Assembly: GCA_051362555.1 (NCBI GenBank)
Contig: CM120644.1
Location: 628,954-692,953 of the forward strand
DNA from: Lingula anatina
Lineage: Eukaryota > Animalia > Brachiopoda
Direction: 5' to 3'
Length of the DNA stretch: 64,000 nt
Shown here piece after piece: positions 1 to 64,000 of the stretch. The notes under the pieces are model-generated. The model worked only from the letters and a program-made list of their open reading frames with translations. It had not been told where the DNA came from and did not search any database. The position numbers and the translations under genes are program-made. Numbering within the stretch: position 1 is the first letter of the stretch; the number at the start of each line of letters is the position of its first letter.

Positions 1-35
1 ATGTAAATGACAGCTTTGAACATGAAAATCCAGGA

Positions 36-497
36 GTGCATATACATTTGGTGTGGGAACCAATGCACAGAAGACATGGAGGAAATAGAGGAGGTGTTAA
101 TCTCAGTGTATTACCAGATTCAGGTGCATATTGTAATATCATTGATGAAAATACATGGAGAATGCTGAAATCCAAGAAAAATAAATGTGGCTCTTGTGGA
201 GGACCAGAAAACAAACAGTATTATTCATGTACACGTCTGAGAAACCTTTAAAAGTGAAGGGAACATTTGAATATGACGTAAAGGCAAGCAAAGGAAGAGA
301 CCAGTAGTAGTGAAAGGACATGGGATTTGATATGAGTTGATTAGTTTTGAGAATTTTCAGTGTGGTTTAAGGAATAAAAGTTGGAGTTCATATGCTATTC
401 TGCAAATGTTTGAAAAGACATTTTAAAGACTGAACTGTCAATTAACATGTTTTGAAAGGACCGTTTCTCTCCAAGAAAGGAAGGGATGTTGTGTTTG
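36..497 (+). mobile_element. Degraded Ty3/Gypsy LTR-retrotransposon remnant (aspartyl protease fragment, possible PPT/3' LTR start)
   Basis: ORF 36-251 has GGVNLSVLPDSGAYCNIIDENTWRMLK, a retropepsin-type D-S-G-A motif. After a frameshift it continues YTSEKPLKVKGTFEYDV. A purine tract AAGAAAGGAAGGGA (473-486) is followed directly by TGTTG at 487. Confidence 0.55.
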
Positions 498-1448
498 GAC
501 TTGACATTTGAATGAACTTTTGTTAACTTGGTAGAGTTACTTGTTCCATTGTTGATTCCTTTAATAATTATAAGCTTGTCAAGGAGGTGGGTGTATCATT
601 TCTTAGTGTTATGGATTTGAAAAAAGCGCAAGCATTGCAAACTGGTTCAATTCATTGAGTGATTTGATTCGTGATGTGATTTAATTCAAAAGCATTGATA
701 CTGGGGTTTGTTTTTGTGCACATGTAATTCTCTTTTAATTGTACATCTATATCTGTGCTGGAGTATACATATTTTTTTTTCAGAATTTACATGTATGTAC
801 AGTACTGTAGCCAGCATGCAAGTTGAATTGAAACAGTTACTGCATGGTTATTTATAATTTTGTTTTAACTCTCCATCATCTAAAAAAGAATGTTTTTTCA
901 TTCATTATTCAAGATTTATTCATTACAAAACTATATTCATTAGTGATTATTATTATTAATGATATGTTTGAATTAGTTTAAAAATGACAATGTATAATAT
1001 TATTTAGGTTGAGGTGTGCAAAAATATTTCCCCCTCTAATCCCCCCCCCCCCATGTACATGCATAATTAATTACAATTTTTGTAATTTGTGTTAATTCAG
1101 ATTCGATGAGCAGCTTTGTGTTGAAAAAAAAATTGTTGTTATAACTGTTTTCTTTACATGTATGTAAGTGACATTTCCTCCTGTTAAGTGTCTGTATATT
1201 TGCCTTTTTGCAGTGTGTTTTTTTTTTTTTTTTTTTTTTTCAAACATACAAATTGTTTTGTACAAAAAGACAAGGAGTGGCCCTTAATTTGTTGCATGTT
1301 AGTTGCCAGCAAGGTTATATAATGTGTAATAATTTTGTTTAGGCTTTTAGCACAGAATAAATACTTGAATCTTGAATCTTGTATGTCTTTTTTTATAGTT
1401 ATCTTATTGAATAATTAAAAATAATTAAAAAAAGAAAAAAAAAAAAAC

Positions 1449-1860
1449 AATCTGGGCCATATGTGGTCCATGTCCGGCCCTAATCTGGCCCACATCCGGC
1501 ATGCCATACCTTTGCCAGATATTGCCAGATCTGGGCCAGATCTGGCCACATGAGCAAATGTGAAATAATAAAAAAAAACAATCTGGGCCATATGTGGTCC
1601 ATGTCTGGCCCTAATCTGGCCCATTTGAATATGATCTGGCCCATATCTGGCCCACATCTGGCATGCCATACATTTGCCAGATATTGCCAGATCTGGGCCG
1701 ACATCTGGCCATATGAGCAAATGTGGACTGGGCCAGATGTGGCAATGTCTGGGCCAGATCTGGCCCAAACATTGCCACATCTGGCCCACATGTGGCAAGC
1801 CATACCTTTTGCCAGACATTGCCAGACGTTGCCAGATCTGGGCCAGACGTGGGCCAGATC
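1449..1860. repeat. Palindrome-rich GGGCCAGATCTGGCCC repeat cluster (foldback/MITE-like)
   Basis: Direct copies at about 1449-1562 and 1580-1725, many CCAGATCTGG palindromes, and a 60-bp hairpin at 1729-1788 with one mismatch. Confidence 0.8.
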
Positions 1861-1890
1861 ACTGAGGCTGTCTGGGATTGGTCCAGTAAC

Positions 1891-2093
1891 CAGTGGCAGA
1901 ATGAGGGCGGGTGTCAGGGGTTCCTGCCCCCAGCCCCCCCCCCCCTTCAATTTCTGGTCCCCTCTCAAAATTAGAATTTTGACTAGCTGAACTTTAGTTC
2001 TAAACCGTACCAAATGACATCGTTCACCCTCTGAAATACCATAATTATTCTCATCTGCAGCCCCCCCTACAAATAATCCTAAATGTGCCCCTG
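1891..2093. mobile_element. Degenerate MITE-like element of the CAGGGGCGGATCC...GGATCCGCCCCTG type
   Basis: Starts CAGTGGCAGAATGAGGG and ends AATCCTAAATGTGCCCCTG. The termini resemble the copies at 7984-8167 and 11579-11745. Confidence 0.35.
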
Positions 2094-5000
2094 CAGACCA
2101 TTTTATTTGCTGTTTAGAAGAAAAAAAATTAGACAGGTGAAACCCTCTGACCAGTGAGTTGGCTTTCTGACCATGACACAATGATTTATATATGTGTACA
2201 TCTGCAGCAGTTGTCCTGGAAATATGGTGATAAAACCTTTTTTCAGGACTCACCAAAGTCAGATTGCTTTGATGATTTTTGTCTGAAAAGAGGGAGAATA
2301 GAAATGATTTTTCAAAGTTAAATATAGTGTGAAAAATACCTGCAAGGCACTTAAAGGGTATGCTTTCCTTTCTGTAAGTCTACTTCAAGCTAAGCAGTGT
2401 TAAGTGCCCACATTAAATGTAAATACCTTTAAGTATCTAAACTTTAAAAAGTTAAGAACATTAAAATAAAATCAACTGGTCTTGGTAAGTGTTGACTGCC
2501 TCATCAGATAGTCCTTGATTATGTCACCCTGTAGACTGTGTTTGAGGTCTGTTATGGCATTTCAATAGATTTTGTCTTCAAATAACCAGGATCAGACATG
2601 TAATCTGGCAATAATGATTGGGGAAAGGCAGCCAGATAACAGGTAATGTAGGTAACTCTGAAGGCAAGGGAGTGAATTGATTGAAGAGAAGGATTATAAT
2701 CCAGTTGAACAGATTATGATTGGGGATTTATCTTCGAGATCAAATGTCAACTCTGGTCTGATAGTCCTGTAGATATCTACTCTGAACATGTATCAAACAT
2801 GATTTTATGATCAATGTTTTTAATTAAGGGTTGACTTAATCTCATATTTTTCTGTCGGCTCTCATTATAAACAGCCCAATACTTGCTGTCTTTTTTCAGC
2901 TATTTTATCTAATTGTTCGTGGTAATTTCATTACAGAATTAACTTAATTTAAGAAATTTGATTTAATTCTGAGTGGCTGTTTATTCATAGTACTTAAATT
3001 GATAACATGTCACATTAAGTTTCTTAGCTTTAGTCATTTATTTTTTATTCACTGACAGTTACTAAAATATTAATATTGAAATTACTGTCAAATCAGAACA
3101 TTACAGGATGCATTACTTTTTTTAATATTACAAGCAAAGTATGCAGTATTTAATGATTGTTAAATTTATTGGGAAGTACCATAAATTTATCACCATGAAA
3201 CCAGCCACCTTCTAATTATCAAAGATATTATCCTATAAAAAGAAAATAAAAATATTTTGAAATTTAAGAAGAAATAGCCAGGTATACAGTAATAAGAGCT
3301 AAACTGAAGCTTAGTTATGTAGAAAAAAAGATAACAAAAAAGAAAAAAATACAAGACTAAAGACCAAAGATAAAAATTAAAATTTCTCCCTTTTCCACAA
3401 ATGTGTTCTTTTTTGTTATATTACTACTGCACTAGAACAGTACTGGTAGCTAGGTGAACTATCTCACACTTTCACATGTGAGAACTGTTATTGTGACAAG
3501 GATCTGGTGAACTTTCTGCTGTTATTGGTTCTGAATTACAAAATGTCTGTGACTGGAGATGAAAACATTGGCTTGAATTTCCCTGCACAAGTTTATTTTT
3601 TCTCCAGCTTCTGTTACTTGACCACATATGAAAACTTTCAAGTAAGTTTTTTTTGCCAGTTTGGATTTTATTTGATTTCTGGTTTGTCTATCATTGCAAA
3701 AGAAGCAGATATGACAGGTGATACAGGTGTGATAGTGGATACAAGTGTGACAGGTTAGGCAGGGTTTCATGTCCTCAAGCCCCTGTTTACAGGAAGAAAT
3801 TAGCAGACATATTCATCCTGACTTCTCTATCTTTTTACTTGGTTTCAACTCTAATTTGAAAGCTGCATGCTGCTCTCTGGTTTACAGATAACTTATGGTT
3901 GAAACTAATTGCATTCAATTGCTCATTTCCATCTCTCCTGCCTGGTGGGGCGTAAGTGTTAGTATTGGGGAAACAGGCTTTAGCTGCTACTTGTGGATGA
4001 TATCATGTCATATGTATTTTTGCTATTTTGTTTTATGGAGAAATGATAAACATATCTGATGAAAACTCAACTGATGTTTTTGTTTTTGTTTGTTTTTTTT
4101 TCAACATCTATATTTGATAAAATACAAGTACTGGTTGATTGATTTATAAAATGAATGTGCACATTTGATTTATGAAGACATCTGCCTTAGAAATCTCTGT
4201 AGAAAAGATATACACTCCAAACTGCACTCTTACAAAAGCTTAATAAAAAAAGTCAAATAAAGCCGAGTTTTTTTTTTACCCTGAGAAAAATGTGGTAAAT
4301 GTTAAAAAAGAAGGAATGACTTCTGCAGATTGATCCCAGCAAATGTGTGAACCTGTTGTTTGTTTGCCCAGCAGTTTGATGCTGACTGCAGTTTTGAAAT
4401 ATCTCAACAACATCCCAACCCTGACCACAATGCTGGCCATAAGGCTGACCACAAGTATCAATAAATTGTCCAGCCTAATGCAAGCATTGCCAAGTTCACT
4501 GGTGGCATTTTATGTTTTGTGCTAATTAAATGTCTAATATGTACACCTGTAGCAAAAGAATTGATTTTCTTAAAAATTGTAACAATTTTTTTCTGAATCA
4601 GTGGTGTACCATATTCAGATTATTTGACAAAATGATGATCTTTAACCCCATTTTAAAGTAAGTTTTTTTATTACTTCTTGTGTTAAGAGTGGGGAACTGA
4701 CGGATTATAAGACTAAGTTCAAAATTAAAAGAGTCCTGTTTTTAGTTGTATGTTCAGCATTTGTATATGTTCATATTGTCCAGTTGGTCATCAGTTTGAT
4801 CACTACAGGGTATAGGCAATTAGTGCCAGGTGCTCACAGAATAAATCTAAAAATGTTCTTGTTAATTTCAATGAACTTGTATATTTGGTTTTTTATTTAA
4901 ATGCTCGTATATGAAGCTTATGAAGCATGCATGAATTGATCTCATTTTGATACCTACATGTATAGAAAACAATAATAGCTGTATGTGTGCAAATGCCTCT

Positions 5001-7983
5001 CATATTTTGTCTTTTTAAAATAAAGAAAATCCAGGAGGTCCTGTCATGTCTACCTGTCTTCCATCTCTCAAATGTTCATGTTTACAGGGTAAAGAAAACT
5101 TGTTTTCCACTCTCTGCTGTCTAAGATATATATGTTTGTGTAAGTACATAGACATATGTGGGAGAGAAGGCATGGTAGTACTTGTCTTGTGTACTTGGTG
5201 GTCTGCTGTCTACCTTCCTACAGAAAATTCCTGGAGAAAACTAACTGAGCTATTCCTGTACTCTCATACCTCATCAGTACCTGGAGGCTGCTCATAGCCA
5301 ACCTTTTGTATCATAAATGTGGCCTTTTTAGTTGTTATTGTTATAATTGTAGCTGTTTATAAGACATTTTAAGATGAAGGAGAATGATTAAGTGATTTTA
5401 ATAGGTATAAGAGATAAGATTAGCTTAATTTGAAGTGGCTGATTCAGAGGTAACAATTAAGTAAGATTTCCTAACTTCAGTTCTGTTAGTTTGATACATC
5501 ACAATGCTTAATCTCAGTCAACTTTGAAATGGTAAAATTTCCATATTTAAAGTTGCCATGATTATTTTTTTCATGAATAGAATCACTTTGGATTAGGCAG
5601 TCATAATGGGTGAATAAACTAGCTGGTACAGGGGAAGTGATATTGGGTATACAAAGAAAAGTATGGTGTAAAAAATCTGTTCAAAGTTGGTTTTATGGAA
5701 TAAGAATGCTAGTATCACAACAGTAAATGTTTTTTATACATTTGTTACTAAAAAGATGTACCAATCTGAAAATAAAAAGAGACACAGCTCAACTACCAGA
5801 GCAGCTTGAATAGCTCTTTCCAGTCAGAATGAGGTAATATCAAGTGCCTGATTAAGTTCAGTTACAGTGTTTACCACCTGATGCTGAGTGTGAGGGTGAA
5901 GTACTGTGACATTTTCATGGTGAAGGTGTTCCTTATCTGACCTGTTCAAGAGTCCTGTTGGAGGAGCATGTCTGGGGGAGTGGAGTGCTTCGGGATCCCA
6001 GCATTCCTCAGAAAATTCCTCCATGGAGAAGTGGAATATGGTGGGAAAAGGAACAGATTTTAGGCTCCCCACAGTCTAAAAGATTCTAGTTATACAACAT
6101 TTTGAAGAAAAAAAAAAGAAAAAAGATAAGCCACAAATATTTTACCTATAATTTGTTAAGAATTTGCTGTTTTGGATGTAGAGTAGAATTGCATTTGACT
6201 GGGGTAGGGGGGTCTTCCTCTAGCAGTACATTCTTCTGATATCTCACTCTTTTAGGCAATTAATTTCCCAAAATACATCTACCACCTTCGTGTTAAGTGT
6301 GATGAATGGTCTTCACTTAATCTCTCACCCTGGCCAGGCTTTGTAATACTTAACAAAATTAACTTAATATCAGGTAGTCCAGCAAATAGAGCATTGCATC
6401 CTTTTTATTGTAAATAAATAATTTAGGCTGGCACTCTCATGCGACCGTAGTGACCCTTGTATGCGATTTCCTGACACGCCGCCCGTCAAAGCGATTATGC
6501 CTCATTTTCTTCATTTCATTGCGGCATATTAACTCATCAGAAATAATAACATGTAATAGAAAGCGTGGTGTGAGAGTGCTGACACGTAAGGTAAAGGTCT
6601 GCTGGTATGGCTTTCACAGAACCACTACTGTACTGGCGTGTGTACTGGAGATCACATAGACCTCCACTCAGGCTTATGTCAATGTTAAAAAATCTAATTT
6701 TTGGAAAGTAAATTTTTCCCTCTCTCCCAACCTGCACATATGCACCCTTCTTTTGGATGGAGATGGTATTAAATCAAAGTATAAAATTCTGTTTTGGGGG
6801 TCTTGGCAGTTCATGTGGATTAACTTTACCAGATTTTTTACCATTTATTGCAGTCTACAAAACTACAAATACTTGTTAAGCCCAACATCATTATGTCATA
6901 ACTGCATGACTCGACTTTTTTTTTTTTGAGAGGGGGGGGGGGGGGGGGGGTGTCACAATTATTTCAGACATTTGCACACAGAATTAAGAAAGACCCAGTG
7001 GAAAGTTTTATTTTGTTTTTTAAATTTAGAAAATACCCAGATAAAGGCGTGTTTCTGTTTTGGCGGAAATGTTGCTACATCATAGCTTAAGTTGGGTGTG
7101 AGATTACCCAAGTATGTCACTAGTAGGCATGTTGTGAAGTTATCCACAAACACTCCCCAAACATGGTCAGACCAAAACTTTTGATATTCAGCATGCTGAT
7201 TGGTGTGTTTGTCTTTGCTGTAACTGGTGATGTCCATTCTGCACATTTTTTAAAACTTTTTCTTGGGTCTAAAATTTTATGACCCAAGCACCTGATAAAA
7301 AGCAGATGTGCACATCTTTAGAGGTGTAACTTTGTCAACCCTCTGATGAAGCAGCACCTGTCAAATTACCCTGCTCTGTTTTATAGCAAACACATTTCCA
7401 TGTGAGACAAATTTAGTTTACAATTTCCTCTACTATTTATAACTTGTAACATGCGGTAATGTTCAAATATTTGTTGAGATAACATTTGCAGTAGCTGGTC
7501 CTACTCATTGCATAACATACAGTGATGAGGAAGGGAGTTTCCGTAACACAAGTAGCAGGTAATACCTCATCAGAAGTACCTGTGAAAAAAGTTATAAGAA
7601 CCCCAGTAAGAAGTCTCTTGTAGTACTTGTGGCAAATAAACATTGTCTGCCAAATACACCTGTTTCTCTCTAAGAACACTGTATGTGTGTTAACGTCTCC
7701 ATTAGCAGACAGCTTTGAAGATGACCCGTCATGGCGGTAAGTGGTGGCCTCTCATCAGCTGCAGCACTAATGTTTCTGTGTTTCGAGCTCCCAGAAGGCT
7801 GTTTACCGAGGGAGAAGTATGCATGCTTTGGCACGGCTGCCAACGGAAAAGATCTCAAAATGTGAGGAGCTGTTGTTTACTGTGGTATGAACATTGGAAG
7901 AACACCAGAAAACAATACAAAGAACACAAGAGCCGTGTGCAGTCAGATATGTGTAAAATGTGCACATGCAGATTAGTGCAAGC

Positions 7984-8167
7984 TAGGGCGGATTGAGGCC
8001 GTTCTCTGGTTGATAGTCAGAATTCTTCTGGGTCTTCTGGACGACAGTCAGAATTTGCATTGAAGGGCATCTAATTTTTCTGATGAAAGATGGTCAGAAA
8101 TGGAGGATGAATCAACAAAGCTTGATAATTTAAAAGACTGTCAGAAAATATCTCTGGATCCGCCCCT
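7984..8167 (+). repeat. Dispersed short repeat (MITE-like), copy 1
   Basis: Shares TCTTCTGGGTCTTCTGG..GACAG, GCATCTAATTTTT, GATG.ATCAACAAAG and the GGATCCGCCCCTG-type end with 11579-11745. Confidence 0.6.
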
Positions 8168-11100
8168 GTGTTAGTCACTATGTTGTGTGGTATAACTTCC
8201 TCTGATTTGAGGTGTGGCATTTCTCTAGGTATCCTTAGTGTTATGCCACAGAGCAGGGACTGTCCTTTTATGCTGTGTTTATTCCTTTTATGTGAAAAAC
8301 TGTTACCCTTTAGTACACTGCTTTTTAACAGGGAAATTCACAGGTTTTCCTTCATAGCTGGCACTCTGTCTACATATCTGATTTAAAATGTGACGGTGTG
8401 TTAGGTGTGACATTGTGTAGGGTGTGCAATTGTGTCAGTTGTGGCAGTGTATTAAATTTGTGCAGTAAAGACCCCCCCCCCTCCAGTTAACTGATGGATA
8501 AAACTGCATTTTGGCAGGCATAATATGTCTCCTAGTAACATGACATTTTGCACCTGCCAAGTAGCAGCCATTGTAGTGTTTATCACCATTCTGTGGTTTT
8601 CTTTTTGTGATCACTAATTAGATTAGTTACAGATCGGTAACCTCTTTTGAAGATTATTTTTAGAGTTAAAAAGCCAAAGTAAAAAAAAACTTTTAGTGAA
8701 ACTTGGTCTTAAGAAAATAAAGCCGCACTTAATTTCAGAGACTGTTCTATTGGAATACACAGTTGCTGCTGGCTATATGACATATTGCTTTACTGTCTAT
8801 TTGTCTTTTTATATTTTCTTAACATAGAGGAATCATCTTAGAGAACATACAAAATCCCCAGTAATTAAAAAACATGGCCATCACAAAGTATAGTAAAAAG
8901 ATAGTCAGAAGTTTGTACAAGCAAAAAAACTTGGTTTTGACACTTCATGTTTGTATAAGGAAATAGACAACACAAATTTTCTGTAAACTCTTACAGCTAA
9001 AGGGCTCTTTAATGAATTAATTTAAATTACATTATAAAGTCTGAAGGGCATATTTTCCACCAGCTTCCCCCCTTTCCAGCCTCTCCTCTCCCTTTCCAGC
9101 CTCTCTCCCCACTTTCCAGCCTCTCTGACTGACGTTTCACTCAAGTGTGTCTGACTGTTACATGTACATCTGTCTGGGTGGTCATGTTTAGTTATCAAAA
9201 CTAGGGAGGAAAATCCAGGAAAATATCCCCAGGAATCTCAGAAAATGAATAAATCATGTCCATCCTCCTGTGCATGTTAAGTTGATAGGGTTTAAGAACT
9301 GATTGGTAGCTGCAGTGTGGTTGGGAGATCAGTGAAGGCAGACAGCAGGGAGGGTGTCTCAGCAGTGACGAATGCAAAGTTCTGAAGGGAATATACATTG
9401 TCTATTTACAATTAGAATAAAGTTAATTCATAGAGAAGAAATATGTGGAATATGTTCAGGTGTCTGAATTAAGTCAGCATAAAGTTGCTTTGGCAAATTG
9501 GCAGCTCCAACATATAATGTACTGTATACTGAGTGGGAGGTGCTCTAGCGAAACTGAGTGCTAGTAATATAACCACTTACTTCCCAAGTGATCATGCTTA
9601 TTGTAATTTAGGAGATTTAAAAGATTTATAAAATTGGATTTTTTTTTTTTTTTTTTGTGATTTTCATTTCTTTTTTAAACCACTGAGAGACCATCTCCAG
9701 ACTTACAATTAATTTTGTCATTATTCATTAACCATGTACTGGATACTTAATGATCTAATTTGTTCTATAAAGCTGATTGGTTTGCCACAATCTCTCTGTG
9801 CTCTAACTTAAACCACTAATATACCATTGTTGCCAAAAATGATTTCCCAAAAAATTCATTCACTTTTTTCCACACCGTCATGAGTAAGATAAGTGCAGTT
9901 TTAAAACATGTTTTACCCTCTTTAAATAGAGTTTTTTATTATAATAATAATAATAATTATTATTATTATTATTATATTCTGTGGAGTTATTTACAATGAA
10001 TGTATTATAGCACAGAAAATTACCAATTACTGTTAAATGTCTGCATTTCATCTTGGCTGAGTCCCATGTCAAATATGTCCCTGTCCTATGATGACAAAGA
10101 CAGGGAGAGAATGTACTGGCTTTCTGGCTTGTTCTTCCACTTAGCAAGTATGACATTTGTTGAAATAGAGATTTCAACAACAATTGTATAATTATTTCTG
10201 AAGTGAAATAACAAACAATTCTAAGAGGGTTGCCTTGTCTTTACGTCAGTCTGCCTGCTGTGTGCATGTGATGTAGTAAAGTGGTTTTATTATTATGAAA
10301 TTCTTTTTATTTTAAGGAGCTGTTATTTATTGAAGTGTTTGTGTCTTTCTTCTCCGAGCAGGACAATAGAGTGAGATAATTTTTAAATTTGTGTAACTGA
10401 TAGACATGTTTAGTATGTATTTGGATGTATTATTTTTCGAGACATCTCTGTGCATTTTCTTCAGCTCAGTCTGGTGCAAAAGTATTAAAAATTATTGTTA
10501 TTATCTATATTATATAACTGCAGGAAAAGGGTGTATGAAGTAATTCTGATGTTACTCAGATATCACTAGGTCTCAAGAAGACAATGTCTTACACATTCCT
10601 GACCCCATCTTCAAGTGTGGCTACATGAAGTCTTCTCTTCTCTCTCTAGGACTCCAAGTATGCCTTTCCTCACTTTCCCTTTGATCTTAATTGTATTTCT
10701 TTCTTGTGTTATTTTTACCTCATCTCAGCCTCCTACCATTTCAGCTGATCACTTACGCCCAGCCCGTTAGCTTTACAAGGAACTTATGGCTCTTTTCTCC
10801 TTCAGTTAAACTTATTTTTCTTCACAACTTTTGGGTTTAATCAAATAGTTTAGAATATTTTCAGAACCTTGCCATTTGGAAAATGTAATTTGATTTACAT
10901 TTGTATCATGGTGAACAATTATATTTTTTGCAGCTTGCAAGCAATTACAGTATAAGTTGCAATCGCCCTGTGCATCTTTCTGAAATTTGTAACCAGTTAG
11001 AGGGAAGACATGTTTGGCGTCAGAAGGTCAGTCATCAGATGTCTAAGGTTGCTGCTATCCCCCAAGGCCTTCAGGATTTTTTCCTTAGAAAATGGCATAT

Positions 11101-11578
11101 CCAATTAACCTGTGGCTCGATGTAAAATTACCCAATTCTCTCCAATCTGTGGAGCGCTGATAAAAGGTATCCGGTCATGCCATATCGCCACGGTAACAGG
11201 TGGATGGGGGTGTGTTGCTGGTTCAGTACAAGATGTTTGTCGGAGGACATCTGGTCTTTTTCGTTAAAAAAGGTGGGAAGGTTTGCTTCCCAGTCTGGGT
11301 GCAAGTTGTGGTAACACTAAACAGGCCTGTTGTTCACTCATTATAAGGTGCACTTTTGTGCTGTTCTTTTTTCTTTCCATTTTTTTATTCATTTTTTTAA
11401 CCAGTTGATTTGTTGTGAAGTTTTTTTTAAGTGCAGATGTTGAGAGCATTGGAAGGGTTCACCCTGAATACCACTGGTAACTTATCTCAAACCAACAGGT
11501 GCTTCCTTTAGGTTTGTTAATAGTAGAGGTGACTGAGTGTCCAGTACAAACAGTAACTCAGGGTGGTCATAACATTTC

Positions 11579-11745
11579 CAGGGGTGGACAGAATTAAGCC
11601 ATCTTCTGGGTCTTCTGGAAGACAGAATTTTTAATTTTACCTTGACGAGCATCTAATTTTTTCTGTCATGACAATCAAAAATAGAGGATGGATCAACAAA
11701 GACAATTCTGAAGTCTGTCAAAAAATATCTCAGGATCTGCCTCTG
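11579..11745 (+). repeat. Dispersed short repeat (MITE-like), copy 2
   Basis: Colinear similarity to 7984-8167; termini CAGGGGTGGA ... GGATCTGCCTCTG. Confidence 0.6.
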
Positions 11746-12204
11746 AACTCCTGTGATTAAGGTTTTTCATTTCACTATATGTACCTTCTTAAACTATTTT
11801 ATTGAATCTTGATTTTAAAGTGAAGTGAGAACCGAATTAGTAAAATTTCATTTTTGGATTTTAAAAAGATTTGAATAAATAACTCTGGATGGAAGTTTAA
11901 TAATATTTCACTGCAATTGTGGTCTTGTTTATACTAATGTGACAACTTGGTGGTGAGTGATGTAAATCCATCTAGTCAAGCAGATTTATGAGTAAAAAAG
12001 CACAACTTCATAACGTCTGGATAAAGTTATAATGGTTTTCAAAGATTTGTCCTGTACTGAAGTCTTGTTAAAAATGAATAGGTCCACAGAACTTTCTCAT
12101 TATAATAATCCTTCACTTGCCATTGTATCATTTTTGGTTTGTACTTATGATTAAGATGCCAGTAGAGAATACATATTTACGTACTGATCTCTTTCTTTCT
12201 TCAG

Positions 12205-14816
12205 GCTATCAGTCGGTACTTGAAGTGGTATCGCACAGACTCCATGTTGTGGAAGTGTAGGAACGCCATCAAGAGGTACATGGACTGGGGCAAGGAACCC
12301 ATGTCTTCACTGGGTAAGTAGTAGAATAGATACAGGGTCCCATGTTGGGTGGGTGGGGGAGGGACTAGTGATCACAGTTTACAGGAAATAATATCTTTAC
12401 AGGGGCAGAATGAAGCCATCTTGTGAAAGATGGTCAGAATTTTTAAGCTTACATTTATGAGCATTTCTTTTACATACATCTCGGAGGGAGGGGGGGGGGT
12501 AAAATTGGCTCTCACGGGTATTGAAAATACCCAATGGGACCCTCTAGATAGACTAATTGAACAGCAGCAATATTCCATCAGGATTATGTCGATATTGGAA
12601 ACAACTTATCTTCTCCCAGGTACACCATTGACATAATTATGATGCCTTTTTGAGGCATTAACTCTGTACTCCAGTCTGTATAAAGACAGGGCTCTCATGT
12701 TTACCAGTTAAAGTTTTCTTACTAAGCCAGCAGCTTGACCCAGCCATGGATTGCAGTAGTTGGTCAGTGAATTGTATCTGGATGTGCTCACAGTGTGCTA
12801 GATGGCATACAGAAACTAGACCACCTGTGAGATAGTTCACCAACAGATCGCTGCAGTACATCTTTGTCATTATACTGTAGCGGTTTTTGAGTCCAAAGGT
12901 AGCGTGCTAATAAAAGTTCAATCCCAAGAAACAGAGTTCTTTTTATCAATAAACAGTTTTATTTAAATCCAACGAAGTTTGTAAGGAGGCAATAAAAAGT
13001 TCAATGTGTCCAGATATAATTTAAATGATAATGATGAAGAGTTTAATAAAAATGCATAATCCAGGGTGCTACTAGGTAAAGTCAATAATCCTAGGAGGTA
13101 TAGACATCGGTTAACATCGTACTGGTACTGGTACTGGTGGGCTTCACTTCGGAATTATTCCTGCCGACGGTAACCTAGGGTCCCGTAGCTACGCTGACCC
13201 TGTCGGGATAATCTGACTGATATATCCCTTAACGTTGGTGCCCCTAGCCCGTAACCTAGGGTCCCGTAGCTACGCTGACCCTGTCGGGATAATCTGACTG
13301 ATATATCCCTTAACGTTGGTGCCCCTAGCCAACGTATCGCTTGTCCTAATCGACCTCCTGCCTAAGGTCTGCCTACTCTACACGGGAGATATTTCCCTCG
13401 TCGTTGGTGCCCCAGCCAACGTAACTCAGGCCTTCGTTTGCTACGCAAAGCCTGTCGGGAGAATCTGACGGAGATTTTCCCTGTCGTTGGTACTCCTGCC
13501 AACGTATCACTCTTCCTAACTAACCAACAATCAACCGCCCCAGTGAACCTGCCAGAGAAAGTAGAAACTTTCTCAATCGGAGCCTCGAGCGTAGCCTTGT
13601 CCCATCAGATTCGACCAACCGCCCCAGTGAACCTGCCAGAGGGAGTAGAAACTCCCTCAATCGGTACCTCGAACGAGTAGTATCCTCTGTGTCTCTTCCG
13701 TGGTATCTTCACCCAGCGTGAGGTGGGCTCTGTGTAAGGAGATAATTTTATCGTTCTCACCTATGAAAGGGGAAGGGGTATAGGTAAGCTCGTAAAGACG
13801 TTGTTAGCACCAGAACGTTACTTCTGTACCGCAAGGTCGTCCTGCTCATGTTGTGTAACTCGCCAGAATTATTGGCCACAGTGCTGACGAGGGTAATGGT
13901 TCCAGTCACATGAATCAATAAGTTGTTACAAACGCCCAAATATTTACCGGACGCTCCCATGGGGGTCTTTATGGCCCATAATGATAGGAATTACTTTGAT
14001 AACGATTGTTAAAAATTTGTTTCATTACAATACCATACTCCAGCTTATTTCAGGACACCTAGGTTATATCCAGTACATATGACATGTCTATAGACAGGAG
14101 AGTCTTCAGAATTGATCAAAAAATCCAGATATTAATTTTGGGTGTTATATTGTGCCCCCCCCCCCCCCTAAAAAAATAGTATAACAGAGAGGGTTTCAGT
14201 ATCTCAAACAGAAAAGAAAGCAGTATTATCTGTAGTTTCCTAGAACTTTACAGGCTATGTTAATTAACAAGTCTGGTATGGTATGGTTTTCCCTGTTGGT
14301 TATATGTCTACTACGTGCCGTTGAGACAAGGCAGCTAGTGTACTGAGATCTGAGTATAATACAGCATGGTGTAGGAATGTCTGGCATTGAAAGAACACAG
14401 TAACTCTACACAGAGTTCAGTAATAAGATGAGAAAGTTCAGGATAAATGAGATAACTCAAAAAAAAAAAAAAAAACTGTTTCCTAGAATTCCTGGAACAT
14501 TTGTATAAGGTCATCAGATAAGCCAAGGCAATAAGACTGATGACTATCTGAAGTGGTCTCCTACCTGTTACTGGCTCCGGGCTGATCTTGACTGATGATC
14601 TGGCTTGTCTTGTGTCTGGGATGATGTGTGGGAGGGAGATGGCAACTGTGGATTGGAGACCAATTAGTGTGTGTGTATGTGTCTGTGTGTGTGTGTGCTC
14701 ATGCATCTGTGTATGAGAAAGTGAAATAGAGAGATAGACAGAGAGGGTATGTGCTTGTGTGTCTGTGTGTGTGTGTGAGAGAGAGAGGGAAAAAAAGAAA
14801 AGCGTGTGTAGGTGTG

Positions 14817-14855
<39 letters not shown>

Positions 14856-16112
14856 TTATATTTGAGGACGAATATGATAGAGCCTGTGTGTGTGTGTGTG
14901 TGTGTGTGTTTGTGTGTGAGAGAGAGAAAGAGGGAGAGAGAGCTTGTGTGTGTGTTAGACTAGCACATTACTGATATCCTGAGGTATAGCAGCCCTCACC
15001 ATTTATTACTAAGAGACTTGTTATTTCCCTCCACCAGGATATATCTCAGTTCCCCAAGCCCCATGTCACTGGTACAGGGCCAAGAGTTGCTGTTCCTCAG
15101 TTACTAAAGATATCCCCTCTTAACATTCCTCAGAATTGAGATGAGCCGTCTTCACCTGGTCTTGGTTTATCTTCATTCTCATCTCTGACTCTGCTCCAAA
15201 AATGGATTTTACTTGGATTGAAAGTGAACTGAACAATGTGATTAACTTCTCCAGTATGCAAGGGTTTATGAAGAACCTCATATGGGCTTTTACAACCTCA
15301 TCTTCCAGCCATTGAGATTGGCTGAGGTAGGTTTGTTTATTTGGCATGCCCTGTATTTAGCAGGGCTGGGGTTTCACTGATACCTCACTTTTACATCTCA
15401 AGTTTTGAAATGTTTTTGTTTACACCTAGTTCTTGTTACATTATCACAGTCACTGTCATCTAACAAAGTGTTATCATTATTTTCAGAGCTGTACTGTGAA
15501 GTCCTGGGGACAGTGAAGTCCTTGGATTGGTACCACAACGGGAACAAGCTCAACCTAGGTCAGGTTTCTTAGTTTATTCCTACAGTTTTCAGTTAAATTT
15601 TATCAAGTAGAAGGTGTTCTATTTGGAAATCAAGCTACAAATCTTATGTGTTTTCATGGAGATGGAGTCTCTGGTGTATAAGTGTGATAGACATTGTGGT
15701 TGAATCTCATCCCAACACAATTTGTTTGGCACACCTAACGCAATGCAACTTCAACATTTATATTCAGTATTCAATATGTCAGATGTGGACAGTGTTGATT
15801 AATACATTTGTAATCCTTCATTTATCAGGTGGAAGGTACGTGTTGATTGCTTTTCCTCATTATCGCAAGGGGCGTTACTTCTCCAAATGGCTGGACTTTC
15901 GTCTGCGGATGTATTTCCCCACAACCGAGGACTCTGGCATCTACACAGTGAGACTACAAGGCCCATCTGGGAAGACACATGAACAGAATATATTTGTGGA
16001 CATTTCAAAGTTCAAGACAGCCAATCAAGTGACAAGTAAAGCCAAGACCTGGTGGAAACCCAAAGTGTCCGCAAAGACATCAACTAATAAAAACTCTGTC
16101 ACAAAGATTTAG
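12205..16112 (+). CDS. 3' coding exons of an unidentified gene with a C-terminal Ig-like (I-set-like) domain; exons 12205-12313, 15487-15558, 15829-16112 (stop)
   Basis: Canonical AG/GT boundaries with matching phases give AISRYLKWYRTDSMLWKCRNAIKRYMDWGKEPMSSL-ELYCEVLGTVKSLDWYHNGNKLNL-GGRYVLI...FRLRMYFPTTEDSGIYTVRLQGPSG. The LxC, WYHNG and DSGIYT motifs are Ig hallmarks. Upstream exons were not identified. Confidence 0.7.
12876..14029. mobile_element. Solo LTR (Gypsy-like), 1154 bp, in an intron
   Basis: TGTA...TACA termini with an exact 4-bp target-site duplication ATAC (12872-12875 and 14030-14033). It is CpG-rich against CpG-poor flanks and carries internal 81-bp and about 84-bp direct repeats. 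Confidence 0.75.
14667..14955. repeat. Compound (TG)n/(GA)n microsatellite
   Basis: Alternating TG and GA runs. Confidence 0.9.
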
Positions 16113-17799
16113 AAATTGTACAGTTAATAGTTACAGTATGAAGATACAGCAGTGGAATGGTCATAGTTATGAAACAGTTATGGTGCTGGACATTTTTAGC
16201 CCATAATCATGATCAGTTGCTTCTTGATTCGTATCAGCCAAAAAGAACCACAATCTAGCATCGAATCATGGCTAATATATATGCTGTTGAATTTCCAACG
16301 TTAACAGCATTTTCTAACATGGCCATCTGTACATATATACGAATTAGTAAAAGTTTGGTACATAGCCTTATCACTGAGCAACTTTGATTGGTCAGTTTCT
16401 GTACCTGGAGCATTTCTGTCTTGTGATTGAACGACAGAGTTGACCATTTTTGAAGATTAGTGCAAATTTTATATTTTTTTGCATTTTTAAGTTCTTGATT
16501 TTCAGTATTTATTTTATGTTTACTTTTTTCAACTTCATGCTTTCTTTTCTTTTGCAAAATTTAATTGGCAAATGAAAAAAAACGCAAACTAGAGGTTGTT
16601 GTTATCAGTAATTGTAAATGAAGCACTTTCTGCTGATCTGACAAGTCCAGGTGTCTTCAGTGCAGGAAATGCTGTTTGTAGTAAACAACCTGTGTGACAG
16701 AAATATATTGTAAATTGTACACAAAATACTGTAAATAGTTTAATCTAAATTAATATTGATGTGAAGCATATATTCACTTTATATATTGTAAAAATAATAA
16801 GAAAAATAATATCACTGATGGAAATTTGTGGATGTTATATTGGGAGTGTGGTTTGATTTGATTTATCTGTAGATAGTTCAACAAGGATGTCACACAAGAA
16901 TATTTTGATAGTTGTGTACTGCAACTTTTAAAACAACTTCTGTTGATTGATACAAAAGTTGGATGTAAATTTGGAGTGTGGCAGGTTTTGGCGCCCAGGG
17001 TCTATATCTGACTTGTTCACAGAGTGATGGGTGTTTTTTAACATGAAGTGTAACATTAAACTTGGAATACATGCATTGTATCAGTTGTTATTTTAAAATG
17101 TGTATATACAATAAGTAATAGCTGACCATGACAACAACTCTTTGTTGATCACCATCTTTTGTTGTACAGTAGAAGCTCAGATTCAAGATATCACATCAGT
17201 CTCTTAAATCTGGGTCTCACATTAAGTAACTCTTTAACTTACCAAAGATAATTTACAACTTGGCATTGATTTATTTCAAAATGTTACATTAATGTAATGT
17301 TCTTTTTAATTTTTACAAGCATGTATCTTGTTTGCGTTACATGATACAAAAGCCTTGGATATATGTACATAGTTAATCATGACCGTTAACCCTTTGTCAC
17401 TGTTCAACATCCCACATATTTACACTTCCTCTCAATGGCTGGCAGTTTTAAACAACACGGATTGAAAGGGTTAATTTGTTCTTACACTTATTACAATAGT
17501 CTGACCTTAAGATCATTTATTACAATAGATTATAATTTATGTTCAAGACTTAAACTTACAAAATAGCCTAACTATTAATTATTCCCCTATACAATTGCAC
17601 TTTCATATGATATGGCATTATGACAATTCAAGGAACTGTCACTGTTCCTGTTACTGGTGGTTAATGTTAATACTTCCCCCACTGCTGTTCCCAGCTGTGT
17701 TATGTTGTCACAGAATAAATCAGTATTACCTAAACTTGACATAGTTTTCATCTTGTTCATAAACAAACATATTTTTGCCTTGTCCTATGTGAAACATCC

Positions 17800-18240
17800 G
17801 AGTTCACAGCTAACACAGTGCATCGATGTCCCAGTTCACAGCTAACGCAATGTGCTGTCTCCCAGTTGACAGCTAACTCAATGTGCTGTCTCCCAGTTCA
17901 CAGCTAATGCAATATGCTGTCTCCCAGTTCACAGCTAACACAATGTGCTGTCTCCCAGTTCACAGCTAATGCAATATGCTGTCTCCCAGTTGACAGCTAA
18001 CGCAATGTGCTGTCTCCCAGTTGACAGCTAATGCAATAAGCTGTCTCCCAGTTCACAGCTAATGCAATGTGCTGTCTCCCAGTTCACAGCTAATGCAATA
18101 AGCTGTCTCCCAGTTCACAGCTAATGCAATAAGCTGTCTCCCAGTTCACAGCTAACACAATGTGCTGTCTCCCAGTTCACAGCTAATGCAATAAGCTGTC
18201 TCCCAGTTCACAGCTAACGCAATGTCCCCTTGTTCATAGC
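17800..18240. repeat. 31-bp tandem repeat (about 14 copies, decaying to about 18430) in the probable VPS50 3' UTR
   Basis: Unit GCTGTCTCCCAGTTCACAGCTAATGCAATAT, period 31, just downstream of the VPS50 stop codon. Confidence 0.9.
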
Positions 18241-18423
18241 AAACACAATAGACAATGCACTCCCACTTCACAGGAACACAATGTGCTGTTCACAGCCAAT
18301 TCAATGCAATTCGCAGTGACACAATGTGTCTTCCCAAGTCACAGCTAATGCAATGTAGTTCACAGCTAACACAACATGCTGTCTCTAAAGTCACAACTAA
18401 CGCAATGCAGTTCACAAAATGTG

Positions 18424-21400
18424 CTATCTCCTGTTGGCAGATTCCTCCACCATTGCCACCAGTCTCTGTCTTCCTCTTTTGTTGATGTGGTCCACACAGT
18501 TGATAAGAGAGATCAGTTGTTTGGGAGAGTATTCCTGAAAAGATAACATTTCAGCAACATTACCTTTTTATTGCACAATATTCAATATAAAAGTAGTTTT
18601 TGAAGAAAAGCACTTACTTTAAGCATAGCAATTTTGGTCACTGTATGAATCACACGTTATGGTAAACGTTAAATTCTGAACCGTCTACTGACCACAAAAA
18701 CTGAACAGATAAACCAGATAAAAGGGCAGTATTTGTCTGTATTTGTCTATATCTTGACCACTGCCCACTCAGTGTCCACTCATTGACCACCGTCCACTCC
18801 CTTACCCTTCTGTCCCTGACCCAGAGCTCTAGCTGTGTCTCTGGCAGGTAATACGCCTTGATGTAAGCGTCCACAAACTCCCGCTCTGGTATTGGTCGGA
18901 TGTTGGTCAACTTCTCCAGCTTCATCAGCAGCTGTTGAAAGTCCAGCTGCATCAGGGCTCGGCCCTCATTGGTACACTTCTTAGCACTGGCATAACTGGA
19001 AACATGATTTCTTGGTTTACTCAATGGTTTTATTCTATTTAATTAAGTATTCATCCTTTTCCCAAGCACTCCTAAATTTAGCAAATTGATTTAAAGACAA
19101 ATATTTAAGTTCTTTAATAACCATTCTGATCAACTGTAACAGTTTATATCAAATGACACGTTAACATGCTTCCTGTCCACACGACCAGAAACTGGAAATG
19201 TGCTATTGTTAACTTGTTATTTCAGCTGTATTTTGTTTGTATTTCATTTTTTTTTCAAATTACTAAATTTGTTTAACAACTAGACAGCAAAGCTGGCAAG
19301 TATACAGTCACCATACAGGAAACAAGGCAGTTTTATATACAGTGTCTGTATTGATTGATTTGATAACAAATTTTACAGATTCAAATTACAATATTATTCT
19401 GGTCAATTGCGTTAACCATCCTTCATAAAACCTAGTGGTTGCAAGATGTCTGTCATGACCAGACTGCCGCACACTTACCCTTCTACTAGCGTCCTATTGG
19501 CAAGTCCAATCACATGCTCCCACATTACCTTGGAAACGGCTTCAGGAAGCGGGACGCGGCGACTGACCCCATTTAACCTGTTACTGAACACTTGAAGTTC
19601 CTGTAAGGAAAGACTTTTCTTAAAACTAGAACACAAACATGTCAGGTATTTATGATTTAATATCACTGAAGACATACAAACAACTACCTCTAACTTGTAC
19701 TGGATAGCTCAGTTGTCTGATATCATTTCCAGATGCCCCTTGACTCTATAGCCAGTCTATAGCTAACCTTACCCTCAGTATGACATCCACATAGTTATTA
19801 TAATTGTATATTAATTCAAGCTTATAGTCAGACTTTATAGCCAGTCTCTATAGCCAAGACACTTAGACAAGACTCTATAGCCAGTCTATAGCTAACCTTA
19901 CCCTCAGTATGACATCCACATAGTTATTATAATTGTATATTAATTCAAGCTTATAGTCAGACTTTATAGCCAGTCTCTATAGCCAAGACACTTAGACAAG
20001 ACTCTATAGCCAGTCTATAGCTAACCTTACCCTCAGTATGACATCCACATAGTTATTATGCTGTGACATGATGTCCTTGATGTCCCACTTAACACTGCTG
20101 ACAGACTGCAGGAGTTGGTCAGTGTTCAGACACCTGCTGGTGACACATTGATAGACAGGCTTACGGAGCTCCTGGGCTGTACTCACAGTCTGAGGGTAAT
20201 AATAAAACATTTCATTATAACAATTAATATAACACACTGGTAGACAGGCTTACGGAGCTCCTGGGCTGTGCTCACAGTCTGAGGGTAATAATAAAACATT
20301 TCATTATAACAATTGATATAACACACTGGTAGACAGGCTTACGGAGCTCCTGGGCTGTACTCACAGTCTGAGGATAATAATAAAACATTTCATTATAACA
20401 ATTAATATAACACACTGGTAGACAGGCTTACAGAGCTCCTGGGCTGTACTCACAGTCTGAGGATAATAATAAAACATTTCATTATAACAATTGATATAAC
20501 ACACTGGTAGACAGGCTTACAGAGCTCCTGGGCTGTACTCACAGTCTGAGGGTAATAATAAAACATTTCATTATAACAATTAATATAACACACTGGAAGA
20601 CAGGCTTATGGAGCTCCTGGGCTATACTCACAGTCTGAGGGTAATAATAAAACATTTCATTATAACAATTGATATAACACACTGGTAGACAGGCTTACGG
20701 AGCTCCTGGGCTATACTCACAGTCTGAGAGAAATGATAAAACATTTCATTATAAGAAATATAGCACTTTGCCTGTGTGCTAACAGCATATCGAAAATGTA
20801 AAAATGTGTACTTCATATTCGTATCATGATGCAATTAATTTAAACTATATTCTATAAATGTTAAAGGCCAAATAAGCTCAAAGCCTCTAGCATAATTTTT
20901 TAAAATTATGAAATCATAATTTTTCTACAAAACTGCATTAAAAAAATCAGCAAAAATCAATGACATAGATAAAATGTGGTACTTGACTTACAAAACTGGA
21001 CAAATATCCTACATTTTTCTGTGGGTAAATCTTATTGGAGAAGTCATAAGTACCCACCTGTGAATAAAACTGCATGAGGAATGCTTTCTTAGTCTGTGGG
21101 ATGGATTCTTCCAGACTGGGTTTCAGGAACTCAAACTGCTCTGCCAGGAATACTCTGGAATACAGGAGAAGGGGGGGGGGGTTAAGACTTGGGAAGTAGA
21201 ATTACAATCAGTTCTTAAATACCCTAACACATACACACACATACACACACACACTGTTATTATAAGAACATATAACACTGGAAATTCATTCTCATCAGTA
21301 CTAGATCTTAAATTTTAAAATATATGAAATAACAAAATCATAAAAAGATCAAATTAATGAGCTCATAATAATTAAGCTGAGCAGAGTAAATATTAAAACA

Positions 21401-21699
21401 ATTCAAGCACAAGATAAACCTACATTCTACAAATAACATTACAGACCACTTTTACAAATAGCAGAAGATAATTCCTACATCAAGCACTTGCCACATAATT
21501 TCCATCACTGTAATACTCACAGAGACTCAGCGGCCACCACTCTCTCTGGCAGACCAAACAGTGAGTCTGGGTTGAGCAAATTGACGACGGGAGAAATGTG
21601 GGGCTGTAGAACTTTGTCCTAGGAGACAAACAAGGTTATGCATTCTATTAACATATGTCAACATATTACATGACAATTAACACAAATATACACAGTGAT

Positions 21700-21741
<42 letters not shown>

Positions 21742-21748
21742 ATTAATT

Positions 21749-21786
<38 letters not shown>

Positions 21787-21790
21787 TTAA

Positions 21791-21827
<37 letters not shown>

Positions 21828-21838
21828 GCACACACACA

Positions 21839-21911
<73 letters not shown>

Positions 21912-24900
21912 GCACACACACATTAAATTTTATACAGATTTCAAAGGTTGCAAGCAGAAATGTAGAGCAGATGTTTTACCCTCCTCTCCTCCATACTATC
22001 CATGCCATTGTCCTCTAATATCAAGTTATCATCTATTCTCTTCAGTGTGGTCCTCAGTTTGTTACTTAGTTCTCTGTCCTGGAAGGAATAATGGAAAAGA
22101 TTCAAGTCTACAAACAAATGTAAAGAAAAAAACTTATCTTTAACAAATAGAAGAGATGAACTTTGAAGTGGAACTTTTTAAAAGAAAATGCTAGTTAAGA
22201 AAAGAAAAGTAGGAGAAAGAAAGAAGAGTATCTTTTGTTTTGTAAACCTACCTCAGCAGCATATTCAGAACCAAAGAAGCTGTACACCTGGAATATGAAA
22301 ATACAAGTGTCAGATACATATTGGAACTGATACCACATACTGCCTACTTGTCCTCTGCACAAGGCTTTAAATAAGGTCTCAGTGTAATACAGTGTTATCA
22401 CAGATTACTTACTGTTTTCCTATTACTTTATCTCCCTAATAATGTACTAGACTAGTCTTAACATTCAAGGTTACACCTGGCACACGCCAGTAGACAGTAC
22501 ACAATGCCTCTACATCCAATAATTAATTTTAAAATGGTCATTATAAAGAGATCACAGTTTTAATATATTCTTCCCTCTAATAGATAAAGACATGTTGTTA
22601 AAAAAAACTGGTTGGGGAACTTACAGTGTACATATAAAAATCAAACAGCTGGGACATACAGAAGATCACATCAAAGGAGATGGGTTTGAGGACGTTCATC
22701 ATCTGCATGTATTTCCCTGGAAATAGAGGGGAGATAGAGAATACCATATTAATATATGTTTTTAAGAACTGCACGATAAAAAACTGATGGCCATAATTAC
22801 AGTTAGCCCAAGTTAAGAGCTAAGTAACTAGATACAACAGATAAAGTGAGTCCAATGTCATGGGTGAACGTTGTAGAAACTGAAAATTCTGTAAATTCTG
22901 ACATTAACAAAACGAACAAAAACAGCGCTGAAAATGCTGAAAACTTTCACCCATGTCAATGTTCACTTTTAAAGACTTTCAGAGTGTGAGCAAACTATAA
23001 CCATTACCCCAGAGTCTCATCACATTAAGTGTAGTATTGGTCACTACTGGAGAGAGCAAACTATAACCATTACCCCCAGAGTCTTATCACATTAAGTGTA
23101 GTATTGGTCACTACTGGAGAGAGCAAACTATAACCATTACCCCAGAGTCTTATCACATTAAGTGTGGTATTGGTTACTACTGGAGAGAGCAAACTATAAC
23201 CATTACCCCACAGTCTTATCACATTAAGTGTAGTATTGGTTACTACTGGAGAGAGCAAACTATAACCATTACCCCAGAGTCTTATCACATTAAGTGTAGT
23301 ATTGGTTACTACTGGAGAGAGCAAACTATAACCATTACCCCACAGTCTTATCACATTAAGTGTAGTATTGGTCACTATTGGTGCCAGTCTGTCTGATCTT
23401 AAACTTCCTCTTCTTATTGAAACCTTGGGCCTAGAATGAAACACTTGAATTTTACCTTTCGTTTATATTTTATATTTTATCTTTTTTTAAAATATACATT
23501 CGTACGTATATAAAGGATATCAGACCTGAAAGCACTTTGTCATAATTATTTTAAACTAACTCTAAAATTATATTTTTTGCAAACACTGTTTATAATATTA
23601 TAATATCAGTAATAACATAAGATTGATAAGGTGTGTCAGGTGTGACAGACAGGTGTGTTCCCAGGTGTTCTATGGAGTATATAACATTCTTTATTATATG
23701 AATCACCTCCTGACAGCAGGCACCTCTCCTGTCTGTTCATCAATGTAATCCTGCTTCAGTTCCTCAGGGATGTCAGAGTCACTGTCACTGTCGTGGTCTG
23801 GGGTACCCTCGTGGAAACCCTCGCTGTCAAACTGGAACAGACAGGAGATGAAGGTCATACACTGGTATTGTACACAGTCATATATCATAGAGCTGTAAAT
23901 ATCATGATTTAGGCACCACAGGTGAGATGAAGATTATTACACAGAGATAGTGTTAGTCTACTAAAATGATAATGTGTCCACCAAACCCATACAAAACATT
24001 TCTAAAAGTGACTCTATGGGTTACTCTACAGGAATTGTATTGGATGTGCTACAAGCCATATTATAGAAAACCTATGTCCTATAGAACCCTTCCATGAGAG
24101 AGAAAATATACAAATAAATATTAAAGAAATCATACAATTAATCAGACAATAATTCACCGAAAAAGCCTTTACTTCTTTCTTTTTATTAAGTTTTTTTCAT
24201 TTCATTTTACCCCATTTGTTGCTAGGACGTCCTCCTTTTCTTCCTCCTCTGCCTGAAGATCAAAGGGACTTCCCTGATCTCGAAACTTCTGGAACACGCT
24301 GGTCTTCACACTCCCTTGCGACAGTGAGCTCGCATTGCTGTGTGTGCGCCGTAGTCTGTGGCGCATAAACTTGTACTCCTGTTAATTGTGGAAAAGTTAT
24401 AAGAACACTTGAATATTATCTAAAAACATGCTATTATTTATCAAATATGTTTAACTTACTAAATTTAAATACAACTGCCGAGGTATTCCTAATAGAATAA
24501 TTCCAAAATTATGTATTGTATTCAATAAGGCATAATATAGGAAGCAGATACATGGGAAGAAAAAAAAAAAAACCTAAACTAAAGTATTACAGCCTGAACA
24601 CTGTTTACTTCAGCACCTTACACTAAGTAACACATTGGCATCACAGATGTCATACAATGAGCAGAACATTAAGTCATTTCTGTACAGAATGACAACAACA
24701 TAGGACTGCTGCATGGATCCAGGGAAGACAGATAGACAGCTTACCTGGAGTTGGAGTATACTAAAGTTGGACTTCACAGGACACAGTTCCCAGCCTTCAT
24801 TTTCTAGGAACATCCTCAGTTCATCTAGTCTGGACCTGGAGTAGAGGAGAAAGTGTGTTAGATGTGATTGTCTTATATGGCAGTGTTGTAGATATGACAG

Positions 24901-27900
24901 TGTTGTAGATGTGACAGTGTGTTGGATGTGACAGTGTGTTGGATGTGACAGTGTGTTGGATGTGACAGTGTGTTGGATGTGACAGTGTGTTGGATGTGAC
25001 AGTGTGTTAGATGTGACAGCGTGTTAGATGTGACAGTGTGTTGGATGTGACAGCTGTTGAGTTGCCAGGCTGTGTGAAGCTCTTGTATTTTTTTGTATTT
25101 TTTTACTGAGTTTGAATAAGTTTGTGGACTAAAACTTATTAAAGAAAACATTACCAACTGCTGCCACCATTGTTTCCTTACCTATGATAATTTCTAAAAT
25201 AGTTGACACTTTGCTGCCTGAGAGAATCTTGTAATCCTTCAGATTTACTTCCACAGAATTCTTCACCAACCTGAATTAGCCTGTGAAAAGAGAATACAAG
25301 AACAAATAACCCTTGGTGAGGGAAAAGATAAATCCACTTGATGTTTTGCTTTACTAAAGGACTATTTTTAAACTTCCATTAGCATTGACTTAAATAAACT
25401 TGTTAAGCTGTGAAGCATTTGTGTGTCTCATCATAGCCAGCAAACAATTGCAAATTGTTTACATTAAAGTGCTGATGTGACTGAGACTAATAACAGTTGC
25501 ACAGATTCTGATGAGAAGGGACCTGGCTTCACAGGATGCACAGTTATCTAGAATACAGATAAAATGCCATGTATTGAAATACAGGTGAACAACAAGAAAA
25601 TCCTTTTTTTTTTAGTAAACTCAGTGTCGACTGTATATTTGGTTTCTGAATTTGTGCGCAATAAACCAAAACCAATGTTTAACAGATATCAAGTGCTACT
25701 GTGTAAAATAAACATTTTAACTCAGTGCCACTGATATCTCACCTGTTGACAATGTCCAGCACCTGGATGAACTCATCGAATTTAAAAGTGGACATATCCA
25801 GACTGAGGACATAGGTCTTCACCTTCTGCTGGACGTCTTGCCAGATACGCTCCAGTCCGTGCTCCAGCTTCTGCTTCACATATCTCCTGTTGAACACGGC
25901 CTCCACACTGCTGCCATTGGAGTCTGCAATATCAGAGACTGGTTGAGATTGTGTTAGGTGTGACAGTGGAGATTTTACATTGTGTTAGGTCTGAAAGTGG
26001 AGATTTTACATTGTGTTAGGTCTGAAAGTGGAGATTTTACATTGTGTTAGGTGTGACAGTGGAGATTTTACATTGTGTTAGGTCTGAAAGTGGAGATTTT
26101 ACATTGTGTTAGGTGTGACAGTGGAGATTTTACATTGTGTTAGGTGTGACAGTGGAGATTTTAGATTGTATAGTATCTATCACAGTAAGAGAAATGCTAC
26201 AAATTCATCCAAAAATTGTAGCTCTGTTCATAATAACATCTATCCTATGTTTCCTTTTAAAATATTTAAAATTGGTGAAATTTATACTTTTAAAGTTTAA
26301 GCAATTGAAATTCTTCAGAAATTTAATGTTAAAAGTGTTATGTTCATGCACCACAAAGAGAATTGATACATTGATAGCAACCTGAATCTTGAGCCTCTTG
26401 TTCCTGTCTCTCGTGCCACTCGATGGTTTGATAATAACTCTTCATCACTTCCCACAATGCCTTGCACAGGTCCACAAGACATGGGTAGAACGTTTCTATA
26501 CTGATGTGCTGGAACAGACAGACAGAAGGGCTCAAAACAAATATACTTAATCTTTTCTGTAACATTTATTTCTTTGGTCCTGTAAGTTTTTGATTATTAT
26601 TATTTTATAAGGTGTTTAAAAAAATAGAGATGAAAAAACAGGTTTGAAAATATAGCACTGATTTCCCAAGATAGGGGAAAAAATAAAAGGGATTTTCTGT
26701 AACAAGCAGGGTAAGAACAGAGATGCTGCCCTTCTTATCTTCCTTTAGTTAGAATTTCTCGTTTATTTAGATCAATTTCAGGCAGTTTCAAAATAACAGA
26801 AACAAAATTCATATCTATGAAACAACACACAAACAGATCTAAATTCATGAAATGTCAAATGGGTGAAAAAAATAATGAAATAACCAATAATAAACAAACC
26901 AATCAAAATACAAACAGATTCAAATTGCAGCTTGCTGAATCATTTTCTTATCTCTTTTCCAAAAACGTATCATTCTAGAGGGGTATGTGTTAAAGCCCTT
27001 TGATATATAAGATATCTATCTCTGTACCAATGGCAGTATGATGTCCCAGGGTTTGAAGCAGTGGAATGCATTTTTGCAGATGGTTCATTAATTGTAGTCC
27101 TAATTTTCTGTTATAAAAGCACCAATTATACAAAGATTTTTTCTCCTCTTTCAACTTTTTTGACAACCAAACTAAATAAAAAACTTTCACACAATTATGC
27201 AAAAATGTTGATCAAACGTAAATATTTTTAATCACCTCAACAAAATTGCCACACAATGTTAATATTGCTGAGATTAGAATGTCTGAGGTGTGTCATCTTC
27301 TGGATGTGTTAGGTGAGACATCTCTCTGAATGTGTTTGGTGAGACATCTCACTGAGTGTGTTAGTTGAGACATCTCACTGAGTGTGTTAGGTGAGACATC
27401 TCCCTGAGTGTGTTAGGTGAGACATCTCCCTGAGTGTGTTAGTTGAGACATCTCACTGAGTGTGTTAGGTGAGACATCTCCCTGAGTGTGATAGTTGAGA
27501 CATCTCACTGAGTGTGTAAGGTGAGACATCTCAGTGTGTTAGGTGAGACATCTCACTGAATGTGTTAGGTGAGACAGCTCACTGAATGTGTTAGGTGAGA
27601 CAAATTCCCCAAGCCACATCTAACACAACCACACAGGGCTGCATGGATATCAGCAGTTAGTTGAATGAAAATATTCCTACATACTCACCACATTGCTAAA
27701 CAGGCGCTATCATAAAATCCAATACAAATATGTTAATCTACCTGTTACAGTGCCATTAAATTTACAGATTCAGAATTCAAAGAAAGAAGTTTATCAGCTA
27801 AGATAAAAGAAAGGTGACACAGAAACAGCAGTTGGATTATTCAAGAAATTTTTGAGACATAGAACTGTTAGAATTTAGATGTAACAGGTTTAAACTCTAA

Positions 27901-30900
27901 AATCATACATCAATTTTCTCATAGTAAACAAGACGCAGGTTCTCATAGTGCCATGTTTAAGCAAAAGTCTAAACAATAAAAAACTCTACTCATCCAGAGA
28001 CAAAAAGTCCCCAACTCGGCTCTATAACCTATGAAGGAGCTAGCATGCACTAGTCTTTCACATATAATGTCAGTATACTTACCTTACACAGGTCAGAGTA
28101 CTGTCTCTTCTGGAAATTGCTGTCTGCCGTCCCCGAGGTCAGCTCTACGTAACCCAGTACAATGGTGAAGGCAGTGTTATGGATGGCACTAGTGAAATGC
28201 ATGTGTAACTGGTCCATGGCAGTCTAGAGATAACAAGGTATAGATATAACTGTGATAATATATAACCCAGTACAATGGTGAAGGCAGTGTTATGGATGGC
28301 ACTAGTGAAATGCATGTGTAACTGGTCCATGGCAGTCTAGAGATAACAAGGTATAGATATAACTGTGATAATATATAACCCAGTACAATGGTGAAGGCAG
28401 TGTTATGGATGGCACTAGTGAAATGCATGTGTAACTGGTCCATGGCAGTCTAGAGAGAACAAGGTATAGATATAACTGTGATAATATATAACCCAGTACA
28501 ATGGTGAAGGCAGTGTTATGGATGGCACTAGTGAAATGCATGTGTAACTGGTCCATGGCAGTCTAGAGAGAACAAGGTATAGATATAACTGTGATAATAT
28601 ATAACCCAGTACAATGGTGAAGGCAGTGTTATGGATGGCACTAGTGAAATGCATGTGTAACTGGTCCATGACAGTCTGGAGAGAACAAGGTATAGATATA
28701 ACTGTGATAATATATAACCCAGTACAATGGTGAAGGCAGTGTTATGGATGGCACTAGTGAAATGCATGTGTAGCTGGTCCATGGCAGTCTAGAGAGAACA
28801 AGGTGTTATATGATGTTACCATGTCAACAGCACTGAGTAATATGAGGCACTTTCACATGCGGCAATATACTTTAGCGATGTAAAGTCTACATTTGGTGTA
28901 TTTTGAGATGTTGTTGGATGTAATTACACTAGAAGGGGTCTACTCTCTTTCAGATATAGTCATTGAATAATATATGATCCTTTTCACAAGAGCAATATAC
29001 TGTAATCATATACAGTTAAGATGCGATGTATATTAAGAAGTTGTAACCTGTCATTATACTATGGGATGTATACTCTTTTTCACAAATTGTCCAGAACTTT
29101 GCTGGCTGGTCTAACATGCATCATCAAGCCATGCACAGTGTCTTCATGTAACTGACTGTCTTGTGTCAAAGTTGTGACATGTCATAGGACAGTGTCAGTT
29201 CTACCTACCTGTGTCTTCCCCAGAAGTCTGTATGCATGTTGAACTTTCTCATAGTGTCTGGTGTCAAAGTTATGACATGTCATAGGACAATGTCAGCTCT
29301 ACCTACCTGTGTCTTCCCCAGAAGTCTGTATGCATGTTGAACTTTCTCATAGTGTCTGGTGTCAAAGTTATGACATGTCATAGGACAATGTCAGCTCTAC
29401 CTACCTGTGTCTTCCCCAGAAGTCTGTATGCATGTTGAACTTTCTCATAGTGTCTGGTGTCAAAGTTATGACATGTCATAGGACAGTGTCATCTCTACCT
29501 ACCTGTGTCTTCCCCAGAAGTCTGTATGCATGCTGAACTTTCTCATAGTGTCTTGTGTCAAAGTTCTGACATGTCATAGGACAGTGTCAGCTCTACCTAC
29601 CTGTGTCTTCCCCAGAAGTCTGTATGCATGTTGAACTTTCTCATAGTGTCTGGTGTCAAAGTTATGACATGTCATAGGACAGTGTCAGCTCTACCTACCT
29701 GTGTCTTCCCCAGAAGTCTGTATGCATGCTGAACTTTCTCATAGTGTCTGGTGTCAAAGTTATGACATGTCATAGGACAGTGTCAGCTCTACCTACCTGT
29801 GTCTTCCCCAGAAGTCTGTATGCATGTTGAACTTTCTCATAGTGTCTTGTATCAAAGTTCTGACATGTCTTGGACAGGGCCACGTCAAGCTGTTCCTCTA
29901 TCATCTCCAGAGTGTCGTGGAGCTTGGAGCTTAACTCACTGAAAATACAAACACAGCAATGAAGTTTGGTCTCTCTTTCTCTCTCTCTCTTTCTGTATAT
30001 ATGTGTGTGTGTATGTCCATCTCCTAGACTATCACCAGAACAGACAAACATGTGCTGAGTTGATGTACATTGTAAATCAGACTGTAATCATTGGTGTATG
30101 AAATGTGTTAGGTGAGATAAACTGTCTCACCTAACACAGCTGATGTGGTGTATGAAATGTGTTAGGTGTGATAAACTGTCTCACCTAACACAGCTGATGT
30201 GGAGTATGAAATGTGTTAGATGTGATATGCTGTCTCACCTAACACAGTTGATGTGGAGTATGAAATGTGTTAGATGTTATAAGCTGTCTCACCTAACACA
30301 GCTGATGTGGAGTTTGAAATGTGTTAGATGTGATAAGCTGTCTCAACTAACACAGCTGATGTGGAGTATGAAATGTGTTAGATGTGATAAGCTGTCTCAA
30401 CTAACACAGCTGATGTGGAGTATGAAATGTGTTAGATGTGATAAGCTGTCTCAACTAACACAGCTGATGTGAAGTATGAAATGTGTTAGATGTTATAAGC
30501 TGTCTCAACTAACAAAGTTGATGTGGAGTATGAAATGTGTTAGATGTTATAAGCTGTCTCAACTAACACAGCTGATGTGGAGTATGAAATGTGTTATATG
30601 TTATAAGCTGTCTCATCTAACAAAGTTGATGTGGAGTATGAAATGTGTTAGGTGTGATAAGCTCTCTCAACTAACACAGCTGATGTGGTGCATAAAATGT
30701 GTTAGGTGTGATAAGCTGTCTCAACTAACACAGCTGATGTGGAGTATGAAATGTGTTAAGTGTGATAAGCTGTCTCAACTAACACAGCTGATGTGGTGCA
30801 TAAAATGTGTTAGGTGTGATAAGCGGTGTCAACTAACACAGGTGATGTGGAGTATGAAATGTGTTAGGTGTGATAAGCTGTCTCAACTAACACAGCTGAT

Positions 30901-31960
30901 GTGGTGCATAAAATGTGTTAGGTGTGATAAGCTGTCTCAACTAACACAGCTGATGTGGAGTATGAAATTTGTTAAGTGTGATAAGCTGTCTCAACTAACA
31001 CAGCTGATGTGGTGCATAAAATTTGTTAGGTGTGATAAGCTGTCTCAACTAACACAGCTGATGTGGTGCATAAAATGTGTTAGGTGTGATAAGCTGTCTC
31101 AACTAACACAGCTGATGTGGAGTTTGAAATGTGTTAGATGTGATAAGCTGTCTCAACTAACACAGCTGATGTGGAGTATGAAATGTGTTAGATGTTATAA
31201 GCTGTCTCATCTAACAAAGTTGATGTGGAGTATGAAATGTGTTAGGTGTGATAAGCTGTCTCAACTAACACAGCTGATGTGGTGCATAAAATGTGTTAGG
31301 TGTGATAAGCTGTCTCAACTAACACAGCTGATGTGGAGTATGAAATGTGTTAAGTGTGATAAGCTGTCTCAACTAACACAGCTGATGTGGTGCATAAAAT
31401 GTGTTAGGTGTGATAAGCGGTGTCAACTAACACAGGTGATGTGGAGTATGAAATGTGTTAGGTGTGATAAGCTGTCTCAACTAACACAGCTGATGTGGTG
31501 CATAAAATGTGTTAGGTGTGATAAGCAGTGTTAACTTACACAGCTGATGTGATGTATGAAATGTGTTAGGTGTGATAAGCTGTCTCACCTAATGCAACTG
31601 TAATGTTTAAATGTACTGGCAGCTTTCTGGCACTCCAGACACAGCTGTATTGCACCAGGGTAGTCCTCCTCCTGAAAAATCACCAAATAAATCTATATAT
31701 GAGTAGCTTGGATATATTGACCTAATAGTAATAAAATGGCAATACATTCCTTAATTAAAACTGATTTGAGAAATAAAACTTATGCAGTCAAGCTTTATAA
31801 AATGGAAGAAACTAATTTACTATAGATGTATGTATGTATGTAGGTATCCGTCATCATTCGACTTCAAATTAATATGATAAATAAGCCCTCATACCCACCT
31901 CCATCATTTCTCTGAGCCTTATGTCAGTTCGTTGCTGAAAAATAGGAACTTTTAATAATA

Positions 31961-31991
<31 letters not shown>

Positions 31992-34900
31992 TGAATGAAT
32001 ACATTTCTCTTTCTTGTTTCAAATTTCATTCATAAATTTATATAACATTTTACACAGCAATTTAACATGGAGTAAATACATTTAACATGGAGTTAATACA
32101 TAAACAGAAATTCTCCATATTACTAGGAAATGTCATACTTACCAATGTCTTTATCATCCTGAGAGATTTCAGTAAAGCTATGAGTTGTTGTCTTTTCCTG
32201 AAGTTCTTCAGTAGACCTAAACTGGCAGTGGTGAAGACACTCTTAGCTAGAGTCAGCTGACTGGAAGACAGAAAGAACATTTGTGTTAGGTGTGCCACAG
32301 AGTATGACTGGCAGTGGTGAAGACACTCTTAGCTAGAGTCAGCTGACTGGAAGACAGAAAGAACAATTGTGTTAGGTGTGCCACAGTATATGACTGGCAG
32401 TGGTGAAGACACTCTTAGCTAGAGTCAGCTGACTGGAAGACAGAAAGAACAATTGTGTTAGGTGTGCCACAGAGTGTGACTGGCAGTGGTGAAGACACTC
32501 TTAGCCAGAGTCAGCTGACTGGAAGACAGAAAGAACAATTGTGTTAGGTGTGCCACAGAGTGTGACTGGCAGTGGTGAAGACACTCTTAGCCAGAGTCAG
32601 CTGACTGGAAGACAGAAAGAACAATTGTGTTAGGTGCACCAGTCTATGGTTTATCATTGTGTTAGGTGTGCCACAGTATATGACTGGCAGTGGTGAAGAC
32701 AGCCAGAGTCAGCTGACTGGAAGACAAGAAAACCAAGACTTATCTGTAGATATAACATTGTGTCAGGTGGAGCAGTGACTGATTTATAATATTGTATTAG
32801 GTGTGACAGTGTGTAAGATGCATTCTGTAGATATAACATTGTGTCAGGTGTGACAAGTGTGTTAGATGCATTCTGTAGATATAACATTGTGTCAGGTGTG
32901 ACAAGTGTGTTAGATGCATTCTGTAGATATAACATTGTGTCAGGTATGACAAGTGTGTTAGATGCATTCTGTAGATATAACATTGTGTCAGGTGGAGCAG
33001 TGACTGATTTATAACATTGCATTAGATGTGACAGTGTGTTATTTGCATTCAGTATAACAGAATGTAGTGACAGTGTTTAATGTGACAGTGTGTTAACTGC
33101 AGTAGTATGTTAGGTGTAACACTGTGCCAGAGTGTTTGATTTATCATTGTGTTAGGTGTGCCAGAGTGTATGTCTTTTAAAAACTTGAGTTAAGTGTGTC
33201 AGTGTGTTAGGTGTGACAGTGTGTTAGATGTGACAGTGTGTTAGATATGACATTGTAATACAACAGCCCCACCTTCTCCCGTCTGCACATATTGCACTGG
33301 CGTGTTGCAGTGTGGCCTGGAGCTCCATCACCCTCTGAAGTTCTGCCGCATACGCTGGGTGGTTCTCCAGCACAAGTTCTGACACTTTCTTTGATACCTG
33401 GAATAATAAGGTCAGAGGTAATGACACAGTTTACAGGTCAAAGGTCATAGGTAATGACACAGTTTACATGTCATCAGTGACTTAAATGCTAAGAGAACTA
33501 TATATGAAGTATGTGCAGATAAATGTCTTGCAAAAAATATCTTAATTACTAAACAAAAGGAATGGTTTTCATTTGAAAACCAAGTATGAATGTGTTCTCT
33601 ACACTGTTATACTTACAACTTGTAGCTGTTTTCTCAATTTTGTCCTGTCATCATCTATCTCCTGAAGGTTTAACTTCTCTGGAAGTTTCTGGAAATCATA
33701 TACACACAATTTTTAAATTCATAATGCATAATTTTTTTGATTTTTTGGAATTTCGGCAAATCTTTAAAAAATGCATGCAAACCCTTATAAACAACAAAAA
33801 ATAAGAGCATCAATGAATATGGATATGAATAAGTTGGCACAAACCAATTTCTAAAGGAAAAGTCACTAAAAAAATGATAAAATGTTTTGTTAAACATTCC
33901 CTGTCTATTATTCTCCCCTCCTTAATCTGTAAGACTGGGTTCCTGAACCTTGATCGATCTAACAGGATCAGTCTATCTCTTACCGGTTTCTTGTGAAATT
34001 GCTTTCAGCTTAAGTGGCTTAGATGTCTAGCATGTCTACTAAAGTTGCTAAATGATAATTACCCCCTAGCAGCATCAGCAGGCGTGCCAGACATGTAAGT
34101 CAATAAAGCTGATTGCAATTTAGGGAGAATCCCCTTGGAGATAGATTGATCCACAGTTAGTACGAAAGGGTATATATTATAATATGAATACTTACAGCCA
34201 GTTTAAACTCACTGGAATCATACATCACATTAACCCTGGTATATGTTATAATATGAATACTTACAGCTAGTTCAAACTCACTGGAATCATACATCACATT
34301 AACCCTGGTATATGTTATAATATGAATACTTACAGCTAGTTCAAACTCACTAGAATCATACATCACATTAATCCTGGTATATGTTATAATATGAATACTT
34401 ACAGCTAGTTCAAACTCACTGGAATCATACATCACATTAACCCTGGTATATGTTATAATATGAATACTTACAGCTAGTTCAAACTCACTGGAATCATACA
34501 TCACATTAACCCTGGTATATGTTATAATATGAATACTTACAGCTAGTTCAAACTCACTGGAATCATACATCACATTAACCCTGGTATATGTTATAATATG
34601 AATACTTACAGCTAGTTCAAACTCACTGGGATCAAACTCCTCCCCTCTGTAGTAGTCAGCCTCTATGGACTCCAGGAGATCTCTGTCAGCATGAGGGTCA
34701 TTGGGCATGTCTATGTGGTGGATATGTTCCTACAATACAGGACATAATGTGGTAGGTGAGACAGCTGAGCATTTGATCTCAACCTTACAAATTGTAGTAA
34801 GTGAGACAGCTGAGCATTTATCTCAACCTCACACATTGTGGTAGGTGAGACAGCTGAGCATTGGATCAACCTTACAAATTGTGGTAGGTGAGACAGCTGA

Positions 34901-36280
34901 GCATTAGCTCAACCTTACAAATTGTGGTAGGTGAGACAAATGAGAAGGTACTGTAAAATAGTTACTTTCTTTCACTTACACAATGCAAACATCTGTTGTT
35001 ATTATCAATGATAAAACATTGTATAAGTGAGAAAACATGTTGGTAGTACAACTGTACTGATTATAGCTAAGCATCCTGCCAATAACACTGTTTATGCTTT
35101 ACCAATATATAAGTTTAGTTTGAAATCCCACCCAAGTATCGCAATTGATATCTCTTTTGTGACCAGCCTAGGTTCAAATATCATCAGGATTCAACATTAA
35201 TATATCCTACATGTAAACTGACTGACTTTGCACTAACTGTACACACACTATACATGATTTATTACTGTATGCAACAAGTTACACCTTGTAGGCACACAGG
35301 GCACTTAGGCTTAAATAAAGCATTGGTACATCAGTTATTGTCTCTTATTATAACCCATCCGTTTACCTTGTACAAGGTATTGGTGCATCAGTTTTTTTAT
35401 TTCTAAAATTCTAATCCAGGCATTTACCTTGAACAAGGTATTGGTACATCAGTTTTTTACTTCTATAATTCTAACCCAGCTGTTTACCTTAAACAAGGCC
35501 ACTGCCGGCTGACCCACCAATTCATCTGCAGCAAAGTCATGATCAGGAGATCTGGGGTCCTGGAAGAAATGGGGAGATTATGATTATTATTATTATTATT
35601 ATTATAAAATGACAAACCCTGGTGGAGGGGCAATTCTACAGAAATCCTGGCGAGTAAAATTCACGTTTATTTATAAAACTTATATATTCCAGTAAAGTTG
35701 GCTGGTAAACCCCACCCCATTCCACTTATAAACTCTTATGCAGAGCTCACCATGTCCTCTGGGAGTGGAGATCATTTCTAGACTGAATATTTCCAAAAAT
35801 CTCAGAAAGCCAGCTCATTAAGGGCCAGAAACTGTCAGCCCTTAGTCTGATTTTTACACTTTTTTCTGCCAACATGTACTATGCCTCAGACATTTTCCTG
35901 TGGTGGCTGAAGACTGAAGCTTGCCTTCTAACTTACAGAGTTTAGGCACAAAATTACCACCGAGTGTATTGAATAAATTGATACACAAATCCACCACATA
36001 TGGCACAGGTGATCAACGACATCAAGTACGAACGACGTTTGCACTTAAAGTATATTACTCTTAAACAGTTAGTTAAAGCAAAATAATCAGTCTGTTAATA
36101 ATGAAGTATCATTAATTACACCCATTACAATTTACATTGGGAGTGACACACTGACAATACTTTACTGGCAATTATTGTTTTAGTTCCCGTAGAATAAGTG
36201 TAATTTGATTTTAAAAAGATTATCTAAAAGCACCTCACCTGCTTTCCAATGAGCGACTGCAATTTCTTCCGAAACGCCAT
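18424..36280 (-). CDS. VPS50: VPS50 / syndetin (CCDC132), EARP complex subunit; 26 coding exons, 945 aa
   Basis: Exons in transcript order: 36239-36280, 35488-35559, 34610-34729, 33617-33688, 33273-33397, 32143-32260, 31899-31934, 31589-31671, 29797-29938, 28083-28223, 26382-26508, 25743-25923, 25182-25280, 24745-24835, 24211-24378, 23707-23831, 23339-23430, 22625-22716, 22252-22287, 21980-22078, 21521-21618, 21058-21154, 20031-20189, 19479-19600, 18806-18995, 18424-18534. All introns are GT-AG and phases are consistent (total 2838 nt). Recognisable motifs: [76 protein letters not shown]. Confidence 0.95.
19742..20058 (-). repeat. 129-bp tandem repeat containing the VPS50 exon 23 donor (3 donor copies)
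   Basis: AGG|GTAAGG donor at 19771, 19900 and 20029; each unit carries about 28 nt of the exon end. Confidence 0.9.
20143..20755 (-). repeat. 89-bp tandem repeat containing the VPS50 exon 23 acceptor (7 copies)
   Basis: CTCAG|ACTGTGAG acceptors at 20190, 20279, 20368, 20457, 20546, 20635 and 20724. Confidence 0.95.
21700..21925. repeat. Compound (CT)n/(CA)n microsatellite
   Basis: Four CT-CA blocks separated by ATTAA(T/A). Confidence 0.9.
22987..23380 (-). repeat. 66-bp tandem repeat containing the VPS50 exon 17 donor (6 copies)
   Basis: TGGG|GTAATG donors at 23337, 23271, 23205, 23139, 23072 and 23006. The ORF track repeats [22 protein letters not shown]. Confidence 0.95.
24853..25055. 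repeat. 17-bp minisatellite (GATGTGACAGTGTGTT(G/A)) next to the exon 14 acceptor
   Basis: About 10 copies; the first GTTAG is at 24857-24861. Confidence 0.85.
25948..26163. repeat. 31-bp minisatellite (ATTGTGTTAGGTGTGACAGTGGAGATTTTAC) next to the exon 12 acceptor
   Basis: 7 copies, period 31. Confidence 0.9.
27305..27602. repeat. 26-bp minisatellite (TGTGTTAGGTGAGACATCTCACTGAG)
   Basis: About 12 copies, period 26, mid-intron 10 of VPS50. Confidence 0.9.
28150..28805 (-). repeat. 113-bp tandem repeat containing the VPS50 exon 10 acceptor (6 copies)
   Basis: Acceptors at 28224, 28337, 28450, 28563, 28676 and 28789. Each is followed by about 74 nt of exon ([25 protein letters not shown]). Confidence 0.95.
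29156..29868 (-). repeat. 98-bp tandem repeat containing the VPS50 exon 9 donor (7 copies)
   Basis: Units start at 29183, 29281, 29379, 29477, 29575, 29673 and 29771. Each is about 72 nt of exon end plus CAG|GTAGGT and 26 nt of intron. Confidence 0.95.
30095..31592. repeat. 54-bp hairpin satellite (28 units) whose last unit supplies the VPS50 exon 8 donor
   Basis: The unit contains TGTGTTAGGTGAGA-7nt-TCTCACCTAACACA. The period is exactly 54 (30126 to 31584 = 27x54), with a higher-order repeat at 594 bp. Confidence 0.95.
32221..32730 (-). repeat. 86-bp tandem repeat containing the VPS50 exon 6 acceptor (5 copies plus a degenerate one)
   Basis: Units at 32221, 32307, 32393, 32479, 32565 and a partial one near 32683. 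Each has CACCTAACACA, the pyrimidine tract, CCAG and 40 nt of exon. Confidence 0.95.
32745..33255. repeat. 48-bp and 17-bp TGTGT(T/C)AG(G/A)TGTGACA minisatellites filling VPS50 intron 5
   Basis: Unit TGTAGATATAACATTGTGTCAGGTGTGACAAGTGTGTTAGATGCATTC, followed by degenerate 17-mers. Confidence 0.8.
34170..34630 (-). repeat. 69-bp tandem repeat containing the VPS50 exon 3 donor (7 donor copies)
   Basis: GCT|GTAAGT at 34608, 34539, 34470, 34401, 34332, 34263 and 34194. The frame stays open through all copies (ORF 34157-34708). Confidence 0.95.
34745..34940. repeat. About 43-bp minisatellite (TTGTGGTAGGTGAGACAGCTGAGCATT..CAACCTTACAAA) next to the exon 3 acceptor
   Basis: 4-5 copies beginning about 15 bp from the acceptor. 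Confidence 0.85.
35320..35498 (-). repeat. Degenerate repeat of about 60 bp containing the VPS50 exon 2 donor (3 copies)
   Basis: CCTTGT(T/A)(T/C)AAG|GTAAA at 35486, 35426 and 35365, with shared ATTGGT.CATCAGTT spacers. Confidence 0.75.
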
Positions 36281-36359
36281 GTTAATTCAAATCTCACAAT
36301 ATTTTATAAAAAATCGTATAATTTACTCCTCCCCTGGGTAGCCATGTTGGTTTCCTGTA

Positions 36360-36369
36360 GTCACGTGAC
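36360..36369. promoter_or_regulatory. Palindromic E-box GTCACGTGAC (CLEAR / MiT-TFE / USF type) in the VPS50-SPR bidirectional promoter
   Basis: Exact 10-bp palindrome 80 bp upstream of the VPS50 ATG, within the 763-bp head-to-head gap. Confidence 0.6.
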
Positions 36370-37043
36370 AAACATTGAGCAACTCCACACCGATATAACA
36401 TAACATGTTGCTCATGCTGCACAAGTTGCTGCACATGTAGAAGTTTTGTAAGCCTAGATATAGATAAGATAATATATTTACAATATCTTAAGTGTGTAGG
36501 ATTCGTGTAAAACTTTACTTTATGCACTGGAGGTCATTTGAATAGTATGGCGTATCTTGGCCACTAGCTGTCAACGTTATATATTGACATTTGCCGCAGA
36601 AGACGTGTTTTGTGTTTACAGTGTTGTTATTGTTAATAAGAATCGACGGTTACCAAGTCATAGAAGCGAACGAAGAGAAGGGCATTTCAGGCAAGAAAGG
36701 TTGTTTTTCATAATCTGCATTTAACTATTTAACTGACTGGGATCATTCATGCTAGTTTCCACTTAATAAATGGAAGATGTCCTTGTAATTTGCGTGTTAA
36801 AGTAGAGGGTGGATATCTTTACTGTTTAACTGAAGACGAGTATCCAAATGTTATATGGTTATTGTTAATATTAAAAGAACTGACCATATAAGGTACAATA
36901 TGCCTAACAGTATATTTCCAATTTTTATAATAATTTTTAAATATACTAATATAACTATTTTGTTATTCCCGTGTTGCTTGTGCTGCCGCCAAGCAGAAAT
37001 AAAAATCACTAATTAAACAGTCCCTTATTGTAGCTATCCCAGG

Positions 37044-39046
<2,003 letters not shown>

Positions 39047-39072
39047 AAGATTTAGCTTAGTTTTATATGCTA

Positions 39073-39285
39073 GTATAAACTGCAGTAGGGAGTGTGTTAG
39101 GTGAGAATAAACTGCAGTAGGTGTGAACTGTGTATTGTGGTTAATGTGAATTAGGCAAGAATATTGTGTTAGGTGTGACTATTGTGTTAGGTGAGAATAA
39201 ACTGCTGGTGTGAACTAGGTGTAAACTGTGAACTGTGTATTGTGGTAGGTGTGAATTAGGTGAGAACATTGTGTTAGGTGAGACT
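39073..39285. repeat. Degenerate TGTGTTAGGTG(A/T)GA repeat cluster in the SPR 3' UTR
   Basis: Multiple GTGTTAGGTGAGAATAAACTGC and TGAACTGTGTATTGTGGT copies right after the stop codon. Confidence 0.75.
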
Positions 39286-40418
39286 TGCCCATTGTGCAGG
39301 GTAAGAATATCCTCATAAGTTTGATTATGTAAGTAAAGATGGTTGACTTGGATTTAATCCATTATACAAATTACTTACTGTGTTTAACCATTTTTGGCAT
39401 TTCTTACTTACTCATTTCATGAGAGTTACTGTTGGTGAATTTCTTAGGACAAACAGTTTCTTGTACTTAAACAATGCAACAAACGCACAATGTAAGAATT
39501 ATGCATTATGCAATATTAATTAAGCATAGTCAAATAAGCCTATAAGATCAGCATTTTACTTTACAAAATACTTATAATTATACATACAGTGTACTTATTA
39601 TTACATGTATTATACTGAGTAACATATTTTACTTTATAATAAAGCAATGTTTAAGCAGCAGTATGTTAATTTTTAAACAAATGCTGTAACAGTATGTATA
39701 AAAAAAAACTTAGCTGTAAGTTTGTGTCAAAGTTTTGTATCTTGTAAATATAGTGTTGTGTATAGTTGAACACTGCCTTCTTGTACAGCTGTACATTGTG
39801 CAATCATTAATACTGAAAAATTTAAATTCTGCTTGTGTACATTAGTTCTTTTTTATTTTTCTCATTCAGTTTAAAGTTTTTATTGCAAAAATCATGTTTT
39901 CGTGTGTTTATTATAATCAAACACATATTCTATCATTGCATTAAATAATACAGTCAATACCAAAACTCTCTTTTAGTGAATTTTTTAACCTACATGTGCA
40001 TCAGGCAGACTGACTACTAAACCACGCCTCCGTTGTCAAGGGTTGTTGCCATGAGGGGGCGGAGCAAGTTTAATTAGTTATAAGCCCATTCACTGTGCCT
40101 TACCAGGCAAGTCTTATGGCAGCAATGTAGTGAAGAAATGACACCATGTGGAGGTTTAAAACTTGTGTCAAATATACATTTTCTAAAAAAAGGAGGAAAA
40201 TTGCAGGCAGTCCACCCCCACAATGTTTCTTTTTCTTGAGTCCACAAGGCGAGACCCCTCAGCCTCATTAACTCAAGCTAATAACACAGATATCTAGACA
40301 CCAATTAATCATAATCTAGACGAGTATGCAGTGTAGAAACTATACCTCAACAACGATTATTATTATTTTTTAAAAGTTTTTTTCAAGCGTTACGCGGCTT
40401 TTCCGCCGCTACTAATAT

Positions 40419-40730
40419 CATGGACATAATGAGAGAAGGACGCGAAACGCGGCATCTTCCTTTGAAGCTATGTGCATTGGGGTAAACATTCGCCCATTGT
40501 CTCAGATAAGCTGTTTTGATAGCTCCACGGGAGCCTGAACAACTTATTATCAAGGTAGCGCGCACTGTGCCTTATTGAAATTCTTTTGTTCTATTGCATG
40601 GATAATGCAATTTCTCGCGGTCCCTCGTGGTTGCTATGACACAGCATTGCCTCCATCTTGTAATTGCCAGCACGTAGACTTGCGTCAACAAGTGGAAATT
40701 TGTTTCTGGTTTTCTCTCATTATGTCCATG
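40419..40730. mobile_element. 312-bp MITE, possibly P-element superfamily
   Basis: Perfect 19-bp TIRs CATGGACATAATGAGAGAA / TTCTCTCATTATGTCCATG and a 7-bp direct flank CTAATAT on both sides. Confidence 0.75.
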
Positions 40731-42883
40731 CTAATATTAATCTCCCGAAGAATAGCCACCCTTTACATTTATTTGATAACTTGTCGTACTGGTTGGAAAA
40801 TAAGAAGCATCTGAGAAGCATCTGATTAGCAATTTTCAATCATAAACAGGGTGAAAAATAATCAGAGAAACACACACACACTGGTACGAACACGCATGAA
40901 AATAGCTTTTCATCAAACTACAAACCAGAAAGTTTTATCATCTTTTTGTGTGAAGTATTGACAAAGTCAAGGTGAAGGTTTCCGAGTTTATTATTATTAT
41001 TATTTTATTTTTTTTGGGGGGAGAGTTAGTTTCCAGAAAGTTTGTACCTTTTACTTGATGAAGCTGGGTCGTCAACAAAAGAATTTATTTGTAACACATC
41101 GCCCTTTGAAATGAACGGTTCATTGTTATATAATGGAGTAGTTTAATGTGAAAGCTGATAAAATCATAAGGAAGTCATTTAAAAGAATTTTGTGGAATCA
41201 TGTTGATAGTTGTCTTGGTGATAAAGAAGATACCAAATCCGACAAGGGTATTTTTCTTCCCAAATGGCGCGTCACCCGTTCGACACTGCACATAAATTCT
41301 TTATTCATTGGACTTTTGTGAAGTTTGGCTTGTTTTTATGTTTTCATCCTTTTCCCTATTTCACCCTAAAGATTTACATTTTGGTAAACTTTGTTTTTGG
41401 TTGGGACTTGTACGCACAAATTTCAAAAGTCTGTTGACGTCCCTGCATTTGATTATAATTTTACGGAAATAACTATTTTCCTTTTCATAAAGTATGATCT
41501 AATCATAATGTGTAAAGATTTCTCTGGTTAATTAGCATATAAAAGGATTCACATCATAAAAAACATTTATTTTTTGTAAATAGTATATATATTAAGATAT
41601 ATATGGCACTGTCTTACATTTCAATTAAAATATGAAAGTCTTAAGAATTACAACACTAGAAGACAGACGCTATAAAAATTTTTTAAAAACTAATAATAAA
41701 AACTTTTTAAAAGATAAGTTTTAAGAGAAACTTTAAAGCTGACATAATGACTTTCAGATCTTATATAAAAAGCCATTCATTCCACAATAGTGAGGCATAA
41801 ACAAAGCTCTTTCTCCATAATATTTGTCCTGCCGCTCTTTTCCACAGTGGCTATGTGTAAAATTGTTTTAAAAAATTCTACCTTGCCTTTGTGGTTCAAA
41901 TCGATGAAGACGTTCGGCACAGTAACCATTTTACACAGTAATACCTTTTCCATTCACATCATAAATTTACTTTAAATTAAAATAGTTTCTATTATGGAAA
42001 GATGTAAAACAGCAATGGTCCCCTATTCATGATAAGAAAAGACTTATCGTACAAGCTAAAATGGAATGTTTTCGGTCAAATGTGTTTACAATTCTTTTCA
42101 CAGATAAATAGAGTGACAGTGTTGTATTTATATAAAACTGCAGCTACAATACAAATTAGAAAAATTGTAAAAGTATGTCAGGAATGTTAGAGGCAAATTA
42201 GACCTATACAAGGTGTAATGGGGGGGGGGGGGGGAAGGGGCAATTACAAAACCTCAATTTCAGCATCAGCGCCTTAAAACCCTGATTACAGCATAGTTTT
42301 CAAATGTAAAAAAATATATCCCTAAATTTCTTGCCCCCTCCCATCCGCCACCCCACCACACAACACTTTAGTCCTTGAGAAAATGAAAACCTGGAACATA
42401 CTTTACAAGGAATGGAATGGTATAAAATCATAATCGCTACTAAGCCACGAAATCATAATCGCTATTATAAGCTGTAAGTTTTTTATACTTGAGCTATTTA
42501 ACTTTTCGTATATGACATATGAACATCAAAATCGGCCAAAATGTTGTTTTTAAACAGGTCAGTGTCATTAGAACTTTCGATGGATCAAAGAGATGGCAAA
42601 CAATTTGATTCGTCTAATTTTTCATCCGTCGTCACGGTTTACTGGTCAGTCAATCACACTGTAAAGGATGCTCTTTAGTAATTGGTGGCATTTGGTGTTG
42701 AGGAATCTTTTTAATTCATGTAACTCCTATACGGCTAAGCTGTGTGCCCTGTGAAGCTGTCTGCTGATATATATGGTTTTCGCCTGGCATATTTCATAAA
42801 AGTATTAACTTTCGATTTGCTTATTGCATATTCAACACCATTTGTCATTTTGACAGCCCCACACCAAGTAACCGTCGTCTCCC

Positions 42884-43249
42884 TCACATCTCCGTACACT
42901 CCACAGACAGTCCAGAACTGGCGATTCCAAACTCTGTCACCACAGCTAGGTACGGTGATACTTGGTGAAGGGCTCGCAGAAAATCTTCAAACACGATGCG
43001 ACGCAGTCCCTCTGGTTGAGTGTCCAAGTAGGACAAGACGGACAACAGTATAACAGCCATTTTATACTTAGGATTGGTGATGAAGATAATTTTATAACGT
43101 TGTTCTTCCGTCAAGATATAAGAGTCACGAAGCAGATTAGCAAATGTCTGGATCTTGTTCAAGTCAGTGAGACTGGCTATCAGAGTGAGGAACATGAGAA
43201 GGATCCACCATCGTTCTGGAGAGTTGTTGTTTACTACTGGTTTAGCCAT
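42884..43249 (-). CDS. Putative 121-aa CARD/death-fold-like small protein
   Basis: Intact ATG-stop ORF preceded by an acceptor-like TATTTTGTAG at about 43285. The helical pattern LLRDSYILTEEQRYKI..KMAVILLSVL..FEDFLRALHQVSPYLA resembles CARD domains, judged by eye only. Confidence 0.45.
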   Translation of the reverse strand: MAKPVVNNNSPERWWILLMFLTLIASLTDLNKIQTFANLLRDSYILTEEQRYKIIFITNPKYKMAVILLSVLSYLDTQPEGLRRIVFEDFLRALHQVSPYLAVVTEFGIASSGLSVECTEM

Positions 43250-45579
43250 TCTCAGCCTTTGGGTATACTATTGTTGGATAATTTCTACAAAATAAATAAA
43301 GTGAATAAATGAAAAGTAATTATAAAAACGTAGAAGATAATACGCGTTATAGAGATGGAGTCGTTATCTTACATTGAGTCGTTATCTTACATCAGGTTTA
43401 ATTACCTGTCACGTAAACTTGGGGACCTTCGTTAATTAAACTGTAGCAGAAAAGGTATTTTGTATAATTTCAGATTTGACCAATTATTTATGGGGTTTAC
43501 GTAAGATACTAGTACCACAATGTAAAGATCGATAGATGTATGCATCATAATTTCCAATCAGTTCCGTTTTCCATGTCAAAATAAACGATGGCTGCCCATA
43601 AATACATAAAAACATAAATTATAACCAGAGGAAGGAAGTATAAAGGATGTGTACAGGGCATCAAACCTACCGTGTAGCTATTTAGTCCCCGGTCACTTTA
43701 ATAGCACACGCACGGCGAACGTGCGTGTGCCCCCGACAGTGTTAATGATAGGGGGATTACGATAGACAGCGCAAGTCGCTCACAGCGGGAGTCACTATCG
43801 CCGCTGTTAGGCCGGTAATTAAGTCTTTAACTTGACTAAACATGTTTCGCTTTGTAACTTGCGTCCTTCAGTCTTGCTGTTGCGGAAGCGCCGGCGAGAA
43901 ATATCTCCACCTTGCCGATATTTATCCCGACTCCCGACTTGAAAAGTAAAATTGGTTTTGATTTTATCAAAGTCTTATTGTATCAGAAAACCTGCATATT
44001 TTCATACGTTAAGAGAATTATAGAAACTGTAAAAAAGCTACTCGTACATCAGGGATAGAAAACAAGACCTTGCAGCACTATAATCTATTATTCATCACCA
44101 GAAGTTCCTGTTTCACTTTTTTCTCCCAAATTACAAAGTCTGGTGACAACTGAAAGGTTTTAGCCATTATACCTCAGGGCAGTGAGAGAGTTGATTAAAA
44201 GTAATAAAATTATATATTTTGAAGAATTTTCCTAGCCTTCGGCAATTTCCGCAAAGCTTCGGCATGCGCGGCAATACAGATCTGTCGATATCGGTGTGAA
44301 AGTGTAATAGCACTGGTGGAATAACGGTTAACGTCGTTGCAAACGTTGTAACCTACCCGACGGGAGTTCGTACCCCAAAGGTACTTTTGAAATTTTGGAA
44401 TTATCATTATTATTGATATCTTTTAATATTAAAACAGTTGTGGCTGATTGTTTTTGCAACGAAAAGCAGAGTAGGGAGGATTGTTGTAATTGTTAAAGTT
44501 ATTATGACTGGGGACATAAATTAGTATGCTAATCGCTTATCATGGTATAATGATTGATACGATGGGTATCAGATAGTTTTCATTTGATATAAACGACGAA
44601 ATAGCGGCCTTCCAAAGATCTTTGCTGAATGTTTATAACGTAGGTACTATTATGCGCACAAATATTGATACATGACGCAAACGACATTTACTCATTTCGG
44701 TAATATTAATTTTAATTAAAAATAAAATAAAATTAAATTGAAATTAAAATTAAAATTTGTCTAAACGTGCATATTACCATACACCGTGTTTAAAGGGTTC
44801 TCAACACTTTACATCCTAATACAGCTTGTCAATTTTCATGTTTGCTAGTTTATTTTGATTTGAGTGAGGACCGACCCTCTACTAGGACCGCAAATTATAT
44901 ATGAGTATTTTTCTTCAGTGCAAGAGACTGCATAATGAAAAATCAATCTGCAACTCTGGTATAGGATGGCCTTATGTGTGTAATAATATACAAGTAGGGG
45001 CAGGGGTACAATTTTATAGTACAATAAGTCATTTATACATCTATTGATCTCATCGTCGGGTCACTGTTTACAATAGCGCTTTGTCGCTGTGCGTACCTTT
45101 TTGCATTTGAGTTAGACTCAGTCAGTAACAGCTGGTGATTTTGTCTCTTTTTTTTTTTTTTTTTTTTTTTTTTTGCGTTTCATTGACAATATTTTGGCCA
45201 CCTAAGTAGGGAAATGTGGCTCTTTGTTTTGAAATGACATTTCCATTGTTCCTTTGAACACGCAAAAGTCTTCACCAGGAAGCAGATAACACTTACGTCA
45301 ACATTCTTACTTTGTAATAACCATCCAGGGGGAAAACAAAAGCCTCATTAGGTGTCGTCCTTCACACTGTAAAAGGTGTTAATTTCATGCTTCTATTGTT
45401 TGCCCATGAATCATTATGACGAAATTGTAGGGTTGCCAGATCACTCGTGCTCCATTCAATTCTCTTTATCTGCCCTGCAGCCTGGGATGAGTGATACTTG
45501 ACTGTCCTTTGTTTACATCTGGAGATTTTCTTTATAATTTGATCAGTGTGCATATTATAATATATTTTCAATCTGGAAA

Positions 45580-46670
45580 AATACGTGATAATGTAACGAT
45601 TCTTATTTTACGGATAGATAATTACAAAAATTAATTTCAGATATAATACCCCCTATTTCAGCGCCTATTCCTGGCTGCGTTAATTATGGGGGGTTGGAAA
45701 GTAATCCGTTAGGACGCGGATGTGATGATAGCTACTCTTACCAACAGTACATCATCGATCAACTAAACTCAGCCACCTGAAGCAGAATAACCAACAAAAG
45801 ACATATTGGACTACATCTGCCCTCTTGATGAAACATCTTATGTAAAAAAGGCGATGGCGGTCAAAACATACGTGCCTCGTGGTGTATTAAATGTTCATCG
45901 AATTTTTTCGTTCATTATTCTTATGACTTAAGCAACCTCACCTCCGTAACACCCTTTTTATTTATTTAAACCATTGTTAGACAAACCAAGGGTTTCACTC
46001 CAGATTTCACGATCGAGCAAGTGATCATGAGGAGAGTGTAGCATGCTATAGTAAACTACCCCAAATATATACCCAACACCTCCAGGGTTTCACGATCGAG
46101 CAAGTGATCATGAGGAGAGAGTGTAGCAGAGAACTTCATTAATGGTCGTCATAATTGGTGGTTGCCTTGGGAAAATGAGTTACAGGATTACATAATACAG
46201 ATACGTGATAACAAAAGATAAATACTAATTTTTTCCCTGATACAAAATCCCCTATTTCAGCGCTTATTCCTGACTGCGTTAATTACGGGGGATTAGAAAG
46301 TAATCTGTGAGGACGCAGGAGCGATGATTGCTACTCTTACCAACGGTAAATCACCGATTTACTTGACTCCGCTATTTCGAGCAAAATCACCACGAAAAGA
46401 CAAATTAGACTACGTTCGCCCTCTTATTATAACAAAGAATGTAAAAATTTGATGTCGGTCAAAGAGGCCTAGGCTACGTGCTTCATGGTTTATTAGATAG
46501 GCCTATTCATAGGATTTTAGTTCATTATTATAGCTTTACCTCGCGAGACCCCTTTTATATATTTAAAACACAGCACCCCACAGGTTTGGCGATCATGAAG
46601 AAAGGGAGTGTAGCAAAGAACAGAACCTCATTAGGCCCCTAATGGTCGTAATAATTGGTGGTTGCATGGT
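45580..46670. repeat. Diverged direct duplication, period about 600 bp (two copies)
   Basis: CCCCTATTTCAGCGC.TATTCCTG.CTGCGTTAATTA at 45650 and 46249, and AATGGTCGT.ATAATTGGTGGTTGC at 46141 and 46641. Confidence 0.8.
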
Positions 46671-47647
46671 AGGCCTAAAATTGTTCATTTTAGTCGACAA
46701 ACTAAGGTAGAAGAAAGAACAGATCATTATCGCCTCTCTTTACTTAGGAACAATAACTGGCTAGATGCAGCATTTACAAGTTCTTTTATTTAGAAACTGC
46801 CGATCCTTTGTCTGGGACTGCCGTTCAACGCCGTTTAAATGACGTCCGAGAAACGGCGATAACGACAGAGACGTTCTCGAACATTTTTGGACTCAGTGAA
46901 AATAAAATAAAAATCCGTTAAGAAGTAGCCTTTTAATGTCCTGGCAAATAACTTTGCGATGGCTCAGGGAGTTCTAGAAAGAATGACAAGAAACGACATT
47001 AGGGTTAATAATAGACTTAAAACTATCAGAGTGTAGGCCTGTCTTAATTACTTCATTTCTAAGACCATCTTGTGATACGAGTCATGCTACACTACAATAG
47101 AGGGGGTAGCAGTGGATGATTTAATACAGGGATACCATCGATAGTTTATCAATAGAAAATCGCGATCCTCAAATGTTTTTTTTAATTCATTAAATATAAA
47201 CTGTTTTTTATCGTGCAATGGGTCTGGTATAGTTGTATTGACCTATCAGTTGGAAACACGTGGTTCGTCTACAATTGCAAATGGCGGAGGTGCCCTGGAA
47301 GTTATTGTCGTAAAATTAGCTGGATACATGCACGTGAGAAAATTATTCATTAAATTCAGTTTTCAAGCGTCAGCTTAATCTGGTAAAATGCCAGACGAAA
47401 AAAAAATCATAGATAGAGCCTTATGACCCACTGTAGAATGATGCCAAATAATACATCAACGACGAAGTTTATCGGCAGATAAACGTGTTTCCATTCTCGG
47501 CTGACTGAGGAATGGTTTGAGAGAGCATTTAAAGAAGAGGCGGGCGAACCAATAGTGAGTAGGAAGTGTGCTGCAATCAAGACGAACAATACCGATCATA
47601 AGTGGACAACTAATAACCCCTAATTAAGCCCGGGTTACGCACTGCTG

Positions 47648-47800
47648 TGTTGACTCCTTGCTGGGGAGCGGTAGCGGCCTCCTACTGCTGTTAGTAATCA
47701 CGCATTGTCTTCTAACTTGCGGCTTAGTTGACTCCTTGCTGGGAAGGGCTAGCGGCCTCCTACTGCTGTGCGTAACACACATTGTCTTCTAACATGCGGC
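47648..47800. repeat. Direct repeat of about 78 bp, 2 copies
   Basis: GTTGACTCCTTGCTGGG...AGCGGCCTCCTACTGCTGT...ATTGTCTTCTAAC.TGCGGCT occurs twice. Confidence 0.85.
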
Positions 47801-48126
47801 TACACGTCGGTTGCATTGTATTAATAAAGTAATACCTATTCATAAGGAAGGGGGCGGATGGTAATCTGACGAGAATTAAATCAGTTATCGATTAAACGCG
47901 TACCAGCAGTCTTGTTTTTTATTGGCTATACGGTATTTTAAACATTCGCAGAAGTGTTTAAGGGACCGGTCATTATTTAAGTCGCAGAATTATACACGGG
48001 GTGGGGGTGGGGGTGGGGGTGGGGGGGGGTGGAGGAAAAAATGCCTGTGACCCCCCCCCAAAAAAAAAGACACCACCCCTAATAGCATTCAAATTTTTTC
48101 AGGACCCCTTTCATGGTCCCGCCTCA

Positions 48127-48189
<63 letters not shown>

Positions 48190-48479
48190 CTTGACATTTA
48201 ATATGGAATATTTTTTTCGAAATACTTTTTTATCAGTTTTTTCCTATTTTGCTGACTGATAAATGAAAATAAGGATTAATATCGTGTTTTAATAACTTTA
48301 AATTATCTCTTTGATGCCATTGTGACATCAGTTCATTAATGGAATTCGCCAGAGAAGCAAACAAAAACACATTGCCTATTCTATGTCATACGACTCCCAT
48401 TAAAAGAGATATTTTGGATCTCCATATTTTCCAAATTATCGTCTGTTAAATGGCAATACGCTCCACAAAAGACCCTCAT

Positions 48480-49514
48480 GTCAGTTGCTAGTCACAGTAA
48501 TGCTCGTTGTTACGCCTGGCCTCTTCGTGGCTGTTGCCAGCGCTCTCAAGCGGCAAGGCATCTCTTGGGGGTAGGTTTTTAGAGTTCAATCTGGAATAGC
48601 ATTCCAGGCATCGGTCTAAAATTGTCCAATCTGGTCCAGTTTTGTTGTAGGACATGTAGGCAGTTGATTGGTGAATAATGGTCTACCGAAATATTGTCTA
48701 TGTGGTTCAAATGTGGCGATTTTGATGACCAGGGTAGCTGCTCATTCCCTTGGTTCTGTAAGTTATCTGCTATTAAAAGTGCTCTGTGTGAACCATCAAC
48801 CTCATCGTGCAACTTACACTTGTTCCTAAGGTGCCCCCTATCAAATGATAGTCAAGTGGTTCCGAGAGTATTCCTTTATTTGATCTGGTTCAGGTTTTCG
48901 TCGATGACTACCATTGGTGTTTTGGCACCAATGTGGAATCTACTCCAAATATTGACGCTGTCAATCACCCTTGTCACTTTAGACCCGGCATATGCTTCGT
49001 CGTAGGCCTCTTCTGGATATCTGTAAACTCTGTTTTGACTAATTGGGCGGTACAGGTGAAATCTGACCTCAATAAAGAAAGCCAGGCAGTTTCAGTGTTC
49101 TACCCAGAATCGTTCATGGCACCCAATTCATGAGAGAAACAGACGACGATGTTTTGCTGTATACAGTGGGTACCTCGGAGGTCATTTGGTATTCTTACCT
49201 GCTATAACCAGTTTGGTGTTCGCTAAGGGCTTTGAAAAACGCATTTTAGTGGCAATTTACCCCTCGTTCTGAACGGACTTAATGTTTTTTGTTTAGTTGC
49301 AGCAGCGTATCCCGATAGACAGTGGGTCCTGTACCCTGTAGGTAAAAGTTTGATACATTGGGGGTGACCTCTGTGTAGGTACATCAGTCTGGGCATTACT
49401 CTATAAAACTGTGGGGACCGTTCCGTTTGGCGCTATGATCTGTCTGGTTATGCTTGTCTTTTTCGCGCCATTCTGCCTTAGATTAACAACTTTGTAATGC
49501 ACTACTTGACTCAT
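48480..49514 (-). mobile_element. Old, heavily degraded Tc1-like transposase remnant
   Basis: LPWSSKSPHLNHIDNI resembles the Tc1 WPxxSPDLNPIE motif. An RVYRYPEEAY-like segment lies near 49000-49040. Many stops and frameshifts. Confidence 0.5.
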
Positions 49515-49843
49515 TTTACGCACTGCAAAACTGACCGCTTGCATGCAAAATGTCAAATTTTTCTATGCAGTAGTTGTCGAAATATGGATACTTTTTTGAC
49601 AGAACCAAGCCTTGCCTAAGCCAAGCTTTGATCAGCCCGAAGGAACACTACCCAATTAAATCACTGCAAATTACATAATGTAGCAGCGCAATAGGCATGA
49701 AAAACAATTAATTGGTAGTGACACACCTTACTGCACACTTTTACATTCACAAATCTTATATGAGATAGGATGTTTTTGAAAAAAGAACGTATTTTTACCT
49801 AGGCATACCTTCGAAACTGAAATATTCCATATTAAATGTCAAG

Positions 49844-49883
<40 letters not shown>

Positions 49884-49890
<7 letters not shown>

Positions 49891-51274
49891 TGGACAAAAG
49901 AAGTGTCACCCCCTAACTCAGAGTAATAAAAGTAGGCAGATCTTGGGTACTTATAATGCCTGGTCTACTTATAATGTGACTAATGAGTATAAAACCGCTA
50001 TACCATGGAATTGTATTGTTGGTCTTGTACATGTACAGCAAATGTTATTCCTGTCTTCCTCCAATATGGCAAGATACAGGCAATTATCTAACGGTTATAG
50101 GTGCAAGTTATTAACCTGAAGAGGCGGAATATAAGCAATGTCAGAATATCGATACAATTGAATTATTCAGTCAGAACCGTGCAGAGGGTCTGATATCGGT
50201 ATAGAAACACTGGATCAAGAGACAAATTGCCTCTGATGGGTCGTCCAAGAAAAAAATACTGGCCGTGAAGACCGACGACTGATTTTCATGTCCAGGTTGT
50301 CAAAGTTCGACACTGCTTGTCAGTTGACAACACAGTGGAACAATTTCACACATAAGAATGTGTCTGTGAACATTGCTAGGCGTCGGTTACATGCTCAGAG
50401 AGTGTACAGCAGGGTAGCAAGACTGAAACCTCTTATATCGTTACAAAACAGGCAACGTAGAGTAAACTAGGGTCAACAGGATCTGGAACTGGACAGTTCA
50501 TGACAATTGGTCCTATATATTTTTTTTTCTGATGAGTGTCGCTTTGGTATGACCTCTGATGACAGACGGGTACTATGCTGGCAAACTGCTGGTAAAGCAT
50601 TTGAACCACATGCACTTAATTTTCGAACCCGGAGCAGCATATTCGTCATGGTGTGGGGCTGCATCAGCATCCATGGCTTGGGCGAATTGATAGTGGTTAA
50701 TGGAAACATGAATCACTAGAAATATATCGATGTTTTGGAGTCAGGCTTGCTACCATCTATTACTAACATGTTTGGTGACAGGAATTATCCATTTGTTCAC
50801 CAGGATGACAATGCTCCTTGTCACAGGCCCAGAGCAGTTGATGATTGGTTTGACCAACAGGACATTCGCAGGGTGATGTGGCCTGCCCAGAGTCCGGATG
50901 CAAACATAATAGAAAATGTGTGGAATGATTTGTCAAAACTTTTTACAAATGCCCGTCTAACCAGCAGAGAAACTCTGTTATATTCAGTGTTTCATGCTTG
51001 GGCCAGCATCAGCCCTGAACGCATCAGACAATTATATGAAACCTTGCTTCGTAGACTGGCACCTATAATTAGGTCACGTGGCTATGCCACTAAGTACTAA
51101 TTTTGGACTTGAAACTGCATATTTTGGTAGAATGTACATTTTGTTCTCATTTTGTGATTTTTTTGTGAAATTTGATGTTAATAAAATGGTACCAGGAGCA
51201 TATCATTCCGCAGTCATTTATCTCCCCCATAGTATTGGCTCAGTAGGGGTGACACTTCTTTTGTCCAGTGTGTG
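49884..51274 (+). mobile_element. Full-length Tc1/mariner (DD34E) DNA transposon with a pseudogenised transposase (about 50066-51100)
   Basis: Perfect 29-bp TIRs CACACACTGGACAAAAGAAGTGTCACCCC with TA flanks in a (TA)n run. Motifs FSDEC, MVWGCI, QDDNAPCH and WPAQSPDANIIENVW, with 34 residues between D and E. Several stops and frameshifts. Confidence 0.95.
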
Positions 51275-52584
51275 TATATATATATTCAATGTAACTGATT
51301 AAATGAATTATCTAAAATACGGCATAAAATTTATGTTTAAACACTCTACTCATTTGGTGACTTTAATGAAAAATTTCATGTTTCAGTCGAAAACAGAAAA
51401 TCCTGTTACCTATAGCACTATAGATAATTGCTTGGACTTAGACACGAAAAACATTTTTTTTCGAACATTTTCCCCGGGAATAATACGCTACGTTAGTTTC
51501 AGCCATGAGGCAAACCCCCCTCAGTTACAGTTTTTAAACTGTAAAAGTATAAAAAAGACCTGTCAACTATAATTTTCCACATGACTGAATCACTACGCAC
51601 GTATTGGAGCACGATAAAATAAAAATAAACAAAAACTTTCCCTCAGAACATACATTAACGGAACACCGTTTGGTAACATTAATCGGATGATAAGTTTTCC
51701 ATTAAATAACATTTTTACCATGATGATGCCCTATCGCCATAGATCTATCGGTTGTATTAAAAAAGGGAAATCCCCCTGACCTATATTTCAGCCCCACTTA
51801 GCAAAACGTAAACATTGCGGGACGTCAGTGAGAAAAAGAATTATTTTAAAGTCGGTTATAATAAATGCACTGAAAATTTCTCAGACACATTATAGAAAAG
51901 TACACATATATACCAAAAGCCAAGCAATGAGTGGATTTGATAGAAGTTTTCCTGACTAGTACGCCGACATACAGGTGCATGAGTACTAGAGAGTGTAGGG
52001 AATACCCCCCCCCCCCCCTTACTCACCAATCACCAAAAATTAAAACAGCAGATATATTCAGGCCACTCATCAATCACCAAAAATTCCTGAATCACGTTTC
52101 ACGCGGAATATTGGGGCCAAATTAGGCATCACGCTCGAAAAATAAGACATCACGCAGAACGTAAAAAGGTATTCCCTACCCTCTAGACTAGTAGAGGCCG
52201 GCGTAATTTATAATTATATATTAAACTATTTGTTATAGTTTCTTAGTTTTTTTTTCTTTTATTTTCGAGAATTCGCACATTTTCCCCCTGTTTGTATGTT
52301 AAACGTTTGCAAATCTACCACTCACCTGGCTGATTTACTTCGAATCCCAACCTGATTCCAAATCAATAAACGCTCACTTTTGAGTGTGTATTACTATTTA
52401 TTTTTCAAGGTTGTGACGTCACTACCCCTTAGCGGGGACTCTGCTGTGGGACGATGTACGTAGTGTGTTAGGTGAGATTGGGCGATTTACGCATGCACGA
52501 GCAGTAAGGAGGAAATTTTAAATGATCTGTATCTGTATACGTCTAAGGATGCTTTCCCAGACATTTAGATCGATATAGGCTGTA

Positions 52585-52975
52585 TTCCCAGAGCTTTTAG
52601 CGATCTATCCCCGCGGGGAGTCTCACTAGATTACTGTCAGATAATCCGGCTTGTCCCGCCTACTACAAGCTTTAAGGGGGTATTTAACTTTGTGTCCGCC
52701 CGGCTGACAGCTATTTAGCGTGAACCCCCAGGGAGTTAGGTCGATCTTAAGTAGATCTATCTAATCTCTGGAAATGGGGTCCTAGAGATTAAGATTTAGA
52801 TCGACCTAACTCCTTGGGTGTTCACGCTAAATTGCAGTCAGCCGAGCGGGCACCATAGTTAATTACCCCCTTACAGCTTTTAGTAGGCGGGACAGACGCT
52901 TAAGCCGGTCAAGCTGACAGTAATCTAGTGAGACTCTCCACAGGGATAGATCGATCTAAAAATCTATGGAAATGG
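52585..52975. mobile_element. Foldback/palindromic MITE-like element (arms about 165 bp, loop about 45 bp)
   Basis: GGAGTCTCACTAGATTACTGTCAG pairs with CTGACAGTAATCTAGTGAGACTCT, and GGAGTTAGGTCGATCT pairs with AGATCGACCTAACTCC. Related fragments lie at about 33940-34155 and 59820-59900. Confidence 0.75.
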
Positions 52976-53287
52976 GGTCTAAGGAGACCAATAATGGTAT
53001 GAGATAGACGGGTAGAGGAGAGCGCATGGGAAAACTTAGTCACATAGTCATCCTGATCTAAAGCCTTCCACAGTTTCAGCGTTTACTTGTTGATCACTGA
53101 GTCCATTCCAATCGGAAACTGTTCTGACGAAGAAAGAGTTTTTTTCTAACAAGTGTTTTACAACGTTGTGAGCGGAAGCAGCGACTGTTGTTAGAACTTT
53201 TCACAATATTTTCCAAAACAAAGTCAGTGAATGATTTAGCCCTTATGCGACGTTTGTTGTAGACTGGCACGAAGTAGGCTAAGTGTC

Positions 53288-53652
53288 AATTTATATAGAA
53301 CATCAAGATTCATGATCACGACTAAATTTATATAGAACATCAAGATTCATGATCACAACTAAATTTATATAGAACATCAAGATTCATGATCACAACTAAA
53401 TTTATATAGAACATCAAGATTCATGATCACAACTAAATTTATATAGAACATCAAGATTCATGATCACAACTAAATTAATATAGAACATCAAGATTCATGA
53501 TCAAAACTGAATTTATATAGAACATCAAGATTCATGATCAAAACTGAATTTATATAGAACATCAAGATTCATGATCAAAACTGAATTTATATAGAACATC
53601 AAGATTCATGATCAAAACTAAATTTATATAGAACATCAAGATTCATGATCAC
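53288..53652. repeat. 37-bp tandem repeat, about 10 copies
   Basis: Unit AAATTTATATAGAACATCAAGATTCATGATCACAACT, period 37. Confidence 0.95.
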
Positions 53653-54380
53653 AGGCTCATAATCCCAAGAAATTGAAAGAAATTGAAAGAAATTGTACTT
53701 ATTACAAGAAATTATTTAAATCCACCCTGGTTCCTACATGTACTCTTCTGACAGGACAAAAAAGGGGATTTCAGAGAAGCCAGTTGCTAAATGGAAAATG
53801 CCCAAGGTTGTTGTGTTTTGAAATTGGTGAATAATTTTAAAAAGTGTACTGCTGTTAGTGAATGTTTAATACATCGTAGGCATTACGACAAACGTAACTT
53901 ACCCGAGACACACTGACCTCCTTTTTTCATTGATAATTTTTAATTTTTTCCAGCCTGACCATAATTCATGTATTCAATGCAGCCTTCTCCCATATCTATA
54001 ATAGAAGGAAAAAAACTTGAGTAGTGTTTAGATATGCATGTCAAATTCATTATCACTTTTGAGAGAATTTCTGTTTCAACACTGCAAGATGAAATATTTT
54101 CTTTCAAGTAATGAATAAACCTTAATAGAGTTCTATTCTTTCATAAAATGAACTGAAACATCCAAGCTTGCCACCTAACATGCCAAAGTAGTAAAGTATA
54201 ATTACAGTAGAGAAGCAAGTACCCCTTAATTATAGAGGTGTCTTCCATACCTTGACTCAAAGGGAGATGTGTAGTGATATAACAGGTAAAGTAATTGTGC
54301 CTAGGTGAACTTAAAACCTTAAGACTTTAAATTAAGAAGCACCAGGATTCATATGTGTTCTTTTTTCACAGGTTCAATTT
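53620..54380 (+). repeat. Segment of about 760 bp, present inverted at 62615-63390
   Basis: Colinear reverse-complement matches along the whole length, e.g. AAGAAATTGTACTTATTACAAGAAATTATTTAAATCC and AAGCTTGCCACCTAACATGCCAAAGTAGT. Confidence 0.9.
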
Positions 54381-54448
54381 AAAGATTAAACGAGACTTAC
54401 CTGTAAGTTGAAGTTTGATTGGAATTTAACTCTCATCTGGATCATTTT

Positions 54449-55489
54449 ACACCCAAACCCAATATAGAGGTGCAATTGATGTCACAAGCATGTTATTAAA
54501 AATATTTACTGCACAGATTGCTAACTGTGTTTGATTATTTTAGAGTCCCACATGAAGAAGCTTGTATAAAAGTTTCACTCTCCTGGAACCATGAATAATT
54601 AAAAACAATTCATCGTTTAACCCCAAAAAGGAACATACGTTACTGTCACAAATACAAAACGTCCAACAGTGAAACGTTCTACTCACTTTGAAAATACAGT
54701 CATCACTGGTTTTGTTCATTGATCTCCTACAAGTATATCGTTGCTAAAAATTATAATAATCTTCTGTATAGACCAGTTAATTGTTTTTGAGCGACTTAAG
54801 TTTGCTTGTCACAGAATATTAAAAAATGGGGAAAATATACCCTAACTACAGTAAAATAAGAATTAAATAAACATGTTTCCCTTCAAAGATTATATCAGAA
54901 ATGTCAAACTATCATGGAACCACAATATATTTCTTTTAATTCGAATTTTATAATCTTTGTAAAGTCTACTGAACACATGTTGGATTTTAGACTATAAATA
55001 AATATTATCATTATTATTAATATATTGTTCGGTCAGCAAAAGAAAACATTGTATCTCTTGCACACAAGTACTTGAACAAAATGAAACATTTTGACAATTT
55101 TTCTAGGGAACATACGTTACCTAGTATAAGCCATGACGCAAAGCCCCTTGAGATACAGTTTAAATATTTATTAAAACGTCCTTACGTCATGTCTAATTTA
55201 CCATGACTGAACCACTATAAAACATATCGGAACGCGGCATAAAAATGAAAATTAAATGGCAAGAACATACGTTACCGTACGTTTTTTGGAACATAGGCTA
55301 CGTTACCATATAGAGCTCTTTGCGTAATGTTAAAGATATGGTAAAAATTGAATTTCAGTTGAGACAGTCGTGGATTTTTGTTCTATACACATATATGTTT
55401 TGAAATATTGAATTCAATTAGGAATTCATTCATTTTTATTTTTTGACACTTCAGCATGTGAATTGCATCTCTATATTGGGTTTGGGTGT
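54449..55489. mobile_element. Non-autonomous DNA transposon-like element, about 1040 bp
   Basis: 29-bp inverted termini ACACCCAAACCCAATATAGAG(G/A)TGCAATT (54449-54477 and 55461-55489). An internal GAACATACGTTAC motif repeats at about 54631, 55108 and 55263. A related end fragment lies at about 60630-60770. Confidence 0.6.
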
Positions 55490-55771
55490 TATGGATTATA
55501 TGAGAATTGCATGCGCATGCGTAGAGCTCAAACTTGGAAGGTGAGTGTTCATGGCAAAAGAGACAGCATAAACTGGGTGGGAAGGGTGGGCATATACTTC
55601 GCCTTTAATTATTTCATCTTATTAAAATAAAGCTTATACACAGGCTAAAAGTATATAACCATGCAATCTCTCTGCCAGAAATGAAATAAAATGACCGCAC
55701 AGAACACGTGTGATACCCATATTTATACTACCCTCTTAATTTTCCACAGATATTCTCAGATATGTCTCTAC

Positions 55772-55935
55772 GTACGGTGATACTTGGTGAAGGGCTCGCA
55801 GAAAATCTTCAAACACGATGCGACGCAGTCCCTCTGGTTGAGTGTCCAAGTAGGACAAGACGGACAACAGTATAACAGCCATTTTATACTTAGGATTGGT
55901 GATGAAGATAATTTTATAACGTTGTTCTTCCGTCA
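55772..55935 (-). pseudogene. 164-bp exact copy of the internal part of the CARD-like ORF (42950-43113)
   Basis: Base-for-base identical on reading; no ATG or native flanks. Confidence 0.85.
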
Positions 55936-55954
55936 CACCTTACGACCACAAAAC

Positions 55955-55991
<37 letters not shown>

Positions 55992-56009
55992 ATCAAGTGA
56001 CTCGACAAG

Positions 56010-56090
56010 TATAGATAATTCAGTGGTGCAACACTCGCACTGTGAGCGTCCCGGGTTCGGTCCCTGATCGAGTCGGGCATTTCCCCCCTT
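56010..56090 (+). mobile_element. tRNA-derived SINE head remnant
   Basis: A-box-like TAATTCAGTGGT and B-box-like GGTTCGGTCCC; no complete cloverleaf. Confidence 0.4.
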
Positions 56091-58469
56091 ATCATTTCAA
56101 CAACTTTAGTATACATTAATTGACATCTAACTGTGATATTTATCTTGAATTTTAATATAGCGTACGTATTTGTAGCTGGCTTTTAAAGTGCACTACTGAA
56201 AACATTATATACCATCAGTACTTACATGTACGATACAATGTTCCTAGTTTATATCGTTAACACTAACAAGATAATGATTAAAGAAACAAATATTCGAAAA
56301 CCTCACGAAAATATATATCATCTTGTATAACCTGAGGCTAGAATGGCTGGACTTGGTTTAGAGACTGAGATAATATGCATGAATTAGTTATCTGACCATT
56401 TCAATTGCCGTTTCTCACAAATCCCACACTCTTCAGTGACTGATTTGCTATTTTCATACCTTCACACCAGGTGCCATACTAATAAATGTTTCATGACCGT
56501 CATTTCCCGCTCGTTTCCTAGTTTTGACAGTTTAGGTTCTTTTCGCTCTTATAAAATGATTATAGAATGCATTTTAAAAGACTTGCCAGAACGATATATT
56601 ACATTGTGCACAGCAAAGGAATGTTGACATATTATTTATTCCACACAGTATTCACTGATTTTACATGCCAGCACCAAAATAGCGTCAGACAAAACTCCAA
56701 TGTAAACACGATTTTTTGAATGGAGACAAATGCAGCTGAATAGGCATTTTATTTTTCTGTTCAAATTTTTAGATAGCTGAACGATCATTTTTACACATAT
56801 GAAAATTTTGGAATCCGGAGAAACCTCTGTCTTATAGATTTTGAGCATTTCCAACAAGGTATACGCTCAAAACAGATCATTGGGTCAAGTGGTAGCAGCC
56901 TCGTTGGTGTCGTAATTATCGTTTTTGTTTGACAAGGATTTTAAAAATCCAGAAAAAAAGTAAATTTGAGTTGACAATGTGCAGATACTTGCTCTATATT
57001 TACAAACATCGTTGTTAAAGATGGATTTCCATAATTGCTTTCACACATATTAGATTTCAAACTCACTTTTTCACACAAAAAATATGATATTAAAATGAGA
57101 TAATCATCATTTTAGGAAAAAACAATGAGTGGGAAGAGAGGAATAAATCCAAGGATCTACGAAGTGCCATAAAACCTTAATGCCAGGTTGAAGAAACCTT
57201 TTATTTGACTCTACCTTCAGAGAACTGCCCTGTGGAACTTCTTACAAGTGGCGGTGTAAGTTTTTACTTGGGGAATATTTTGTTGAGAATTTCTTACCCA
57301 AATAGTTGGATGATTTCAAACAAAGGATAATGTGCAGTGTAATAAAATAAACCATCGTCAGCACCTGCGTTTTATCAGTATTATACACTCCTATCCCTTC
57401 CAAAGTACTGGTATAGCAGGTTATATTATCAATGTACTTGTAGGTCTTACTCTGTTAACTTTAGATTCCACGATGGCATTTACAGTCTCAGAAAGTTGCA
57501 CCGAATGAAATGTTTGAAATACAGAAAACGGGCCTTTCTTGCTTATGCACTGTATTTATATATATTTCAAGCAGACGTAATGTCCCAGCCAGTTGATCCA
57601 GTTATCATCATATGGAGAAAAAGAACTGTGTCATCACAGCATGAGGAAAACGAGTCTCATTTCCCATTGCCTTGAGGCCTAGCTATTTCTCACCTAACAC
57701 AATGGGTTAATTCTCACCAGAGAACAGAAGACAGGGACTCCGGACAGCTTGATATAGGATACACTACTTTGAAGATATACTATTTACATATTGAATTTTT
57801 TCCGATGTGATAAATATGATTATTTGATTTATCTGCTTACTGTTTCTTCTGCTCACTATGACAGACTTTGTGATGTACCTTATCATTCACTGAGCTGTGA
57901 GATTTTGTCTTTTTAGTAGTAAATTAATCTAAAACCAGGTTTTAAATAGAGACATTTTACACAATAAGGAAAAAAAAAATGAAATATCATTTGTTTCCAT
58001 AAGTAGTATAAACCTACACTGTGTCATGTTCGTCATTGGATTTTAATGTGAAAGACAAACTGTTTACTGGTATATAAGCAGAGATTATAGTTATATTTGC
58101 TAGATACTCCATAATGAGAAATGTAAAGTTCACTTGTTCATTCCTTATAAAATTCATAACAAATGTGATGTTGAGGTCTGGTGACATACTTAAGTCGTTC
58201 TCCCACCCCAGCAAAATTCAAGTTCTACCAGTATTATTTTCAGTGTTAAAGCTGGCATCAAATTTGTACTAAAAAGCACCTTATACGTCTCTAGTGGTAT
58301 CTTAAACATATGTTGATATCTTAAACATATAATGATATCTTAAACATACAGTGATATCTTAAACATATAGAGTAATATTGTTTGTGCAAGCGGGATAGAT
58401 GCAATAAAGTTTGACATAAAATACTGTTATTTTTGTTCTAACATGAGCCTTATACAGTTCTCTTGGCAC

Positions 58470-58890
58470 CCGACCCGGTACCCCCCCCCCCCCCCGGCAC
58501 ACCCCACCCCTTTGTATACCCCACTCCCCTGGTATACCCCCACCTCCAGGTAAACCACCACCCCCTGGTACACACCCCTTGGTATACCCCCACCCCGGCA
58601 CACCCTGTGGTATACCCCCAACCACTAGTACACCCACCCCCCTGGTATGCGCAACCACTGGTACACCCATCCACTGGTATACCCCCACTCCCCTGGTACC
58701 CCCCCGGCACACCCCTTTTTATACCCCACTCCCCTGGTATACCCCCACTCCCCTGGTAACCCCCCACCACACCCCTTTTTTATACTCCACTCCCCTGGTA
58801 TACCCCCAATCCCCTGGAAACACCCCCCGGCACACCCCTTTTTATACCCTACTCCCCTGGTATACCCCCACTCCCCTGGTAACCCCTCTC
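58470..58890. repeat. C-rich minisatellite (ATACCCC(C)ACTCCCCTGGTA variants)
   Basis: More than 15 CCCCTGGTA-type subunits; accounts for the Pro/Gly-rich ORFs in six frames. Confidence 0.9.
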
Positions 58891-59957
58891 GGCAGAGGGG
58901 CCGAACATGGCGCATGGTCAAGGGTCACAATACTTATATCAGTATGAGTTCAACCTTGTTATTTAATTAGTTTATATATGTGTAGTTCTCCCTTCCTCGT
59001 AAATTCATATTGTGTAACTTATGATTGTAGCCATATGTTTCACGGTTTGCGTCTATGGTAAATCTATATTCAAACCAAGGAGTTATAACAGATTATAACT
59101 CCTTGTTCAAACTTAGTTAAATATCAACTAGAGACTCGTAATGCACCAATTGTATTGTTTTTTATTATATTACATTGTACAAGGTCATGATTATTTATGT
59201 ACCAGTACAGAAATAAATTGAAATTGAATATAATAGTGTGTCAACAATGAAGACCCCATTTTTTTGTTTTGTTTTATTGGGCAACTACAACTTTAAATAG
59301 AATATCGCAACAATGAAGACCGCGTTTCTTTTGTTTTATTGGTAAACTACGACTTACAATGGAGTGTGTCAACAATGAAGCTTACTCAATTTTTGACCCC
59401 CTTATAGCTTACAACAGATTATTTCAACAATGAAGTAGACTCTAACTGTGTCAAAAATTCTTAGAGATTAAACTTCAGCGCCATGTCTATTTATGAATGA
59501 GAGAGGTCGGGCTTACATGTTGGGCTACCACGGTTGACAGTAGAGTGCGATAATATCAGCGCCTTGACTATTTATGAATGAGAGAGAGGTATAATAACCA
59601 AATACTTTAAGTGATATTGTGTGGTTTACAAACACAGTCAATATGCTAGATTGACCTAATCTTTTACTGACACGAATGCTGTAGTTGCGTGAACAAAGAG
59701 CCGTCAGCTAGTATACTGTTGATTTGACTATAATGGATGGCAATATTTGTTTATTGACAAAGTAGTTTTATTTACAGAGGGGTGTACAATCACATCAATG
59801 GAATATATGTTACGCCTTTAGGGAATATTCCCACAGATAATGGGATCTATCTATCTCCCTGGGGAGTCTCACTAAATTGCTATCAAACTGACCGGCTTAA
59901 ACAGTTCTACTTATTTTTTGTCCAGGAATATTTTTGCATCATGTAGCTCCTACAGAG

Positions 59958-61260
59958 CTAAGCTGTATGCCCTGCAAATCTGATATATTTGGTGTTCACC
60001 AGGCACATTTTTATAAAAGTTTGAACTTTGCTTATTGCATATTAAATACCATGGATAAAATTGACAGCCGCACACCAAGTAACCGACGTGCCCCTCACTT
60101 CTGTGTGCACTCCAAAGACAGTCCACAAAAAATAAAAATAATGAATAAATAAATAAATGAAAAGTAATTGTAAAAAAGGAGAACATAAGTTATAGAGATT
60201 GAGTCGTAATCTTACATCATGTTTGATTACCTGTCACGTAAACTTGGGGGCTTTGTTTAATTTAACTGATTATTGTATAATTTCGGATTTGACTTATTGT
60301 CAGTGGGGCTTACGTAAGATACTAGAACCGTTTTCCATGTCAAAATGAACAATGTCTGCCCGTTAAAATGAGTAAAAACATAAATTATAAATAGAGGAGG
60401 GAAGTATAAGGGACTTTCGCAGGAATGTCTGAAGGCCGGTCATTATTTAAGTCGCAGAACAGAGAAGAAAATGTCTGTGATCCTCACCCCCACATAAATG
60501 AATTACTACGCATGTATTGGAGTACGATAAAATAAAAATAAACAAAAACTATCTCCCAAAACATAGTTCCCCATTAAATAACATCTCCTAACCATGATAA
60601 ATATTACATTTACAGGTACAGTATTTTATCGAGACAGTCGTGGGTTTACGTTCCATATACACTTTTAAAAGTTGTATACCACTTCAAATTCATTTCACGT
60701 TATGTTTTGAGACTTGTGGCTTTACAGCTTGTGAAATGCACCTCCACATTGAACATTGGGTTTAGGTGCTATTTTATGTGCCTTTAATGTGCCCTTATAT
60801 TATAATTGCATGGTTGTATTAAAAAAAGGGGAATCCCCCTGACCTGTATTTCACCCCCAGTTGGCAATATGTAAACATTGCGGGATGCCAAGGAGAAAAA
60901 TTATTATTTTAAAGTCGGTCATCATAAATGTAGCCTACTGAAAATTTCTCAAACACATTATATATAAATATTTTATGTATGAAAGGTACACATATACCAA
61001 ATGTCATAGCAAGACCAAGCAATGCGCGCGGATTTGAAAAGAGTTTTCTCAACTAGTAATAGGTCTAGTATGCCGCAGAGGCCGGCGTAATGTATTATTA
61101 TATATTTAACTATTTGTTGCTGTTTTTTTCGGGAATTCGCACAATTCTTCCATGTTTGTATGTGAAACATTTCCAAATATATCACTCACCTGGCCGATTT
61201 ACTACGAATCCCAACGTAATTGAAATGACCGAACATTCTCCCAGTGGGAATGACGTCACA
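59958..61260 (-). pseudogene. Diverged compact duplicate of the 42735-52420 locus lacking the CARD-like coding segment
   Basis: Colinear blocks: 59958-60125 with 42735-42912, 60130-60410 with 43287-43650, 60435-60490 with 47965-48058, and 60492-61215 with 51579-52350. Confidence 0.7.
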
Positions 61261-61399
61261 TGGGTGTTGTGTTAAAGCTAGGGATATGAAAATAGCATCC
61301 ATGCTGAATAAAACCTAGATAAACTGATGATGCAGTTCTCATATCCCCCTAATCAACAGTAAGTTTAATCAAGGAGTTATAACAGAAGGAGATTACACG

Positions 61400-61648
61400 C
61401 GTGGGGGCGGAGCCCGTATTACGGTCTCTCATTGGTCGGAATGAATAGAACCCAGATAACAATGGATGCCTATCTCTGTTACGCTTAATTGTTGCTCTCG
61501 TTTAAATCTCGTTTGTTAGTATCTGTGCCTTCGTCTGTTGATTTTTGAAGACAGAAACAGAAACGGAGTCCCAAGTTTCTAAAAAATGAGAAAAATACAG
61601 AATTTATATGATATTACGTTGGACAAGGTTTTCAAAAAACAGGTAAGT
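61400..61648 (+). promoter_or_regulatory. Probable promoter and first exon of a + strand transcript (possible ATG 61586, donor after 61642)
   Basis: GC box GGGGCGGAGC near 61404, reverse CCAAT near 61431, consensus donor CAG|GTAAGT at 61640-61648, YY1-like GCCGCCATCTT near 61935, and a candidate acceptor at 63532. The product was not identified. Confidence 0.4.
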
Positions 61649-62614
61649 GCTTTTAAATGCATAACTACACGAAATATGAAGATAAATTGCAACTTTTATG
61701 TCGTAGGGTCTCACTGTGTAAGTGTCCAGCTACACGTTGATCTCGCGAGGTGGTGTGTGGAGAATAAATATTGCACGAAAAATATTTCCCACTCATAACA
61801 AGTGCCTATAAATATAGTATCAGATGAAGAAAGTTTGGTCTTTATACAGTTGCAATTGTTAAGTAATTTGTGGCAATACCAAAGAATAAAACTTAGGTGC
61901 ACTTTTAGTAGCTGAATAACAAGCAGATGCTTAAGCCGCCATCTTGTTAATATTTCGAAAAAAAATTACTCCAAAAGACATTTTCCTCCTACTTTTTGAA
62001 ACTTGTGTCACATGACAGTCATAAAATTTAACTAATTGTTATGTGTGCAACACACTCGCTTGAGCAGTATCGTTTTTTTTTTGCGATTTTACATGTGGTC
62101 TAGCTTGGATACGACAATTGACAATTTTCATGAGTTCCGATCAGAAAGTGTTACGCTTGTTACGGCCAAAAGCCTTACCGCTTTTTGTACTTTTCAAATG
62201 CAAGATTATAAAAAAAATTGGTGTGTTTAGATTCTTGAACATCTTGATCGTGGCGTGGTATATATTGCATGGATACTGCTCCAATATTTCTTGGAAAAAA
62301 TAACCTGATTTGTTCAGAATACCAATTTTTTACTCTAGTGTTATGGGTAAATGTACCATTTTGGCCTTTACCTTTTTCATGTTTAAATCTAAAAAGACTT
62401 ATCATGACAGTTGGTCATCATTTTTCTTCTCACCATGGTGGGTGGCTTTGGAGTGGTAACTTTGTTGTTAAAGTAAAGTGCTCAGTTTTTTTTGACTGGA
62501 AAATTTTGCCTCCACCCAGCATTTTCCATCATGGCGGTCTAACAGGAAGTTTGACTTCATGGCATAGTTATTTTAAACTTATTTAGTCTTCTTTTTACAT
62601 ATATATGTTTTAAT

Positions 62615-63390
62615 TCATATTAAACCTTTGAAAAAAGAACACACATGAAACCTGGTGCTTTTAATTTAAAGTCTTAAGTTCACCTAGGCTCCACCAATTA
62701 CTTTACCTGTTATCTCACTACACATCTCCCTTTGAGTCAAGGTGTGTAAGACACACCTTATTGTGTAAGACACCTCTATAATTAAGGGGTACTTGCTTCT
62801 CTACTTTAATTATACTTCACTACTTTGGCATGTTAGGTGGCAAGCTTGGATGTTTCAGTTCATTTTAAGAAAGCTTTGCCTTGGTGGTTACAAAAGAATA
62901 GAACTCTATTAAGGTTTATTCATTACTTGAAAGTAAATATTTCATCTTGCAGTGTTGAAACAGAAATTCTCTCAAAATTGATAATGAATTTTACATGCAT
63001 ATCTTAACACTACTCAAGTTTTTTTTTTCTTCTATTATAGATATGGGAGAAAGCTGCATTGAATATATGAATTATGGTCAGGCTGGAAAAAATTTTAAAA
63101 TGTCAATGAAAAAAGGAGGTCAGCGTGTCTGGGGTAAGTTACTTTTGTCCTAATGCCTAAGATGCATTAAACATTCACTAACAACAGTACACTTTTTAAT
63201 TTTTTTCAAAACAACAACCTTGGGCATTTTCCTTTTAGCAACCAGCCTCTCTGAAATCCCCTTTTTGTCCTGTCAGAAGAGTAGGAACCAGGGCGGATTT
63301 AAATAATTTCTTGTAATAAGTACAATTTCTTTCAATTTCTTGGGGTTTTTAGCTTGTGATCATGAATCTTGATATTCTACATAAATTTAT
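62615..63390 (-). repeat. Inverted copy of 53620-54380
   Basis: Reverse-complement match; ends with a single monomer of the 37-bp repeat at 63357-63389. Confidence 0.9.
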
Positions 63391-64000
63391 TTGTAAATTG
63401 TTCATTTATGTGGTGAACATTTCAGTCAAGTCATAACAAGACACATTGAACTTCACTGCGTAATTCCATAATGTCTACATGGATACTAGTAGTTCATAAT
63501 GCTATTATTATGTTTTTTTTTCTAACCTACAGGTTTCTCTCTTTTCTGAGTGGCATGGCATTGGCAGGCAGAAGAAAAGGCCCTGAAGAAATTCTCACTT
63601 GGTTTGTCCTTTTTGGAGAAGAAACTGGATAAGACTGGCCAACAGAGATTGCATTAAATTAATAGTGCTCCTTCATGACATTTTAAAATATTTTCAGTCA
63701 CCTAACTGACTCTATACATTTCAAAAGTTGACATAAATTTTATGTTACTGTCACGTGGAAAAAATCAAAACCTATATATAATTTGTTGAGTGCCATGGTA
63801 TAACAGTCTGCTTGATTGCCAGTAAAATTTGGACTGTTTCAGTGAAATTTCTTTAAAGCAGTCACTTACTGGCCCAGTTAATTTTTTCAGCTGTAACATG
63901 TACTCCAGTTCATTTTATAAATGTTCCTACTAAGTGTTGTCTTGACTTATAATAACCTTTTGAAAATCTCATGTTTTTTATCCTATTTGTAAGAATTAGT

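What the first reader, a model, noticed from the sequence alone, without database searches (positions are those of the whole stretch)
19742..35498. Systematic tandem amplification of splice junctions across VPS50
Seen: nine junctions at eight of 26 exons each have their own tandem array. Donor arrays are at exon 2 (about 60 bp x3), 3 (69 x7), 8 (54 x28), 9 (98 x7), 17 (66 x6) and 23 (129 x3). Acceptor arrays are at exon 6 (86 x5-6), 10 (113 x6) and 23 (89 x7). The units have different lengths and mostly unrelated sequences, each straddles the exon-intron boundary, and each array extends only into the intron, leaving the coding sequence intact. Inference: these are repeated independent events, pointing either to a mutational process targeted to splice junctions (e.g. 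co-transcriptional R-loop or spliceosome-linked breaks repaired by slippage or rolling-circle copying) or to strong filtering of a very high duplication rate. The spliceosome must then choose among up to seven near-identical sites. I know of no named system for this.
Basis: partly seen in the sequence, partly recalled or inferred. Interest (0 to 1): 0.88.

Follow-up and report, generated by a model that had tools for sequence, protein, structure and literature searches.

The report
Dense "mirage" splice-junction repeats in VPS50
Eight short DNA repeats in one invertebrate's VPS50 gene are stacked copies of the gene's own exon-intron boundaries, a repeat type already named "mirage" in lancelets; at the junctions that RNA reads could resolve, only the copy next to the exon is used, so the extras are likely harmless by-products of local DNA duplication.

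Summary
The arrays are real. VPS50 (26 exons, open 945-aa frame, minus strand) has 8 arrays whose units hold 11-74 exon bases plus an intact splice signal. The ninth (54-mer) is mostly a genome-wide satellite motif: only 4 of its 27 extra copies keep GT. Two short-read DNA runs show the 69-, 66- and 98-mers as multi-copy, which argues against assembly artefact. RNA uses the exon-proximal site at exon 2 (16 reads), 3 (25), 8 (7) and 9-10 (14; 17 more reads are mapping ties). Exon 17 is unresolved and exon 23 untested.

The arrangement has a name: amphioxus "mirages" (PMC3087553). Human F7 has the same layout, with experiments showing that the first donor wins (PMC1557585). This scan found the pattern at least 8 times before on other DNA.

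"Extends only into the intron" is geometry, not evidence. Junction overlap is about twice that expected after removing exonic placements (8 versus 3.8-4.6; p 0.01-0.05) in a hand-picked gene. A 2-3x longer survival of exon-anchored arrays would explain it. Junction-targeted mutation is not excluded, but it is not shown. Verdict: a dense new example of a known kind.

The parts
18423..36280 (-). VPS50 (syndetin) gene, 26 coding exons, 945 aa
   Evidence: RNA joints
35322..35498 (-). 60-mer x3, exon 2 donor; 11 nt exonic; 3 GT donors; copies 79% alike
   Evidence: 16 RNA reads use the proximal donor
34169..34634 (-). 69-mer x6.8, exon 3 donor; 25 nt exonic; 7 GT donors; in frame and stop-free through all copies
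   Evidence: 25 RNA reads use the proximal donor
32221..32730 (-). 86-mer x4.8 plus one decayed copy, exon 6 acceptor; 40 nt exonic; unit also holds the dispersed motif
   Evidence: RNA depth 0-0.24 over the distal copies
30092..31592 (-). 54-mer x27.8 abutting the exon 8 donor; built from the dispersed motif; GT in 4 of 27 extra copies; doubtful as a junction array
   Evidence: 7 RNA reads join exon 9 to the true end of exon 8 (loose end)
29157..29877 (-). 98-mer x7.4, exon 9 donor; 73 nt exonic; 7 GT donors
   Evidence: RNA
28150..28804 (-). 113-mer x5.8, exon 10 acceptor; 74 nt exonic; 6 AG acceptors; same intron as the 98-mer
   Evidence: RNA
22988..23381 (-). 66-mer x6, exon 17 donor; 43 nt exonic; 6 GT donors; in frame and stop-free for the first three extra donors
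   Evidence: RNA inconclusive
20143..20754 (-). 89-mer x6.9, exon 23 acceptor; 47 nt exonic; 7 AG acceptors
   Evidence: no reads laid
19742..20059 (-). 129-mer x2.5, exon 23 donor; 29 nt exonic; 3 GT donors; 100% identical copies; 69 nt of the unit absent from the distal flank
   Evidence: no reads laid
24891..34938 (.). Purely intronic arrays that belong in the denominator: 17-mer 24891, 31-mer 25948, 26-mer 27305, decayed 130-mer 28840, 20-mer 32060, 48-mer 32785, 15-mer 33067, 17-mer 33195, 33-mer 33408, 43-mer 34748

Best explanation
These are 'mirage' minisatellites: stretches of 60-129 bp crossing an exon-intron boundary sit in tandem copies, likely made by ordinary local duplication and unequal exchange, and the spliceosome uses the copy next to the exon wherever the reads could tell. 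Steps. (1) Inferred: a break or slip repaired by end-joining duplicates 60-130 bp in a gene that is locally rich in arrays; some units carry extra bases at the seam. (2) Partly shown: copy number then changes by unequal exchange or slippage; two intronic arrays differ in copy number in another individual. (3) Geometry: a unit that crosses one boundary always leaves the exon whole and puts the extra copies in the intron. (4) Shown for 5 junctions: the exon-proximal site is used. Inferred from human F7: the first donor is taken by 5'-to-3' scanning, and the last acceptor probably by exon definition; mis-spliced products of 6 of the 8 arrays would carry early stops and likely be destroyed. (5) Inferred: wholly exonic duplications are purged, and exon-anchored arrays are harder to delete than free intronic ones, which gives the two-fold excess at junctions.
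For: Anatomy matches the published definition. RNA: exon 2-3 skips 758 nt, 16 reads, depth 0 over the copies; exon 3-4 skips 921 nt, 25 reads; exon 9-10 skips 1573 nt, 14 reads. The two other exon 9-10 placements (10 and 7 reads) have longest short sides of 53 and 71 nt, within the 51(+2) and 74 nt that exon and copy share exactly, and mid-array depth is 0, 0 and 0.06, so they are ties. The 69-mer is stop-free and in frame, so decay cannot hide distal use there, yet no distal joint is listed. DNA contigs of depth 305 (69-mer, X3) and 475 (66-mer, X1) stand against 38-95 for single-copy contigs. One haplotype of X3 lacks the 33-mer duplicate and one 43-mer unit. Null model: 8 of 20 against 4.5-4.6 expected, p 0.048-0.055; 8 of 11 long units against 3.8-3.9, p about 0.01; a persistence factor of 2-3 gives p 0.12-0.30. 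F7 IVS7 experiments. Tandem duplications from staggered nicks.
Against: The excess at junctions stays at p about 0.01 for units of 50 bp or more, and at p 0.006 for arrays without the dispersed motif (7 of 11 against 2.9). Intronic arrays also lean to exon edges (6 of 9 within 60 nt against 3.1, p 0.049). The persistence factor is assumed, not measured. RNA depth is low (about 5-20 reads per junction per run), the joint tables hid 13 and 6 rows, and joints under 3 reads are not listed. Some depth inside arrays is not explained by listed joints: about 180 letters in the 69-mer in X12, about 300 letters over the first two extra 98-mer donors and up to several hundred in the 66-mer in X13. Minor distal use is therefore not excluded. 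No shared breakpoint signature supports any one repair path.
Confidence: 0.72

Rival explanations
1. Junction-biased mutation: breaks or template switches form preferentially at exon edges of a transcribed, probably methylated gene (R-loops, stalled spliceosomes or paired repair nicks), so duplications start there more often than elsewhere.
For: Two-fold excess, p 0.006-0.05 depending on the set. Intronic arrays also lie near exons. All 8 arrays of period 60 or more found at default settings cross a junction. The gene lies in a CpG-poor domain (o/e 0.09-0.43 up to 40 kb, 0.51-0.97 beyond). Earlier notes of this scan report the pattern in other invertebrates (leads only).
Against: The gene and the size cut were chosen after seeing the pattern. 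The two neighbouring genes show no junction array in TRF. Units share no sequence or fold (9 units folded, z from -1.86 to +1.75). Equally CpG-poor DNA at 1-12 kb holds few arrays. A 2-3x survival advantage removes the excess.
Confidence: 0.2
2. The arrays are functional splicing variants: distal sites add repeat-coded peptides (23 aa per 69-mer, 22 aa per 66-mer) or tune VPS50 level through decay.
For: 69-mer insertions are in frame and stop-free for all 6 extra donors, and 66-mer insertions for the first 3. There is unexplained RNA depth inside both arrays in one run each.
Against: 25 of 25 listed exon 3-4 reads use the proximal donor, and depth is 0 in three runs over the distal 69-mer copies. 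The other six arrays give early stops. Copy numbers of neighbouring arrays vary between individuals.
Confidence: 0.05
3. Assembly artefact: copies were multiplied by the assembler.
For: The 129-mer copies are 100% identical and were not tested with reads. The 113-mer shows only 126-137 summed depth in X1 against about 80.
Against: Copies differ from each other in mosaic patterns (79-98% matches). Multi-copy contigs occur in two short-read DNA runs that differ from the window at many positions.
Confidence: 0.03

Closest known systems
Amphioxus 'mirage' minisatellites (Adh3, globins BflGb6 and BflGb9, troponin C, PGBD5). Passages read in PMC3087553 and PMC3902484; the original Adh3 paper was not held.
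   Same: Tandem units that span an exon-intron boundary at either donor or acceptor. Unit lengths 10-160 bp there, 60-129 here. Most copies keep GT/AG, edge copies diverge, and normal splicing is undisturbed.
   Different: The host is a spiralian outside the sampled molluscs, not a lancelet. Eight arrays sit in one gene, one intron carries a donor and an acceptor array back to back, and one exon is flanked on both sides. Somatic instability was not tested here.
Human F7 intron 7 VNTR (37 bp; five to nine identical donors). Abstract and Discussion of PMC1557585 read.
   Same: The first unit spans the exon-intron boundary, identical pseudo-donors follow, and only the most upstream is used, in-frame ones included.
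   Different: One donor array in a mammal. It says nothing direct about acceptor arrays, where the last copy is used here.
Internal tandem repeats at exon-intron boundaries of human genes, and intron gain by duplication of AG/GT sites (passages of PMC2812944; model in PMC3087553)
   Same: Minisatellite units across gene-structure boundaries that can offer new splice sites.
   Different: No new intron or alternative form is seen here; the 26-exon frame is intact.

Membership tests
Mirage minisatellite | Head-to-tail repeats of minisatellite length | tested here: met
   Periods 60-129, 2.5-7.4 copies
Mirage minisatellite | Unit spans a real exon-intron boundary | tested here: met
   8 of 9 arrays with 11-74 exonic nt. 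Boundaries from homology; RNA joints confirm those of exons 2, 3, 9 and 10. The 54-mer is doubtful.
Mirage minisatellite | Copies retain GT or AG signals | tested here: met
   All counted copies of the 8 arrays; only 4 of 27 extra copies in the 54-mer
Mirage minisatellite | Normal splicing uses the authentic site | tested here: met
Mirage minisatellite | Copy number varies between alleles | tested here: inconclusive
   Shown for two intronic arrays (33- and 43-mer). Short-read contigs give no copy number for the junction arrays.
Mirage minisatellite | Somatic instability (reported for Adh3) | not testable with these tools
   Needs single-molecule reads from one animal
   8 against 3.8-4.6, p 0.01-0.055, in one post hoc gene; no genome held
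   Apparent fillers of 3-69 nt with no common pattern, locally templated clearly only in the 129-mer; no unusual folding

The most novel reading that the evidence does not exclude
In this animal, short tandem duplications arise preferentially at the exon edges of transcribed housekeeping genes, through breaks linked to splicing or to repair in methylated gene bodies. The resulting arrays also trade sequence with the coding exon, so mirages would be the trace of a splice-junction-biased mutational process rather than survivors of random duplication.
Probability: 0.2. Interest if true: 0.7.

Novelty: new member of a known kind. Interest (0 to 1): 0.27.

Why it matters
As it stands it is a dense natural test bed for splice-site choice: five donor and three acceptor arrays in one conserved gene, two of them in frame and so invisible to decay. 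It also warns that such arrays create false alternative junctions in short-read RNA mapping (17 of the 31 listed exon 9-10 reads were placed on wrong copies). If a genome-wide bias among young duplications were shown, it would tie RNA processing to where DNA mutates and supply raw material for intron gain; my searches found no such test in print.

Tried and rejected
No whole genome is held, so the genome-wide enrichment test could not be run. The original Adh3 mirage paper was not held. No RNA run is indexed as a holder; raw-read runs of the same species label were laid instead. The apparent distal splice joints 28223/29209 and 28562/29797 were rejected as mapping ties. 'Extends only into the intron' was rejected as evidence because it follows from geometry. 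Hairpin-driven origin: 9 units folded, none below z -1.9. Templated filler as a common end-joining signature: of 6 fillers of 8 nt or more, the 129-mer matches nearby sequence (12 nt, p 0.01), the 60- and 86-mer 'fillers' are just diverged or extra copies, and three show nothing; diverged edge copies or a later insertion beside the 69-mer explain them as well. The first null without collapsing arrays gave p 5e-4 and overstates the case; collapsing gave p 0.009, and adding two decayed duplications gave 0.05. Rfam: 0 matches. Pfam hits to the 190-aa frame through the 69-mer are repeat noise. No earlier notes for this genome, its relatives or the motif. PMC12783039 (passages) was not relevant. 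The tree is a quick single-gene tree with the window's position unresolved.
Full report
Observation. Tandem Repeats Finder recovers all nine arrays at the stated coordinates and periods. One exon searched against the protein collection returned 36 hits among 42 candidates, the named ones syndetin/VPS50. Aligning five of them to the window and fixing the boundaries gave 26 minus-strand exons (36280-18423), all introns GT-AG, and a 945-aa frame with a single terminal stop. Full-length identity is at most 64.5% (a nemertean) and 62.6% (a chiton). A quick tree of 27 rows (fragments and two near-duplicate proteins left out) puts the gene among spiralians, outside the sampled molluscs, position unresolved.

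Anatomy. Walking each array from the true boundary, eight have units with 11, 25, 40, 73, 74, 43, 47 and 29 exonic bases and intact GT or AG in 3 to 7 copies. The 54-mer differs. It shares only TTAG with the end of exon 8 (12 nt under looser settings), 4 of 27 extra copies keep GT, and each unit holds about two copies of a 15-16 nt motif that also builds the intronic 17-, 26-, 31-, 43- and 48-mers and sits in the 86-mer. That motif has 111 matches in the window against 0.42 expected, and a summed contig depth of 74,537 in one DNA run. That extra copies lie in the intron is not evidence of anything: duplicating a unit that crosses one boundary always leaves the exon whole on one side.

Real or artefact. 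Copies differ in mosaic patterns (79-98% matches; only the 129-mer is 100%). In short-read DNA run X3 a contig in the 69-mer has depth 305 against 38-89 for single-copy contigs, and one haplotype lacks the 33-mer duplicate and one 43-mer unit. In X1 a contig in the 66-mer has depth 475 against 48-95, and the 98-mer bins sum to 860 and 250; the 113-mer is weaker at 126-137.

Which site is used. Six RNA runs from three studies were laid, three on 31600-36400 and three on 22000-30090; 6-30% of each run was read. Exon 2-3 skips 758 nt in 16 reads, with depth 0 over the copies. Exon 3-4 skips 921 nt in 25 reads with up to 68 nt on the short side, beyond the 20 nt shared exactly with the copies. Seven reads join exon 9 to the true end of exon 8. 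Exon 9-10 has three listed placements: 14 reads at the proximal pair, 10 at the last donor copy and 7 at the third extra acceptor. The last two have short sides of at most 53 and 71 nt, inside the 51(+2) and 74 nt of exact identity. They account for the depth in their bins, and the middle of the 98-mer has depth 0, 0 and 0.06, so they are ties and not distal use. The distal 86-mer copies have depth 0-0.24. Against a clean result: 13 and 6 joint rows were hidden, the exon 5-6 and 17-18 joints among them. About 180 letters in the 69-mer (X12), about 300 over the first two extra 98-mer donors (X13) and part of the 2.62 depth in the 66-mer bin (X13) are not explained by listed joints. Distal use would give early stops for six arrays, but in-frame, stop-free inserts for the 69-mer and the first three extra 66-mer donors. 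The 69-mer result therefore shows choice, not decay.

Is the junction overlap more than chance. I collapsed each array to one unit, slid units of the observed lengths along the gene and kept only viable placements (intronic, or crossing one junction with at least 6 nt on each side). With the 18 default arrays, 8 cross against 3.5 expected, p 0.009. Adding two decayed duplications gives 8 of 20 against 4.5-4.6, p 0.048-0.055 (0.014-0.017 if the 54-mer counts). Units of 50 bp or more give 8 of 11 against 3.8-3.9, p about 0.01; arrays without the motif give 7 of 11 against 2.9, p 0.006. Six of nine short intronic arrays lie within 60 nt of an exon against 3.1, p 0.049. So there is a two-fold lean to exon edges, in a gene and with a cut-off picked after the fact. 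If exon-anchored arrays last 2-3 times longer, because a deletion can remove them from one side only (inference), p rises to 0.12-0.30. The neighbouring short-chain dehydrogenase gene and the last exons of the upstream gene carry no junction array.

Mechanism. Seams carry apparent fillers of 3-69 nt, clearly templated from nearby sequence only in the 129-mer, and units do not fold unusually. No single repair path is shown. Tandem duplication by end-joining of staggered nicks is documented in mouse cells (passages of PMC5730883) and would fit, as would slippage. For donors, mutation experiments on human F7 show that identical downstream donors work but lose to the most upstream one (abstract and Discussion of PMC1557585). 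For acceptors I infer exon definition; this is untested. One hint of exchange between exon and copies: mRNA of X13 differs from the window's exon 17 at 23343 (11 of 11 reads) and 23373 (10 of 11), both towards bases found in the intronic copies; the same holds at 28149 (19 of 19 in X13) and 32220 (14 of 15 over three runs). Shared ancestral polymorphism explains this equally well.

Known kind. Tandem duplications of exon-intron boundaries are named 'mirages' in amphioxus Adh3, globins, troponin C and PGBD5, with unit lengths of 10-160 bp, variable copy number and normal splicing (passages of PMC3087553 and PMC3902484; the Adh3 paper itself not seen). Human examples exist (passages of PMC2812944). 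I found the name from the literature before looking at earlier notes; eight earlier findings of this scan in at least four other genomes reached the same label (unchecked AI notes). Eight paper searches showed no genome-wide test of enrichment and no use of the term for such repeats outside amphioxus; subscription journals are mostly missing from that library, and no supplements were read.

Verdict. A real and unusually dense new example of mirage minisatellites, silent where it could be tested. The one open question of substance, junction-biased mutation against survival, needs a genome-wide, age-stratified test. Interest 0.27.

Noticed in passing
window 8397-57701, mostly 23600-39300: A 15-nt motif has 111 matches against 0.42 expected, 109 of them below 40 kb. 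It builds most short intronic arrays, occurs as an inverted pair in the 54-mer, forms the exon 8 donor, and is very high copy in the genome (depth 74,537 at 33210-33370 in X3) and present in other transcripts. Origin unexplained.
   Followed up: partly
window 23343, 23373, 28149, 32220: mRNA alleles of other individuals differ from the window's exons towards the bases in the intronic copies: gene conversion or ancestral polymorphism.
   Followed up: partly
window 1-40000 against 40001-64000: CpG observed/expected is 0.09-0.43 over the genes and 0.51-0.97 beyond 40 kb, as in mosaic gene-body methylation. Most arrays lie in the CpG-poor part.
   Followed up: partly
window 33945-34170: High-copy dispersed repeat (depth 50,856 in X3) directly abutting the distal end of the 69-mer array. 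By eye it resembles the inverted-repeat element near 52560-52990.
   Followed up: no
window 17797-18407: 31-mer array (about 14-20 copies) starting just after the VPS50 stop codon, probably in the 3' UTR; a motif cluster likewise follows the stop of the next gene at 39093-39283.
   Followed up: no
window 36280 and 37017-39046: VPS50 is head to head with a three-exon short-chain dehydrogenase gene (adh_short E=1.8e-11; resembles sepiapterin reductase from recall).
   Followed up: partly
window 50000-51100: By eye, a decayed Tc1/mariner-type transposase (label recalled, not tested).
   Followed up: no
window 42950-43113 and 55772-55935: A stretch of about 160 bp that looks identical by eye at two places 13 kb apart.
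   Followed up: no

What the first reader, a model, noticed from the sequence alone, without database searches (positions are those of the whole stretch)
24853..34940. Two-faced motif TGTGTTAGGTG(A/T)GA: branch point on one strand, 5' splice site on the other, seeding many minisatellites
Seen: one core underlies arrays of 17, 31, 26, 54, 86, 48 and about 43 bp period. It also occurs at about 8398, 39090-39280, 52465 and 57688. On the VPS50 sense strand it reads UCACCUAACACA, containing the branch consensus CUAAC. The first array copy puts the putative branch A 23 nt (exon 14), 31 nt (exon 12) and 26 nt (exon 6) upstream of the exon, and a CUCAC variant sits 28 nt before exon 3. The opposite strand of the GAGA variant reads AG|GTGAGA, a strong donor. 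Established: metazoan branch points lie about 18-40 nt upstream of the 3' splice site, and SF1/QKI bind ACUAAC-like motifs. Inference: branch points are amplified just like donors and acceptors, or a mobile repeat core has been co-opted as the branch point, with orientation biased to avoid cryptic donors.
Basis: partly seen in the sequence, partly recalled or inferred. Interest (0 to 1): 0.75.

Follow-up and report, generated by a model that had tools for sequence, protein, structure and literature searches.

The report
Lingula repeat parked at branch points
A 17-letter DNA repeat that is very abundant in a lamp-shell (Lingula) genome sits 23-31 letters before the end of 4 of 26 introns of one gene, where it likely serves as the splicing branch point, and read the other way it is the predicted start signal of another intron, so this repeat likely doubles as raw material for splice signals.

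Summary
Observation confirmed. The window is Lingula-like (98% to Lingula syndetin). The motif has 91 matches against 0.08 expected. It is the core of a 17-bp unit that is high-copy in the genome: DNA contig depth is about 250-340 times background. In a 27-exon VPS50 model, 4 of 26 acceptors carry it with the aligned A at -23, -26, -31 and -23 (that last copy has C there); the other 22 differ by 6 or more letters (P about 0.001-0.006, post hoc). A weak fifth copy lies at -24 in the opposite-strand neighbour gene. New: the GT face is the predicted donor of intron 8. The 54-bp array is a palindromic donor 'mirage' in which 23 of 27 extra donors have lost GT. Stranded RNA from other loci favours the CA face, but few loci dominate. 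Mirage arrays were noted earlier on other DNA of this genome; this motif was not. One gene, no genome-wide test.

The parts
24853..25053 (-).
   Evidence: TRF; acceptor by RNA joint; distance; DNA depth 10937-26222 against median 77
25948..26169 (-).
   Evidence: (joint 25978/26165)
27305..27602 (-). 26-bp array, begins 89 nt after the donor of the 18-nt exon, 801 nt from the acceptor; not a branch-point array
27689..27706 (-). 18-nt in-frame exon 11 of VPS50
   Evidence: RNA joints 26508/27689 in 3 of 3 RNA runs, 2-4 reads each; open frame
30092..31600 (.). 54-bp array of 28 units, each a near-palindrome of the GT face and the CA face; first unit holds the exon 8 end and donor; 23 of 27 further donor copies lost GT, 4 distal ones keep it
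31583..31596 (-). GT face of the motif (2 mismatches) forming the exon 8 / intron 8 donor, exon ends at 31589
   Evidence: open frame and homologue alignment, register; not covered by an RNA joint
32221..32636 (-). 86-bp acceptor mirage (intron end + 40 nt of exon 6), one motif copy per unit, A 26 nt before each AG
   Evidence: little RNA depth over the extra copies (0.2/0/0 in bin 32386-32647)
32658..33257 (-). 48-bp array and degenerate 17-bp tract in the 5' half of intron 5, starting 23 nt after the donor
   Evidence: DNA depth 22230 against median 87
34748..34938 (-). 43-bp array before exon 3; family A position (-23) is C in all 4 copies, CUCAC A at -28
23632..23648 (-). single copy 62 nt after the donor of exon 17
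15452..15472 (+). degenerate CA-face copy (2-nt gap), CUAAC A 24 nt before an inferred acceptor (15487) of the plus-strand neighbour gene
   Evidence: score 22, above all 894 null windows; exon inferred from a 154-codon spliced frame, no RNA laid
17797..18404 (-). 31-bp variant array downstream of the VPS50 stop codon (inferred 3'UTR), GT face on the sense strand
39093..39283 (+). six copies in the 3'UTR of the sepiapterin-reductase-like gene, GT face on the sense strand
   Evidence: plus-strand RNA depth through 39450
8389..8450 (+). degenerate 17-bp array, GT face on plus; region likely intron of the plus-strand gene (CpG-poor, T over A)
12781..12820 (+). degenerate GT-face copy inside inferred intron 12314-15486 of the plus-strand gene (counter-example to CA-sense bias)
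   Evidence: score 26-30
52464..52477 (+). single exact copy, no gene assigned
57688..57701 (-). single exact copy; its CA face has an AG 24 nt downstream on plus, but no exon is shown there
18424..36280 (-). VPS50/syndetin gene, 27 coding exons, 951 residues
   Evidence: Pfam Syndetin_C; homologues; frame; 7 introns by RNA joints

Best explanation
The motif is the core of a high-copy 17-bp Lingula repeat whose copies sit at branch-point distance in 4 of 26 VPS50 introns, where their CUAAC (or CUCAC) likely serves as the branch point, and whose opposite face is the predicted donor of intron 8. Shown: family membership, high copy number, positions, local length variation. Inferred mechanism: short copies spread through gene bodies by DNA-level copying. 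Near an exon edge a copy likely settles, or is kept, only where its face fits the local splice signal: CA face at -23 to -31, GT face at a donor. Short matches to an existing branch site or donor may guide the copying. The genome's general tendency to duplicate exon edges head-to-tail ('mirages') then amplifies each seed with its own neighbours, which gives the unrelated periods 26-86. The copies are likely tolerated stand-ins for ordinary weak signals, not a required or regulated element, since 22 of 26 introns splice without them.
For: Family: 16 loci align over about 17 letters and share no flank. High copy: DNA depth 254x and 339x the median on the 17-bp tracts, but background depth on the 31-, 26-, 86- and 43-bp arrays. 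Position: 4 of 26 acceptors at 0-1 mismatch, the rest 6 or more. Shifting blocks within their introns gives mean 1.0, P(4 or more) 0.006; uniform seeds give P 0.0005-0.002; with a looser gapped search 5 of about 15 clusters, P 0.0005. The seed is there without the array: one copy per unit in the 86-, 43- and 31-bp arrays, and a likely one-unit allele at -31. The three intact copies are the best U2-complement matches of all 26 introns (6 of 8 pairs; others 5 or fewer) and lie in the -18 to -35 range (PMC5378181). The unused AG 15 nt after the -31 A falls in the 12-18 nt protected zone (PMC4358997). A fifth copy lies at -24 in an opposite-strand gene. 7 of 9 non-family arrays in VPS50 introns span an exon edge.
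Against: No lariat read was seen, so branching at the motif is not shown. The test is post hoc on one gene. In intron 2 the family's A is a C. Four other introns also have an AG 13-15 nt from the acceptor, so the protected-zone argument is weak. The fifth copy is near chance level (about 2 clusters per 19.5 kb at that score) and its exon has no RNA support. Four of 8 VPS50 seeds are near donors, not acceptors. No mobile carrier, ends or target-site duplication were identified, so how the copies move is unknown. The intron 8 donor is not covered by an RNA joint.
Confidence: 0.55

Rival explanations
1. Edge effect only. The family is an ordinary dispersed minisatellite. It spreads locally in direct orientation and, like all arrays here, gathers near exon edges. 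The pyrimidine tract stops it about 20 nt short of the AG, so 'branch distance' is a by-product and the CUAAC is incidental.
For: All 8 VPS50 seeds reach to within about 90 nt of an exon edge, half at donors. 12 of 16 loci are GT-on-plus whatever the gene strand. 7 of 9 unrelated arrays are edge-anchored. Most introns have weak branch sites and splice.
Against: Single-copy seeds, not only array ends, sit at -26, -31 and -24. Once the copy fills the -18 to -40 zone it holds the best candidate A in 4 of 4 cases. The -24 copy in the neighbour gene is on the other genomic strand.
Confidence: 0.25
2. The 14-17 letter core is a selected RNA element (binding site for SF1/QKI-type or CA-binding proteins, or a pairing partner of AG|GUGAGA donors) kept near exon edges to tune splicing; the arrays raise its dose.
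For: CA-face excess in five stranded RNA libraries (for example 100/11.5, 29.4/0.97, 27.4/8.3), against the sense-strand G over C skew of family-free introns (+0.07). A predicted hairpin covers the intron 8 donor (-11.8 kcal/mol, no shuffle control). The 26-bp array lies just after a microexon.
Against: Copy numbers differ between individuals (186- and 525-base skips in DNA contigs). The canonical ACUAAC is nearly absent from the sense strand. 14-17 fixed letters is long for such proteins (own knowledge). The RNA excess is dominated by a few loci (118 and 92 reads in two joint types); 5 against 2 distinct types among listed rows.
Confidence: 0.12
3. The core is a DNA-level hotspot (site of a sequence-specific DNA-binding or recombination protein, or a hairpin-forming transposon end) that triggers tandem duplication, like classic minisatellite cores; splicing is not involved.
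For: Arrays of seven unrelated periods share the core. The 17-mer is half of a palindrome seen whole in the 54-bp unit. 14 of 16 clusters lie in the CpG-poor gene-body part of the window (P 0.025).
Against: Nine equally good arrays in the same gene lack the core. A DNA site gives no reason for a -23 to -31 position.
Confidence: 0.08

Closest known systems
Amphioxus 'mirage' minisatellites (Adh3, globins BflGb6/BflGb9; PMC3087553, abstract and section 16 read)
   Same: Tandem copies of exon-intron boundaries with spare splice signals, length-variable, splicing undisturbed. The 86-bp and 54-bp arrays are of this kind.
   Different: In the section read, mirages are locus-specific and no shared core across loci is described. 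Five of the seven arrays here do not include an exon edge.
Human F7 IVS7 37-bp minisatellite (PMC1557585, abstract only)
   Same: First unit spans the donor; further donor copies stay silent and the most upstream is used, as predicted for intron 8.
   Different: There the pseudo-donors are identical; here 23 of 27 lost GT, and each unit carries an inverted copy.
Fish (AC)m-(GT)n introns (PMC4691745, abstract and outline)
   Same: A CA/GT-rich simple repeat placed at intron boundaries in many genes and tied to splicing.
   Different: There complementary repeats stand at opposite intron ends and pair. Here both ends carry the same face (intron 5), the unit is 17 bp, and the CA face is near the 3' end.
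Transposon-derived minisatellite families (Alu, B1, MITE; review PMC9659126, passages)
   Same: One dispersed source sequence seeds many arrays of different period.
   Different: No carrier element was identified here; shared sequence stops at about 17 letters.

Membership tests
Mirage minisatellite | Tandem unit spans an exon-intron boundary | tested here: met
   Met for the 86-bp (acceptor 32260) and 54-bp (donor 31589) arrays only; not for the 17-, 26-, 31-, 43- and 48-bp arrays
Mirage minisatellite | Normal splicing uses the authentic site | tested here: inconclusive
   Depth over the extra 86-bp copies is 0.2/0/0, but the joints of exons 1-8 were not among the 15 of 65 rows shown
Mirage minisatellite | Length polymorphism | tested here: met
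   DNA contigs skip 525 bases in intron 5 and 186 in intron 12; assembly collapse is not excluded
U2-type branch point | yUnAy with A 18-35 nt before the 3' splice site | tested here: met
   CUAAC at -23, -26, -31; CUCAC at -28 (range from PMC5378181)
U2-type branch point | Lariat forms at that A | tested here: inconclusive
   No donor-to-branch joint among listed rows; junction depth was only 1-15 reads per run
5' splice site | GT face used as donor | tested here: inconclusive
   Intron 8: required by the open frame and homologue alignment, no RNA joint laid. The same -2 to +6 letters form the RNA-confirmed donor of intron 13, which is not a family copy
QKI/SF1 response element | ACUAAY on the sense strand (consensus recalled, not from a call) | tested here: not met
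   0 in 6 of 7 family introns, 3 in intron 11
(AC)m-(GT)n bridged intron | Complementary repeats at opposite intron ends | tested here: not met
   Introns 2, 5, 12, 14, 17 have no GT-sense copy; intron 8 pairs within each unit
MITE or other mobile element | Defined ends, target-site duplication, shared flanks | tested here: inconclusive
   No shared flank beyond about 17 letters in 16 loci; no genome held to look for a full-length carrier
Dispersed high-copy repeat | Many unlinked genomic copies | tested here: met
   Contig depth 254x and 339x background in two DNA runs, with many unrelated flanks; summed depth is not a copy number

The most novel reading that the evidence does not exclude
A single 17-bp repeat family has taken over the branch points (and some donors) of roughly a tenth or more of Lingula's introns genome-wide, homing in on look-alike splice signals: a selfish repeat that hides by becoming the splice signal of existing introns.
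Probability: 0.25. Interest if true: 0.7.

Novelty: new variant of a known kind. Interest (0 to 1): 0.42.

Why it matters
Repeat-derived splice signals are usually discussed for new exons or new introns (own knowledge). Here a tiny repeat appears to replace core signals of ordinary introns in a conserved housekeeping gene. If the position peak holds genome-wide, it would give thousands of natural, polymorphic branch-point replacements for asking how branch points turn over and why tandem arrays gather at exon edges. If it does not, this is one more dispersed minisatellite in a mirage-rich genome.

Tried and rejected
No genome is held, so the genome-wide count was not possible. Two exact-pattern scans of metagenome contigs found 0 loci. 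The run search listed no RNA holder; raw RNA runs of the same species label were laid instead. No lariat-type joint appeared among listed rows; depth was too low for this to count either way. The lays covered 23400-28140 and 31600-39450 only, so the 54-bp array, the intron 8 donor joint and the neighbour gene have no read data. The open frame through the 54-bp array has no protein relatives (0 of 1093 candidates) and is taken as a by-product. Convergent origin from the branch consensus was rejected: seven further letters matching within one mismatch has probability about 0.001 per site (hand estimate). Introner-type origin is not favoured: the exon breaks fit homologue alignments and the four introns share nothing else; intron positions in other species were not checked. 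The two other high-copy elements show about 1:1 RNA strand ratios, but they are inverted-repeat elements and so a poor control. One loose end (X3, 24999) reads like a pyrimidine tract plus AG about 30 nt after the motif at another locus; it is a single low-agreement row and was not counted. Look-ups of earlier notes by sequence, by words and near this place found nothing on this motif.
Full report
Setting. The window is animal DNA (GC 37%). A syndetin exon is 98% identical to Lingula anatina syndetin-like and 86% to the next species, so I treat it as Lingula. VPS50 lies on the minus strand. My model has 27 coding exons and an open frame of 951 residues, built from alignment to homologues. Seven introns are shown by RNA joints. 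A sepiapterin-reductase-like gene follows on plus, and an unnamed plus-strand gene precedes. No genome is held.

The observation. The 14-letter motif has 91 matches at up to one mismatch against 0.08 expected. All seven periods are recovered. At up to two mismatches there are 120 matches in 16 clusters, with about 2 expected. Sixteen representative loci align over about 17 letters and share no flank. The consensus equals the unit of the 17-bp array.

It is a genome-wide repeat. Summed DNA contig depth is 26,222 on the 17-bp array (run X3, median bin 77) and 22,230 on the 17-bp remnant in intron 5 (run X1, median 87), about 339 and 254 times background. The 31-, 26-, 86- and 43-bp arrays stay at background. 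Contigs and RNA reads from other loci carry the motif in many unrelated flanks. Summed depth is not a copy number, but it shows many other loci. So the 17-mer is the dispersed parent and the longer arrays are local products. They vary in length: one contig skips 186 = 6 x 31 bases, another 525; assembly collapse cannot be excluded.

Position at branch distance. Four of 26 acceptors hold a copy at 0-1 mismatch, with the aligned A at -23, -26, -31 and -23; the other 22 differ by six or more letters. In intron 2 that position is C, leaving CUCAC at -28. Moving each block at random within its intron gives a mean of 1.0 hits and P(4 or more) = 0.006; uniform placement of 7-10 seeds gives P = 0.0005-0.002. 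These tests were made after seeing the pattern. The three intact copies are the best matches to the U2 complement of all 26 introns (6 of 8 pairs; reference partly recalled), and they lie in the -18 to -35 range (PMC5378181, passages). An unused AG 15 nt after the -31 A lies in the 12-18 nt protected zone (PMC4358997, passages), but four other introns have equally close AGs. A gapped search finds a fifth, weak copy at -24 of an inferred acceptor in the plus-strand neighbour, 1 of 6 non-VPS50 acceptors. It scores above all 894 null windows, yet that score arises about twice per 19.5 kb by chance. Counting all of about 15 intronic clusters at that threshold, 5 at branch distance has P = 0.0005. 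Branching itself was not shown: no lariat joint is listed and depth was low.

The other face. It appears to be an actual one. Exon 8 ends at 31589, and its end plus donor match the motif at 12 of 14 letters. The 54-bp array starts there. Each of its 28 units is a GT face followed by a CA face, a near-palindrome whose arm is the 17-mer. Of 27 intronic donor copies, 23 have lost GT and the 4 most distant keep it. That loss may be one or two changes amplified, so it is not 23 events. The donor is required by frame and homology but was not covered by reads. The exonic half encodes conserved residues, so part of the match likely predates the repeat; this is the one hint that copies may be drawn to look-alike sites.

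Orientation. All seven single-face seeds in VPS50 introns are CA-sense (P = 0.016). Adding the neighbour gene gives 9 against 3 (P = 0.15; two of the three lie in a region only inferred to be intron). Both 3'UTR clusters are GT-sense, and 12 of 16 loci are simply GT-on-plus (P = 0.08). Stranded RNA from other loci favours the CA face in five of five libraries (100/11.5, 29.4/0.97 and 27.4/8.3, of which VPS50 exon 5 adds roughly 7, 0.5 and 2; smaller counts). A few transcripts dominate; listed joint types are 5 against 2, with 50 rows not shown. The bias is plausible, not established.

Mechanism. Best reading (0.55): a dispersed 17-bp repeat spreads in gene bodies (14 of 16 clusters in the CpG-poor part). 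Near exon edges it settles or survives where its face fits the splice signal, and it is then amplified by the exon-edge duplication typical of this genome (7 of 9 non-family arrays in VPS50 introns span an exon edge). Rivals: pure edge effect (0.25), selected RNA element (0.12), DNA hotspot core (0.08).

Known relatives and novelty. Exon-edge arrays are amphioxus 'mirages' (PMC3087553, abstract and section 16), already noted by this scan on other Lingula DNA. Silent donor copies match human F7 (PMC1557585, abstract). Boundary repeats tied to splicing are known in fish (PMC4691745, abstract and outline), but the paired-ends feature fails here. Arrays seeded by one dispersed source are known from transposons (PMC9659126, passages). 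I found no description of this motif or of a minisatellite family at branch points in six searches (listings only). The main text of the Lingula genome paper does not describe it (PMC4595640, passages); its supplements, which may list repeat families, were not read, and the library lacks most subscription papers. Verdict: real, a new variant of known kinds, interest 0.42, pending a genome-wide count and lariat mapping.

Noticed in passing
window 27689-27706 (-): 18-nt in-frame microexon in VPS50, spliced in all three RNA runs laid (2-4 reads each); 10 of 11 matched homologue models lack an insert there, while an Argonauta isoform (P0033) has 12 residues at the same place.
   Followed up: partly
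window 19742-35498: Seven further splice-junction mirage arrays without the motif (periods 129, 89, 66, 113, 98, 69, 60), and a 33-bp duplication covering the likely branch zone of intron 4.
   Followed up: partly
window 33944-34171 and 37938-38022: Two high-copy inverted-repeat (MITE-like) elements in introns; DNA depth 66,436 and 51,382.
   Followed up: no
window 49890-51270: Tc1-like transposon remnant with a DDE_3 domain, ends near 49890 and 51270, next to a TA run.
   Followed up: no
window 12205-16110 (+): Unnamed plus-strand gene, 154-codon spliced frame over three exons, no Pfam hit for the last exon's frame; likely has further 5' exons in 1-12 kb.
   Followed up: partly
window 36280-36560: VPS50 and the sepiapterin-reductase-like gene are head to head with transcribed starts only a few hundred bases apart.
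   Followed up: no
window 40000-62000: CpG observed/expected rises to 0.6-1.0 (0.41 in one bin) against mostly 0.07-0.35 over the genes; minisatellites are much rarer here.
   Followed up: partly
window 42959-43110 and 55775-55930; 53690-54400 and 62600-63350: Interspersed repeats present twice in the window, the second pair in inverted orientation (seen by eye and in identical ORF text).
   Followed up: no
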